A stretch of DNA of 64,000 nt, from assembly GCF_037042905.1 (NCBI RefSeq), contig NC_087255.1:18476001-18540000 (forward strand). Reading direction: 5' to 3'. The number at the start of each line of letters is the position of its first letter. The stretch's first letter is position 1. The stretch comes from Lytechinus pictus. Taxonomy: Eukaryota. The notes below the pieces were generated by a model. The model made no database searches. It was not told the origin of the DNA and saw only the letters and a program-made list of their open reading frames with translations. The position numbers and the translations under genes are program-made. Positions 1-64,000 of the stretch are shown here, one piece after another.

Positions 1-3000
1 CTAATAGAAATTTATCCAAATGTTTTCTTTTCACATACCTATAATATGCCATAAAGAATTTCAAAAAATATGATTGCAATCGAATGAGACTCCCACGAAA
101 ATAAATCACTGGTTTGAAAGCAAAATGGGGTTTGACGAATCAATTGAGAAATCTTCAATATTTTTTTACTACTGTAGCCTAATAAAATAAAAAGAACAAA
201 GTTTGAAATTTCATATAAACTTTGATGCACACGATAGAATATAAAAACAAATTTTGCAACAATGGGCACAATCGAAGTCTAGTTTGCCGCTAAAACTGAT
301 GACTCTAAATTGACATTCCACTGGTCTAAATCATGACGATGAAGTACCGGTACTTTAAAAAAAATCCTCTTGTTTTTTCGTAACTTCTACATATCTAATT
401 TCCCTGCTCAACACTGAGAAAATAAAGAAATACATGTGAGTATTGATACCTGACTTCTTTTTAAGTCTCATAAATTTGCATTTTGTTTTAAAACTTTGCA
501 AAAATGGTTGAGGCGGACTATCTGCCCAATAGTTTGTTTTTTCCTAATAAATATACTATTTGCTTTGAATTTCAAAGGTGTGTGACAAGGATTCTCTATT
601 GGTCCCCTTCTATTTTACTTCTGTTAGTTATTACCAATGGCAAACTTTCTTTCTTTCTTCTCTTCAAAAAAAAAAAAAAAATCAATTGAGATGAGCGATT
701 TTTAAGATGATAAAGTTGTTCAGAATTTTTGTTCTTAAATTGAGTTTCCTTGTGCAAGATAAATCCAACAAGACCTTGGAATAAAAAAGGTCCCCACTCA
801 CACCGCAAATATGTCACATACTATACCAGATGACGTGCTTGTGTTGTGGAGTTCATGGAGGGAATACCACCAACATCTAATACCTTTAATATGAGTCCCA
901 TTTGAAGTATTTTAGTTGCTCATGGTATTCAGCTGACTAATGAAGATCACAGGCTAGGGTTTTGGTCCTTTTATTTTGATTTACACTTATCAACAGTCCA
1001 TGCAATCAGTGTAAATTCTTTCTCTATTCATCTTTAAAATGTTCATTCAGATGTTTTTCTTTCGTCAACTGACTAAAACTTTCCCTACCTGCTTTTCACC
1101 CAAATGCCCCGGGTGAGGGCACATCATTTATGCTGCACATGCAATAACGTCCATGTATCAATGGTATCACACAAAAACATTACGAAAAAGATCAGTCTTT
1201 ATAAGCATGATACCATACAGTTCATTTGCATACAGGGTGGGCACAAGCTCCACCGTGAATATGCATTACAGTCACATGACAATAAACAGTTCATTAACAT
1301 ATCTCATGAATATGCAATATGCTAATATGCTACACTCCACCCACTTTTCTGATTTCTCCATTGCATTGCATCATTTGCTACACACACCATAAGAACAGAT
1401 GGTCCAAATGATTTGTTGGCAAAGGTAAAATGTAAGCCACGCCGCTAACTAACATCTGAATTCCAAGTAGTCCTACGAAAGAACATGATGGCACGTAACG
1501 CAGCACAGAGGCAATTCCAAATATTTCCCTCGCATCACATCAGGTAAAGATCCTGCATGATCCTATAAGATTGGTCCTCATTTTTTCCTGGCACATAATC
1601 ACTGGTAACATCCAAATGCTTAGGAGAGAAGTGGTAACAGTCCTTCTCTTTTCTCCTGCTACCCTTTCTAAACAGAGCATGCACTCTCTCAAAGAAGTAA
1701 ACATTAAAGGATTGTCCTAGGGTAGGGTGAAGAAAATGTTTATGAGGGGGTAAAGTCCCAGATTTAGGTTAGAGCACTGAAGCCTAGCCGCACACTGAGA
1801 TGCTATCAGCTACCCCAGCTACTAGCTCCACAAAGTACTGGTCGGAGGCTGAAACTTTTACAGAAAAATTGGGAGTTGGGAGAGGTTAGTGTATATAATC
1901 ATGAAAAATCTCAAAAATCCCTAGTTTATCAAGAAGGTAGACAGTTAAAGATGGATTTTTAAAAGAGAATATGATAGGATAAAGAATATCACTAAATCAC
2001 AAACAGAAATCGATATCTCTAAGGACGATATTTTTGTTTTTAACCCGACTGATCACTCAAAAGAGAAGCTTAAATTTAAAAAACATTTGTTTTCTATATT
2101 ACAATTATGCAAGATGTTGAGGCACATGAAGAAGTCAAATGAATAACACACGTGGGAGCATTTTATGAAGCTCTTTGTCAAAGAATCAAATTGTTATAAT
2201 TTACCAAAATACTTCTTTTTTTTTTTACTTCTGACTGGTAAGGAATGAGTTTAACTCTGGAAAGCATTGACAAAACTTTTCATAAAACATTCCCAAGCAA
2301 GTTTCATTCCAGTATTCTCCTTGCGACAAGGTATGGGTACAAACCATGAATTAGGGATGCTGTTGGAAACCTATAGGCATAAACATGTTTGATATTTTCA
2401 AGACACATTTTGTAGTATTGAATGTTGTAATTTTTTAGCACTGTGATGAGAAGGAGAGAAATGAGTGATGTAAAGCCACAAAATTAAACAGATTCTACAT
2501 AATACTAAATTTGCTTGTCCATATCAAGGGCCAGTTCTCCACAGATGATAACTCGAATAAAATTATATCAATAGCTCCTGATTTGCATCATTATGGGATC
2601 AACCTCGATGGCTATCAATGGAAATGTTTTATCTAACAAACACCATAGTTTGATCATCTATAACAAATTTAAATACAGATTACCAATTGATTGCCTATTT
2701 GACATTCTGGGAAAAAAAAGAGATTAAAAGATTAAAGATTAACCTCAATTGCAATTCTACAGAATAATTTTCCCCATATTGCATCACAATTTGCTCTCCA
2801 TTTTTTTTAATGATTCCTAAAAACATAATTATTTTGTGTATCAAATATTCATACAGGACTGTGCAAAAGGGTGAATTAATCTTTTCCTCAAAGATAAACC
2901 TGCTAAACAAATTTGAAAGGTAAATTATTCCCTGCAAATCCAATCTGTAAAGTACAAACACTGGCTATGCTGAAGAAAATCTTCCGTGGCCTCAAAACAT

Positions 3001-3052
3001 AAAGCTAAACGATCAATCATACATAATAATCAATCCAATCAATCGTAGAAAT

Positions 3053-3241
3053 CTGGTAGGTGTTTCATAAAGCTGTTCGTAGGTTATGAACGGCTTCACA
3101 AACAAACATCCGATCGTGTGATTAATGGTACGCACCAGATTTTCATTGGTTGTTGATTAACATCTAATCCCCATGAAAGGGTCACCAATCATTCGTAAAG
3201 TCGCTTGTAACTTGCAAACAGTTTAGTGAAACACCCACCAG
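3053..3241. mobile_element. MITE with terminal inverted repeats (Harbinger-like)
   Basis: ctggtaggtgtttcataaagctgtt ... aacagtttagtgaaacacccaccag imperfect TIRs with CWG flanks. Confidence 0.6.
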
Positions 3242-3453
3242 GCCCAGGATCCATCGCTAAGCTTTATGTAATGTGGCCCTTGTCATAATCGCAAAGATAA
3301 TTCCCCATCCCAGGATACTTTAGAAACTCACAAATTGTAACCCCTACATAAAACCAAAATCTTAGATTTGCATATGACACGTACTGCAATGATGTGTGCA
3401 ATTGCTTAATATTCACAAGCCTAATATTGTGTACATGTAGGTGTTTATATTAA

Positions 3454-3570
3454 AGGGATGCTCCGGGCTGAGAATATTTATTTTGATCAAATTTTCAGTA
3501 TTTTGTTCTGTGAATTTTACTCTTTTTATTGAAATATACAGTGTAAATATATTCAGCCTGGAGCATCCCT
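3454..3570. mobile_element. Short TTAA-flanked MITE (Kolobok-like), internally deleted relative of 45363-45970
   Basis: TTAA|agggatgctccgggctg ... cagcctggagcatccct|TTAA. Confidence 0.75.
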
Positions 3571-3615
3571 TTAAGCATAACTTTCGTACACACTTAATTA
3601 CTTGTGAAACAACCC

Positions 3616-3765
3616 CAGGGGCTAGTTGCAGAAAGAGTTGCAATCAATCGCAACTCTAAAAATCATGCGCAACTTGATTTTCAACCAATCAACAGCGCGC
3701 ATTTGGGACTTGCGATTGATTTTTGACTTGCGTTTAAGCGCAACTCTTACTGCAACGGACCCCAG
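3616..3765. mobile_element. MITE (Harbinger-like)
   Basis: ggggctagttgcagaaagagttgc ... gcaactcttactgcaacggacccc TIRs, CAG flanks. A related end lies near 52643-52680. Confidence 0.65.
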
Positions 3766-3974
3766 ATCTGTCAAGTTCTCTTTTAAAGTTTCATAGTAAT
3801 GGTTGAGATTGAAAACAGAGCTTTTCTATTGACATACCAAACACTATTATGAAGCTTTAAGAAGCTTTGAGCTGGTACTCTCATTACGGTGCGTGGTATT
3901 ATACATGTGTTTAAGAATAGACAAGAGTGGAAACTCAGTACAATGAGGTCCAAGTGTCCAAAATACTAATATAC

Positions 3975-4227
3975 CAGGGGTGGTGTTTCACAAAGAATTA
4001 AGTGTGATTCAAGAGTCATACTTAAATGCTGATGTTCACATGTCACACGCAATCTTATTGATAAATATGCAGTTGCGTGTCCTCTTTGCATAATTGGACC
4101 AATGTGGTGATGTTTTGTACAGTACTCAACTGAGATTTGAAAAAGGTTGAGATGAATTTTATACAGTACGCAACTGGGAATAAGTATGACTCTAAGTCGC
4201 ACGTAACTATTTGTGAAACACCCCCAG
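3975..4227. mobile_element. MITE (Harbinger-like)
   Basis: ggggtggtgtttcacaaa ... tttgtgaaacaccccc TIRs, CAG flanks. Confidence 0.6.
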
Positions 4228-4328
4228 AACACCTTATACTAAGATTCTGAAGGAACTAGAAATGAAGTCGGAAATTATTCCAAATGATACATCGATGGAG
4301 ACCCATCAAGTTTCAACGTGATACTCAC

Positions 4329-4474
4329 TCCATTCTGACTTTGGGCACCGGTCGAGGATGGTGACCGGCCTCCTCTCTCCGCCGGCGAGCAGCACGGAGG
4401 ATCTCCACCACATCTATGTTTTCATCACGCGGGAAAAGCCGACAGACGCTTTCACCGCACTTGGGCTCGATTTC
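4329..4474 (-). CDS. YTHDC1: YTHDC1 exon, end of YTH domain ([26 protein letters not shown]...)
   Basis: CAG acceptor at 4477-4475 and GTGAG donor at 4328. Continues GRDGQ|EIE in phase 0 and ends in phase 2. Confidence 0.93.
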
Positions 4475-7400
4475 CTGTAACAAAATAGGGTAAAGAATCA
4501 TGCTTGCACTGGAATCTGGTCTGAGAATAGTCTATATCTGGTCATTATATCCTGAAATTTTCATAAATTTCCCATCACTTAATTGTCAATCTTCATAATT
4601 TATATTAATCATCGTATCTGCAAGATCAACAAAGCTACCAAACAACTACAAGTACTACCTTTACAACTCTGGAACGAAAAAATACAACATTTAGCTTTTT
4701 TTTTCAAAGTTTTTATTGAAGGATTACTATAACTAGAGTATCCTACATGTCTCTCTTTACAAATCTTGACTGGTTTTCTATCAGGTCACTGAAATGGATC
4801 AGTCTAGTCCAGTCTCACAAAGAGTTGTGATTGATCCGATCAACCTCCACTTCCCGGAACCCCAATGTCATATTTTTTCCTACAGGAAATTTACCCAATG
4901 TCCTTTTGCAAATAAAGAGGAGCAAACTGAATTGTCAAGAAAAAGAAGAATGCATAATATCTAGAAAACATTAATCACAACTCTTTGTAAGACAGGATGA
5001 TACAGAAGTTTCCTTCGTATCAAGATTAAATTCACCCATTGAAGGATTACTGTAACTAGAGTATCCTACCTGTCCGTCTCTCCCAATCTTGACTGGTTTG
5101 CTATCATTCCACGGGTTATACAGATGAGTGGTCTTGGTGAAGGGTAGATCGTTTCTGGTAATCCAATCAACCTTGAAGACTCCTCCCAGGATGGAGCGGT
5201 TCATCCCGTTGGGAAGCACCCAGTTGATAGGCTGGCCGTCTCTACGGGACTCGCACCGCATACGGGCAAATCCTACAGTAGGAGACACACATCAGGACAT
5301 CAGTAATGATCTTATATTCACACTTTTTAATGTACTGGTAACTTCGACTCAATGGATTTCTTTAGGGACCACAATTTAAGAGGTAGAGGAATTCTTTTGC
5401 CCGTTTTACAAAGAGTCAACTTCAATCGTAACATGGCTCAGCAGCCAATCGCAATTGAGGTCTCCATGTTTTTTCCAATAATGACAAGACACCTTAGTTG
5501 TAGGTCTTCATGAAACATGCCAGTTATGTCTCAAGCCACGATTAAAGTCCCGGCATGTTCTGATAAAATATTATTCTGTAGTCATCACTGGTGTGAGTAT
5601 TCCACTTCAGAATTGGATCAAGGTCTAATTTCATAAAGAGTTGAAGAACAATGCACAATTTCTATAACAAAATAACTATCAGCCAATCAGATTGATGGAT
5701 TCCAATAGCTTTTACATGTTATTGCGAATTTCTCATTGCAAAAAGTTTTTTGAAACAGGGGCCCTGTCTTACCTTGGAACTTGCCACTTTCTTTGACAGA
5801 GAAGATAAGAAGCACGTTCCTGGATTCGCGGAATGCCTGGTTCAAACGCTGCTCGTTGTAGGGTAACGTGGACCATACGCCCTGCAATTAAAATCAAATT
5901 ATTTCTGCATTAAATCTGAAAAAGGTAAGTAGAATGACTGAATGAGCAATTTACAATAAATATTGAAGAAACAATATTCATAACCTATCCCTCAAAAATG
6001 CAGAATATAAAACATTACACACATTTATGTTGCTTTTTTTGTTTATATCGGCTTATTTAACTCATGGAAAAAAGTTGAATAAAAATATTGTAATTACCAG
6101 TACCGCGGTAAGTGGAAAATATTTAGCAAAAATACTGAATGCCTTGTGATTTTACGGCAACAAAATTCTATAATCTAAAAGCACAACATTATGCTAGCTC
6201 ATGATGATGCTAATTCTATTACAGAAGTTAACATAACACATCATATACAAAATATTGATGAAAAAGGCAAGATACTTATGATATAGGCCTACATATATAT
6301 TGTGATGAGGTTGATGTCTGCAAGAGTCCATTATCCATGTTATACAACATTCACTTGTTCTTCCAAGTTTACATGAATGATATTTATTACATGGTCACAA
6401 GCTCCTCATCTCCACTTATGTTCTCTTTCTCTTTCCTCCCAACTTCTTTCTCTCCTTTCTTATCCCCCCTCTCATTCTATCAACAGTCCCTCTCCCAATT
6501 CTCTCTCTCTTTCTTTCTTTCTCTCTTTGTCTTTCTAGTATCCAACAATCACTGAAAATGTTAACAATCATTTCCTAATACATGTACGAAAGGGTACACG
6601 TGGTTGGATAAGCTAGAGCTGCTATAATCATGAGGATGTTTCCTGTCATTCTATTATAGAATTTTTTTTTTTTTGAGGAATTGAATACAGGAAACAAAGA
6701 ATGATACAAAAAGGATTTTCATCAGCACGGCTCGAGCAAAAAGACTGGTACAAAACTCAAATAATGAAAGTCCACATAACATCATTATGATTATTTATTG
6801 AAGGTAATAATATTAAAAATAATCCATAGAATTTGAAGAGCGCACTTTCCATCATAATTTATGCTCAAGGCGCTGAATAAATAAGTGTAAATAAATCATG
6901 TTGAAGCTATCAACTGAAAAAGAGACTAGATTTTAATTCGTCATGCGGACGAATTAGGTGGTCTGTCCTTATTGTCGCCATCATGATCACTATTACCATG
7001 TTCAAGCAGATCAATATGATCTTCATGATGACAACGGAATGTTCATTATTGATGGAATACTTGTGAAAGACGGGAGATGATAAAGAACTGTGAAAAGGGT
7101 CTCTTTGATATATGAAAATACATGTGATATGAAAATAGTAATTATAATCTGTTTAATCTTGCTTAATTTTAACTTTCATACCTTTTAAATACCATAAAGG
7201 ATCATGTACGAGGTGGTAAAAAGAAAAAAAAATGAAAATAATTCTTTGTTCACCCCCAGGACTCGAACCTGCGCCCCCGAGAACTCAAGTCAAGTGCGTT
7301 ATCCATTGAGCCACAATATTCCCCATAGAGATTACACGTTCCCATAGAGATTACACGTAAGCAAATTTGAGAATTGCAAATCCTATTTTGCAAGCGAAAA

Positions 7401-10400
7401 ACGGACATGATTCCGGCATCTGATCGAAAAAACAGGTCGATAATTTCGAAAGCTTAGAATCTAAGCTACAACATACTAAAAGCTCAGGAAAAACTGACAA
7501 GAAGAAATGGAGATATGGCTCACGAAATAGAGGAATGTCGAATCTAGTTTTGAGAAAAAGTCATGTCCCATAGAGATTACACGTAAAATGAGGAAAAATG
7601 ACATGCCTCTTTTCATCGCAATTTTACACCATGATGCGTTTTTCAAAATGAAAATTTATGTTAACTGTCGAGAAAGAGTACATTCTAAACTACGACATAT
7701 CGAAATCTGGGCGAAAAATGATCAATATTCACGGAGTTATGATCAAATTTGCATAAATTTGATGACGTCATTTTTGAAAAAATGAAATTTTCAGTTTAGG
7801 CGCAATTTTGATGACGTCATGATCAAATTGAGGGACAATGGTGACATGAAATCAAATCTACAACTCATACTCTATCGATATATGAAAAAAAAAATGGGGT
7901 CAACGGACTATTTAAAGAGGTATAGTGAATTTTCAATTGCCCCCTTTTTTTGGCCATATATGGCCCTGTAGTGAGAGCTCGCGCGCACACGTGCTGCAAA
8001 GTTTAACAGGTGATAATTTCGTTATTACTTGTCGTAGAAGGTTGATCAAGGTATCAAATTGTTCAGAATTATATTATCGGTGCATTGATATAAAAAAAAT
8101 GGCGATTCTATGTTGGAAGATGCAATTACGCGCGAAAACGTGCGCGCATGTGCGTGCGCGCGTTTTTTTGCAAAATGCTTAAAATGGCCTGAAACGTATG
8201 GAAAATTAATTTGGAACGAATGTGAGCATTTTAAAATTTTAATGCGCGCGTACGTGCGCGTCGAGGTGCGCGCGCGGAATTTGATGAAATTTTTAGTTGA
8301 CCGTTGACCTGAAGTTGATGTATACCAAATATAGTTGATTTTTGATGACTCGTTATCGAGATATGATAATGACCTGATTTTTACAAAATGGCGCCTGGAT
8401 GACGTCACGATGACCTAATGACCTTGAAAAAAGGAGGACACACTTCCGAAAGCTTAGAATCTCAGCTACATCATACCAAAAGCTCAGGGATAACTAACAA
8501 GAAAAAATGGAGATATAGCTCACGAAATAGAGGAATGTAGAATCTAGTTTTGAGAAAAAGTCATGTCCCATAGAGATTACACGTAAAATGAGGAAAAATG
8601 ACATGCCTCTTTTCATCGCAATTTTACACCATGATGCGTTTTTCAAAATGAAAATTTATGTTAATTGACGAGAAAGAATTCATTCTAAACTACAACATAT
8701 CGAAATCTGGGCGAAAAATGATCAATATTCACGGAGTTATGATCAAATTTGCATAAATTTGATGACGTCATTTTTGAAAAAATGAAATTTTCAGTTTAGG
8801 CGCAATTTTGATGACGTCATGATCAAATTGAGGGACAATGGTGACATGAAATTAAATCTACAACTCATACTCTATCGATATATGAAAAAAAATTGGGGGT
8901 CAACGGACTATTTAAAGAGCTACAGTGAATTTTTAATAGACATGTTTTTGCCCATATATGGCATGTAGTGAAAGCTCGCGCGCACACGTGCTGCAAAGTT
9001 TAACGGGTGATAATTTCGTTATTACTTGTTGTAGAAGGTTGATCAAGGTATCAAATTGTTCAGAATTATATTATCGGTGCATTGATATAAAAAATTTGGC
9101 GATTCTATGTTGGAAGATGCAATTACGCGCGAAAACGCGCGCGCATGTGCGTGCGCGCGTTTTTTTGCAAAATGCTTAAAAAGGTCTGAAACGTATGGAA
9201 AATTAATTTGGAACGAATTTGAGCATTTTAAAATTTTAATGCGCGCGTACGTGCGCGTCGAGGTGCGCGCGCGGAATTCGATGGAATTTTTAGTTGACCG
9301 TTGACCTGAAGTTGATGTATACCAAATATAGTTGATTTTTGATGACTCGTTATTGAGATATGATAATGACCTGATTTTTACAAAATGGCGCCTGGATGAC
9401 GTCACGATGACCTAATGACCTTGAAAAAGTTGATTTTACTAGAAATCATTGGGCTTGATGACTGACAGAAATTTGAAGGAAATTTATCATGTCAATTTCG
9501 AATGAACGTGTGTACAAAAAAGTGTACGGAAGAAATAAAAATAAAGAAATAAAGAAGAATAAATAAAGAAAGAAAATTCTGGCGAAATTAATAGGTGATC
9601 TGTCGTTGACAGACCACCTAATAAACTGTTATGAGAGGGTATCACTAATCTGCAAAAGCAAACCCTGTCACCTAAAGAGAGTACACAATCAATGAGATAA
9701 AAGATAACATAATAAGACTGGAGAGTTGTGAAAAATTCAATTTTCAAGAAAATTAAGGCATAATAGGATGTGATGAATTTGTCAGAGTTGTCAGATTTCA
9801 GAGTTGATCAATGATGAGTCTTCGTAATCTAAATAGTTAAATGACAAGCTAAATTTCTATTGCAATTGAATTTGGCCCAGTCGAATCATGCAGATTTTAA
9901 TTGACATCTCAACTGTAAAGATGCAGCATTGTGGCCCAGTGGATTAGTCTCCGGACAGAGGGTCGTGGGTTCAAATCCCAGCCATGGCGTAGTTTCCTTC
10001 AGCAAGGAATTCATCCACAGTGTGCTGCACTCGACCCAGGTGAGGTAAATGGGTACGGACAGGAAGTAATTCCTCGAAAAGCTGAGTGCACCTGAATAGG
10101 TAGCCTAGCTTAGCCGGGGTAATAATAATAGCAGGGCCCGCTGGAAAAACAGTTTTCGGAACTGAAGTGGCTACCCTGGGTAAATATAACATTATCATTA
10201 TTATTAAAGATGAATCCAAGAAACAAAATACTTTTTTCTGTTAAAATATGAATGAAATTACTTGAAAGATACAATTACAGTGTAATTTCACACTTTGAAA
10301 CTTCATAGTCAAGTTGTCATGTGCAGTACAAATTAAGTATCCTTTGAAATGTCTGTCAAATGAAAATTTGTACCATTGATAATAGGCATTATATTACCAC

Positions 10401-13400
10401 CATAGATCTACATGTAGAAATAATCTAAGGCAAAGTATTATCATTACACTGGCTTTGGCTTGGGGAACCGTTTCCAGGAATTAATCCTGCCGGGTACCCA
10501 TTCACCTCGGCTGGCTTGAGTGCAGCACAATCGGGATCAATTTCTTACTGAAGCAAATTACACCATGGCTGGGATTTGAGTCTACAATCCTCTGTTTCAA
10601 AGTCTTGAGATCTATCGGGTCACACACTCCACATACATTATATCAATTATATATCATTGCAAAATAACATACATCAGCATGATCTCAGACAGCAATGTTT
10701 TGAAATAACTAGCCCACAGTAAACTTGACAATAAGATGAGATTTACAGGTAAATTTGCATTCTAGGCAGACCTTCCATAAGTCAAATATTTGCCCAAGTT
10801 CAGCTCTCCAAATGCATTCAATATGTTCTAAAAGCTGCTGGAATATTGTAAAGAATACTTCGAATGCATTCAAAATAAAAATCAAATTAAATTAAAAAAA
10901 ATAAAAAGAATGAAGTTAGAATGTACTTAAAACGCAGCTTGATATTTTTCTCAACTTCACTTGTACTTGGAAAGTTTTGAACATGACCAAAACATTCAGG
11001 ATGACCAAAAGAATTGACCAAAATATTTATAATTTTTTAACAGAGTACCGTCGCTTTTGATACCATATTTTTGTAGAGAATGATGAAAAACCCCCACTAC
11101 CAAAATTTGGTGGGAATCGGTCCATGGGGGCCTTAGATATGACCTCATGAATACAGAATTAGCTCCATTGAAGTTAGTGTATTATTGGCCTGGTCCTAAA
11201 TGTTAGGAACCAGGCCAAAACACATTGACTTTCACGGGACTAATTATGTATTCATGAGGTCATATCTAAGGCCCCCATGGACCGATTCCCACCAAAATTA
11301 CCACACTTTGGTATTCTATATGCCTGAATACGCACAATTTTTCAATCCGACTCCATTGCGGATCATATTGGCTCTAGTGTGAAGCGTCCTAAGGTCAATA
11401 TGAACTCCAGTTGGGTGAATTCAAAATTCCCTTCCAATTTTTTTTCCATTCCAGCCAATTCTGCTTGATTCCTGCTGATTCTTAATGAGTGAGATGTCTT
11501 TTTTTTTTACACTGCTTGAGATACATATATACCTTGTTCAAAATTGGAATATGATTTTAAAGTTGGGGACCGAACTTGGCCAGCTACACACAATGCCATC
11601 AATGTGCTTGCAAATGCAACATTGTACAAAACATTATCTGCCACCCCCAAGCCAAGAATAAGCTGCCAAAAAATGAATTTTGAGGGGGGGGGGGTTAGAG
11701 AGAGCTTGAAAAAGTACACCCTGTGCAGTAAATGATTTGTCAAAATTGATCAACAATAACACACACACACACAAGTACTTGATTGAATGAAGAAGTTCAG
11801 TGAGAGCTTCAAAGAAGAAAACAAAGTTTAAAGTATTGAGTTTCATTCAAGCATGAGATGTGCAAACTTCCAAGCAGTCCCCCAAAAGTGTGAACGAACT
11901 CTTTTATCTAGTCTTTTAAATAACTTTACTATCCTCTTTCAGATATGCTAATTTCTTGGTTTTAGTTTATGAAGACCAAATTAGTATTTTGGGTATTTAC
12001 AGGAAACCTTCCCTGGCAAGTTATTGTTGGATGGGGTAGGTCACAATTCTCATATACCCAGTGCTTTTTTTTTGCAACATGCAACAGGAAACCACAATGG
12101 CAGCATGAAACCATAGGTCAATGGCAAGTCAGCATTTACTTTCAACATGTGCACAATATACAATAGGGAGCTGATTATTGCAACACATTGTCGGACCAGA
12201 TGGTCCACAATCCAAGGAGTATCAGGATAAACTGTAGCGATTGCGCAAGTATTTCATTCTTTGGCCCATAGACTGCTTGCAGAGAGACCACACATGTTTC
12301 TGGTACTTCTCATTCTTCCCATGGCAAAATATTTTCATCACCGTATCTGTGTTTTGAAAAAGAGAGAAAGGGAACGATTAAGCATTTATGATATATTGGG
12401 ATGTTCAGAATGGAATACCAGAGATATTCCAAGAGTTAGAGGTAATAAGGAATCAAGGATGAGTGTAATATTGGCCCTAATGTGCAGAATACTTCTGGTA
12501 TTTTAACAAATACAGCAATCCAATATAATCATTATCTACCCCCCCAAAAAAAAAAAAGATTAGTGATTGAGTAAATCATTTCCCTTGTCACAATCAGTTA
12601 TTATGGCTTCACTTCATACAATCAATGTGATCACAGAAGTGTGACTTACTTTAGGACGTCATGTAGTATCACTGCGCTCTATGTTGAACATTGCATTATC
12701 ACTTACAATTCTCAGTTTCATTTTTTCTGGGACACATTGTATATTGAGTGATACATACCTTCAATTTTCTTGACTAAGTTGGGATCCAGTAGTTCATAGT
12801 CTTTGTATTTGCCCGAAGACCGAAGAGTGCTTTTGATCAGGATACTGTCGCCAAAGAGGGCCTGGGCCAACGCCCGAGTGAGGGATGTAGCACCATCTAC
12901 CTCAGAGCAGGCATTAATCCAATCTCGTTCAGCAAGTACATCGGTAATAATACCTAAAATAAAAGACCAAATGTTTAATTAATCACTCTTTCCATAAGAG
13001 TAGTGAAATACTCAGACTGGATTTCACATTACCATTCCTAATTGGAAGCATGTGTGTTCTGTCTCAATAAGGGTGTGTTGAGACGAGTTCAGAAAACACC
13101 ATGCCATAATTCATAATCATATATATATAGAATCCGTTTCTAAGGCTTGGGTTATGAATGAGTTACATAGTGAAACGCCGTGGGGGTCTTGCCTGCATTA
13201 GGCACTTCAATGTAGCAGCAGAGCTAACATTGAAAAGTACAAGTACAATGAATAATTTTTTTTCAAAACGAGAGAGAAAAAAACGAGACATTTACAGTGG
13301 AATCCCAAGTTCAATGACCTCAAACGACATTTGTCAGTGATCATACTCTTCTGTAGACATTTCAAAAACTTAACCTTGGCTAAGATTTCAAATGTTGACA

Positions 13401-16400
13401 AAGCCGCCGTCACCTGTATTCTGGCTCTGCAGCCGAAACAAACCAACTCCACATAGTTTGATGCAGTGTTGCTGCTAGACATATCTACACTGGCAACATA
13501 CCAGAGGTGATGCTCAGCATTCAGAGGTTTATATCTCTGAGGCATTTCAAGAGCAGCTCCGGAGTTGCTGCCAAACAACACGTCAGTATAATTGCAGTAC
13601 GTGACATGTAACTAGAACATAAGTATTAGCAGACAAATGGTTGAAAATAAGACAAGATTCGAATACATACCGTCAGCTTGTACAGATCCTACTCTTTCCT
13701 CTCTACCACCATAGGAACTCGACTCATTGCCAGCCTGATAAGGATGTGCCATGTTCGGTTGTGTGTACGGACTGTGATTCAAGGAATGAGATCGTTCCTG
13801 AGGGCTACCACGGTAATGGTGTCCAAACTGAACAATGTTTGAGCCATTATTCTGGGCAACTGATTGCACATTGTTTCTGTCTATGTAGATATCTCTCCTT
13901 TGATTTGCGTTTCCAAAGTTTGTGGCACTATTATTCCGAGGGTTTGGGGGTGCTACGGGCAGCCTACAAGCTGTATGTATCCTTGAAGCGCTCCTCATGG
14001 CAGCATTTCTTCTTCCAACAGTACTTTGAGAATTAATGGTTTGTGATTGGGAATGGAATCTTTGAGAACTACCACTCTGTTGCAGCTTTTGGGCATGACC
14101 CTGATGAGGTCCAGGAAGATTTGTATTGTAGTGCTGTGACTGACAGGGCATGCCCATGTACTGTGCATTGCCATTCTGGCTCAAAACTTGAGGAATATTT
14201 TTCTGAACTCTACGTGAACTGGCATCAGTTCGATTCAGCCTCAGCCTTACTGGAACTGATCTGACCGATTGTGTCGCTGTTCGACGATCAGAGTTTTGGG
14301 CATGCCATCGAGAATCACTATCCTCTACACAAATAAGCTCAGTTTTTCCTCTCACATCTTCGCTCTGATCTGCATGAAATAAGTCTTGTGAAGCCTTTGT
14401 TTTCAGCCCTCTCTTTTGATCACCCAAAGGGACATTTTCATAAAGAAACTTAACATCCTCATCATCAGACCCAGCAGATGTAGCGAGTATCTCTTGTAGA
14501 GACTGTATATCTGCATCATGTTCATAACCTAAATGATTTCCTGCCTGTTGATTTAGCAAGCTTTGAGCAGTGTCCATAACCTTGCTTGAATGCACTGCAA
14601 CTGGATTATCATTTACACATGAATCATCAGAGAGCACAACAAGGTTTGGGTCATGGAGAGCCACTCCTGGATGATTGTATGAAGTGCTGGGTTGGGAACT
14701 ATCCGGCCAGGTGTCCATACCATCGTCGCAACTGAATTCAGATTTGATTCGAATGATGACAGGGCCATCAAGATCCGCCTGGAAATCCCTCTCCTCACCA
14801 GGAAAGGTTACAGGTGAAGAATTTTTATCCATAGCGGAAGATTCATTGGCCTCTTCGTGGACGACATTAGATCCATCAAACTTACGTGTTCCTTGCACAA
14901 TACTCTCAGAATTCTCTTTCTCAGCTGTGCCAAGTTCACATGAATCTGGTGATGTCTTCAACGGAGACGGATCACCTTCTTCCCCATTTGCAACATTACA
15001 ACTAGCTTGATCATCATGCCTTAACTCTTGTTCTTGTTCTGAATTATTTGGTGGACTAGCAGTATCACTATTTTGTTCAGCATCATTTTCAACTCTGTTA
15101 TTTTGCACAGAAGTATGGCCATGGCTGGAAATTACATCAAGGTCACCAAGATCACCACAGTTGTCTGCGCCGCTGTCTGGGCACCTAGAATCCGGCTGAA
15201 AATCGGAAGCAGAAAGACGCTCCTCTGGATTTTCATCATTATCAGGTTGTTCTGGACTTTGACAGCGGTCACTTCTGGTGTCACAGTTATCAAGCGTCTG
15301 TTGGCCATCACTTGTTCCATCCAGATGACCTTGACGCTCCATTAGTCCTTCATCCAATTCACTTTCTCCTTCAATCCTTCTTTCATTGAGGTCTCCTTGG
15401 TTACTCTTCCATCTTCTGAAGCTGTCACGGTCCATTCCAGAGGGGCCTCCAAATTGTTGCATTCTTTTCCTCCTGGGCCTAGGGGTTGGTTTTTGCAGGG
15501 TTGAGCTGGACATCTTGACCAGTTTGTGCAAAACTGTGATCACATTTCCCAAACAACCTTCTAGTTGCTGAATGCGGAGGTACAAGGAACTCTGGGGAAA
15601 AATACAAAAGAATACTTGTTACAACCTTGAAACCAACGATTCCGTCTCAAATGCTGTAACACCCCCCATGAAAAAAAAAGCTCTTCCATTTTGGAGGGCA
15701 AGGCAATTTTTTGACACACGAGTAGAAATCTCAGAATTTGTTATAATATGAAGGGCACCATGGCAATTTCTATGGTTTTATCAAGGACAACCAGGCACAT
15801 TCCAAAGTTGGCATTGACACCGTAGCAACTTTCAATCCCTACAAAAAAGGTAGACTACACATGGTCAAAAATGTGTAGACTAACATTTAGCTAAAGAGAA
15901 TAGATTGAATAGTCATGTTAAAACCACAGCAAATTAACTGGCTTGCATTCTTATACATGTAGCATTGCTCTCATAGAAAGTCCAGAAAACATGTTAATGC
16001 ACCAATTTCATATGCATGTATTCAACAACAAACATTGCTTTTAACAATTGCTGATCACACTGATATCATGAGTATAATGAGTGAGAGAAGTGAAGTGGAA
16101 TGAAACCTGAGATTTTTCTTTTTAGCACGTTTTTGGCAACCCAGTGTTTTAGTCTTATAAATGTACTGGGTTTACGCTTGCTGTGGGGAAAAAATGCCTC
16201 TTCTATTTCTTTACAGGGACTTTAACAGCTGAGACAGAACTTGGAAATTGATTTTGAAAGTGGAACAACTCATTTTGTGTCAAATTTGTTGCTGACACAG
16301 TCCCCCCCACCCACGTGTGTTTGGCAATACAATGTGAAGATTCATCCTGGCGCTCATGCAAACAACCTGGCTCTTTGTTAAATTTGCACAATCGAGATTG

Positions 16401-19400
16401 ACATTTATGTTTCTTTCAATTGTTCCCCCCAAAACACAAATCTTTATTTGTGTTGTGTGAGTTGTGATAGACTTCTTCAAATGTTAGTCAAACCTTTGGG
16501 GGCAGGAGGGTTGCCAAATACTGATTTTTTACTTTGCTGTGATAAACTTTCAATTCTGTAAGTCAGATCTTTTCTTAGCTTGGGTTCCTTTATTTTTGGT
16601 AAATGGAAATAAAAAGAAATTATAAGATATCATTTACCTGATCATGTAATTTAGCTGATGCATCCTGAAGCAACCTTTCCAGATCAGCAGTATCACTTCT
16701 CATTGTGTTCTCTGTTGGGTGGTCAAAGGAAGTTGGAATGTCATGTCCACCAAAGGATCCAAAGTTTGAGCGATTATCGGAAAATCTTTCTCTCTTTCTC
16801 CATCTATATTCTCTTTGGCTTTGATATTGAGATGGGTAAAATGCATCATCCTCCTCCTCTTCTTCTTCTTCCTCCTCCTCATCATCAAATTCAAAACTCA
16901 AATCGTCAAAGTCATGCCCATTCAAGTCAATAGAATTATAAGAAATGTCGGGATGCCCCTTGTCAGAGAAACACGGATCCTTATTACTATCATGAAAACG
17001 TGCCTTCTGTCTCCGATAAATGTATCTATGTGGTATTCTTTCATGTTTATCACTCAAGTGCCCCTGCACAGTCTTGCAACTTTTAGGTGACCAACCAGCC
17101 TTTTTAGCTTGAAGGTGAACGCTTGGACCACCTTCATTGGAAGAACTGTTCCTCTGCAGGTGATTCTGCACAGGCACTTCTTCATTGGCTGTATGGTTAC
17201 TCTCCCGACTAAGAGCAAATGCGGTCCTACAATCCGGTGACATTTCTGAGGTTGCTGCGGCTGATACAACAAAATGTTTTCTTTTAGATGGATGCATAAT
17301 TGCAGCAGAGTAAGAGTTACTACGTTTCTTTTTGGCAGGTCTCTGGAACGGGGCACCTTGAGAAACACAAACACGGCCTTCCCACTTGGAAGATGAGCCC
17401 AACCCCTGGGGTTTGTGGAGGCATGCCTGGTGTCCACTCCGGGCCTTTCCAGAACCCTGTGAAAGTGATGAAAAGGAAATGTTAATTAAGGTGATTAAGG
17501 CAAAATTTTAAGGAAAAAATATGAAAGAAACTACGTACATGTACAGCACACAGGCAGAAGGAGTAATAGAAATTTGGAATGCAGTACCAACGAGATATTC
17601 TTTTCTTTATTCCATCATTTCTATCTTATTTCTTCAAAAATCAACATACATATGCATTTACCCCTTGATAATACCCCTGAAGATAATTTCATGCTTTAGT
17701 TGTCATGTCTTTGAAAAAGTATAAGGAACATATTTTTTTATCCATGCCAAGCTTCAATGTCTTTGGCCCATCTTCATCATTCTCTTTGGGTGGTTGATCT
17801 ATTTTGGAATTTTGATTTTGCAATTATTAATATCATTGAATTGAATCGAATTATTTGTGAATTATAACTTAATCCTTCCTCTTGAAAAGCAGGCAAAAAA
17901 AAATTTTAATTAAATTTTCTAAAATAAAAGGTACTGTATGTAAAACAAATAATTGGAAACCTGAGAAAAAATATATACATGTATTTCAAATCAATTCTAA
18001 AAAGACCTAAGTTCAAAAAGAAAGATTAAGGGTAGCTCTAAAAAGATTTTAGGTATCCAGGATTTTGCAAAATATTTCCAATTACATTTTGAAAAGATCT
18101 TTGGTAAACATTCATTTGGTAAAGATTTTGAGTATACAGGAGAATTAAGTTTTGAAATGATCTTCAATAAACAGTAGTTTGGAAAAGATTTTCAGTAAAG
18201 TTGTGAAAATATATGCAGTATACTACAGTTCTAAAAAGAAATAGAATACAGTTCTGAAGAGAAGAATTCTGTAAACCATCAACTTGTCAGATTCCGGTTT
18301 AAGATCCTGCATAAACTCCAAATTACATTTTCTTTTTTTTTTAAGTTCGGTGATACATGTACAGTATGTAAAATGGACACTGCACATGTATGTATTCGAA
18401 TCATTCCCGATCAACCGATTCACAAAATCAAGTAAAGTTTTGAAGAAAAGGCAACTGAAAATTAAATTCCAGCTCCCATTCAGCCTGTGTGCTGCAGATG
18501 CATATGAACATTTTGATTAATAGCAGACAGAGAGAAGAGTTACAAAATGTCAGAAGATAACATTAAAAGAAGAAACCACTCTATATGCTGAGGATTAATG
18601 TACAGGTAGAAAGTTTCATTCTGATAAAATCAAGTCCGTGATGCACTTCCATCAACAAAACATAACGTCAGAAAGTGGCTTGGATTCCAAGGCCAGACTA
18701 CACAGGTCCATGGCAAGAATTGAGCAAAAAACAAACTGTTAATTTTTATTATTTTAAAATAGTCCAGGGCAATTTCACATTCACTTTTTATTTTTTTAAG
18801 TGTTCAAAGCAAGCAAATGATGAGACATTTGCAAGGGTAATGGTAGCATAGTTCATTTGAGCTCTTGGGTATGATAGATTTGAATGTTCTGTGATACAGT
18901 TCTTTAAACAGTTTATTATCTGTGTTGGTACCAAGAGCTTTTTTCTCAAAAAGTTCACTTTAAATGGGTTTCCACTAAATGCTAGTCACACTCACGTCCT
19001 TTCCATATAAAATGGCTTTCCGTGGCACAATCTCCAAATTTCAGTGTTCCTCTGCGCAGTGTGGCTGAAATCACAGGATCCAATTTCAGAGCAAGAAGGA
19101 TGCTGTCGCACCTACAGATGCACTTACTGATGGTCTCAGCGTACACTTCCACTTTGTAAGGCACATGAAGGCTGCTTCCTCATCAGCACAACAGCACTGA
19201 TACTCACAGGACTGATCATACATCTCTCCATTGCATAATTTGCATCATAAAGCACTTCAGTGGTCCTCCAGGACATTGTAGACTTTGATGACTGACGATA
19301 TCCAGCAAGCACACTTTTGTAATAGAAGATTGCTGACAGTTGCCGACGCTTCATCCAATGCACAAACACTGGATTTCCACCATATCCATATCTGACTTCC

Positions 19401-22400
19401 GTATGGCAAAGTTCATCCGCTTCCAACAAATTTCACCTGTCCAGTACTAACTTTAAATTTTGCATATATATTCAGACATATTACATGTATATATTCATAC
19501 ATGATGACTATCTATAGACAATTTAAAAGCATGACAAAGGATTTTGTTTACAAAATAATTTATAGAAGTATGGTAATCTTTACAAATCAAATATCACAAA
19601 TTTCAAGCTAACATGATTTACAATTCAAATGTCATTCATTAATAAAGCACATCTATTCACATGAATTTTCCTGATGTTTTATTGTCACATTATGAATCAT
19701 ATCTACCATACCTATGAACATCATCTCCTTCACAATTCTCCTTTCATTCAACCCAAACTCAACCACTCTAAAGCGATTCCATAAGTCACATTTTCTTTCA
19801 AATCCTTATAACTTGGCTGCATCATAACAGCTGTAGACCATATTGAAATTGAATGTGAGCAAGTAACCTTTTGTTGGGTTTTCTTTTTTTTGTCCCTTAT
19901 GATTGGTCTCTTTAGAATGGTAACACGACATCTGCTCCTACTACAATTGCTCCGGTCCTAATATCTCAGCGGGCACAGGGTTTAATAGAGTTAGAAATGT
20001 AATAGAGTTTTTGGTTCAGAATAATGTAATAAGGATTAGGGTTTATTTAGTTTTCGGAGATTAGGTTATATATCCTTGGCTTAACGTGCAGAGTTTCCAT
20101 CGGAGCAATTGTCGCTGTAGCAAATGTTATGGAACCCTTTAGAATAGGAGAATTACATTTCATTGAAAGAATAGACTGCCTTTTTATACATTTAAAAAAA
20201 AATCAAAGTGATCCACAACAACTTTGGAACAAAGGGAATTGTTGGGGTACAACATGCAATACTTAAATTGATTATGACGCAAGAACTGAAGAATTGACTG
20301 GATTGCAAGGAAATTCTTATCACCTGATAATCGCTTCTCCATTTTTTTAAACACTTTCTTCACTTCTTGCTCAACCTGTGTATATCACTCTGCATACATG
20401 TAGTAGGTCTCTCCCTCTCTGTCTGCTCATCTCTCTTTCTTTCTCTGTCGGTCTCTCTATTTCTCTTTCTTCCACCTCCCCCCTTCTCTCTGTTTCTATC
20501 ACCCTCCCTCCTTCAACAGCCAGCTTCCTCTTATACTCTTGTACCACCGTCGCATCAACAGATGCACACACCAACAAACCCTTACCTTAGCTTTGGCAAG
20601 GGAAATGTTCTCGTGGTTGTTGCTCTTGATGAGGAAGTAGCGAGCATCCCTGAACAGGTACTTCATCTTAGCTGTCTGATCTCCTATAATGGGTCACAAA
20701 CATATAATAATAGGCATTCATATAGCGCCATCTATCTCGAAATATTCTATTCCGAGGTGCGTTGTTATTATTATTACCCCGGCTTTAGCTCAAGCTGCCT
20801 TTCAGCGCTCATGCATTCAAGGAATTGATCCTGCCGGGTACCCATTCACCTCACCTGGGTTGAGTGCAGCACAATGTGGATGAATTTCTTGCTGACGGAA
20901 ATTACACCATGGCTGGGATTCGAACCCAAGACCCTCTGTTTCAAAGTCAGAAGACTAATCCACCGGGCCACAACGCTCCACATATGGGTATTAATTGCAG
21001 ACTTGCCAACATTTGAAATGCAGAAAACTGACCCAATTATTGTGAGGGGGCAGAGCGACAGAGAGGGGGGGGGGTCCCCCCTCCCACGTTAGGAAGCTTT
21101 TGCATTTTTGGCCTTACATTTGTGCAATCTGGTGCATACCTTGAGAGAAAATTCAGCATCAAGAATTACTGTACCTGGGTGCGTTACATACATGTATGAT
21201 TTGCTCAACCAGAATACAGAAATGGATAACTGGATATATTTTTTTAAATATATTAATCATTGAAACACTAATATATTGTTGTTGGGCTGTTAAAATCCTG
21301 CATCTCAAAATTCAAACGATGATAACTATGCTATAAAATTATATCTATGCATTATAGAAATGAACAATACCATTGAAATAAGCTTCATTTCTTTTGTTCA
21401 TATGGCTGGTCAAACAGAATCAACAAAGTACGCCAGCACTGGTTGTCAACTTGAGCAGAGAAAAGGTACAGCAGGGAAAAATTTACACGGGGGGCTGGGG
21501 GCGATTTATCCCCGGATAATGCTCAAAAGAGCCCTGAAAACTAAAAAAATATGAATAAATAAAAAAATAGGCTCCTGGAAATCCCCATTTATCGCAATGT
21601 TAAACTTGTCCAATGTTGCAGATTTAGACAGTAAGTTATAAAAAGAACCACCCCCCCCAAAAAAAATAATAAAAATAAACAAATACTTTTTTGCTCGAGG
21701 TACACTTCCATTACGTAAAATCCAACAATAAACAAGAGCTTCCGACTCCTATATCAAAATCAAACATGACATTACCTCCTTTCACTTCATTAACGGATGA
21801 GGACAGTTTGGCTTTCTTGCCGTTCTCGTCTGCAAAAAACAAAGGAAAAATTCCAAGAATATCAACATCTAGTTATCTTGAACAATATTAGTCAGCTCTG
21901 AGTCAACGGCAGTTGGTGAAACGTCATGACCACAGAGAATTTATAGTTTTTACTTTGCAATGTTCACATTTCCGATAAGATTTCAAAACAGACTAATATT
22001 AAACATAAACAAAAGGAAAAGAATAATGAATTACTCACCTATTAATTAAAGTATTGTAAATTATAGTTTGAATGATAATTATATCAGTTAGTGATAGATT
22101 TAAACAACTTCACATGATCATACAAGTATTTTCTGAAGTATTATTTCGGAATGTTTGCATGAAAGTTTAGATTTTGGAAATTTTATACTCATCTATGTTT
22201 TATACAAGTCTTAATTCAAGGAGAATGAGGGTACAAGTTAACTTGTGTAAAAACAGAAATATCAAAGAAGAAAAAAAACAGTGAAATTTTGAGAAAAATT
22301 TAACAAAATAATAGGAAAGTAACCAGTATTTCTATGTTGATAATGTTGTGGACATCCTCCCATTGGCAATGAGGCAAACATGTGTTACATTACAGCTGTA

Positions 22401-25400
22401 CAACTCACCAATTACTTTTCTTAAAATTTTACTTGAATTGTCACTTTTGTCATGTCCATCTACAGATCGGGTCTTTTGGTTTTTTGTTTTTTTTTTGGGG
22501 GGGGTTTTCATGGAAGGACATGTAAAAGAGGTTTCGTAAAATAAAATCATGGACAAAGAGTTTGTACTATCATAGAATAAGATAAAAATATATATATTTG
22601 GGGTATATTTTCAGTGTTACAAAGGGAAGAGTTAAACTTCTGTGACTTCACAAATCTTGGTTTACACTGTATATTTCTTATGCTTTCTGTATTAATGATT
22701 AAAAAAACCTATGCTGTCATCATTCCAAAACAGTTATTACTTGTTGAAATACCATTAACGCTGATACATTGAACCTCTAATTAGTGCAAAATTATGGTAT
22801 CTTGTATTTGAACCACAATTTTAGACCAGTTTTCAAATTACAGCTAAATGGACCATTGATTTGTATTATTATTATTATCATTATTTGATAAGAACTTCTC
22901 CAGATCATTTGTTACATTCCACTTGAAGAAATGGACTTACCATCAGAATCCGAAATATCCTGTCCTTCATACACAATTGGAGAGAACTGACGTTTTCTGT
23001 CCCTTCTAGACTGTTGTCTGTTGTCATGGTCACTATCTGCGTCATCTGTACACAAAGAAAGATTTGACTCGTGAAAATCAATCCCAATGAAAATCACTTT
23101 TTATGTAATTCCCTTGAATAATTACTGTATGACATATTGATAACCAATCCAGCCTAGAATAACAAGCATACATTGCAATTGCAGAAACCCCTTTTCTGGA
23201 TAAGAATCAACATTTAGCAAAATTCACTAAATTAGGGAAATTTTCATCAAAGTCACACTCTGCAACTTTGAAATAAATCACCAAACAAACCTAAAAAAAA
23301 ATATTATAAAGAACCTGGGCTGGTATTCAATTCAATACTTAACCGATAATTTTAAGTATTTTACTCAGTATTCTGCTTAAGTAATAAACTTATCAATTTT
23401 TGGTATTCAATTGTCTTTTTGGCTAAGTATTTTGCTGAAATCTAGGTCATCCCACACCCAGCTTAAGTCTGGCTTGTGTGTACTTTACAAATGTACAAGC
23501 ATGCAGTCATACATCTTGTGCACTGGTAGGTACATAAATTGCACAATGGGCATTTTTTGGCTTAGACGTTATGACGTCACAATGGTTTTTAGTAACTATT
23601 TTTAATAAAGTTGACTTGATAAAGTAAAATACTTAGAAGTGATTTGAATATGAGTTCAAGCATTTTGCTTAGCCAAGTAAAATGCTACGTAAAATACTTT
23701 CTCCATCAATACTCTCACTTAAATACCATCCCTCATCATCAACTAACCAATCTGACTGCCTGAAGAAGTAGAGCTTGCTTCGCTCCTCACGTCAAAGGTG
23801 TCGCTGAAATCAGGTGGCTCCATGTCTCCGTCTCCGTTAGCCTCTCCTTCAACAACGTTGCTCTCGTCCTCTTCTTCGATAGCTTCCTCCTCGTTCTCCT
23901 CTTCTTCCTCTTGTTCTTCGTCCTGCCCGTCGGCACCTTCCTTGCTGATCTCAACGTCTGGAATAGCTTCAGTGGATATCTCTGCAGAATTGTCAACGTC
24001 TTTTATGTGGTCGTCTGAATCAAAGATAAGGAGTGGTTAGATTCTTTTTACACTTATAAAGGAATGGCAATTTGACTAACTGTCCAGTATACACAAGGTT
24101 TTCCAGCCTTTTTATATCTTTCCTTCTTGTAAAAATCAAGCATTATATAATGAACAGGATGTACATGACAAGTGCATAGTTTCAAGACAACCAAATAATC
24201 CCCTCTTAGATCTTTCCTGCATACTAATCCAGCTGTTGTTTCCTTACTGTAGCTTGGACAAGTTCTAATCCACCTTTTGTCACTTTGCATGCCTAAATCC
24301 ACTACACATTTTATACCCCTTTCTCCAATCAAACATTTGGTGGGTCTGGGCAATATTTTGGATAAAGAGTATTCGAACCATCTGGTAAGCAATTTACAAA
24401 GCTTAACAAAGTGTCAAAAACTAAGAAATGGAAAAAAATGACAACTATTTACTCCTTGAAATGTGATGTAATATCATAGGCTTGTTTTCTCTTGTTTTGT
24501 CATTTTATTTAATTTTTCTAATTAGTAAGAGAGTTCTTTAATAGATTCACTTACCTTCAGTTACTTCCATAGGAGTCTCAGAATCTTCTGGGGCCTTTGT
24601 AAAAAAAAAAGAACAAATTCATGAGAGCAAAAACGCACATTCTCTAAAGATTGGACATTTAGATCTGAAACAACTGGGCATCTGCTGGATGTAATCAAGT
24701 ATCAAAGCAATATTTCCTTGTAAAGATATTTACTGGGCCCCGTCTTACAAAGAGTTACGATTGATCCAATCAATCGTAACTCTATGGAAATCCACCAGGG
24801 TCGTAATTTTTTCTACAGGAAATTTGCACAATGTCCTTTGTAACCAAAGAGAAGCACAGTGAATTTTCAAGAAAACGATAAATGCATGAATATACATCAT
24901 AGTTAGAAAATATTTTGAACAAACATGCATAACAGATGTTGAAGTTGCTGGCCGTCCATAGTTGCAATTGATCGGATCAATCGCAACTCTTTGTAAGACA
25001 GGGCCCAGATCATCTCTCACTCCACTCTTATCATGCATACATCAAATATTTGGGTTTTACTTTCATGTGTTCTGGAGTACATGTAGCAAAGAAAATACAT
25101 ATAAGATTTTTGCAACAAAAAAAAGCCTGCTCAATATTCATGAAAATAAAATCCCCAATATTATTTTCCACTATTATGATATCATCAGGTTAATATATAA
25201 AGTGACTTGGATATGTGATTCATGTAGTCATATCATGATTATAAAAAAGCTCATTTTTTACATTTAATAAAAAATGTAATTAACTTAATGATTTTCAATC
25301 TATTAAGATGTGCTTTAAATGCAAAATATTTGTAGCTTTACATGCGACACATGAATTATGTGATTGTGAATACCCACTTACACCTATTGCAGTTGATAGA

Positions 25401-28162
25401 ATTTGAATTTGCAAATAGTCATATAATCCTCAAGCTAGGGCTGAGTAATGTCAGAATTTTTACTTCCAATTTCCAACTCTGTTGTATTGGTAGAAACTGG
25501 TATTTTGATAGATGGATGCCAAAATTTTTAAGACAAAAAAATCAATGATTTAATGCTCCAAACAATTTAATTCTTAAGTTATATTAAGTTATATTAAAAG
25601 TATTATACTTCAAATAGAACTAAAGAATTTAGTTATATATATATATATATTTTTTTTTTTTTATGGTGGTACATGTAGCGCAAAGGTGGCTTGTAATTCC
25701 CTCCATGCTTCTTTCCCTTCACAGGGTTTCCCCCTTTTCAAGCAGTTATTATCCGGATTGATCACATGCCAAACCAAAGACCTTTTCTGCCTTATTCATA
25801 TCACCTCTTTATTTGTTATATCGACATGTGCAATTTTCTGAAAATTCTTAATGTAAAAGCCAGTGGAGGAACTTTTTTTTAAATATATGATAGACTTGAA
25901 TTGAAATTGAATTGAACTGAATTAACACCCTCGATTTCTTTTGTTGTGTTTGTTTCCAAACAATAATCAAAGAAATCGTAAGCAGGCTTGGCGTGTTACA
26001 CCTCCACCCTTATCAAAACTACAGGTACCTTTGTCTCTTCTGTCTCTGCAAGAACAGTCTCTGTCTCTACTTTAGCACTTTCAACAGGATCTGCTTTAGC
26101 TTTAGCCCCCGAATCCCCAGCACTCTCCTTGGCGGATGCAGCGGCTTTGGCTTTCACGGAGGCCGGTGTCGTCTTCTTTACCACCTTCACTGGCTTCTTT
26201 TTAGCCGCTGATGCAGTTTTCCCTGCCGTAGGCTTGGCGGTGGCTTGCTTTGTTGCTGCTCCCGACTTTGCAGCTACGGGGGTCTTCTTCACAACCTTCT
26301 TGGTCTTGTTGGCCGGTGTTGTGCCAGTTGACGTTGCCTTGGCAGGAGTTGTCGAAGCAGCTGTTGAGGAGGCTGTGGTGGGTTGCTTGGTTTTAGGAGG
26401 TTGTTCACTTGTGGTTTCAGTCTTTGGCGTTGATTCCTCACTGGCAGCAGGAGTTGAGGTGGTCTGCTTTGTGGCTTTGGCCGTAGCGAGACTTGCTGAT
26501 TTTTTAACAGTCTTTGTCTGTGCTGTGGATTTTGTGGTTTTGGCGACTTTCTTTACTGCTGAAGTAATGAAGAGAATTGCGTCTAGTAATTGACAGACGT
26601 CTGTTCAAGCAATGAACTGAAAACGTTTGGTTTACACAAGCATATAAACAGGAAAGTTAATGGATATTAACTAGAAGCTACACAAACTTATTCATACAAA
26701 GCACATTATAACAGCAACTACACAACACAGAGCTACATGAATTTAAAGATTTTTGTTGTTGCTATATTATGTTGTTTGGTACTTTGGTTTTCATGCTACC
26801 AAACTGAGGACCCAAATCTGTTTTCCATGACAAGATAAAAATAAATGGCTATAAATCTCCTGGTCTACATGTAGCTCAATTTAATGAAAAGTTACTAAAT
26901 CATTCATTTTCTTTTTAAAAAATGAATAAAAAATAAATATTACTGGTAATTTTGTATATGATCTCAACTTGGATTCTCCTTTTCATGACTGGAACATTTT
27001 GTTCCATAAAAAATGCTACCACCTGCATATTACGCCCAAAACTAAATCTAAACCACTAGATCTAATTCTTACCCTCAAATTATTCAACAGACCTGTCCCT
27101 ACCAAGACCTTTTAAACCCTTGCCTTGACAGAATGAAGACGCAAGTTGTAGTCGGGTCAACAAACTGAATCATATTCAGATATCTTAGAGGGAAAGCGAA
27201 CTGACCAACATTTGTATGGACTCTCATTAGCCGCGTGTTATAAATGGATAATCTTGAAACACATATCATTTGAGATACATGCAGCTATTAGTAATACAGA
27301 GAGTAAAATGGCCTATGATGTTTCTGTGGAGAAATGAAAATGTTTCTTGAGAGGAAATGTACCTGTTTTACTAATTGGTAACATAATCACAGTGACATAA
27401 ATGTACTGGATAGCGAATTAATCTGCTATCATTCCAGTGGGCCTACACTACTCAGAATGTTGCATTATGGGTAATGAAATTGGCCAGATTTTAGTAGTTG
27501 AGAACTTGAAATAGGGATATCATTACAGCTGCTGCTTTGTATGCCCTTTTAAAGGGGAATTTCACCCTGACAAAAAGTTGTAAAAATAGCAGAAAACTAA
27601 TGAAAAATATGGTGAAGGTTTGAGGAAAATGCATCAAAGATATAAAGTTATGAGAATTTCAATCTTTTAATTTGTGATGTAATATGCAAGCAGCTTCCTA
27701 TGTGTCGTGAATTAAAGAAAAGCAGTGAACTGTCATGTTCTAAGAAAACTGAAAATGGGTTTCATTGTACCTTCAGTATATCGACAAATCATTTCAAACC
27801 TGCTCCTGAAAGAAGAATATTTCTACTGATCATGAACCATTAAAACATTGAAATTTATGCATTTTAAATTACATACATGTAACACACGGGGCAGCTGCTC
27901 GTATATGACGTCACAAATCAAAAAATAGAATTCAAATAACTTTACTCTTTAAGGCATGTTTCTCAAACCTTCACCAATTTTTTTTTTTTCTTGTATTTTT
28001 ACAGCAAATTTTTTGTCAGGGTGAACTTCCCCAAATAGGACAGGGTATCAAAGAGGAACTTACCAACTTTCTTGGCAGGTGTAGTGGTCTTTACTTCTTC
28101 ATCAAAGTCATCATCCACCGGTGCCATAATATCTGTCAGAACATTCACTACATCTTCGCCTC
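4329..28162 (-). CDS. YTHDC1: YTH domain-containing protein 1 (nuclear m6A reader), multi-exon, partial: join(28162-28064, 26558-26029, 24594-24555, 24014-23748, 23045-22941, 21829-21776, 20683-20586, 5881-5773, 5272-5070, 4474-4329)
   Basis: Manually spliced GT-AG exons join in compatible phases. Translation gives NVLTDIM, an acidic tract, [19 protein letters not shown] and the YTH domain [42 protein letters not shown]...[15 protein letters not shown]...WVLP...GGVFKVDW...[19 protein letters not shown], in the same order as vertebrate YTHDC1. Confidence 0.95.
4809..4996. mobile_element. MITE, same family as 24733-25008
   Basis: gtctcacaaagagttgtgatt ... aatcacaactctttgtaagac TIRs and shared internal sequence. 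Confidence 0.65.
5070..5272 (-). CDS. YTHDC1: YTHDC1 exon, YTH core (GFARM...WVLPNGM...GGVFKVDW...KIGRDGQ)
   Basis: TAG acceptor, GTAGG donor, lies within ORF 4971..5288, canonical YTH motifs. Confidence 0.96.
5773..5881 (-). CDS. YTHDC1: YTHDC1 exon, YTH ([37 protein letters not shown])
   Basis: CAG acceptor, GTAAG donor, lies within ORF 5687..5887, contains the aromatic-cage Trp of GVW. Confidence 0.96.
7248..7313 (-). pseudogene. tRNA-like fragment (Pol III A/B boxes) within the Helentron-type element
   Basis: Minus strand reads GTGGCTCAATGGATAACGC...GGTTCGAGTCC. Anticodon and acceptor stems do not pair well. Confidence 0.55.
7447..9428. repeat. Direct tandem duplication, unit ~1000 bp (7447-8430 and 8447-9428)
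   Basis: Near-identical sequence at a ~1000-bp offset, also seen as paired spurious ORFs 8046..8408 / 9043..9405. Confidence 0.95.
9921..10205 (+). mobile_element. tRNA-derived SINE (Deu/Nin-type core)
   Basis: A box tggcccagtgg, B box ggttcaaatcc, core gtgctgcactcgacccaggtgaggtaaatgggtac, (ATT)n tail. Five related copies in the window. Confidence 0.85.
10477..10632 (-). mobile_element. tRNA-derived SINE, degenerate copy
   Basis: Reverse complement of the same core (gggtacccattcacctc...gagtgcagcaca). Confidence 0.75.
11100..11300. repeat. Inverted repeat (~75-bp arms), probably part of a non-autonomous transposon
   Basis: aatttggtgggaatcggtccatgggggccttagatatgacctcatgaata ... tattcatgaggtcatatctaaggcccccatggaccgattcccaccaaaatt. 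Confidence 0.8.
12222..12346 (-). CDS. BEN cassette terminal exon (BEN domain C-half and stop)
   Basis: CAG acceptor. Encodes [41 protein letters not shown], with TGA at 12224-12222. Confidence 0.85.
12222..17456 (-). CDS. BEN domain protein cassette nested in the YTHDC1 intron: join(17456-16638, 15591-13671, 12953-12759, 12346-12222), 1019 aa + stop
   Basis: Four GT-AG exons join in phases 0/0/1/1 with no stop over 3060 nt. The C-terminus [23 protein letters not shown]...[15 protein letters not shown]...[17 protein letters not shown] fits the BEN consensus (LF...L...S/TL, LDP, W..C, terminal R). A predicted coiled coil spans the exon 1/2 junction. Confidence 0.85.
12759..12953 (-). CDS. BEN cassette exon 3 (BEN domain N-half)
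   Basis: TTTTAG acceptor and GTATGT donor. Encodes [65 protein letters not shown]. Confidence 0.87.
13671..15591 (-). CDS. BEN cassette exon 2 (1921 nt, disordered region)
   Basis: TTTCCCCAG acceptor, ORF 13612..15585, GTATGT donor in phase 1. Confidence 0.88.
16638..17456 (-). CDS. BEN cassette exon 1 (basic PAKKKR, acidic tract, start of coiled coil)
   Basis: Pyrimidine tract + CAG at 17459-17457, in frame with ORF 16620..17402, GTAAAT donor in phase 0. Confidence 0.8.
19919..20137. mobile_element. MITE with GG..CC ends and 8-bp TSD (superfamily uncertain)
   Basis: TTTAGAAT at 19911-19918 and 20138-20145, imperfect TIRs, internal ttagg-like repeats. Confidence 0.6.
20586..20683 (-). CDS. 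YTHDC1: YTHDC1 exon, start of YTH ([32 protein letters not shown])
   Basis: TAG acceptor and phase-0 GTAAG donor. Close match to the YTH N-terminal motif [19 protein letters not shown]. Confidence 0.96.
20763..20982 (-). mobile_element. tRNA-derived SINE
   Basis: Same family as 9921-10205. B box is ggattcgaacc on the plus strand, with core and tail. Confidence 0.85.
21776..21829 (-). CDS. YTHDC1: YTHDC1 54-nt exon ([17 protein letters not shown])
   Basis: Pyrimidine tract + CAG, GTAAT donor, phase 1-1, open frame. Confidence 0.8.
22150..22670. mobile_element. Degenerate MITE related to 38270-38851
   Basis: Shares internal motifs cctcccattggcaatg and ggggtatattttcagtgt. Ends are eroded and boundaries approximate. 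Confidence 0.5.
22941..23045 (-). CDS. YTHDC1: YTHDC1 exon ([34 protein letters not shown])
   Basis: CAG/GTAAG sites, phase 1-1. Basic-SPIV motif as in vertebrate YTHDC1. Confidence 0.88.
23748..24014 (-). CDS. YTHDC1: YTHDC1 acidic (Glu-rich) exon ending [16 protein letters not shown]
   Basis: CAG acceptor, GTTAGT donor, phase 1-1. Glu-rich tract followed by DxRSEAS as in vertebrate YTHDC1. Confidence 0.88.
24555..24594 (-). CDS. YTHDC1: YTHDC1 40-nt exon ([13 protein letters not shown])
   Basis: Long T tract + AAG acceptor and GTAAG donor. Phase 0 to 1 bridges the neighbouring exons. Confidence 0.78.
24733..25008. mobile_element. MITE (Harbinger-like)
   Basis: gggccccgtcttacaaagagttacgattgatcc ... 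ggatcaatcgcaactctttgtaagacagggccc TIRs, CTG/CAG flanks. Confidence 0.8.
26029..26558 (-). CDS. YTHDC1: YTHDC1 Lys/Ala/Thr-rich low-complexity exon
   Basis: CAGCAG acceptor and open frame ([10 protein letters not shown]...[14 protein letters not shown]...ETEETK), phase 1 to 0. The donor GTACCT is weak, so the 3' boundary is less certain. Confidence 0.8.
27553..28032. mobile_element. TTAA-type MITE (Kolobok-like), same family as 58462-58957
   Basis: TTAA|aggggaatttcaccctgacaaaaa ... tttttgtcagggtgaacttcccc. Confidence 0.75.
28064..28162 (-). CDS. YTHDC1: YTHDC1 early coding exon ([32 protein letters not shown])
   Basis: TAG/GTAAG sites, phase 1-1. Resembles the vertebrate N-terminal NVLDDIL motif. 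Confidence 0.85.
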
Positions 28163-28247
28163 CTAGTAAACATGACAGAGATGCAAATCAAGTTTAAATA
28201 TTTTAGAAGGTCTCAATAAATTAATCAAAAGTGGAATTAATAATAGC

Positions 28248-28505
28248 TGGATTTATTTACCGCTTTTTGCCTGAGGATACAAAGCGCTTGCTATTTTTAC
28301 CCCGGCTTTAACTCGAGCTACCCTCACCGGCGCTCAGTGCATGCAAGGATTTAATCCTGCCGGGCACCCATTCACCTCACCTGGGTTGAGTGCAGCAACA
28401 GAGTGGATGAATTTCTTGCTGAATGAAAACACGCAATGGCTAGGATTCGAACCCACAACCCTCCGTTTGAAAGGCAAGTCAGAACCACTAGACCACGACG
28501 CGCCC
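28248..28505 (-). mobile_element. tRNA-derived SINE
   Basis: Same core. Minus strand has an A box (gtggtctagtgg) and a B box (ggttcgaatcc). Confidence 0.82.
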
Positions 28506-30369
28506 ACAATACCAAGGTGCACATGCAAAGAGGCGATTTTGTCAGACTATCACATCATGGCTTCATGATAATCAAGTCAAGATCAAATTTTTGGTCAACT
28601 AGATCTGAGTTATATACTGTATTCAGACATTTCAAAGGAGAGGGTCTGGAAAATTGAACTTTGAAATATTGTATAAAAACAAATTTTATGACTTTTTTTC
28701 AGCACATCATACATGTATACTCATTGATAGGCTTAGTTTTATCGTCTTTCCGCTGATGCCCAAAATCAAAGTGTTGATTATTAAAAGGCAACTTGTCTTT
28801 CCGTTGATGCCCACAATCAAAGTGTTGATTATTATGGCAATTGAAATTGCTATACCATAAAAAATCTGGTGACCTACACTGTATGTACATGTGATTGTTT
28901 CACAAGCAATCTACATGTTCATCAAAATCGGTCATAGACTAAATTTGAAATTTACTTGCAGACGTGCACGCATATACGTTAAGCCGCTCTTTGGCAACCA
29001 GTCATTTTTTAAACCATATAGGCCTAAAGCAAAGATGAAGACTGAAATACAAGTATGAAGATGTACCAATAATTCTCGCATGACCATGTTTTGTGCAGGA
29101 TCGCATATGTCTCAATATTTAATCTTGAAAAACTGATAAAACCAACTGAAAGAGCGACCCAAAACTACCCAGTTTTGTAACTTTCTTGAAGGGGTCTGCA
29201 TTTGTGAAAATATTGGCCAAACATCTACAAATTTTGTCAACATTTGCATCCATTTTGAAAAATCTGAACTATGCTACACTTACAAGCCTCAAGAAAATCA
29301 CATTTTTGCATGCAGTTGTCTTAAAACTTGTAGGTAAATTGGCTTTTTAAACTACATCTGATATAAATATCTTACCTTAATACATGTATCTGTTTGACTT
29401 TTTTTCTAAAATTTTGCAAATTTCTTGTGCGTGAAATATACATGTAGGTCACACGCTTTTTATGACTGGGGGGGGGGGGGGGGGGAGTAGCGCGCATTTG
29501 CCGATTGGCATAGAATCATTATACATTCAAAATCCTTTGACCTATATGTAGGTCTATTCAATAATTCTGTCATGCGATATTGACTCCAGGATCTTGCCTT
29601 TCATATGGCATTTATGATTTTGGTTTATTTTTTTGTCTTTTAATGTACGGTTGGAACTACCCCTTATTGACCACCTAATTTTCTAAGCACCGCATCTGCG
29701 ATAATATTTATCAGTTTTACCTAGCTTTTATCTCATTTGTGTAGAAAATTAAGCAGATCAGATTCCCATGTTTCGATTGACGACTCCGATTCTATTCATG
29801 TATATATATATCGGCCAGCAAGAAACGCAACGATTTTACATTTGCACCCTTCTTTTGAAAATCGACCACCAGCGATACACTAAGTTTACGGCCGATTCTT
29901 GTCGGGGTAGCAAAATATTTTGACTCTTCCAAATCAGTTCTATGATGTCAACATGCTAAATAATACTAATTATTTATATTCACGTATTAAATTTTAGTAT
30001 TTGTGAAATGATAATTTTCATCTATAAATTGTTCTTCAAAACGACATCGCTAACCGGATGTACGTCATACATAAGTGGTTCAAGGGTTGACCCTATTGTA
30101 TTTGCGTTGTGTACATGTTGATCGAGGGATCTACACGAGATCGGTCTGGTAAGAAACCTTCATTTTTTTACATTTTTATTGACCATTTTTTTAAACCTTA
30201 AACGCCTAATGCGTAGGAAGGTGTAGAAATAAATAAAAATTAACACAATTTACGTGATTTTTATTTTAAAAGATGGAAAATCCATCTTTGTTTTGGTCAG
30301 TCTCTTATTCATATATAACTGGGGGTTCAAGACTCCATGATGAAGAAGTATGTGTATAAATATTAATAA

Positions 30370-30548
30370 TGGCAAAAAGAAGCTGCTGAAAACTGCTTAT
30401 CTATAAAAAAAAGAGAGCCAATGGAGTAAATTAGAAAGTCAAAAGGGGCCTAAGCTTTCGATCCTAGCAGAATCTTTGTCGGAGGCAAAATGGCCTCCGA
30501 CGAAGATTCTGCTAGGATCGAAAGCTTAGGCCCCTTTTGACTTTCTAA
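30370..30548. mobile_element. Penelope-like retroelement footprint: 56-bp-arm palindrome with flanking direct repeat
   Basis: Near-perfect hairpin 30431-30548. taaatattaataa occurs at 30357-30369 and 30546-30558. Contains a ccgacgaag...cgaaagctt motif. Confidence 0.55.
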
Positions 30549-30959
30549 ATATTAATAAAACATCATCATGGAGTCCTCAAGACTAGGTCACCCCATCATT
30601 ATTTTTATCACTAAATTCAGCTCTCGATCTCTCCCCAAATTCAATTGCAACTGACATTGGTCCATGATGTGCTAGCACGATTACGATGCCACATGCTTAC
30701 ATATAAAATAGTATACAAATAATGCATGCAGCAGAGTGCGTTAGTGGAGATGCAGAGCACGCGAAGTTTCTTTAGATAGGTGCCGCACTATGCACAAGCC
30801 GCTGGCGGCGAGTGCCCAGTGTGCACCATCTGAAGAAACCGAGCTTTCTCTGCATTTACTTTTATGCACGACATTTAGAGCCAACATAAAGTTCCTCACA
30901 CGTATAAATTCGCTGCCGATTTTAAAACATCGCATGCGATATGCGCGAGGTAGTTTGTA

Positions 30960-32637
30960 ATCCTTAGAGTGTAAATTCGATGTAAAAAAGCATATCGAAG
31001 TGTGGACAGTTAATCGGCAAAAGGGAGGATGAGATAACACATGCGAGCTCACACTAACACACTACCGTCGGTGAATGGGGATGATAGTAAAATGTCAAAA
31101 ATTGTTGAATAAATCCCCAGAAATGACGGTTATTCCTGTCTATCACTCACCATGCCACACGTAGCCTGGAGGCGTCCGGGTAGTAAAAGTCATCTACTCT
31201 ACGTAGGCTTACTCCCCACTGACGCCTGGGACGCCAAGGTACATTCACGCACGTACGGCCACAAAACCTGAAACTTTCGCCCCCCGAGATTTCTACTTTC
31301 CCTCTAAAAGATCTAGCCCTAAAACATGTATAACCACATATCGACCACCTCTTTTGAAACCGACCACCTTGCGCGCATTAAAATTATTGCGTATTACAAA
31401 CGATACGCGCGGGAGAGTAGGCGCAGTGTCCATAGGAACGGTAAGAATCGATTTTACGAGAGAAGAAGAAGGGGAAAAAGGTAAAAATTTAGTAGAATTT
31501 ATCAAAATTGTTTTGACTAGACCCGAACCCCGCCGAAAAACAGTTGTTCATACCAAGAAATCCGATAGGAAACGGCTTTAGAACAAATATCCGTCGTCAA
31601 TCGTCGAATCATGTGCCGGAGCTCGCAGTGGAAGGAGTGAGACGATTATTTAGCATGTTGACATCATAGAACTGATTTGGAAGAGTAAAAATATTTCGCA
31701 ACCGCGACAAGAATCGGCCGTAAACTTAGTGTATCGCGGGTGGTCGGTTTCAAAAGAAGGGTGGAAATGAGCAAACATAAAATCGTCGTATTCGTTGTTC
31801 GCCAATATATACGCGAATTGAATCGGAGTCGCCGATCGAAACATGGGAATCTGATCTGTTCAATTTTCTGCACAAATGAGACGAAAACTGGGTAAAACTG
31901 ATAAATATTTTCGCAGATACGATGCTTAGAAAATTAGGTGGTCGATAAGGGGTAGTTCCAACCGTACATGGGGTTCAACTTAATTTCCAACATTTCTGCG
32001 TTATCGATTTCGTTTTTAAAGAAGAATTGCGCGATTTGCGTCCTGTCACCAAGCGGAAGACAAAGAAATCAAGATCGATGGCGACGTAAACACGGCCGTA
32101 AGCTCTTTCCATCTTTTCATAACATTTTTCTTGTTTTTTTATTGAATTCTTCTTTAAAAACGAAATGGATATATATCGCAGAAATGTTGGAAATGAAGTT
32201 GAAGTTTGAACCCCATTGTAGGGCCTAACAAAGTTACATGTTTTAGGGCTAGATCTTTTAGAGGGAAAGTAGAAATCTCAGGGGCGAAAGTTTCAGGTTT
32301 TGTGGCCATACGTGCGTGAATATACCTTGGCGTCCCAGGCGTCAGTGGGGAGTAAGCCTACGTAGAGTAGATAACTTTTACTCCCCAGATGCCTCCGGCT
32401 CCAGACACGCCGTCACTCCCCGCGGCCGCGTCACTCGTCAGGCATAAAAATTGCTAGACAGGAATAACCGTCGTTTCTGGGGATTTATTCAACAATTTCT
32501 GACATTTTACTGTAATCCCCATTTACCGACGGTAGGGTGTACGTGTGGGCTCGCATGTGTTCTCATTCCCTCCCTTTTGTCAATTCACAGTCCAAAGTTT
32601 GATGTAATTTTACACATCGAATTTACAATCTAAGGAT
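30960..32637. repeat. Inverted repeat pair B (30960-31333) / B' (32233-32637)
   Basis: Reverse-complement match, e.g. ctacgtaggcttactccccactgacgcctgggacgccaagg versus ccttggcgtcccaggcgtcagtggggagtaagcctacgtag. Confidence 0.9.
31151..31193 (-). CDS. Candidate first coding exon of YTHDC1 (MTFTTRTPPGYVWH)
   Basis: ATG at 31193, strong GTGAGT donor at 31150, phase 1 as required by the 28162 exon, in a CpG-rich region. No homology support, and it lies inside a repeat copy. Confidence 0.3.
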
Positions 32638-34644
32638 GTATAACCAACAAACTTTTAAAACTTGATATTTCATTATCAAAATACTTTAAACGATATAGAT
32701 GAAAAGGCATGAAAATTATACTTTACCGATGTTTAATTGGGTTGAACACGATAAAAATGGTCAAAATGGCAGCCAAACTATGAAATATTTACAAACGAAC
32801 GGAGAGGGCGTCAACAATCACGAATGTGATATCGATATTGCTTTCGATATTATACGATCTGCTCCTTATACGATACGATACACTACACGAAGATAAACGA
32901 TACTAGTTATAATCGCGATATATCGAGACATTAAAAACTTAATAACGATAATGACGTCATTCAAGATGGCAACTTGCAAGAAAAACCGTCAGGTCAGGTG
33001 AAAATGTCTTAGATGACAGATTTCTCAATCATCCAGAGGATTTTTTTCAATAACTCCGGCCCAAGGTATGCAATTACTTAAGTTATTTATATTTCCCTGA
33101 TAATAGAAACCATGAAACTTTTAAATTTGCTTAAAAAACAGTTTTAAATCGCGATCTATAAAACGCTACTTCACTATACGTTGGCTGTAGGTACGGGCCC
33201 CCATCCTCTTCAGTCTATGTATTGGTCTAGGTATGTGACAAAAAAAATGAAAATCATCAAATATGAATAAATTTGGCCTTGGTACCACTTGAAAGCTCTT
33301 AAAAAGACCTTTAAAATGATACCAAGAACTTTAATTTTCATCAAGAACTTAGAAAGTTATTCCAGTTTAAGTTGCGCATATTCATCCAAATTTGTGGTCA
33401 TTGTCTTAATGTAAAGTCAATGGAGTACAGAACCCATTTTTGTGACCATTTTGTGACCATTTTGAACCCAAGTCTTCAACAGGTTCTAACTCCTTTGTTT
33501 TTGAGTCCTATGAAGTAATTTAGGTATCAATGGAAAGGTGAGAGAATGTTCAATTGATGTATATCAATTCATCTTGTAATTTTTCTTATTATGTGTAAAA
33601 TAATTTCTTCTAATTAATTCTAATTAATTATGCAAATAACACAAAATCACAATTACTCGCCTCTTTTTTTGCCAAATGAAGGTGATTATGATAGATAATT
33701 CATATAATTTAGTTGGCATCAAGACAGCATCATGTAGATAATTTCCTAAATGAATTTGTCTAAAGTATTGTTATTGTAATTTCTAATGTATTTCTTTGTT
33801 TTTCTGATATAAATTACAAGCTCTTTTTCAACTTAGTATTGTAATTTTGTATATGTGTATGTACGGGGGTCCTTTTTTACATATAAAACATTTTCTTTTG
33901 TACTTTGTATGACCAAATAAAAATATGTGTGCTTTTTTTCTGATGATTTTGATTGTTTCACCAATTCCTTATGTATTCTATTGTTTCAACAATTTGTTAT
34001 ACATGTTTAATATGTAGCTTTTGATTTGAGAGACAATGGACATGTGATTACATTTTTTTAGAAGGAATGAGCAGCTGAGTGTAAAATATGTATGTAGAAT
34101 TGTATGCAATTTATTTCAAGTATCAAGAAGGACGAAAATTAAGTTTTAATATATTCTATCAGTTGTCAATGTCTTATATTTGTATACATACATTGTATTA
34201 CTAAGGCCCTGTTTGAGCTCTCTTTTTAAAGAAAAATAAATAAATTCAAATTATTAGTCGAAGCCAAAAGAAAAGGAAAAGAGTGGTCTATTTCTTTCAA
34301 AACAAAACAAAAAACAACCAGGAAAAATATATAACAAAGCTCTAAACAACAACAAAACAGACATCAAAGCTCCAAACAAGCACTAAAAACTAGAGAAACA
34401 AAAGTGACACAAAAACTTGTACCAATCCCATCCCCATTTTCCAATTCAAAACACAACCCCCACCTGCGCCCCTAAAAAAAAAAAAAAAGTGAATAAAAAA
34501 ATAAATAGTAAAATTAATAATAAAGAAAACATAAATACATGACTTAGACCCATCTGGAAATGAAATATTCTTTCCTCTGAGTTTTCATGTATTTTCTTAC
34601 AAGAGTGAAAAAAATTACAACAAAAAAATAAACAACATCTAGTT

Positions 34645-35030
34645 CGTGCATTTTAATAAAAAAAATCAACATTTAAGATATTCTCCTTTCAAAAGCAAAT
34701 CCAGTCTCCTAATAATGAAATATGACCCCCCAAAAATGAAAAAATAAACAATACAATAATTTAAAAAAGAAACTTTAAAAAATATATAAAAAAAGAAACT
34801 GAAAAATTAACAATTTTTGCATTTTAATTAAAAAGTCAACATTTATGATATTCCCCTTTCAAAAGCAAATTCAGTCTCAAAATAATGAAACATGATTGAA
34901 AAGTTTCAAAATATATTTTTTTTCTACAAAAGAAAAAAAAGAAACACTATAGATTTTGCATTTTAATTTAATAAGTCAACATTAATATTCCACTTCCAAA
35001 AGAATCCAGTTTCCAAATGATAAAACATGA
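34645..35030. repeat. Three degenerate tandem copies of an AT-rich unit
   Basis: gcattttaat...tcaacatt...atattc...aaaag...ccagt recurs at ~34648, ~34819 and ~34958. Confidence 0.65.
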
Positions 35031-36502
35031 TTGAACAATCAAAGTAAAACATGTTGACTCTATAACCTTAGGAGGAAAGAATGTTTTTGTGACAAAATGT
35101 ATATATTTAAATCAATATCAGAATAACAATCTACGGTATAATGACAGACATTTTCAGAAAAAGGCACAATATTATCAAGTAAACAATTTAGATCCAGTTC
35201 AATCCAGCATGAACGACTCACTATCGACCGCTCCCGTCACCAAGCCCTCCGCATCAGGTACTGGTAGCTCGACTGCCGAAAGACGGACGGGAGCCCACCG
35301 CATCGGGCAGCTCGACTGCCGAGAGACCGGCTGTGACAAGGGTAGCTCGCTTCTCTTATATCTGGACAGCTCAACGATAGAATCTTTTAATTTTAATTTT
35401 TTTGTTGATTTGAATATATTCTATAACAATTCAGATACATAATTGGATCGTAGTTCTACTTACCATTAAAAAATTTCGATCATTTGCGCATCCAAAAATT
35501 TGATGAACTTTCAAGCTCCGATATCCACACTTCACAGGCGAGTATCCACATTGAAACTTATATGTACAGAAAGAGCACATTTTCAACTGTCTGTATCAAG
35601 GCACGAGATTGCATCAACTATGTGCGCATGCGCATGAAACCCCATTTTCGATGAGCCTCCCAGACAGAGGCGATGCCACTTGCAGCGAAACCCGCGCGAA
35701 AACCGTGCAGCCAAAACCAGCGCTCGCGATGCGCCCGTATTCGCACATACCTAATTGGTCAGTGAGCCAACGCAGTTCAGCAGAACAACCAAAATACAGT
35801 CATTACAGAGACTGAAGCTTTTGGTCTAAAAAATTGCATGCACACGTAATTAATAATTAATATGTCCAGGCATTCTGCATTCCTCATTTGTTTTGGCACA
35901 TCTCCTACAACACAGTGACTCTCTCAACTTCTCATCATACTCTCCTGCGATTCCATAGACTAGAGCGCCATGCCATTCCCCATACCAGGCCAGCCAGCGC
36001 CAGTCTGGCATTGTCTTCATGGTCTTGACTTTGCCAGCCACTGCAGCACACAGAGCCTCATCTCAGAGGCAGAGCACACAACATGCATTAACATTACAAG
36101 GACAAATTAGACTGTCAAATCCGACACATCACGATCACACTTCACAACTTCACACACAATATATGGAGGATAAAATCCATTGAATTCATGAAGATAAATA
36201 TAGCATGATACCTTTACTACCATCCTGCTCTGGCTCTGACATATCTGACCTTTTATTTCAGGTCGTTTTATCAATTTTCGGCAGTGTTTCCTGTCACTTT
36301 TCATGAAAACTGAAGCTCTCGCATCGAATCTCGCGATAATTTCATTATAAATCACGCGCAAGCTAAAAAATAACACGAGACTCCATACTCCCTCTACGTC
36401 CATAAAACAGCAGCATCATACGTAAACTGGGAAGAGTATAGAAAAGCAATTACAAATTAATTACTTAATCTAAATTACAAGAGACATTACTCGGCATGTA
36501 AT

Positions 36503-38047
36503 TTGGATATTCAAGGACGATATGATATAATAGTTAAGGTAATCTTGAATGCTTCGAAGAGGTGTATTCGTCGAGTGCGAATAGGAGGAGAAAACAGAGG
36601 TAAAATAACTCCCTGGTGGAACGAAGCATGTCAAAAAGCGGTGGCGGAGAGAAATGATGTTCAATTATACTTGAAAAAGAAAGCATTTGCTCAGAAGGTG
36701 CAACGGCGAGCACGATATGACTATTGGTCTAAATACTGCGGTAAAATGAATAGATTTACAGATATCGGAAAAGTATGGAAACAAGTAAAAGGAATGAGAG
36801 ACAGCGCAATGAACACTCATATTTTCCACAATTTAATCGTTGACGGCAATATCATTGGTGAATCTAAAGATAAGGCTAATGCAGTCGCCCGTTTTTTCAA
36901 GTCTATTGACAGATCTTTTTATAATAATGATCATAATGATGGTGAAAATGAAGATAATTTATGTAAAGAAATGTCGAATGATGACTGCATTAATGACGAT
37001 TTTAACATGAATGAAATGAAGAATGTTTTACAAGATTTTAAAAACTCAGCGCCAGGTAAGGATGATATTCATGCGATTATGTTAAAAAACTTACCCCAAA
37101 TAGCGCTTGATGTCATATTAGATCTGTCTAACGACATATGGAAAACTTCACATTTCCCTTGTCAGTGGTATGAAGTTGTTCAAATACCTATTTTGAAACC
37201 TGGAAAGGATCCTAGTTTAGTGTCGTCCTATAGACCTATTTCTTTTTTATCAACCCTGTTTAAAGTCATGGAGAAAATGATTAAAAACCGTCTGAATTGT
37301 TTTTTAGATAATAAGAAGAAGTTAAACCCACTTCAATCAGGATTCCGCAAATATCGTAGCGTCAAAGATCATTTAGTCAGGATTGAAACAGATGTTCATT
37401 TAGCATTGAAGGAGAAAAAATATACTGTGGCAGTTTTTCTAGACCTGGAAAAGGCGTATGATTCGTTATGGAAAGGAGGTCTCTTGAAAAAATTGTCAAT
37501 GTTAGATATTAGTGGAAAATTATTTTTCTTTATTAGAGCTTTCTTAAGAAATAGATATTGTAACGTGAAAGTTAACAATAGTATGTCAGAAAAGTATGTA
37601 TTAGAGCACGGAATCCCGCAAGGGAGCTCATTAAGTCCTGTCATGTTTACATTGATGTTAAATGACTTAAAGATTAAAGAAAGTGGAGTAAAGCTATCAT
37701 GTTATGCAGATGATATTGCGATTTGGTTTACTAGCTCAAACTTAGATCTGGTTCGCCAAAAGCTGCAAGAAGCCCTCCATGAAATCGAAATCTGGTGCTG
37801 GAGATGGAAATTAAATATTTCTCACACAAAGTCTGTAGTTTTAGTTTTTACCAATAAACAAAAGAAAGATATTACTTTGAAAATAAATGGGCATGTTTTG
37901 CCTCATTGTGAGCAGTTCAAATTTCTTGGTATGTGGTTAGACTCGAAACTAACTTGGTCTAGCCACATTAATGCGATTATTGATAAATGTAAGAAAAGAT
38001 TAAATTTATTACGTTGCGTTTCGGGTACGCGCGTCCTGCGCGAATAG
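36503..38047 (+). pseudogene. LINE reverse transcriptase domain ORF
   Basis: 514-aa ORF containing the conserved RT motifs including YADD. Confidence 0.92.
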
Positions 38048-38269
38048 GTATGAAATTTTGATGATGATATACAAAGGTCTTATTGTATCTGTTTTAGACT
38101 ATGGAAGTGAAATGTATGATTCTGCCTGTACATCTCATAAGAAAAAGCTTGACTCTATACAATATAGAGCTTTGAAAATCATTACAGGAACGATATACAA
38201 TGTATCATTAGAGTCTCTACAAGTTTTGACTGGTGAATTACCGTTGTATCTTCGGAGAAAACTGTTTAA

Positions 38270-38851
38270 AGGAGAATGAAACCCTTGAAACCAGCTGAAT
38301 CCATATCAAAGAGAAAAATCAAAGAAACATATTGTTAAAAGTTTGAGGAAGATTGAATGAATAATAAGAAAGTTATGAGCATTTGAATATTGAGATCACT
38401 AATGCCATGTAGATCCTCCCATTGGCAATGCGACCAAGATCTGTGATGTCACACACGTACAACTCCCTCATTACTTTAGTACTTATTTCACTTATATTCT
38501 CATTTTTATAGAGTCTATCACAAGGTGAGGTGTTCTCTTTATGAGCGGACAAGTACAGAGGTTTCACAACATTATATCATTGATGAATCGTTTGTCATAT
38601 GACTAGAATGAGCAAAAAGATATGTTTTGGGGTATATTTTCAGTGTCCAAAAGGGGAGAGTTGTTCATCTGTGACATCATAGATCTTGGTCGCATTGCCA
38701 ATGAGGATCTCCATAGCATTAGTGATCTCGACATTCAAATGCTCATAACTCTTCTATTGCTAGTCCTATTTTACTCAAACTTTTGTTGATCTCATTCTTT
38801 GATTTTTCTGCTTTCACAAAAGCTAACTTGCTCCAAGAGTTTCATTCTCCT
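38270..38851. mobile_element. TTAA-flanked MITE (Kolobok-like) inserted in the LINE
   Basis: TTAA|aggagaatgaaac ... gtttcattctcct|TTAA. Removing it restores the LINE frame (KLFNDKFRYYLLFS). Confidence 0.9.
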
Positions 38852-38874
38852 TTAATGATAAATTTAGATATTAT

Positions 38875-39984
38875 TTGTTGTTTAGCACTTTATGCCATCC
38901 AAGTAGAGAAATTTTCATTGAACATACGAACAGACACGAATGGAAGGAAGGGGAAAGACCTTTCAAACTTCGAGCCTGTAGTGATGAGGTACTTGTAGAG
39001 AAGCAAGACAACTTATTAACAAGAATCCCGGAATGGCGTTTGTCCCGCCCTCCTGTGTCGTTTTGTGCTCATCGTATAATTAGAAAAAAGGATATGCCAA
39101 TGGCCGAGATGAAAGCTATCGTTCTAGAAAGAATTGGAATTGTGTGGAATGGTTATTTACATATATATATACTGATGGATCCAAACAGGAAAATTTTAGA
39201 ACGGGGGCAGCATTTTATGTTCCTCAATATAAAAAAAAAAGTATTTCAGGACAGGTTATCCAATGTAAGTATCATGAGAGCGGAACTCCTGGCCATTTTA
39301 ATGGCATTTGAGTGGTTAGACTCCTTTGATAAACCATGTTCAGTTGTAATTTTTTGCGACTCTTTATCAGCACTGAATGTGATTGATTCATATTTCATAA
39401 AATGCACTATTGTTAATGAAATTTTATTTAAAATTCATAAACTCAGTATGAAAGATATCTGTATTAATTTTGAATGGATTCCCTCACATTGTGATGTTAA
39501 CGGCAATGAGATCGTCGATAAAGCTGCCAAGAAAGGAGCCGCGAAAAATTTTGTAGACATCGTTTTACCAAACACTATAAATGAACTCACATGCTCACGC
39601 ATGACATTTTATAAAAGTGTCTGGCAAGCAGATTGGAATGCGTCTAGAAATGGTAGATTTTTATATGCTATTCATGATAATGTTTTTAAGCAGGCATATA
39701 GGAAAGGTTTTTCTCGGAAAGAGGAATGCCTCCTTCATCAAATCACAGTAGGTAAGTGCAAATTAAACTATTATATGTTTCAAATTAAACAGCACTCTTC
39801 CGGCCTCTGTGAGGTGTGCAAAGAATTTGAGACTATTGAACATTATGTTTTATTTTGTTCAAAATATGTAAAGGAGAAACGCATTATGTTTAATAAACTT
39901 AAGATGAATGACCCGAATCTTAAACAATTGTTAATTAATCCCGATTATACACGGGAACTACTATGTTTTATATATGCCACTAAC
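38875..39984 (+). pseudogene. LINE RNase H and C-terminal zinc-knuckle region
   Basis: RNase H motifs in ORF 38875..40083. The first catalytic motif YTDGS is shifted out of frame at an (AT)n run. Confidence 0.9.
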
Positions 39985-41167
39985 CAGTGGCGTACCGTGG
40001 GTCATGGCATTGGGGGGGCACCAGCAAAAAATTTGAGTCACTTAGTGAGCGTGCGAAGCGCTCTCAGTTGCCAGGTATACTGACCTAATAGAGACACTGA
40101 TTTTAAGGACAATGCCATTGAACGGATATATGTATCTCACTGGCCAAATAATGCGAGCGCGAAGCGCGAGCTGAAAATTTTTGATATTCAGACCTAATAA
40201 GGGACATTATAATCAAATTTTTGTAATCATAATACGTATATCTGTCTCGCTAAACAATGCGAGCGCGAAGCGCGAGCTGAAAATTTTGTATATATTGACC
40301 CCAAACAGGGAGATTTTAAGGACTATATTTTCGGAATCCATTAAGAGTACACATATCTCACCATAGTCATCTAATGCGAGTGCCAAGCGCTTGCTGAAGT
40401 TTGTTGGAATAACATTTAAACACATGAATCAATTTTTTGTAATTGTAATCATAATTATCATACGCATCTCACTAATCAAATATTGCGAGCGCGAAGCGCG
40501 AGCTGAAAATTTAGATAATTCAGATCAGAAGTGGGAGCATTCTAAGGCTTGCTGTAGGAATTCAGACCGTACGTATTTCACTAACCAATCGATGCGAGCG
40601 CGAAGCGCGAGTCGAAAATTTTTGATATTCAGATGAGAAAAAGGGACATTTTAAGGACTGATTTTAGGAATTCATGGAGGGCAGACTTATCTCACCAATC
40701 CACTAATGCGAACGTAATCACGGACAGGAAATGTTTTTTTTATTAAGACCTTAACATGGGGCAATCACTTTAAGTAGTCATGAAAAAGAAGCATATGTCA
40801 CTACATTAAACAATAACTCGAAGTGCGAGGAAATATATTTGGTGTATATTGACTTGAAAACGGGGGGTTTTAGTACAATAGGATTATATATCTCGTTAAG
40901 CAGACAATGCGAGCACCAGGAACAATGAAGACATAGGCCCTGAGCAAATTATGTTTCATAAAGTTATGATAAAATGTCTGTTATGTAATGTAACATAACA
41001 TAATTATAATATAACATTATAATGAATAATAATGTCTTCTTTCCTACTACGTTTCTCTTCTTTTCTCCCTCTTTCTCCTTTTCCCCGTTTTTTTTTTTTT
41101 TTTGGTCAGCCGATTGGGGGGGCACGTGCCCCCCCCCCCCCCATGCCCCCCCGTAGTTACGCCACTG
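39985..41167. mobile_element. Non-autonomous hAT-like element inserted at the LINE 3' end
   Basis: cagtggcgta ... tacgccactg TIRs and 8-bp TSD CCACTAAC (39977-39984, 41168-41175). Removing it restores ATNRFYS*. Confidence 0.9.
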
Positions 41168-41819
41168 CCACTAACCGTTTTTACAGTTAGGTTTTTTTTT
41201 TTTTTTTTTTTTTTTTTCTTTCAAACACAAGACATAAGAGAGGATTTAAAAATTTTATTAATAAGAAACTAAGAAAAGACAAGACAAAAGAATAAGAAGG
41301 ACGTGTAATTGTATGTGATATCACATTTGAATTGTTATTTGACGAATATTTTAAGAAATTCTATAAATATATAACTAGTAGCCGACTGGTTAGCTGGTGT
41401 GCCCTTTTTCACGAACAATCATTTAGCACGCGCGATATTTAATTTCTCTATTTGTATTGAACTATTATTCCTCGAAGATGTTTAATCTTGTAGGACCTAC
41501 TAATATAATAGGTGGATGGGTGACTAATCTATATTAATATGTCATATAATCGTCACCAACGGTTTAACGTCGTATGGACCTCCTTTGCCGACGACGTCCT
41601 ACTTACGAAAGTGACTGGCGCGTATAATCTGGAGAGATTGAAGAGCGCCATCATATTCAACAACAACAACATAAAGTCCACATAAAAGGGTACTTAGTAA
41701 TTCAAAAAAATATATAATCATAAATAAATAAAAATAAGGCGTTAAAATTATACACCCTAGGCTGAATCGATATGCCGTTAAATCATGGACCTCTGTCAGA
41801 CATGGTAGGTCCATGCTTT

Positions 41820-42165
41820 AATGAATAGAAAATTAGCCATTTCATCGAAATTGGGTAAAAAAACCCACAGTAATAGCACCCCGGGGAGGGGGGGCAATCA
41901 CGTAAGCCTATAATAGCTGTATGGGTATACGCGGCCCTAATCCACCCATCCCCCCATTTCATATCTTGCCAGCCATTTCCATTGACAATGAATAGAAAAT
42001 TAGCAATTTCATCGAAATTGGGTGAACAAAACCCACAGTAATAGCACCCCGGGGAGGGGGGGCAATCACGTAGGCCTATAATAGCTGTATAGGTATGCGC
42101 GGCCCTAATCCACCCCTCCTCCCCCCCCCCCCCATTTCATGTCTTGCCAGCCATTTCCATTGACC
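41820..42165. repeat. Direct tandem duplication, ~167-bp unit
   Basis: aatgaatagaaaattagc...ccagccatttccattgac occurs twice. Confidence 0.9.
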
Positions 42166-42521
42166 AACATTGGTTACAAATGTCCTATAAGACTCGATTT
42201 TATTTCAGAAGTATAATGCCCCTCTTTCAAGCGTCATTTCATAAGCAACTTCAGTTCTTAACATTATCGTTTCAGATTTTGGGGTCACACACCCCACCCT
42301 TTCCGAATCCGCCGAGTGCCCCTCGAGACAGTTCTTTGCTCGACGTGCCATTTAGCTGATGTCATCTACTTCATTACCACTTTTCCTTATTTTATAGGAT
42401 ACAATTAGTCAAATTTTCTGCTCCAGGCTGGGGTGTATACAAATAGGATTGACCAATTACTTTATAAGGATCGAATATTATAATTAGTTCAACATATTTT
42501 GTTACAATGAAAATCTATATT

Positions 42522-42762
42522 AAATAGGTTCATTATTGCGGACTGAAATAATCGTAGAGGGTATTCATTTGTCTCGCAATCTACTATGATAAAGAGTTGC
42601 AGCGGCACTCGAAAGCTCGTGAACTTGTAAGCTAGTGAACACTTTTTGCGAGAGTGATCACGAATTTCCTAGAAAGCTAGTGAACACTTTTTGCGAGAGT
42701 GATCACGAATTTCCTTGTTGACCATAGTAGATTGCGATACAAATGAATACCCTCTAGCGATT
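42522..42762. mobile_element. Penelope-like footprint or foldback with internal 42-bp duplication
   Basis: Inverted arms 42550-42588 / 42723-42762, AAAATCTATATT at 42510-42521 and 42763-42774, tgataaagagt...actcgaaagct motif. Confidence 0.5.
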
Positions 42763-43726
42763 AAAATCTATATTGTTTGTAGAAGTTTTATTTGCAATTG
42801 TCATTTTAATTATTTACATCCACTTTACTTTGTTCTGTTGAAAATGAAATAATACAAATTGATATTGAAATTGAATAATGCTGAACAAAAATTAATGATT
42901 ATAAAAAAGAAAACATGTATTTCAAAATTTCATGATTGTTAAAAAAAAGAAATTTGGGCCAAACTACCGATACTTTATTCAACATAGAATAAAAATATAT
43001 TGATAAAAATATAAATAATCATGAATACCTTTATCATGATATAGCCCGTGTAGACAAAATATGGATCTTTAAATGCATTCTTATATCAGCTACCACCAGG
43101 ATATTGTATTGGGGTGATGGGGGGGGGGGGGTACCGCCTGAAGGCTCATAACGTTTTCTCGATTAGTTATTTTAAATCCCCCTGCATGCTGAGGGTCCAA
43201 TTTGACCTCCATTTTGTACTGAATTTTTTTTCTTTCAAATTTACATCATATCCCCCGCCCCCCCCCAATAAAAATCGTTCCCAGGGCCCTGCCCCCCTCC
43301 CCCTCCATATTTTGTTGGCTCATTATGCCACCCTGATGCTCCTTATGTGTTTGAATGACGAACTAGGAGTAAATGCATTTCAACAACCAGTTTGAACAAT
43401 GCATTTTTGTATACGTCTTGTCTTGATATAAAATTCAAGACATGAATCGAATTAAGAATATTAGGGCTCGCTCTGAATATTCTTCATGAATACTGCCATC
43501 TCCCGTCACAAAACCGTCAAATTTGAAGAGCGCATGTGATTTCCGTGGTGATGCATGCCCTTGGAACTAATATTTCTGCGGTGATGCAAGTTGATATTGA
43601 CAAGTGCTTAATTGTATTTTCCTATTAAAAATAACTTTTGAAGAGGTATCAGTACATTTTTAATGGTTTGCTAATCCATCCTGCCTTGCCTGTTTATCCT
43701 TCATCTGTATTGTTTCCTTATAACGT

Positions 43727-44005
43727 TGGATTAGTCTTCTGACTTTGAGACAGAGGGTCGTGGGTTCGAATCCCAGCCATGGCGTAATTTCCTTCAGCAA
43801 GAAATTTATCCACATTGTGCTGCACTCGACCCAGGTGAGGTAAATGGGTACCCGGTAGGAAGAAATTTCTTGAATGTTTGAGCGGCTAGGCAGCCCTGCT
43901 AAAGCCGGGGTAATAATATCCAAGTCCTTTGGAAGCGCATAGAGACGCTATTCATTATTTATTATGCGCTATACAAGAACTGACTATTATTATTATTATT
44001 ATTAT
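43727..44005 (+). mobile_element. tRNA-derived SINE (5'-truncated)
   Basis: B box ggttcgaatcc, family core, (TTA)n tail. Confidence 0.85.
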
Positions 44006-45362
44006 TTCCTTTTAATAGGAGTGGGGTATTGTTGTATGTGCCTAAAACTTACCGATGATTTCAAAATGTTTTGATTTTGAATAATTGAAAAAAATATAAT
44101 AAAACACAAGAAATTCCCTTTTTTTAATGAAACAAATCCTTCGTGTGCTAGTAAACCTGTAACTTTTAAACTTTTGTAGTTCAAAATACAGGCTTATATT
44201 TCAATGATATACTGAAATAAATAACTTTTGATTTGTTAAAATACAACAATAAAATATAACATCAGTTAAGTGTACACTTACTGATTTGGATTATTACATA
44301 ATACATCATGACAGCAGAGGAGATGCCAGTGTATGTTGATAGGTATAGCAAGATCCCCCCCCCCCTCCCCCTTCACATAGAGATGCTGTTACACAAGTAC
44401 GTAATACACCATTTTCAAAATTTCAATATTTTCTTCTTATTTTTCATTTTCTAGATATTTTTATCACTCGAAAAAATCTAGGGGTTTAATAAGTATAGTC
44501 CCCACTACGTCCCCTTGTGGTACAGTCCCGGCTTGAACTAATTCCCTTGGCAATAACTCCCTGCTTGGCGTACATGGATGTTCCAGGTTACGAAGAGGGA
44601 GGGGTCATTATTATTCACCCCTCCCCCGTAAAAATATGGTGAAAATTAAATAAAAATCGAAATGGCTGTGTAAATAACTTTTAAAATTTGTCTTTGCATC
44701 TTACATTTGACTGTATACAAATGCTCGAAATATTTGTTTTTCTCGTTCTGGTATCTATATCCGTAATTCTTTTTTTTATATAGAAACATGGCAATAATGA
44801 TGATAATGATAATAGTCATACATCTTTATAGCCTACCGCGCATAACATAATGTAATTTTGCATGTCATTGTGATGCACTTTTCAGTAAGAAAAGAGGAGT
44901 GACAAGATATGCACTGGTAGGCCTGCACAATTTATTTATAAGACTGAAATTTTCTTACTGCAAGGCGCCCTTGTGGAAGTATAAAATATCATACAACATG
45001 ATGAGTACAATTTTAATGCATGTTGTGTAAATAAAATATTTTTTTATTCATATAGCTGCATTATATTTGTGTTCGATCACTTCGTTCCCTCACATAAATA
45101 TTTGCAAGGTATAATAGCCCCCTTCACTGCAAAAAACCCGCAAAAACACTCTCAACCTGTTATCAGTTTATATTATGGGTTCCATGTCATTAAGACTCGT
45201 CATAATAACAAATGGACAATTTCTATATATAACTATCATCCAATCATCGAATTATTTCAGCAGCTTTCATCTGCTATTGCAAATTTGTTATCATAACCAA
45301 AAAAATAACAAAATCGAAAAAAAAAACACGTTTTTTCGGGGGGTGGTGATTCCATCACTTAA

Positions 45363-45970
45363 AGGGATGGTCCGGGCTGAAAATATTTATATCTAAATAA
45401 ATAGAGTAAAATTCACAAAGCAAAATGCTGAAAACTTCATCAAAATCGGATAAGAAATAACAAAGTTATTGAATTTTGAAGTTTATCAATACGTTGTGAA
45501 AACAGTTATATACACATCGTCATGAATATTCATTAGGTGGGCTGATGATGTCACATCCCCCACTTTCCTTTTTCTTATGTTATTACATGAAATCATAAAT
45601 GTTTCATTTTTTCATACTGGTGTAAATGATGTGTCTCCATTATGATGAAATAAGTTGCAGCAATAAATAACTATTGCGCTTAATCAGTTGTCAATCCAAT
45701 TGTTTAGTTCTTAGTATATAGAACACTTTTGAATAAACCTTATTTCATATAATGAAATACAAAAGAACAAGTGGGGATATGACATCATCAGTCCACCTAA
45801 TGAGTATTCATAAAGACATGCCTAGAACTGTTTCACCGGAATAATGCAAATCTTTAAAAATCAATAACCTTGTTATTTGTTATCCGATTTTGATCAAATT
45901 TTCAGCATTTAGCTTTGTGAATTTTAGGCTATTTATTGAGATAGAAATAGTTCCAGCCTGGACCATCCCT
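45363..45970. mobile_element. TTAA-flanked MITE (Kolobok-like)
   Basis: TTAA|agggatggtccgggctg ... cagcctggaccatccct|TTAA, long imperfect inverted arms. Confidence 0.85.
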
Positions 45971-46655
45971 TTAAATGGTATCATATCAGTCAACCCTTTC
46001 CCACAGTTTATGTCCTTTTATTTTTTTATCGAAACTAATAAACTATAAAAAAAAAATTGTTTAGTTTTCAAATCTTCATTATCCTATATAATAAACGTAC
46101 TCCTATATAATAAACGTACTCTGTGTTCAGCTCGTGATGAAAACGTGTCTACTCTTTCGTTTTTATTTTTCTTTTGTCGTTTTATTCATGTCTTTTTAAC
46201 CTCTAATCAATGACCATGAAGATAAAGATCTAGTTCTTTTAACGTTTCCTTTCTTATATCGTGATTACTTGTGTATTGGAACGCGACATTTTAGCGCCCA
46301 AGGCGTCGAGTGTAGGTGAGTTGCAGAAGGGCTGATAAATCGCTCTCTCGTTGTAAACTCAAATACTGGTAACAGAGTTGATTGATTTATTGCCTGAAAA
46401 TTATTGCATAATGATATTATGCAAGAATTATGTTTTATCATCATCGTCCCGGAGGAGTTGTATTACCGTTAATATTTATTATGTTTATGTTATTGTTTTG
46501 TTTTATGATGAAAAGTGTTGCTGCAATGATTATGATGATTACTGCTGTTCTTTTGTCATTTATTTTACGTTGCAATAGTTATATAGTATCTTTATAATTA
46601 TTCATATCATTCTTTACATCAACACCATCATCGTCAACAACAACATCATCATCAT

Positions 46656-46794
46656 NNNNNNNNNNNNNNNNNNNNNNNNNNNNNNNNNNNNNNNNNNNNN
46701 NNNNNNNNNNNNNNNNNNNNNNNNNNNNNNNNNNNNNNNNNNNNNNNNNNNNNNNNNNNNNNNNNNNNNNNNNNNNNNNNNNNNNNNNNNNNNN
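46656..46794. other. Assembly gap
   Basis: Run of N. Confidence 1.
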
Positions 46795-46865
46795 AAATTT
46801 CAACAAGTAAGGCCTTATAGTGATCTCTTTCTTCTTAGAGCGGTTTATCTGTTCAATGTTCAAGT

Positions 46866-47050
46866 CACTAGCGTACCTACGGGGGGGGGGGCACGGGGGC
46901 ACTCTGCCCCCCCCCCTGACGAGTCAAAACCCATGCAAAACATGCATAACGTATCTTTGCCCCTCCCTGACGGGCTTGAAATACCTTTTTTGCCCCCCCC
47001 CCCCCTGACGAGCTTTAAGACCTTCAATGCCCCCCTGACGAGCTTGAAGA

Positions 47051-47085
<35 letters not shown>

Positions 47086-47145
47086 TGTCAAATTTTATGG
47101 CGGACGGTTTTGCCCCCCCTGTGGAAAATCCTAGGTACGCCACTG
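46866..47145. mobile_element. hAT-like MITE
   Basis: cactagcgtaccta ... taggtacgccactg TIRs and 8-bp TSD GTTCAAGT. Confidence 0.85.
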
Positions 47146-48480
47146 GTTCAAGTGTTGCTGCAATGATTATGTTGATTACTGATGTTCTTTTGTCATTTCT
47201 TTTACGTTGTAATCGTTATATAGTATCTTTGTAATTATTTATAGTATTATCTACATCAACATCATCATCGTCAACATCATCGTCATCACTACCACCACCA
47301 CCACCATCATTATCATAATCATCATAATCATCATTGTCATCATCATCGTCATCATCACCAACACCATCATCATCATTGATGTTCGAGAAGGGAAATTTCA
47401 ACAAGTAAAGCCATAATAATGATCTCTTTCTTCTTTGAGCGGTTCAAAATGTTCAATTTGAGGTAACATGTGTAAGTAAGGGAGCGAATAGATCGAGCGG
47501 AACATTTTGTATTCCTAGATTTGCAAGTGAAAGTTGGAATTTTGAAGGAAAAGTAAAGTGATAGAAATTGTAAGAGAGGGAAAATATTACGAAGAAAATT
47601 ATCCGTGGGACTGTTCCCTGAAAAGTAACTGGACCTGTCTTAGCGGCCACATATATAATGAAAAAAAAACTCCCTCTAAATACATTTCAAAGGAATAAGT
47701 GTTAGGAAACCTGCTACAAAGGCCAGCTTATGTTGTAGGTCCATGTCTTAATCAATTCCCATGATTAACCTACATGTTTCATTAATTAATCAAGCACGGG
47801 TTTTGCAAGAAAACAAAAGGATTGCAGGAAAAGTTCAATTTTTTGATAAAGTTTCGCAATTCTTGTATTAAATAAAAAGCTAACAAAAATATCCACATAT
47901 AATATCATAATCCTAATTTAGCTTTTAAAAGAAATGAAACCAAAAGTACATTTCAATCGTTACCCACACACTGTTCGAGATTTAAGTCCTTTTGCAATTG
48001 AGGAAAGGATATGTGATTGCCATAAAACAGTGATAGACGCACTTCGAAGTCATCCCAGAATTTGTAGGCAAAGGGTCGGTGGAAGTTGGGCGTAACGGGG
48101 GAAGTTATATCTATTGTCATTGCTATCACAATTTGATCAAGATCTTTTGGACTGATAACATTGATTACATCTTCGTTTTATCGATGTGCCGATCAGGCTT
48201 GACTTGTGGACCATGTAGCGGGTTAAGCCTGCGGACGTGCCGAGTTAAAGTTAATAGAGGTTTGCTGTGATTTGGGCGAAGAATTGACACGAGACGAGAA
48301 GCTTTTTTGATCAAGATTGCATGCCGACTTGCAAATGCTTGTCTATATTCGCAGGTGTCCCCACGGGATGTAGGGAACTTCATGTGAAATATAGGAAGCT
48401 GGATGGTTCATAAAAAAGGATGAGAAAAAACCGCCTCGTGGAAGACCCCATCTAAATATTTTCCCCCTTTATATTCTTAA

Positions 48481-49074
48481 AGGGGAATCCAGCCTTTGCC
48501 ATAAAATGTTGTGTTGGGAAGGAGAAAAATAAATTAAACAGAATGGCGAAAGTTTGAAAGAAATCGGACAATGAATAAGAAAGTTATAGCTGCTTTAAAA
48601 TTGAGATCACTAATAGTATGTAGATTTCAAATTGGCAACTGGGTAAGTAAATTATGACAAGGGGCAAGGACAACTTTCCCATAGGCCATGTACTTTATTT
48701 TCAGGGATTTGTGGTTTTCTCCTAAGTACCCATTCCCCTGGGGCAGTAATCTAAATATAATCCAGGTAGTATATTGTTTTATGTCCTCATGAAAGAAAAA
48801 TATAATTTGAAATAAACTTTTTGGGAAAATGACATTTTAGCCACAATATGTATTGAAGTACATGGAAGAGTAGTCCTTGCCTTACATCACTATGACATCC
48901 CATATTCGGCCAATTTGAAGTCTCCATGGGTATAGTGATTACCAATATTTACAACTTTTAAAAAATCATAACTTTCTTGTTGTTTGTCCAATATTGTTCA
49001 AACTTTCACCTATCAACTTGTCTGATTTTTATTTTTCTTATAAAAACAAGTTTTTATTTGGGTTGGATTCCCCT
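48481..49074. mobile_element. TTAA-flanked MITE (Kolobok-like)
   Basis: TTAA|aggggaatccagcc ... ggttggattcccct|TTAA. Confidence 0.85.
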
Positions 49075-50953
49075 TTAACATTTACTCTTTTTATGGTTTT
49101 ATTGTTTTTACACTGTTATTATGCCAGTCCACTGAAAATGATTATGATTCTTAATGAATTGTAATAAAAACATATGAATATATTTCAAATCGTTTATTAT
49201 TTTATGGTATTGTAGCCTGCAATCTTTAACAAATGTTTGTCCCAGATTACTAAAGTGTTTGTATTATGTGTCCAACGAAAAGTATGTAAAAAATTTATGA
49301 AAATAAAATCTGCCAACATTTTTGGTCGAGTTTTATCCAACGTATTACATGTAGCTACTTTTACCAGTAGGCCTATTGATGACACTTGTTAAACTAAGAC
49401 TGGTGACAAAGAACTACATTAACTTCGCATGAACTTGAAATAATGTCTCCATTTTTGTTGCTACGTCTGGCAAGCAAATAACATACTATTTTTTATATGT
49501 GTAAAAATCTGAACTTCAGCAATAAACCTAAAAAAAATGTGCATATCTATAATTTGGTTATGTTTTTTAACGGGACAGACGCCACACCTGTTGCTATGTG
49601 AGGCCAGCTTCAATAAACGTTTGTTTTCTGAAAGAAGCGAGAGTGCGCGCCAGTAGAGGTTGCGCAAGATCTAAAGTTGCACTCAAAGTGCGGCATTTGG
49701 GTTGCATCATTTGAAGGTGCCATGTTAACTCCTTTCCTAAAGAGTATAAATTAACACAGACAAATCCTAATTGGCCGATGGAGCAAATATTTACCCTGAT
49801 CACAGACCATATAGGAAAGAACAAATAAATAGTGTCTAGTGATGATAGTGATGAATAAACTTCATCATGCGATAATGTAAATATCGATATAATGGCGCTT
49901 CATCTAAACATTTTCATTAACTAATCCCTCTAACAAAACAAATGGAAGCAAACTGACCTTCAACCCGACCCCAACCCCAACCCCACCCCCCCCCCCCCCT
50001 CAGAAAAAAAGGACACGCGTTCATTATGGCGTCCCCAATATATTTTGACCATGGGAGTCTTTCTAACAATTGCAGACGACAGCGGGACGATATCATCTAG
50101 ATTGGAATATCGATAACATTCATCGAGATATCTGTTGACTTGATCAGTTTGATAACTCGACCGTAATATGGAGATTTTGTTACCACACAATGTTGGTAAA
50201 CCACAAATGAATTTAGAGTTATTTTACTTTGAATGATGAACACAGTTTTTGTATGAAATCTCGCTTCTTCTCTATTTTTCAATAAATTATTTAAATTAGG
50301 CACACAAAGAAGATCAGGGAAAATTAAATTATGGCGCCATGGCAATAACCCTTTCCATTTCATGACGCATCCTTGTCTGATTCTTCAAAAAGTACATTGG
50401 CGCCGCCCATTTTCCTCATAATATAAACAATGATCAATCATTGCTTATCAAAAATAGAAAGAAAGAAAGAAAGAAAAAAGGAAAGAAAGAAAGAAAAAAG
50501 GAAAGAAAGAAAGAAAGAAGTCTCATTTAATAATTGATCACACTTTATTCGGTATTGATATTGTAATCATGTCAATCTATCGATTCTTAATGATTTACTA
50601 GTATAATAAAAACATAAATAATAATTAAAGTTGCGCCTATCATCGTGGCACAATTTTATCAATATTTTAGGGAACGGGGGAATGTTCCCTCTCACAAGTT
50701 TTAGTGTTTCAAGAAAAATTTGATTATTTTTTTTCTTTATTCCAAGTATCACATACTCTATCTTTAGGTTGAAATGAAAGACCAGTTAAATATAGATGAT
50801 CTTAATCTTATAGAATAAAATGGTCCGTCTCCATGTTTTCTATCTGATTTTGGATTGGTCAATTGCACAATGCACAGCATAATGGAATGAATCCCGACCA
50901 TGAAGGAAATGTGTGAGGTATTTGGCGATATAATCAAATGCAATATTGCCAAA

Positions 50954-50991
<38 letters not shown>

Positions 50992-51249
50992 TAAGTTCGT
51001 TTTTGTGCTAGAGATACACACAATTTTAGCAAATGGTATAATAGTTATATTTTGTTTAAAGGATAAACATATAACTAAGTGAATTAATTTCCATAAACTC
51101 ATCAACATAATTGTGTAAACGAAATACTGATAAATAAACAAGTAGTTGAATAAAGAATGATAATTGAATAAAAAATTTGAATAAATCCATTATTTAATGA
51201 TAATTGAATGAAAGGATGAATAAATAATTGAACTAGTTTATACAAACTG

Positions 51250-51482
51250 NNNNNNNNNNNNNNNNNNNNNNNNNNNNNNNNNNNNNNNNNNNNNNNNNNN
51301 NNNNNNNNNNNNNNNNNNNNNNNNNNNNNNNNNNNNNNNNNNNNNNNNNNNNNNNNNNNNNNNNNNNNNNNNNNNNNNNNNNNNNNNNNNNNNNNNNNNN
51401 NNNNNNNNNNNNNNNNNNNNNNNNNNNNNNNNNNNNNNNNNNNNNNNNNNNNNNNNNNNNNNNNNNNNNNNNNNNNNNNNNN
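51250..51482. other. Assembly gap next to (GAAT)n/(AAAT)n microsatellite
   Basis: Run of N. Confidence 1.
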
Positions 51483-53814
51483 ACGAATGAATGACGAATG
51501 AATGAATGAATGAATGAATAAATAAATAAATGAATGAATAAATAAATATAGGAAAATCATTTGCTCTAGGATAACTACAGATCCACAATAAAGTCTCATT
51601 TTGTTAATTGATGTTGTATTCCTTCGACCTTGACCAATATACTAATTTAAGATCCTTTACATTAAAGTGAAATAATATCTGATTTGTAGAATCTCTTATG
51701 GATTCTTTTCAGAATCTGATGGAAAACAGGTGCCATTATTCGTTCCGTTCCATAACTTTATAATCTTTACAGGCATAGCAATTATCACAGCACCTATTCG
51801 TATATCATCAATTTTGTCGTTATGGATGCGACCAGGAAAACTTTCTGGCGCCTTATGCAGCTATAATACGTCAGGATATTGGAACATTGTTATCTAAATG
51901 AAGATTATCAAGATGATCAGTGATGATAAGATTCATACACATCATTTTATCTATTTTATCTGAGGCTGAGATCTCGGGGGACTACCCAACCATATCGACC
52001 GTAATACAGACGCCATGATAATGACCACAAAGTATCACCGTTTTATTATGCTGGAGTACCCAAAGTAATAACTATAAGTGTTCAAATACTAATAGTAAAT
52101 AGAATAGGTGTGCGTAGAAGAGTCCGATTATGCTGATAATCCATCTTCATGACTTGTTTTCAACTTGTTAGGTATTAGTTTAAATGATTTTTTAAGGAAA
52201 ATAATTTAAAAAATCTAAATCTTTTCAATATTTTCATTACTTCAGTCAAAATAGTACATTAACCAATCATGCTGTCAAATCGACTTTCTTTTGCGACAGC
52301 TTTTAAAGTGATTTGGGAAACAAAACGTATAATAGTCGTGAATATATAAGCCCATGGATAGTGCAAAGGCATTAAAAAGAAAGTTGTCCAGAGATTGCTT
52401 TAATATAATGTCAAAATATCCACGAATGATAATCTAAAAATCTGTATCGCCCTTTTCCCGGGCACTTGGCTATGTCGTTGCGACAAGAAAAACGCATGTT
52501 TTTTTTTGGATGAGATGATGACGTCGCGATGATGAGCAACGAATGATGTTTAGAAGAAAAAATTACATGGTGTACGTTTTTTGTACCCCCCCCCCACACA
52601 CACCACCATATTACCCTAGATTCTAGATTCGATCTTGGTGATCTGGGGTCCGTTGCAGAAAGAGTTGCGTTTAAACGCAAATCAGCTCCAGGGGTCGTAG
52701 TGCTGGTCCAGTGGGGGGGGGGGTGACCACTCCCTAAAATTTGTTCAAAGTTTGTTTGGGGAGAAAAGAAAGAGGAAGAAGGAAAAGAGTATAAAAATAG
52801 AGGTCTGGGCTATGTCACTCTTATTATTCATGAAAAAAGTTCTTTTGACCGCCCCCCCCCCATCATATCCGAATTCCCTGTGGTCGCCCCAGGACTATCG
52901 TTAAACAAGAATCTTTTTTTTTATCGTATGTTAAGTCCTAAAAAACGAAACTTGGGCTTTAATCATTTTTTTTTTAATAAAAGAACTACAACAAAACCTG
53001 AAAGGGCCTGTCATAGATACGAGTTGTTAATAACATTCTCCGGGATCAACCGATATCCCCTCCCTATTATAGCATATTCCTATAGACTACCATCCCCGCC
53101 AATGATTGCAAGTTCAAGGGGTCAATATACGAGGGCAAGGTTGCTGTTGTGGGGGTGGGGGGGGGGCAATCAATCACAATATTTCACAATCACAATAAAA
53201 AAATAAAACAGCGTCGCTCTGTAAATATATGTAATGTGAACACTAGCACTCCCGAGGAAGGAGGCCATGGAGATGGGTGGGAAGAGCGCCCCCCCCCCCA
53301 TGATAGAATTTTGATGAACATTTTGTATTATCAGAAAAAAATGCCCCTCATGCACTCCTTACGAGGCTTTCAAGCACGATATTGTATATTATGTGAGGCA
53401 AAGAAGAGGGGGGAAATGTAAAGAAACTTGAGAGAGCAGTTGAACATGATCTGGGGACATGGCGGGACAACACTTGAAACACGAGGTAGAAAGGGTGTCT
53501 CTATGTCCCAACTGCCCCCCCCCCCGTAGATTACACTTTTTTTTTTTTACAATAATATCACTGTTGGTATTACTATCACTGTTTTTTTCTTCTTCGATTA
53601 CCAAGCAGCGGATTGGCAACATACCAATCACATCATTTTCCCTTGCATGACTACGATGTTTTCTGTGTTTATTATTTCTTATTATTTCTTAATTGTAACA
53701 AAAAAAACATAATCCTTACGTACAAGACACAGCTCATGCCAATCAATACCTCGCTTGTAAAGTCAAGCCCATGTGATTGCGTTTCGAGGTCGTAAAATTG
53801 AGATTGTTACTAAG

Positions 53815-54672
53815 CAGGGGCGGATCCAGCTTTCGCCAATAGGGGGGCCGAAAAATATTTTCATCAACATTTTTCTCGATTGGCCGCTATAATCTGATTT
53901 TTTTTTTTGGGGGGGGGGGGGTTTCAGGGGGAAGTCGTAACTAAAGACTGAAGTTTTAAGTATATGTTAGTTTTTATTGTTATAAACAAGATAAGGTATC
54001 TCATGTGGTCTCAATATATAATGCGAGCGCGAAGCGGGAGCTAAAATTCTTTGATATTTTATGTCCTTAGAACTGAAGATTCTGAGCAGTTTTTATAATC
54101 ATGAACAAAGATAAGTATCCAACTAAACAATGCGAGCGCGAAGCGCGAGCCGAAATATTTTATTATAGTAACGTGAAAAGGGACTCAATTAGGACTGTTT
54201 TTAGTGATTAATGAAGAGGATACAAGTATCACCAATTAAATAATGAGAGTGCGAAGCGCGAGCTCCAAATTTTTGATATAAGCGCGTTTTTATTTAAATA
54301 AAGAACGAGCTGTGTGTCTCAAACAATTAAATGCGAGCGCGAAGCACGAGCTTAATTTTTTGATATACTGACATGATAAAGGAGCATTTTGATAAATGTT
54401 TGAAAGAATTTCCAAAGAGGATAGATATCTCATTTATACACAGTCTATTTTCCAATTCTTCCCCTCACCTTTTTCTTGTTTCCTTTCGGGGTCGGGCCGG
54501 CCGTTACAAGGCTGTAAATTACACATCATGGGTATAATACCTCTTTCTTATTTTTCTTTCTGTTTTTCGTAGTTTCTATCAAGATAAAGAGTACACTTTT
54601 TTCTGCAGTTTGTCAAAAAATAGGGGGGGGGGGGGCCGGGGCCGGCTCGGCCCCCTCCTGGATCCGCGCCTG
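53815..54672. mobile_element. Non-autonomous hAT-like element with internal GCGAGCGCGAAGCGCGAGC repeats
   Basis: caggggcggatccag ... ctggatccgcgcctg TIRs and the same internal repeat as 39985-41167. No TSD evident. Confidence 0.75.
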
Positions 54673-56220
54673 GTTAGTGGAAGGTGAATGTTAGTGGAAG
54701 GTGAATGTTACTGGATGCGTGATTCCGAACATTATGACGACAAAATGATCACGTTAATTTTTTATGACCTTCCCCGTTGACTCATTCATCTCATTCTTTT
54801 CGCATCAAATTATCAATCGCGTCATTCCCTCTTTGCACGTACATCATCCGTGCGAATGGGTAAATTCGATTAAGTCAACGAAGTTTGCAGTTATCTTTCT
54901 TATTTTCTATTTTGTTCAATGCTCGGCCTTGAAAAGGTAGTGGCGTACGTGCGCTTTAACAACATCGAAAAAAAAAAGGTTTGCCATAATATCATAGTGA
55001 ATTAAAACTCTTTCATGCGCAAATTTTCCCTCCAAAATCGATCATAACATTGAAACATGCATGCGTTAAAGTCACGATGTTTTAAATCATCACAAGTTTG
55101 GGGCAATCTCGCTTTATGGGGCAAAATTAGACATCAAAATAAGGTAGATTGTACATTTAATAAAATAATCGTGATAAATGTGAATTGAGGGATAATTACT
55201 GTTTAAAATATATTTGCTTTGCCTTGCCTTTTTTTCTTATTACCTTATACATTATGTACTTATTTCGAATCATTCTAGTATTGTAAATATGTATTTATGG
55301 TGATTTATTTCAATAAAACATACAAAAAAAGTTTAACCCATATTATTTATTATGTATGATGATAGTATTCATGATGAGCAAATGTGTATTTATCAAGAGT
55401 CTAATAGAATAAATTTAGCATCATCATGTTCTTTTACAACTTATTCGGTTCTTGATGCTTTTAAGAAATTTATATAAAATGGGTAATCAACCATTTGTTC
55501 TCCTTTTGTTTTGTTTAAAGTAACTTTTTTACAAAATCTTGGTTAGGATTGACTATTCAGAACCCTTTCAGTTTCTTTTAAGAACCTCAGTTCAACGGTT
55601 CCAAATATAAGGGTCTGAAAAAAAAAAAGTTCTGAAATTTCTCAAAGTGCTCCGTCAATCTTATTCGATTCGTTTTGCAGAAACACATAGTTACCATGAC
55701 TACTATAAACAATATTATATGATGTAAATCGCAACTATCGATAAAAAAATATTTGATTGATGACAGGGCTACCCTGGATGAATACACTTATTCCATATCA
55801 GCAAAATATTTTTTTATGTACTATTGTAATACTGGCGAATATAATACTCGTATTTTAGCACACGACTGCAGAATAATTTCATTCTTCGCTGCTCTTGTCT
55901 CTCGTGTCATAACGGGCCAAATCAAATTCAAAAGCGACCCATTGTTACAAATAAACAAAATATTATTCTATGTCCGTATTCCAAATACCCCCCACCGAAG
56001 ATATTCATTCATCTATTCTTTATACTCTTCCACGTCTTTAGAAATGAGCAAGGGACTTGTTTTTATTGGTAATCCTTCCTTTATTCAACCAATCTGGTTT
56101 GATAATGATTGGACTTAGTTGATAATTTGTAGACCAATTGGCATACAATGGGTAGGGGAAAAAACCAAGGAAAAAACCTATCGACATACAGGGTCCTTAA
56201 CACGAAATAAAATAGAACCA

Positions 56221-56462
56221 CACTGCAAAAACACCGGTGTTAATTAACACCAGCCTGGTATCAATATCGGTCCACACCAGAGAGGTGTTGAAACAACACC
56301 GGTTTGACGTTACGTTAACACCAATTTGGCATTCAAGCAGCACAGATTAGTGTTAAACCAATATCCATTTGATTCTTAATTGGTGTTGTTTCAACACCTC
56401 TCTGGTGTGGACCGATATAGAAACCGGGCTGGTGTTAAATCAACACCGGTGCTTTTGCAGTG
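56221..56462. mobile_element. MITE with CACTG ends (CMC/EnSpm-like)
   Basis: cactgcaaaaacaccggtgtt ... aacaccggtgcttttgcagtg long TIRs, CA 2-bp flanks. Confidence 0.8.
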
Positions 56463-57453
56463 CAACTTTAATCTTAATTGGGTTGCGAAAACATGCCTTC
56501 ATATTCTTCGGAAATGCTCCGTTCACGAATGGAGAGTCCAGTGAGGAAACAGGAGAGATCATGTCGCTAATCGTATAATGGATGCAGGGCGGCTCGCAGG
56601 GGGGGGGGGGGGGGGGGGCAGCTGGCGAAAACCCCCTTAGATTTTCGAGAGGTGAAGGTAAAAGGAAAGGCCGGTGGGAAAAGAGTGGAAAAAGAAGATA
56701 TCACTCATCTATGTTATGCATTTGAGAAAAAAAAATGAATGAGATCACTCTCACATGTCCCTATCTGACGAAGAAGAATTAAGAAGAAAACACGAAGAAA
56801 AGGAATAAGAAGAAGGGGAAGAAGAAGAAAAAGGAAAGAAGAAGAAATAAAAAGAAGAAAAGGATGGGAAGTAGTAGAAGTAGAAGAAGGAAAAGATCGA
56901 GAAGAATGTGTTACAATCAATATAACTATGATAACAGTATCGTTACAACAACACTACATGTTGCTTATTCCTGTTTTTCTATGTTGCTCCTGTTAATTAT
57001 CAATTTTGAATTGATTTCCAATAACCATCTAATTCAACTATATTTGCTTGTTGTATTGAAGTTTGCAGAAATTTATGTATAAGAAAATCTTTGAATGAAT
57101 ACCAGAACTTAATTGCCAGTCGAAAAACATCAGTCGAAATGGTCGATAGAAATTATGCAGGCGAAACATCGAATTGATGGTGAGTTGATCGGGATTACCG
57201 AGATTGGAATTGTGATTCCAGAGCTATAGCCATAATGATGATGATGGAAGTTTTTCAATAGGTATACAGCACCAGCTGAAATTGATAGTAAAATTCACTT
57301 TTAAAGTCATCATGTCTTCATTTCGTTTCCCCTTCTATCATATTTGTTATCATTATTCTATCAATAATCTTAATCATCTTTCTGAATTTTCTAGCCCCTC
57401 CCCCTTTTTGCATTATGCCAATTCATCATTTACATGTATAATTCCGAATAACA

Positions 57454-57644
57454 CACTCTAAAAACAACTCAGTCAAAAATGACTACTATTAGCTGGGTGT
57501 TATTCTATAGTCGTATTTAACTATTTTTCTAGTCGTAATAGAGTTATTTCTGGCTAGAATATAAGTCAGAAATGTTACAAGACATACCATTGCACCCAGC
57601 TGACTACTGGTCTAGTCAAATTGACTGATATATATTTTGGAGTG
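57454..57644. mobile_element. MITE with CACT ends (CMC/EnSpm-like)
   Basis: cactctaaaa...tcagtcaa / ttgactga...ttttggagtg, CA flanks. Confidence 0.55.
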
Positions 57645-57704
57645 CATAAGAAAAATTGGAGGGTGTGGTCAACCCATATTGATTTGATTAGCAGCGCTCT
57701 TTAA

Positions 57705-58291
57705 AGGACAAGTCCACCCAGACAAAAAGTTGATTTGAATAAAAAGAGAAAAATTCAACAATCATAACACTGAAAATTTCATCAAAATCGGATGTAAAAT
57801 AAGAATGTTATGACATTTTTAAGTTTCGCTTAATTTCACACAACAGCTATTATATGCACATTCTGGCCAGTATGCAAATGAGGGGACTGATGACATCACG
57901 CACTCACTATTTCTTTTGTATTTCATTATCTGATTTTCTCACCCATGTCATTTGAAATTGAGCTTTATTCCTCCCTGAACTTGTGGAATTAGCATTGTTT
58001 AACACTATGTAGTTCAGTCAAGTTTTACATTATTGTCAATTCTGTATAAATTGAAATATTGTATAATTCAAACAATAAAAAACAAAAGAAATATTGAGTG
58101 ATGGACATCATAGACTCTCGCATTTGCATATCACTGAGTTGTGCATATAACTGTTTTTAGAAAAATATGCGAAACTTTAAAATGTCATAACTTTCTTATT
58201 TTACATCCGATTTTGATGAAGTTTTCAGTGTTGTGCTTGTTAGATTTTCTCTATTTATTCAAATTAACATTTTTCTGGGGGGGACTTGACC
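57705..58291. mobile_element. TTAA-flanked MITE (Kolobok-like)
   Basis: TTAA|aggacaagtccaccc ... ggggacttgacc|TTAA. Confidence 0.8.
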
Positions 58292-58295
58292 TTAA

Positions 58296-58457
58296 TACCT
58301 TGGTCACATTTGCTCTACGGCGGCCGTACGGCGAGTCGAAAACAGCCGTTTTCACATTTTATGTACGAGCTACATAGAGGTGGTTTGTATAAAAATGAAT
58401 AAAACGGCTGTTTTCGACTCGCCGTACGGCCGCCGTAGAGTAAATGTGACCACGGTA
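58296..58457. mobile_element. Hairpin MITE flanked by TTAA
   Basis: tacc-tggtcacattt-ctctacggcggccgtacggcgagtcgaaaacagccgttt and its reverse complement. Confidence 0.85.
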
Positions 58458-58461
58458 TTAA

Positions 58462-58957
58462 AAGGGAATAGGTCACCCTGACGAAACGTTTGTGAAAATA
58501 GCAGGAAAAGTAATTATAAAAAAATTGGTGAAGGTTTGAGGAAAATCTATCAAATATGAAGAAAAATATTAGAATTTCAAGGTTTTTTTTATTTATGACG
58601 TCATAAACGAGCAGCTGCCCCATGTAATATAAAATACAAAAAAAAAAATAATAATAATAATTCGTGATGACTTATTTCATTATTTTCTTTCTGAGAGCGC
58701 GTGTGAAATGATTCGTGTGTTGATGTACTGAAGGTACAATAAAAACCATTTTTAATTTTGTCAGAAAGAAAATGACATTTCATTGATTTTTACTGTACGT
58801 TATATAGGAATGCTGCTCGCATATGACGTCACAAATGAAATAATTAAAATTCTAGTAACTTTGTTATTTGAGGGATTTTCCTCAAGCCTTAGCCAAGAGT
58901 TTTTATTATTTTTATGCTATTTTTACAAGGAACATTTTGTCAGTGTGAACTTTCCCT
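58462..58957. mobile_element. TTAA-flanked MITE (Kolobok-like)
   Basis: aagggaataggtcaccctgac ... gtcagtgtgaactttccct|TTAA, related to 27553-28032. Confidence 0.75.
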
Positions 58958-60759
58958 TTAATTCATCAATGAAGAACCTTCAAGACTTTGTAAAGAATTT
59001 ATTATATGCAAAGAATGACAATTCTCTAAAATGTTTCATGTAAGGCACATCGAGAACATTTTCTCTGTTCTATGAAGTCAGTTGCGTGTAGAGCGCCACC
59101 TTATGGTTACGTGAAGCCAATCAATTTGGTCCTGCCACCGCAACATGTACTTTTCAAAGTATTATACTGTTCGTTTGGAGGGGTTTGGAGAGAACAAAAA
59201 AATACCGAGAAATAATTTACCATTGATTTATATACATATCAGAACAGTGATTTCAAAATAATTACAATAAGTTTAAACAGAAGAAAATGAAATGACTCCC
59301 TGGCTTACTGGATATATGTTTCTTTCTTGTTGTTGTTTTTAATCAAGTAAGAAAGATTTCGGTATCAGCTCTCACCCCTCTCACCTTTCGGTTCACTCAC
59401 CAGTATCACCTTGTAAAAGATGAGAATAATAGGCCTAAATTAAGGCTAATGTAATTTTAACATGAAGAACGAAGAAATATATGTAAGGCATCATATCTAG
59501 AGAAGATTTCCCGCTACTCATGACACGACAGAGTTCCGTGTCACGATTTACGTCTAAAAATTCCCCGCGCTCTAGATATCCATGGAAACTAAATTTGGCG
59601 TCGGCCCCTTTATTTGCCTACCAGTAACTCAGCGCACCTGCCTATTGCACATTTCTCTTCCACTGTCGTGTGGCCTTTGTGTGTGTGCACTTGCTTCATG
59701 TACTGTGTAATTGTGTGTGTGCACCTTATTCATTGACAGTCCAGTGTCAGCCGTTCGAAAACTTTTTGGTTCCGAAAGAAATTTCACGGATATATGAGTT
59801 TTGTTTTTTAAGAAATTTACAAGAGATCGTCATTGACTAGAAAAATTAATGTTTGAACCTGCTTCAACTGATATGGTTCGACGCAATCTTGTGATAGGGA
59901 ATAGGTGTTGAGAGTAAGTAAAACTAATTTATTTCTCCTAAATTTTAACTAATAAAACGAGTTCACGGAAATGGTTCTTACCTCTCTCGGGGATTTTAGC
60001 GGTATGTTCGTCACTGTGGGCCCCTGAACTATGGGGGTAATGTGCAACAAGTGTTCGATGGCAATACCGGTGGATGAAAAGTTACCCGACCTTTCAAATT
60101 GTTTCTTGTCATGTCATTACTTTTATTCTCAGTGGCCCGATCTCTACTATGTGTCTTTTTGAAATAGATTCACTACTTAATTCTTTATTGCTGTCATGTT
60201 AAAAAGGGTGATTATTCCCATGATTTTGCAAGGGTGATGTTGGAAGAAAGATTGTTGGCTATTCTAAAGTTTGGCTTATTACAAAAAGTAATTTAGGCCC
60301 TCTAGTCAAGATCTATGTGATTTTTTTTGGGTGACATACATAAATCATAGCATTTTTGTAAGGCTACATTGTTACAAAGTTGTTAATTTTCTGAAGATGA
60401 ATTTAATAAAGCAGTTGTGGGAGGGAGAATCAATCTGTCATCTTTGAAAAAGAGAAATTGTAAAAACTAGGTCTGTTGTAATGGTTTTAGAATGACAAAG
60501 AAGTAGAATGTTTTTAATTCTCTCAAAAAGTGTTTAAAGAATTATACAAAATTTGTGAATATAATACGCATCTCACTTCAGGCCTATAAAGCCTATAAAA
60601 TTAAATAAACATTGTTTTAGAAATTATGTTTTGATTAATAACTATTGATGATCAAACTTCCAGTGCCATGCCTTGTCTTGTCTTTCTAGCTGTTAATGCC
60701 CACAATCATTATATTGATTATTATGGCATATGAACGTCAAGATTGACTTGACCTGAATC

Positions 60760-61080
60760 TTGCCGGGACCGGCAGGTGCAATACACCGGGTAAACACCCT
60801 ACTCTTTGACGAATAGTGTATTGGTTTTAACGTGCATAGGTTGTGACTCTCCTATATGCACGGGACCAACATTTGCTTCCTTTCCGATGGACGGAGTGTT
60901 TTCCAACTGCATTCACACCTGCACTGAATACAGTGGTGAGGCACGCTAACACAACGCTATAGCATCAGATTTTTTGTCAGACGTGTTTCGGCATAAGCGG
61001 GACTCCAACCCCTCACGTTGAGATCTACGATCTTATCCGAAACATGCGCTCTAACCGACTGAGCTACGCTGCCTCCCTGT
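60760..61080 (-). mobile_element. tRNA-derived SINE of a second family (MetaSINE-like core)
   Basis: Minus strand reads agcgtagctcagtcggttagagc (A box), ggttggagtcc (B box), then ggtcccgtg...gcacgttaaa...aagagtaggg. Confidence 0.7.
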
Positions 61081-61715
61081 GCAGTTTAATATCTAAAACC
61101 TACAATACTTTGCTGTAGAGAAGTAGTGAATGTATATAGTGGGATTCATCATATGATTTCAGGTTCTTCTTTTTACCAATTTTTTATTTTGAGGATTATT
61201 AAGATATCTTTATTAAAGACTTTATTGTCAATACGGTACTTCACCCTCTAAAAAAATATAACCACTAAAACATAGGCTTACCCCTCAACAAGGTTAATGA
61301 AAAATTCAAATAAACCTCTAAAGTCTAAACATGGAAGTATTATGTAACCACCTTTCTTAACCATGATAAGTAAGGTCTAATTGAGAAACAACGATCAGAG
61401 TTGCTTGCAATCCCCATGAAACTCCAGACAAGTCCAGAAAACAAATTTGGAAAAAAAAGATACCCTACACTGGCCTACAGTAAAATGCCTATTTGTTTTA
61501 CTCCACCGTTCGACCCCTTTTCCCTGATTTTGACCTTTTAAACACCTTTAAAACACCTTTAAAAGGTGTCAAAAAGTACCCTCTTTATGCATTATCTTTG
61601 TCTTATGCATGTACAGCAATATATTTGAGTACCCCCTCCCCCTGCCCATGTTTGATAGGGCTCATAATGTACAACATACATCCTTCTTGCCCTGCATTGT
61701 TCCAAATCAGTAGAG

Positions 61716-61854
61716 GGGCATTTTCACGGAAACTGACGTTACACGGCACATTTTTAAGCAAACTCCCATCATTTGTTGTTTTAGAGATAATCATACACAC
61801 AATGAAAAATGTGTAAAATTGTGCCGTGTAACGTCAGTTACCGTGAAAATGCCC
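61716..61854. mobile_element. Small MITE with 35-bp TIRs
   Basis: gggcattttcacggaaactgacgttacacggcaca ... tgtgccgtgtaacgtcagttaccgtgaaaatgccc. Confidence 0.8.
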
Positions 61855-64000
61855 AGAGGATGAGGAAGATGAATATTTTCTAAAATTGTACATGCCTACA
61901 AAATTTAAGAATAGGAATGGATATTGCTATCCTTCCATTGTCAAAATGATTTGGGTGTCTTGGGTGGAGGGAAGGGGGGGGGGGGTGGTTGTTTGGGGAG
62001 AATATATTTTGGGAAAATGAACTTCTGAAGGTTTTTATGGTGGCGAGTGACTCAATGTGAAGGCTATTTAATTTGATACACCATGTAGTCTTTTTGTGGG
62101 TATGCAGGTTCTGAAATGTATATGAATGCATCATAATGAGTATTATCCCTTCTAAAAAGGCATAGGCATATAGATTCATTTATTTAAACTCGTTGTCTGT
62201 TGGTGTTCATTTATTAATTGATTTGATTCATTCATTTACACCAGTTATGAATACAGGTCCTCATCCTTCAGACCTATATTCAACTTTATTTTCTCCAAGA
62301 ATTTACCAATTAATTATGAATGTAAATGACAAGTAGTGTACATCAATTAGTGTCTCTCCATCTATCTATTCATGTTTTAAGTACAAGTATTTGAACAATC
62401 TTTGTGGTTCTTCCCATTGCAGCAATCTCATTTTAAATAAAATTATTTTGTTTTCTTTCCGATCATGGAATGCGACCCTTAGAAGGACTTTGAAAAAGGT
62501 CAGAAATCAGTTGACAAGATCTATTTATGGCATCCCCTTGAACCATCGGGTCCATGTATGCACGAGCCTGTACATTTTTGCCCTGATCATAATCTGGAGT
62601 CAACAAGTATTATTTTCCATCGTTCTTGTCTTTGCTATTTGTGATTGCGGTATCCCTACCCAACCCATGTTATCGAGACTATCTTATGATCCTGAGGCAA
62701 GCGTCGCGATACCAGCCTCGGTTGCTGCTCCTTCAGAAACCTTTTTAAGTATGAGTATGAGCATGGAGGAACTTAGGAGAAATGGGAATTGGTTTGAGGT
62801 TCCAGTGACAGATCCAGGCAGGGGGGGGGGGGGGGTCAATGGGGTGCACACATTCTCTACATTGTATGATATGAAAATTGCTCATTGAACATATATTGAT
62901 ATATAGCTGAATCTAAGAATTTTGTCATCTGCACCCCCTATGTTTCAAATTTGCTATTTGCCCACTCTATTTCAAAATACTGTGTATGGTACATACTTTT
63001 GTGTGTGGGTGTTTTTGAAAGAGAGAGGGGGGAGGGAGAGGGAGAAACTGAGAATGGGGGGGGGGGGTGACATACCAAAATATAGCAAAAAAACAAAGTA
63101 AAATAAAATAAGGAAAGACAGTAAACAAGTAAGGAAAGGGGTAGAGAAAGTTTATGATGCAAAAGAAATGAATGAGTGAGGTCAGGCTAAATTAATAGGC
63201 AAGGGCGGTACCCAAGGGGATGTTTGAATCTCTTTTTCAAGTGATCAAAAGTAGAAAAAACATGAGAAAAGATAGAAAAGTGTTCAACAAAGGAATAAAA
63301 AAAAAAGACAGGAAGGGTACATGGCAATTGGCAAAGGTGATCACTCCATTGTGAAACTATTTATAGGCCTCCATACGTACATTTTACATGGATGATAGGC
63401 CTACCTTCTGTTTTGGGACTTTGATGGATTATATTAAGATTTGGTCATTATGCCCAAATCAAAATATTCTGGTAATGCTCCAGCCTTTAAATCATTAAAG
63501 AAAGCATAGAATAAAAAATGAAAGCCCTGGCTTAGATTTAGCAGGTTTACCTAAATATGGATGTACATGTACAATGTAGGCCTTTACATTATATATAAGT
63601 ATAATATTACTACAATCTTTTAGTCATATGCTTAAGTTGTGAACCCTTGGTAATGTTGACACATTCAATGTATAGATGATGCTGGGAAGCATTACATTTC
63701 CCTTTGTGATGTTAGATGATAAAGTAGGCGGTGCTGCACCAGCCCGAGTTTGCTCAATCTCAAGATTTTAGCCCGATCGGCCATCTTCGCGATTAATCTC
63801 GAGATTCAAGAAACCCCGTCTCCACCATTGCAAGAAGAGCGATTCCTGCTTGAGCGAGGCATCGGTGCATTATGGTCTGACGCCGTGAATAAATAATCCA
63901 GAGTGCGTCTGCACCTGCGAATTAGCGGGATAATTCGTAAATAGTGCGTTATTTTGCCAAAAATCCCAAGTTGAAAAAAAAAAAGTTGACTTGGGATTGC

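What the first reader, a model, noticed from the sequence alone, without database searches (positions are those of the whole stretch)
12222..20683. Possible YTH-to-BEN domain switch: an intact BEN cassette inside the YTH-splitting intron of YTHDC1, in splice phase with it
Seen: the YTHDC1 exon ending ...SLAKAK (phase-0 donor at 20585) normally joins GVWST at 5881. Inside this 14.7-kb intron, on the same strand, a clean acceptor at 17457 opens in phase 0 into a stop-free four-exon frame of 1019 codons ending in a BEN domain. That exon begins at an acceptor, not an ATG. Established: the m6A aromatic cage of YTHDC1 uses the Trp of GVW and the Trp of WVLP, both encoded downstream. BEN domains bind DNA in repressors and insulators (BEND3, BANP, Insensitive), and Drosophila mod(mdg4) uses alternative C-terminal exons, including a BEN isoform. 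Inference: alternative terminal-exon choice could give two proteins with one N-terminus, an m6A-RNA reader and a YTH-less DNA-binding BEN protein. I know of no described YTHDC1-BEN isoform.
Basis: partly seen in the sequence, partly recalled or inferred. Interest (0 to 1): 0.93.

Follow-up and report, generated by a model that had tools for sequence, protein, structure and literature searches.

The report
Sea urchin YTHDC1 YTH-to-BEN isoform switch
In the sea urchin Lytechinus pictus, the gene for the nuclear m6A-RNA reader YTHDC1 splices about 60-70% of its transcripts (two RNA samples) into four exons inside the intron that splits its reader domain, making a protein with the same front half but a DNA-binding-type BEN domain; public databases hold this form only as unnamed automatic models.

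Summary

**Anatomy.** On the minus strand, the YTHDC1 exon 20683-20586 ends in phase 0 (…SLAKAK). A four-exon, 1019-codon open frame starts at the acceptor at 17456 and ends at 12222.

**RNA evidence.**
- Stranded RNA reads join 20586 to 17456 in 42 and 60 reads (two runs), and one contig shows the same joint in a second study.
- The canonical join 20586 to 5881 (GVWST…) has 19 and 36 reads.
- No exon, transcript start or other junction feeds the cassette, so it is not an independent nested gene.

**Conservation.** The same fusion is an unnamed RefSeq model in L. pictus (100% identical to the window), L. variegatus and Strongylocentrotus purpuratus. In all three, the cassette lies in the same YTH-splitting intron with conserved splice sites. 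dN/dS is 0.05-0.19 for the BEN part.

**BEN identity.** The Pfam match is below threshold (E 0.007). A predicted structure (pLDDT 88) matches only solved BEN domains at the top (Z 7.7-10).

**Novelty.** No paper found describes this. The mechanism (alternative terminal exons) is ordinary; the YTH-to-BEN swap is a new example. An earlier, unchecked note of this scan describes an hnRNP U-BEN swap elsewhere in this genome.

**Not shown.** Protein, DNA binding and the poly(A) site.

The parts
36212..36242 (-). First coding exon of YTHDC1 (ATG at 36242; MSEPEQDGSK); 5' UTR not mapped
   Evidence: Exact spliced mapping of RefSeq protein P0003 on the window
28064..28162 (-). Shared coding exon 2 (acidic N-terminus)
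26029..26555 (-). Shared coding exon 3: K/T/A-rich basic low-complexity region (aa 36-215, pI 10.3)
24555..24594 (-). Shared coding exon 4
23748..24014 (-). Shared coding exon 5: Glu/Asp-rich region
22941..23045 (-). Shared coding exon 6
21776..21829 (-). Shared coding exon 7 (…[14 protein letters not shown]); RNA loose ends at 20685 read into it
20586..20683 (-). Branch-point exon (coding exon 8): first 18 of 135 YTH profile positions, ends …SLAKAK in phase 0; donor GTAAGG at 20585
16638..17456 (-). BEN cassette exon 1 (273 codons, starts GSGKARSG at an acceptor; basic motif [25 protein letters not shown], acidic run)
   Evidence: Junction 20586>17456 in 42+60 reads and 1 contig
13671..15591 (-). 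BEN cassette exon 2 (640 codons +1 nt; helix [20 protein letters not shown] at its start, then long low-complexity region with conserved islands such as IKSEFSCD and LVVLSDDS)
   Evidence: Junction 16638>15591 in 25+31 reads and 2 contigs
12759..12953 (-). BEN cassette exon 3 (N-terminal two thirds of the BEN domain)
12222..12346 (-). BEN cassette exon 4 (last BEN helix, stop TGA at 12224-12222); followed by an expressed 3' region of unknown end
5773..5881 (-). Canonical YTH exon 2 ([10 protein letters not shown]…; first cage Trp); the alternative partner of donor 20585
   Evidence: Loose-end consensus at 20585 maps exactly to 5851-5880; Pfam YTH E 1.5e-12
5070..5272 (-). Canonical YTH exon 3 (…INWVLPNG…; second cage Trp)
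   Evidence: Pfam YTH E 2.2e-14; human YTHDC1 structures E 6e-29
4340..4474 (-). Canonical YTH exon 4 (end of YTH domain; 3' boundary approximate)

Best explanation
The window holds the Lytechinus pictus YTHDC1 gene on the minus strand. One promoter and eight shared coding exons (407 residues) feed two mutually exclusive sets of 3' exons. The shared part has an acidic tip, a K/T/A-rich basic low-complexity stretch, a Glu/Asp-rich stretch and the first 18 positions of the YTH fold.

**Shown.**
- The donor at 20585 splices either to 5881, completing the YTH m6A-binding domain, or to 17456, entering a four-exon cassette that ends in its own stop codon at 12222.
- In two RNA samples the BEN joint carries about 60-70% of the flux through the shared exon.
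- The cassette has no transcript start or other feeding junction of its own.
- The arrangement, splice sites and phase are the same in L. variegatus and S. purpuratus.
- The BEN part is under strong purifying selection.

**Inferred.**
- The choice is made by competition between the proximal acceptor (with a poly(A) site behind the cassette) and the distal acceptor.
- The BEN isoform is a 1426-residue nuclear protein that cannot read m6A, because both cage tryptophans are encoded downstream.
- It instead brings the shared YTHDC1 N-terminal low-complexity region to DNA or chromatin through a C-terminal BEN domain of the BANP/BEND3/Insensitive type. A short helical segment across the cassette exon 1/2 junction may help it to pair.
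For: **RNA reads.**
- Joint 17455..20585 (GT..AG on the minus strand) is seen in 42 reads (29 starts) in X19 and 60 reads (39 starts) in X20, plus one contig in X15, which belongs to a different study.
- Loose ends at 20585 number 19 and 36 reads. Their consensus maps exactly to 5851-5880, the GVWST exon.
- Inflow at 20685 is 67 and 102 reads, close to the sum of the two outflows, 61 and 96.
- All reads are first-mate-on-plus, so the RNA comes from the minus strand.
- Raw-read depth in 17551-20550 is at or near zero (at most about 1x) outside a repeat. No start pile-up is reported.

**Gene models.**
- RefSeq XP_063962983.1 maps at 100% identity with GT/AG junctions.
- Orthologues in L. variegatus and S. 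purpuratus read …LAKAK|GS….
- In both genomes the cassette lies between YTH exon 1 and the GVWST exon.

**Selection.**
- BEN part: dN/dS 0.05 (L. pictus vs L. variegatus) and 0.19 (L. pictus vs S. purpuratus).
- Cassette exons 1 and 2: 0.34-0.58.
- Shared N-terminus: 0.17.

**Copy number.** The cassette is single copy in the 812-Mb genome.

**YTHDC1 identity.** Pfam YTH E 2e-14, and human YTHDC1 structures at E 6e-29 against YTHDC2 at 6e-13.

**BEN identity.**
- Pfam E 0.0073 over profile positions 1-68 of 76.
- Language-model neighbours are BEN clusters, score 0.92.
- hhalign against BEN domains of the same genome gives P 7.5e-4 over 72 columns.
- The AF2 model has pLDDT 88.
- The top 14 Foldseek hits and top 12 VIA-align hits are all solved BEN domains (BANP Z 10.0, 85 residues, 2.6 A). 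The next, unrelated hit has Z 6.1.
Against: - No protein-level evidence exists.
- The 3' end of the BEN transcript is not mapped. There is no AATAAA or ATTAAA within 1.4 kb of the stop. The only support is 34-53% of the sampled words of the 1.9 kb behind the stop in probable RNA runs and a contig that breaks at a palindromic repeat.
- The tissue or stage of the two RNA samples is unknown, so the 60-70% share may not be general.
- The BEN match is below Pfam's gathering score, and full-length proteins give no Pfam hit.
- The good AF2 model used an alignment that included true BEN domains from the same genome, which could pull the fold towards BEN. The model made without them was poor, pLDDT 51.
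- Z values around 10 are not exceptional for helical domains (note).
- DNA binding, nuclear location and pairing are inferred only.
Confidence: 0.85

Rival explanations
1. The cassette is an independent BEN gene nested in the YTHDC1 intron, with its own promoter and a 5' exon somewhere in 17457-20585 (for example the candidate exon 19208-19436). The in-phase acceptor would then be a coincidence.
For: The cassette exon has an in-frame ATG 52 codons in (…AAIMHPSK). Nested same-strand genes are common in large introns.
Against: Raw stranded RNA gives 0-1.3x depth over 19151-19350 and 0 over 17551-18150. No joint goes to any intronic exon, no start pile-up is reported, and the number of 20586>17456 joint reads (42 and 60) equals the local depth of cassette exon 1 (25-45 and 40-58). 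Gene models in three species all join the cassette to the YTHDC1 exons.
Confidence: 0.03
2. The BEN joint is unproductive splicing: a poison or decoy terminal cassette that lowers YTHDC1 reader output, with no function for the encoded protein.
For: Intronic cassettes with stops are a common way for RNA-binding protein genes to regulate themselves. No protein evidence exists. Cassette exons 1 and 2 evolve fast (47-51% amino-acid identity between L. pictus and S. purpuratus).
Against: A 1019-codon frame is kept open in three species. dN/dS is 0.05-0.19 on the BEN part and below 0.6 elsewhere, with conserved motif islands. The stop lies in the last cassette exon, so a transcript ending there is not a decay target.
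Confidence: 0.05
3. The fusion protein is real, but its BEN domain serves as a protein-protein or non-specific chromatin module rather than a sequence-specific DNA binder. The isoform would act mainly as a dominant competitor for partners of the YTHDC1 N-terminus.
For: The BEN match is weak at sequence level. The shared N-terminus (K/T/A-rich, pI 10.3, then acidic) could itself bind nucleic acid or partners. From established knowledge, some BEN domains, such as BEND3 BEN1-3, are not known to bind specific DNA.
Against: The best structural matches are the DNA-bound BEN domains of BANP, BEND3-BEN4, Bsg25A and Insensitive. The last helix is basic, with Lys/Arg invariant in three species (K1409, R1415, K1417, R1420, R1422). 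Neither point is a test of binding.
Confidence: 0.2

Closest known systems
Drosophila mod(mdg4) (common BTB exons with many alternative C-terminal exon sets; its C isoform carries a BEN domain)
   Same: One shared N-terminal part is joined to alternative C-terminal modules, one of which is a BEN domain (C isoform cited in PMC4281564). The output is a family of chromatin proteins from one locus.
   Different: From established knowledge, mod(mdg4) uses trans-splicing and dozens of mostly FLYWCH endings. Here there are two endings on the same strand in one intron, joined in cis as far as the reads show. The alternative to BEN is an RNA-modification reader domain that is cut in the middle.
Arabidopsis CPSF30-S / CPSF30-L
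   Same: One gene gives a form with a YTH m6A reader domain and a form without it, with different behaviour in the cell (PMC11445912). From established knowledge, the choice is by alternative polyadenylation in an intron.
   Different: In CPSF30 the short form simply lacks YTH. Here the YTH-less form gains 1019 other residues and a different nucleic-acid-binding fold. The gene is the YTHDC1 orthologue, not a cleavage factor.
Host-transposase fusion genes (CSB-PGBD3, KRABINER; Cosby et al., bioRxiv 10.1101/2020.05.07.082677)
   Same: A DNA-binding module with its own acceptor sits in a host intron and is captured by alternative splicing, while the parent isoform persists.
   Different: The cassette is not a recognisable transposon. 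It is single copy, has three introns and no flanking inverted repeats, and BEN is not a transposase domain. A mobile origin is possible but was not shown.
BANP, BEND3, Insensitive/Elba (BEN-domain DNA binders)
   Same: The predicted fold of residues 1330-1426 superposes on their BEN domains at Z 8.8-10 over 83-86 residues. The BEN domain is C-terminal and follows long disordered sequence and a short helix, as in BEN-solo factors.
   Different: Sequence identity is 13-22%, and no orthology was found outside sea urchins. The N-terminus is that of YTHDC1.

Membership tests
YTHDC1 (DC1-type YTH m6A reader gene) | YTH domain (Pfam PF04146) over the family's cut-off | tested here: met
   Exon 5272-5070 scores E 2.2e-14, 53.8 bits, and exon 5881-5773 scores E 1.5e-12, 47.9 bits, against a cut-off of 22.1. 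The exon 20683-20586 covers profile positions 1-18.
YTHDC1 (DC1-type YTH m6A reader gene) | Closer to YTHDC1 than to YTHDC2, YTHDF or CPSF30 YTH domains | tested here: met
   Human YTHDC1 structures score E about 6e-29 (103 bits). YTHDC2 scores 6e-13 and CPSF30 1.5e-5.
YTHDC1 (DC1-type YTH m6A reader gene) | Aromatic-cage tryptophans (the Trp of GVW and the Trp of WVLP) are present and lie downstream of the branch point | tested here: met
   GVWST is at 5881 and INWVLP at about 5222, both 3' of the donor at 20585. That these are the cage residues rests on established knowledge of human YTHDC1 (W377, W428).
BEN domain (PF10523) | Match to the Pfam BEN profile over the gathering score | tested here: inconclusive
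   The spliced C-terminus scores E 0.0073, 16.9 bits, against a cut-off of 23.2, over profile positions 1-68 of 76. Single exons and full-length proteins give no hit. hhalign against eight BEN domains of the same genome gives P 7.5e-4, probability 25%. Language-model neighbours are BEN clusters at 0.92.
BEN domain (PF10523) | All-alpha BEN fold superposable on solved BEN domains | tested here: met
   The AF2 model has pLDDT 88.2 and pTM 0.79. Foldseek ranks 1-14 are all BEN domains, TM 0.42-0.67. VIA-align ranks 1-12 are all BEN, Z 7.7-10.0, against 6.1 for the first unrelated hit. Caveat: the alignment used for the model contained BEN paralogues.
BEN domain (PF10523) | Binds DNA | not testable with these tools
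   Needs SELEX, DAP-seq or EMSA with residues 1321-1426.
Alternative terminal-exon domain swap (mod(mdg4) / CPSF30-S,L type) | The same 5' exons are joined to mutually exclusive 3' exon sets in real RNA | tested here: met
   Both joints from donor 20585 are seen in the same runs: 42 and 60 reads against 19 and 36.
Alternative terminal-exon domain swap (mod(mdg4) / CPSF30-S,L type) | The proximal exon set ends in its own stop and poly(A) site | tested here: inconclusive
   The stop at 12224-12222 is confirmed. The 1.9 kb behind it is held at 34-53% of sampled words in probable RNA runs.
Host-transposase fusion | The captured module derives from an identifiable transposon (multi-copy relatives, terminal repeats, transposase domain) | tested here: not met
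   All three tested cassette exons are single copy in the 812-Mb genome. No inverted repeats flank 12222-17456. No transposase family turned up in Pfam.

The most novel reading that the evidence does not exclude
Sea urchins may have a class of 'RNA-reader to DNA-binder' switch genes. In these, BEN cassettes lodged in introns of nuclear RNA-binding protein genes are used as regulated alternative endings. YTHDC1 is the case shown here. The BEN isoform would tether the partner-recruiting, condensate-prone N-terminus of the RNA-binding protein to specific DNA motifs.
Probability: 0.15. Interest if true: 0.85.

Novelty: new member of a known kind. Interest (0 to 1): 0.6.

Why it matters
YTHDC1 is the main nuclear m6A reader, and sea urchins are a standard model for early development. 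If most transcripts of the gene encode a reader-less BEN protein, several things follow.

- Any knock-down aimed at the shared start codon or 5' exons removes two different proteins. Expression values for 'YTHDC1' in urchin data sets mix the two.
- The locus gives a natural experiment. The same N-terminal low-complexity region is attached either to an RNA-modification reader or to a DNA-binding-type domain.
- The case shows that a well-supported isoform can sit unnamed in automatic annotation for years. Pfam misses the BEN domain, and the YTH domain is absent from the fusion.
- Together with the hnRNP U-BEN note in the same genome, it points to a possibly recurrent route of BEN-domain capture in echinoids.

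Tried and rejected
- **Pfam on single cassette exons and on full-length P0003, P0004 and P0006:** no BEN hit. Only the spliced 106-residue C-terminus gave a sub-threshold hit.
- **Profile search of the BEN part against PDB sequences:** no BEN hit; best E 0.34, to a ribosomal protein.
- **First AF2 run with three urchin sequences only:** pLDDT 51, unusable.
- **Search for relatives of the cassette outside sea urchins:** none found.
  - phmmer of exon 2 against 1.84 billion representatives found only the Lytechinus and Strongylocentrotus clusters.
  - Word-based searches with residues 400-1276 and 1300-1426 found the same.
  - These searches are limited by length filters, by word sharing, and by what has been annotated. 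Absence in other echinoderms is therefore not shown.
- **L001 (Logan contig carrying P0001):** a genomic piece of exon 2 from a Strongylocentrotus-like urchin, uninformative about splicing.
- **Candidate exon 19208-19436 as a cassette start or switch exon:** not supported by RNA, depth 0-1.3x and no joints.
- **Independent nested gene:** rejected (see rival explanations).
- **Transposon origin:** no copies and no terminal inverted repeats.
- **Poly(A) signal:** no AATAAA or ATTAAA between 10800 and 12224 on the minus strand, only weak variants.
- **Literature:** searches for 'YTHDC1' + 'BEN domain', 'YTH domain' + 'BEN domain' and 'sea urchin' + 'YTHDC1' returned no relevant paper.

Full report
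**What is in the sequence.**

The feature lies on the minus strand. The exon 20683-20586 encodes [32 protein letters not shown] and ends in phase 0 at AAG|GTAAGG. It covers only positions 1-18 of the 135-position Pfam YTH profile.

The rest of the YTH domain lies far downstream:
- [10 protein letters not shown]… starts at 5881 behind ttgcag.
- …INWVLPNG… lies in exon 5272-5070.
- The end of the domain is in exon 4474-about 4340.

These exons score E 1.5e-12 and 2.2e-14 against Pfam YTH. They match solved human YTHDC1 YTH domains at E about 6e-29, against 6e-13 for YTHDC2.

**The cassette.**

Inside that intron, on the same strand, the acceptor …tcactttcacag|GGTTCT at 17456 opens in phase 0. 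Exons 17456-16638, 15591-13671, 12953-12759 and 12346-12222 all have GT/AG borders and give 1019 codons plus a stop. The frame has a stop 17 codons upstream of the acceptor and no ATG until codon 52, so the exon looks internal. All three tested cassette exons are single copy in the 812-Mb assembly. No inverted repeats flank the cassette.

**RNA evidence (the decisive test).**

I laid two raw, stranded RNA-seq runs (X19, X20; about 6% of each read) and the contigs of two older runs (X1, X15) on 14751-20750.

| Junction or measure | X19 | X20 | Contigs |
|---|---|---|---|
| 20586>17456 (skips 3129, GT..AG on the minus strand) | 42 reads, 29 starts | 60 reads, 39 starts | X15, a different study |
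| 20586>5881 (loose ends at 20585) | 19 reads | 36 reads | X1 |
| Inflow from the upstream exon (loose ends at 20685) | 67 reads | 102 reads | X1, X15 |
| 16638>15591 | 25 reads | 31 reads | X1, X15 |

- The loose-end consensus at 20585 maps exactly to 5851-5880, the GVWST exon.
- The loose ends at 20685 read into exon 21829-21776.
- Inflow is close to the sum of the two outflows (61 and 96). The BEN branch therefore takes roughly 60-70% of the transcripts in these two samples.
- All reads have the first mate on the plus strand, as expected for minus-strand RNA.
- Between 17551 and 20550 the raw-read depth is at or near zero (at most about 1x), except over a repeat at about 19998-20115. The candidate exon 19208-19436 has 0-1.3x depth and no joints. 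No place where many molecules begin is reported.
- The number of BEN joint reads equals the local depth of cassette exon 1. Within detection, every cassette transcript therefore comes from the YTHDC1 exons, and the nested-gene reading fails.

**Public models and conservation.**

- A full-library phmmer search with exon 2 found a 1276-residue protein in which the match starts at residue 528.
- Further searches found XP_063962983.1, 'uncharacterized protein LOC129271916 isoform X2 [Lytechinus pictus]', 1426 aa. It maps to the window at 100% identity with the twelve exons listed under parts. This identifies the organism.
- Orthologous models exist in L. variegatus (XP_041475368.1) and S. purpuratus (XP_011681149.2; UniProt A0A7M7HJ72, 'BEN domain-containing protein').
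- All read …ENI[S/A]LAKAK|GS[G/S]K….
- In the genomic loci of both species (L019, L020) the cassette lies between YTH exon 1 and the GVWST exon, with the same donor and acceptor sequences.
- The X1/X2 isoforms differ by a single residue at a shared-exon junction.
- No relative of the cassette was found outside sea urchins. The searches cannot exclude unannotated copies.

| Region | dN/dS, L. pictus vs L. variegatus | dN/dS, L. pictus vs S. purpuratus |
|---|---|---|
| BEN part | 0.05 | 0.19 |
| Cassette exons 1 and 2 | 0.42, 0.34 | 0.53, 0.58 |
| Shared N-terminus | 0.17 | 0.17 |

These are Nei-Gojobori estimates. The cassette is a coding sequence under selection, fastest in its low-complexity middle and slowest in its C-terminal domain.

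**Is the C-terminus a BEN domain?**

- *Sequence evidence is weak but consistent.*
  - Pfam BEN gives E 0.0073, 16.9 bits against a cut-off of 23.2, over profile positions 1-68 of 76 for the spliced C-terminus.
  - Single exons and full-length proteins give nothing.
  - PDB sequences give no BEN hit.
  - hhalign against eight BEN domains found in the same genome with PF10523 gives P 7.5e-4 over 72 columns in the expected register.
  - The nearest language-model neighbours are BEN clusters, score 0.92 with 190 shared features.
- *Structural evidence is stronger.*
  - An AF2 model from an alignment of the three urchin sequences plus seven BEN paralogues has pLDDT 88 and pTM 0.79.
  - Foldseek's first 14 PDB matches are all BEN domains.
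  - VIA-align gives Z 7.7-10.0 for the 12 best, all BEN: BANP, BEND3 BEN4 and BEN3, Bsg25A, Insensitive, NACC1 and BEND6. The first unrelated chain has Z 6.1.
- *Caveats.* The alignment contained true BEN domains. A model from the three urchin sequences alone was poor. Helical folds give middling Z values easily.

I accept BEN as the best reading. DNA binding is untested.

**What the two proteins share and do not share.**

The shared 407 residues are low-complexity:
- an acidic tip;
- a 180-residue K/T/A-rich stretch, pI 10.3;
- a Glu/Asp-rich stretch, 40% acidic;
- the 33-residue YTH stub.

The BEN isoform lacks both cage tryptophans, so it cannot form the m6A pocket. This is inferred from the established human YTHDC1 structure.

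Within the cassette, the islands conserved between Lytechinus and Strongylocentrotus are:
- a basic RPAKK.R.NSYSAA motif;
- [11 protein letters not shown];
- a helix across the exon 1/2 junction ([13 protein letters not shown]…RIQQLE..LGNV);
- IKSEFSCD and LVVLSDDS;
- the BEN domain, with an invariant basic last helix.

Their roles are guesses only: nuclear import, pairing, SUMO-related motifs.

**Mechanism proposed.**

The donor at 20585 chooses between the proximal acceptor at 17457, followed by the cassette's stop and presumably a poly(A) site, and the distal acceptor at 5882. The first choice yields a BEN-ended chromatin or DNA-binding protein. The second yields the m6A reader.

The two joints, their relative use in two samples and their conservation are shown. 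The poly(A) site is not:
- No canonical hexamer lies within 1.4 kb of the stop.
- Probable RNA runs hold 34-53% of the sampled words of the 1.9 kb behind the stop.
- One contig extends about 960 nt past the stop before breaking at a palindromic repeat at 11103-11299.

**Comparison with what is known.**

- The nearest parallel in logic is Drosophila mod(mdg4), which has common exons and alternative endings, with isoform C carrying a BEN domain (PMC4281564).
- The nearest parallel for YTH is Arabidopsis CPSF30-S/L, one gene with and without a YTH domain (PMC11445912).
- The nearest parallel for origin is host-transposase fusion by alternative splicing (bioRxiv 10.1101/2020.05.07.082677). The cassette fails the test for a recognisable transposon.
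- No paper in the held library links YTHDC1 and BEN.

**Earlier notes of this scan.**

These are unchecked leads. They describe an hnRNP U-BEN domain-swap isoform and BEN-carrying transposons elsewhere in this genome. If they hold, the YTHDC1 case is one of several BEN captures. I did not test them.

**Verdict.**

The mechanism is an ordinary one (alternative terminal exons). The particular swap is a new, unnamed example that already sits in automatic annotation. It is of real interest to people working on m6A readers, BEN factors and sea urchin development, but it is lineage-restricted as far as can be seen. Its protein-level function is untested.

Noticed in passing
window 19208-19436 (minus strand): The sibling finding proposed a 'switch exon' with an in-frame start for the BEN cassette (s1-325098). 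In two raw RNA runs it has 0-1.3x depth and no joints. Only low-depth contigs of run X15 cover it, along with the rest of the intron, and these look like pre-mRNA or DNA carry-over.
   Followed up: yes
window 36503-38047 and 38875-40083 (plus strand): There are two long open frames, one with a reverse transcriptase domain (RVT_1, E 4e-39) and one with RNase H (E 1e-8). This looks like a non-LTR or related retroelement. It lies within a few hundred bases upstream of, and opposite in strand to, the first coding exon of YTHDC1 (ATG at 36242).
   Followed up: partly
window 20704-20750, 19998-20115; related copies near 20816-20948, 10472-10604, 28337-28546: A short interspersed repeat occurs several times in YTHDC1 introns in the same orientation (86% identity between two copies). 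It reaches summed contig depths of about 1000-8000 in RNA-derived contigs, so it is a highly expressed or very abundant repeat family. It inflates depth next to the branch-point exon.
   Followed up: partly
window 7426-9263: A tandem duplication of about 1 kb (spacing 997-1000 bases, 92-97% identity) lies in the intron segment between the BEN cassette and the GVWST exon. Each copy holds a 122-codon open frame on the minus strand with no known family assigned.
   Followed up: no
G000:C11:24494447-24496169 (loci L010-L014): Five BEN half-domains (Pfam positions 2-45, 27 bits each) lie in tandem at about 395-base spacing on the same chromosome piece, 6 Mb from the window. They could be an array of alternative BEN exons or a tandem repeat.
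   Followed up: no
G000:C12:27624519-27624743 (locus L005): The best BEN match in the genome (30.5 bits) sits inside a single 2496-codon open frame without stops. Such a long intron-less frame in this genome suggests a mobile-element or viral-type gene.
   Followed up: no
P0002 (XP_054765143.1, older L. pictus model): An earlier RefSeq model of the same gene joins the YTHDC1 N-terminal exons to the cassette through read-through intron sequence (…[31 protein letters not shown]…) and skips the branch-point exon. It is a faulty model that the current isoforms X1/X2 supersede.
   Followed up: partly
window 11103-11299: An almost perfect 97-nt palindrome (84% complementary, 3-nt spacer) lies about 950 nt behind the BEN stop codon. 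The assembled RNA contig of run X15 breaks there, so its end should not be read as a poly(A) site.
   Followed up: partly
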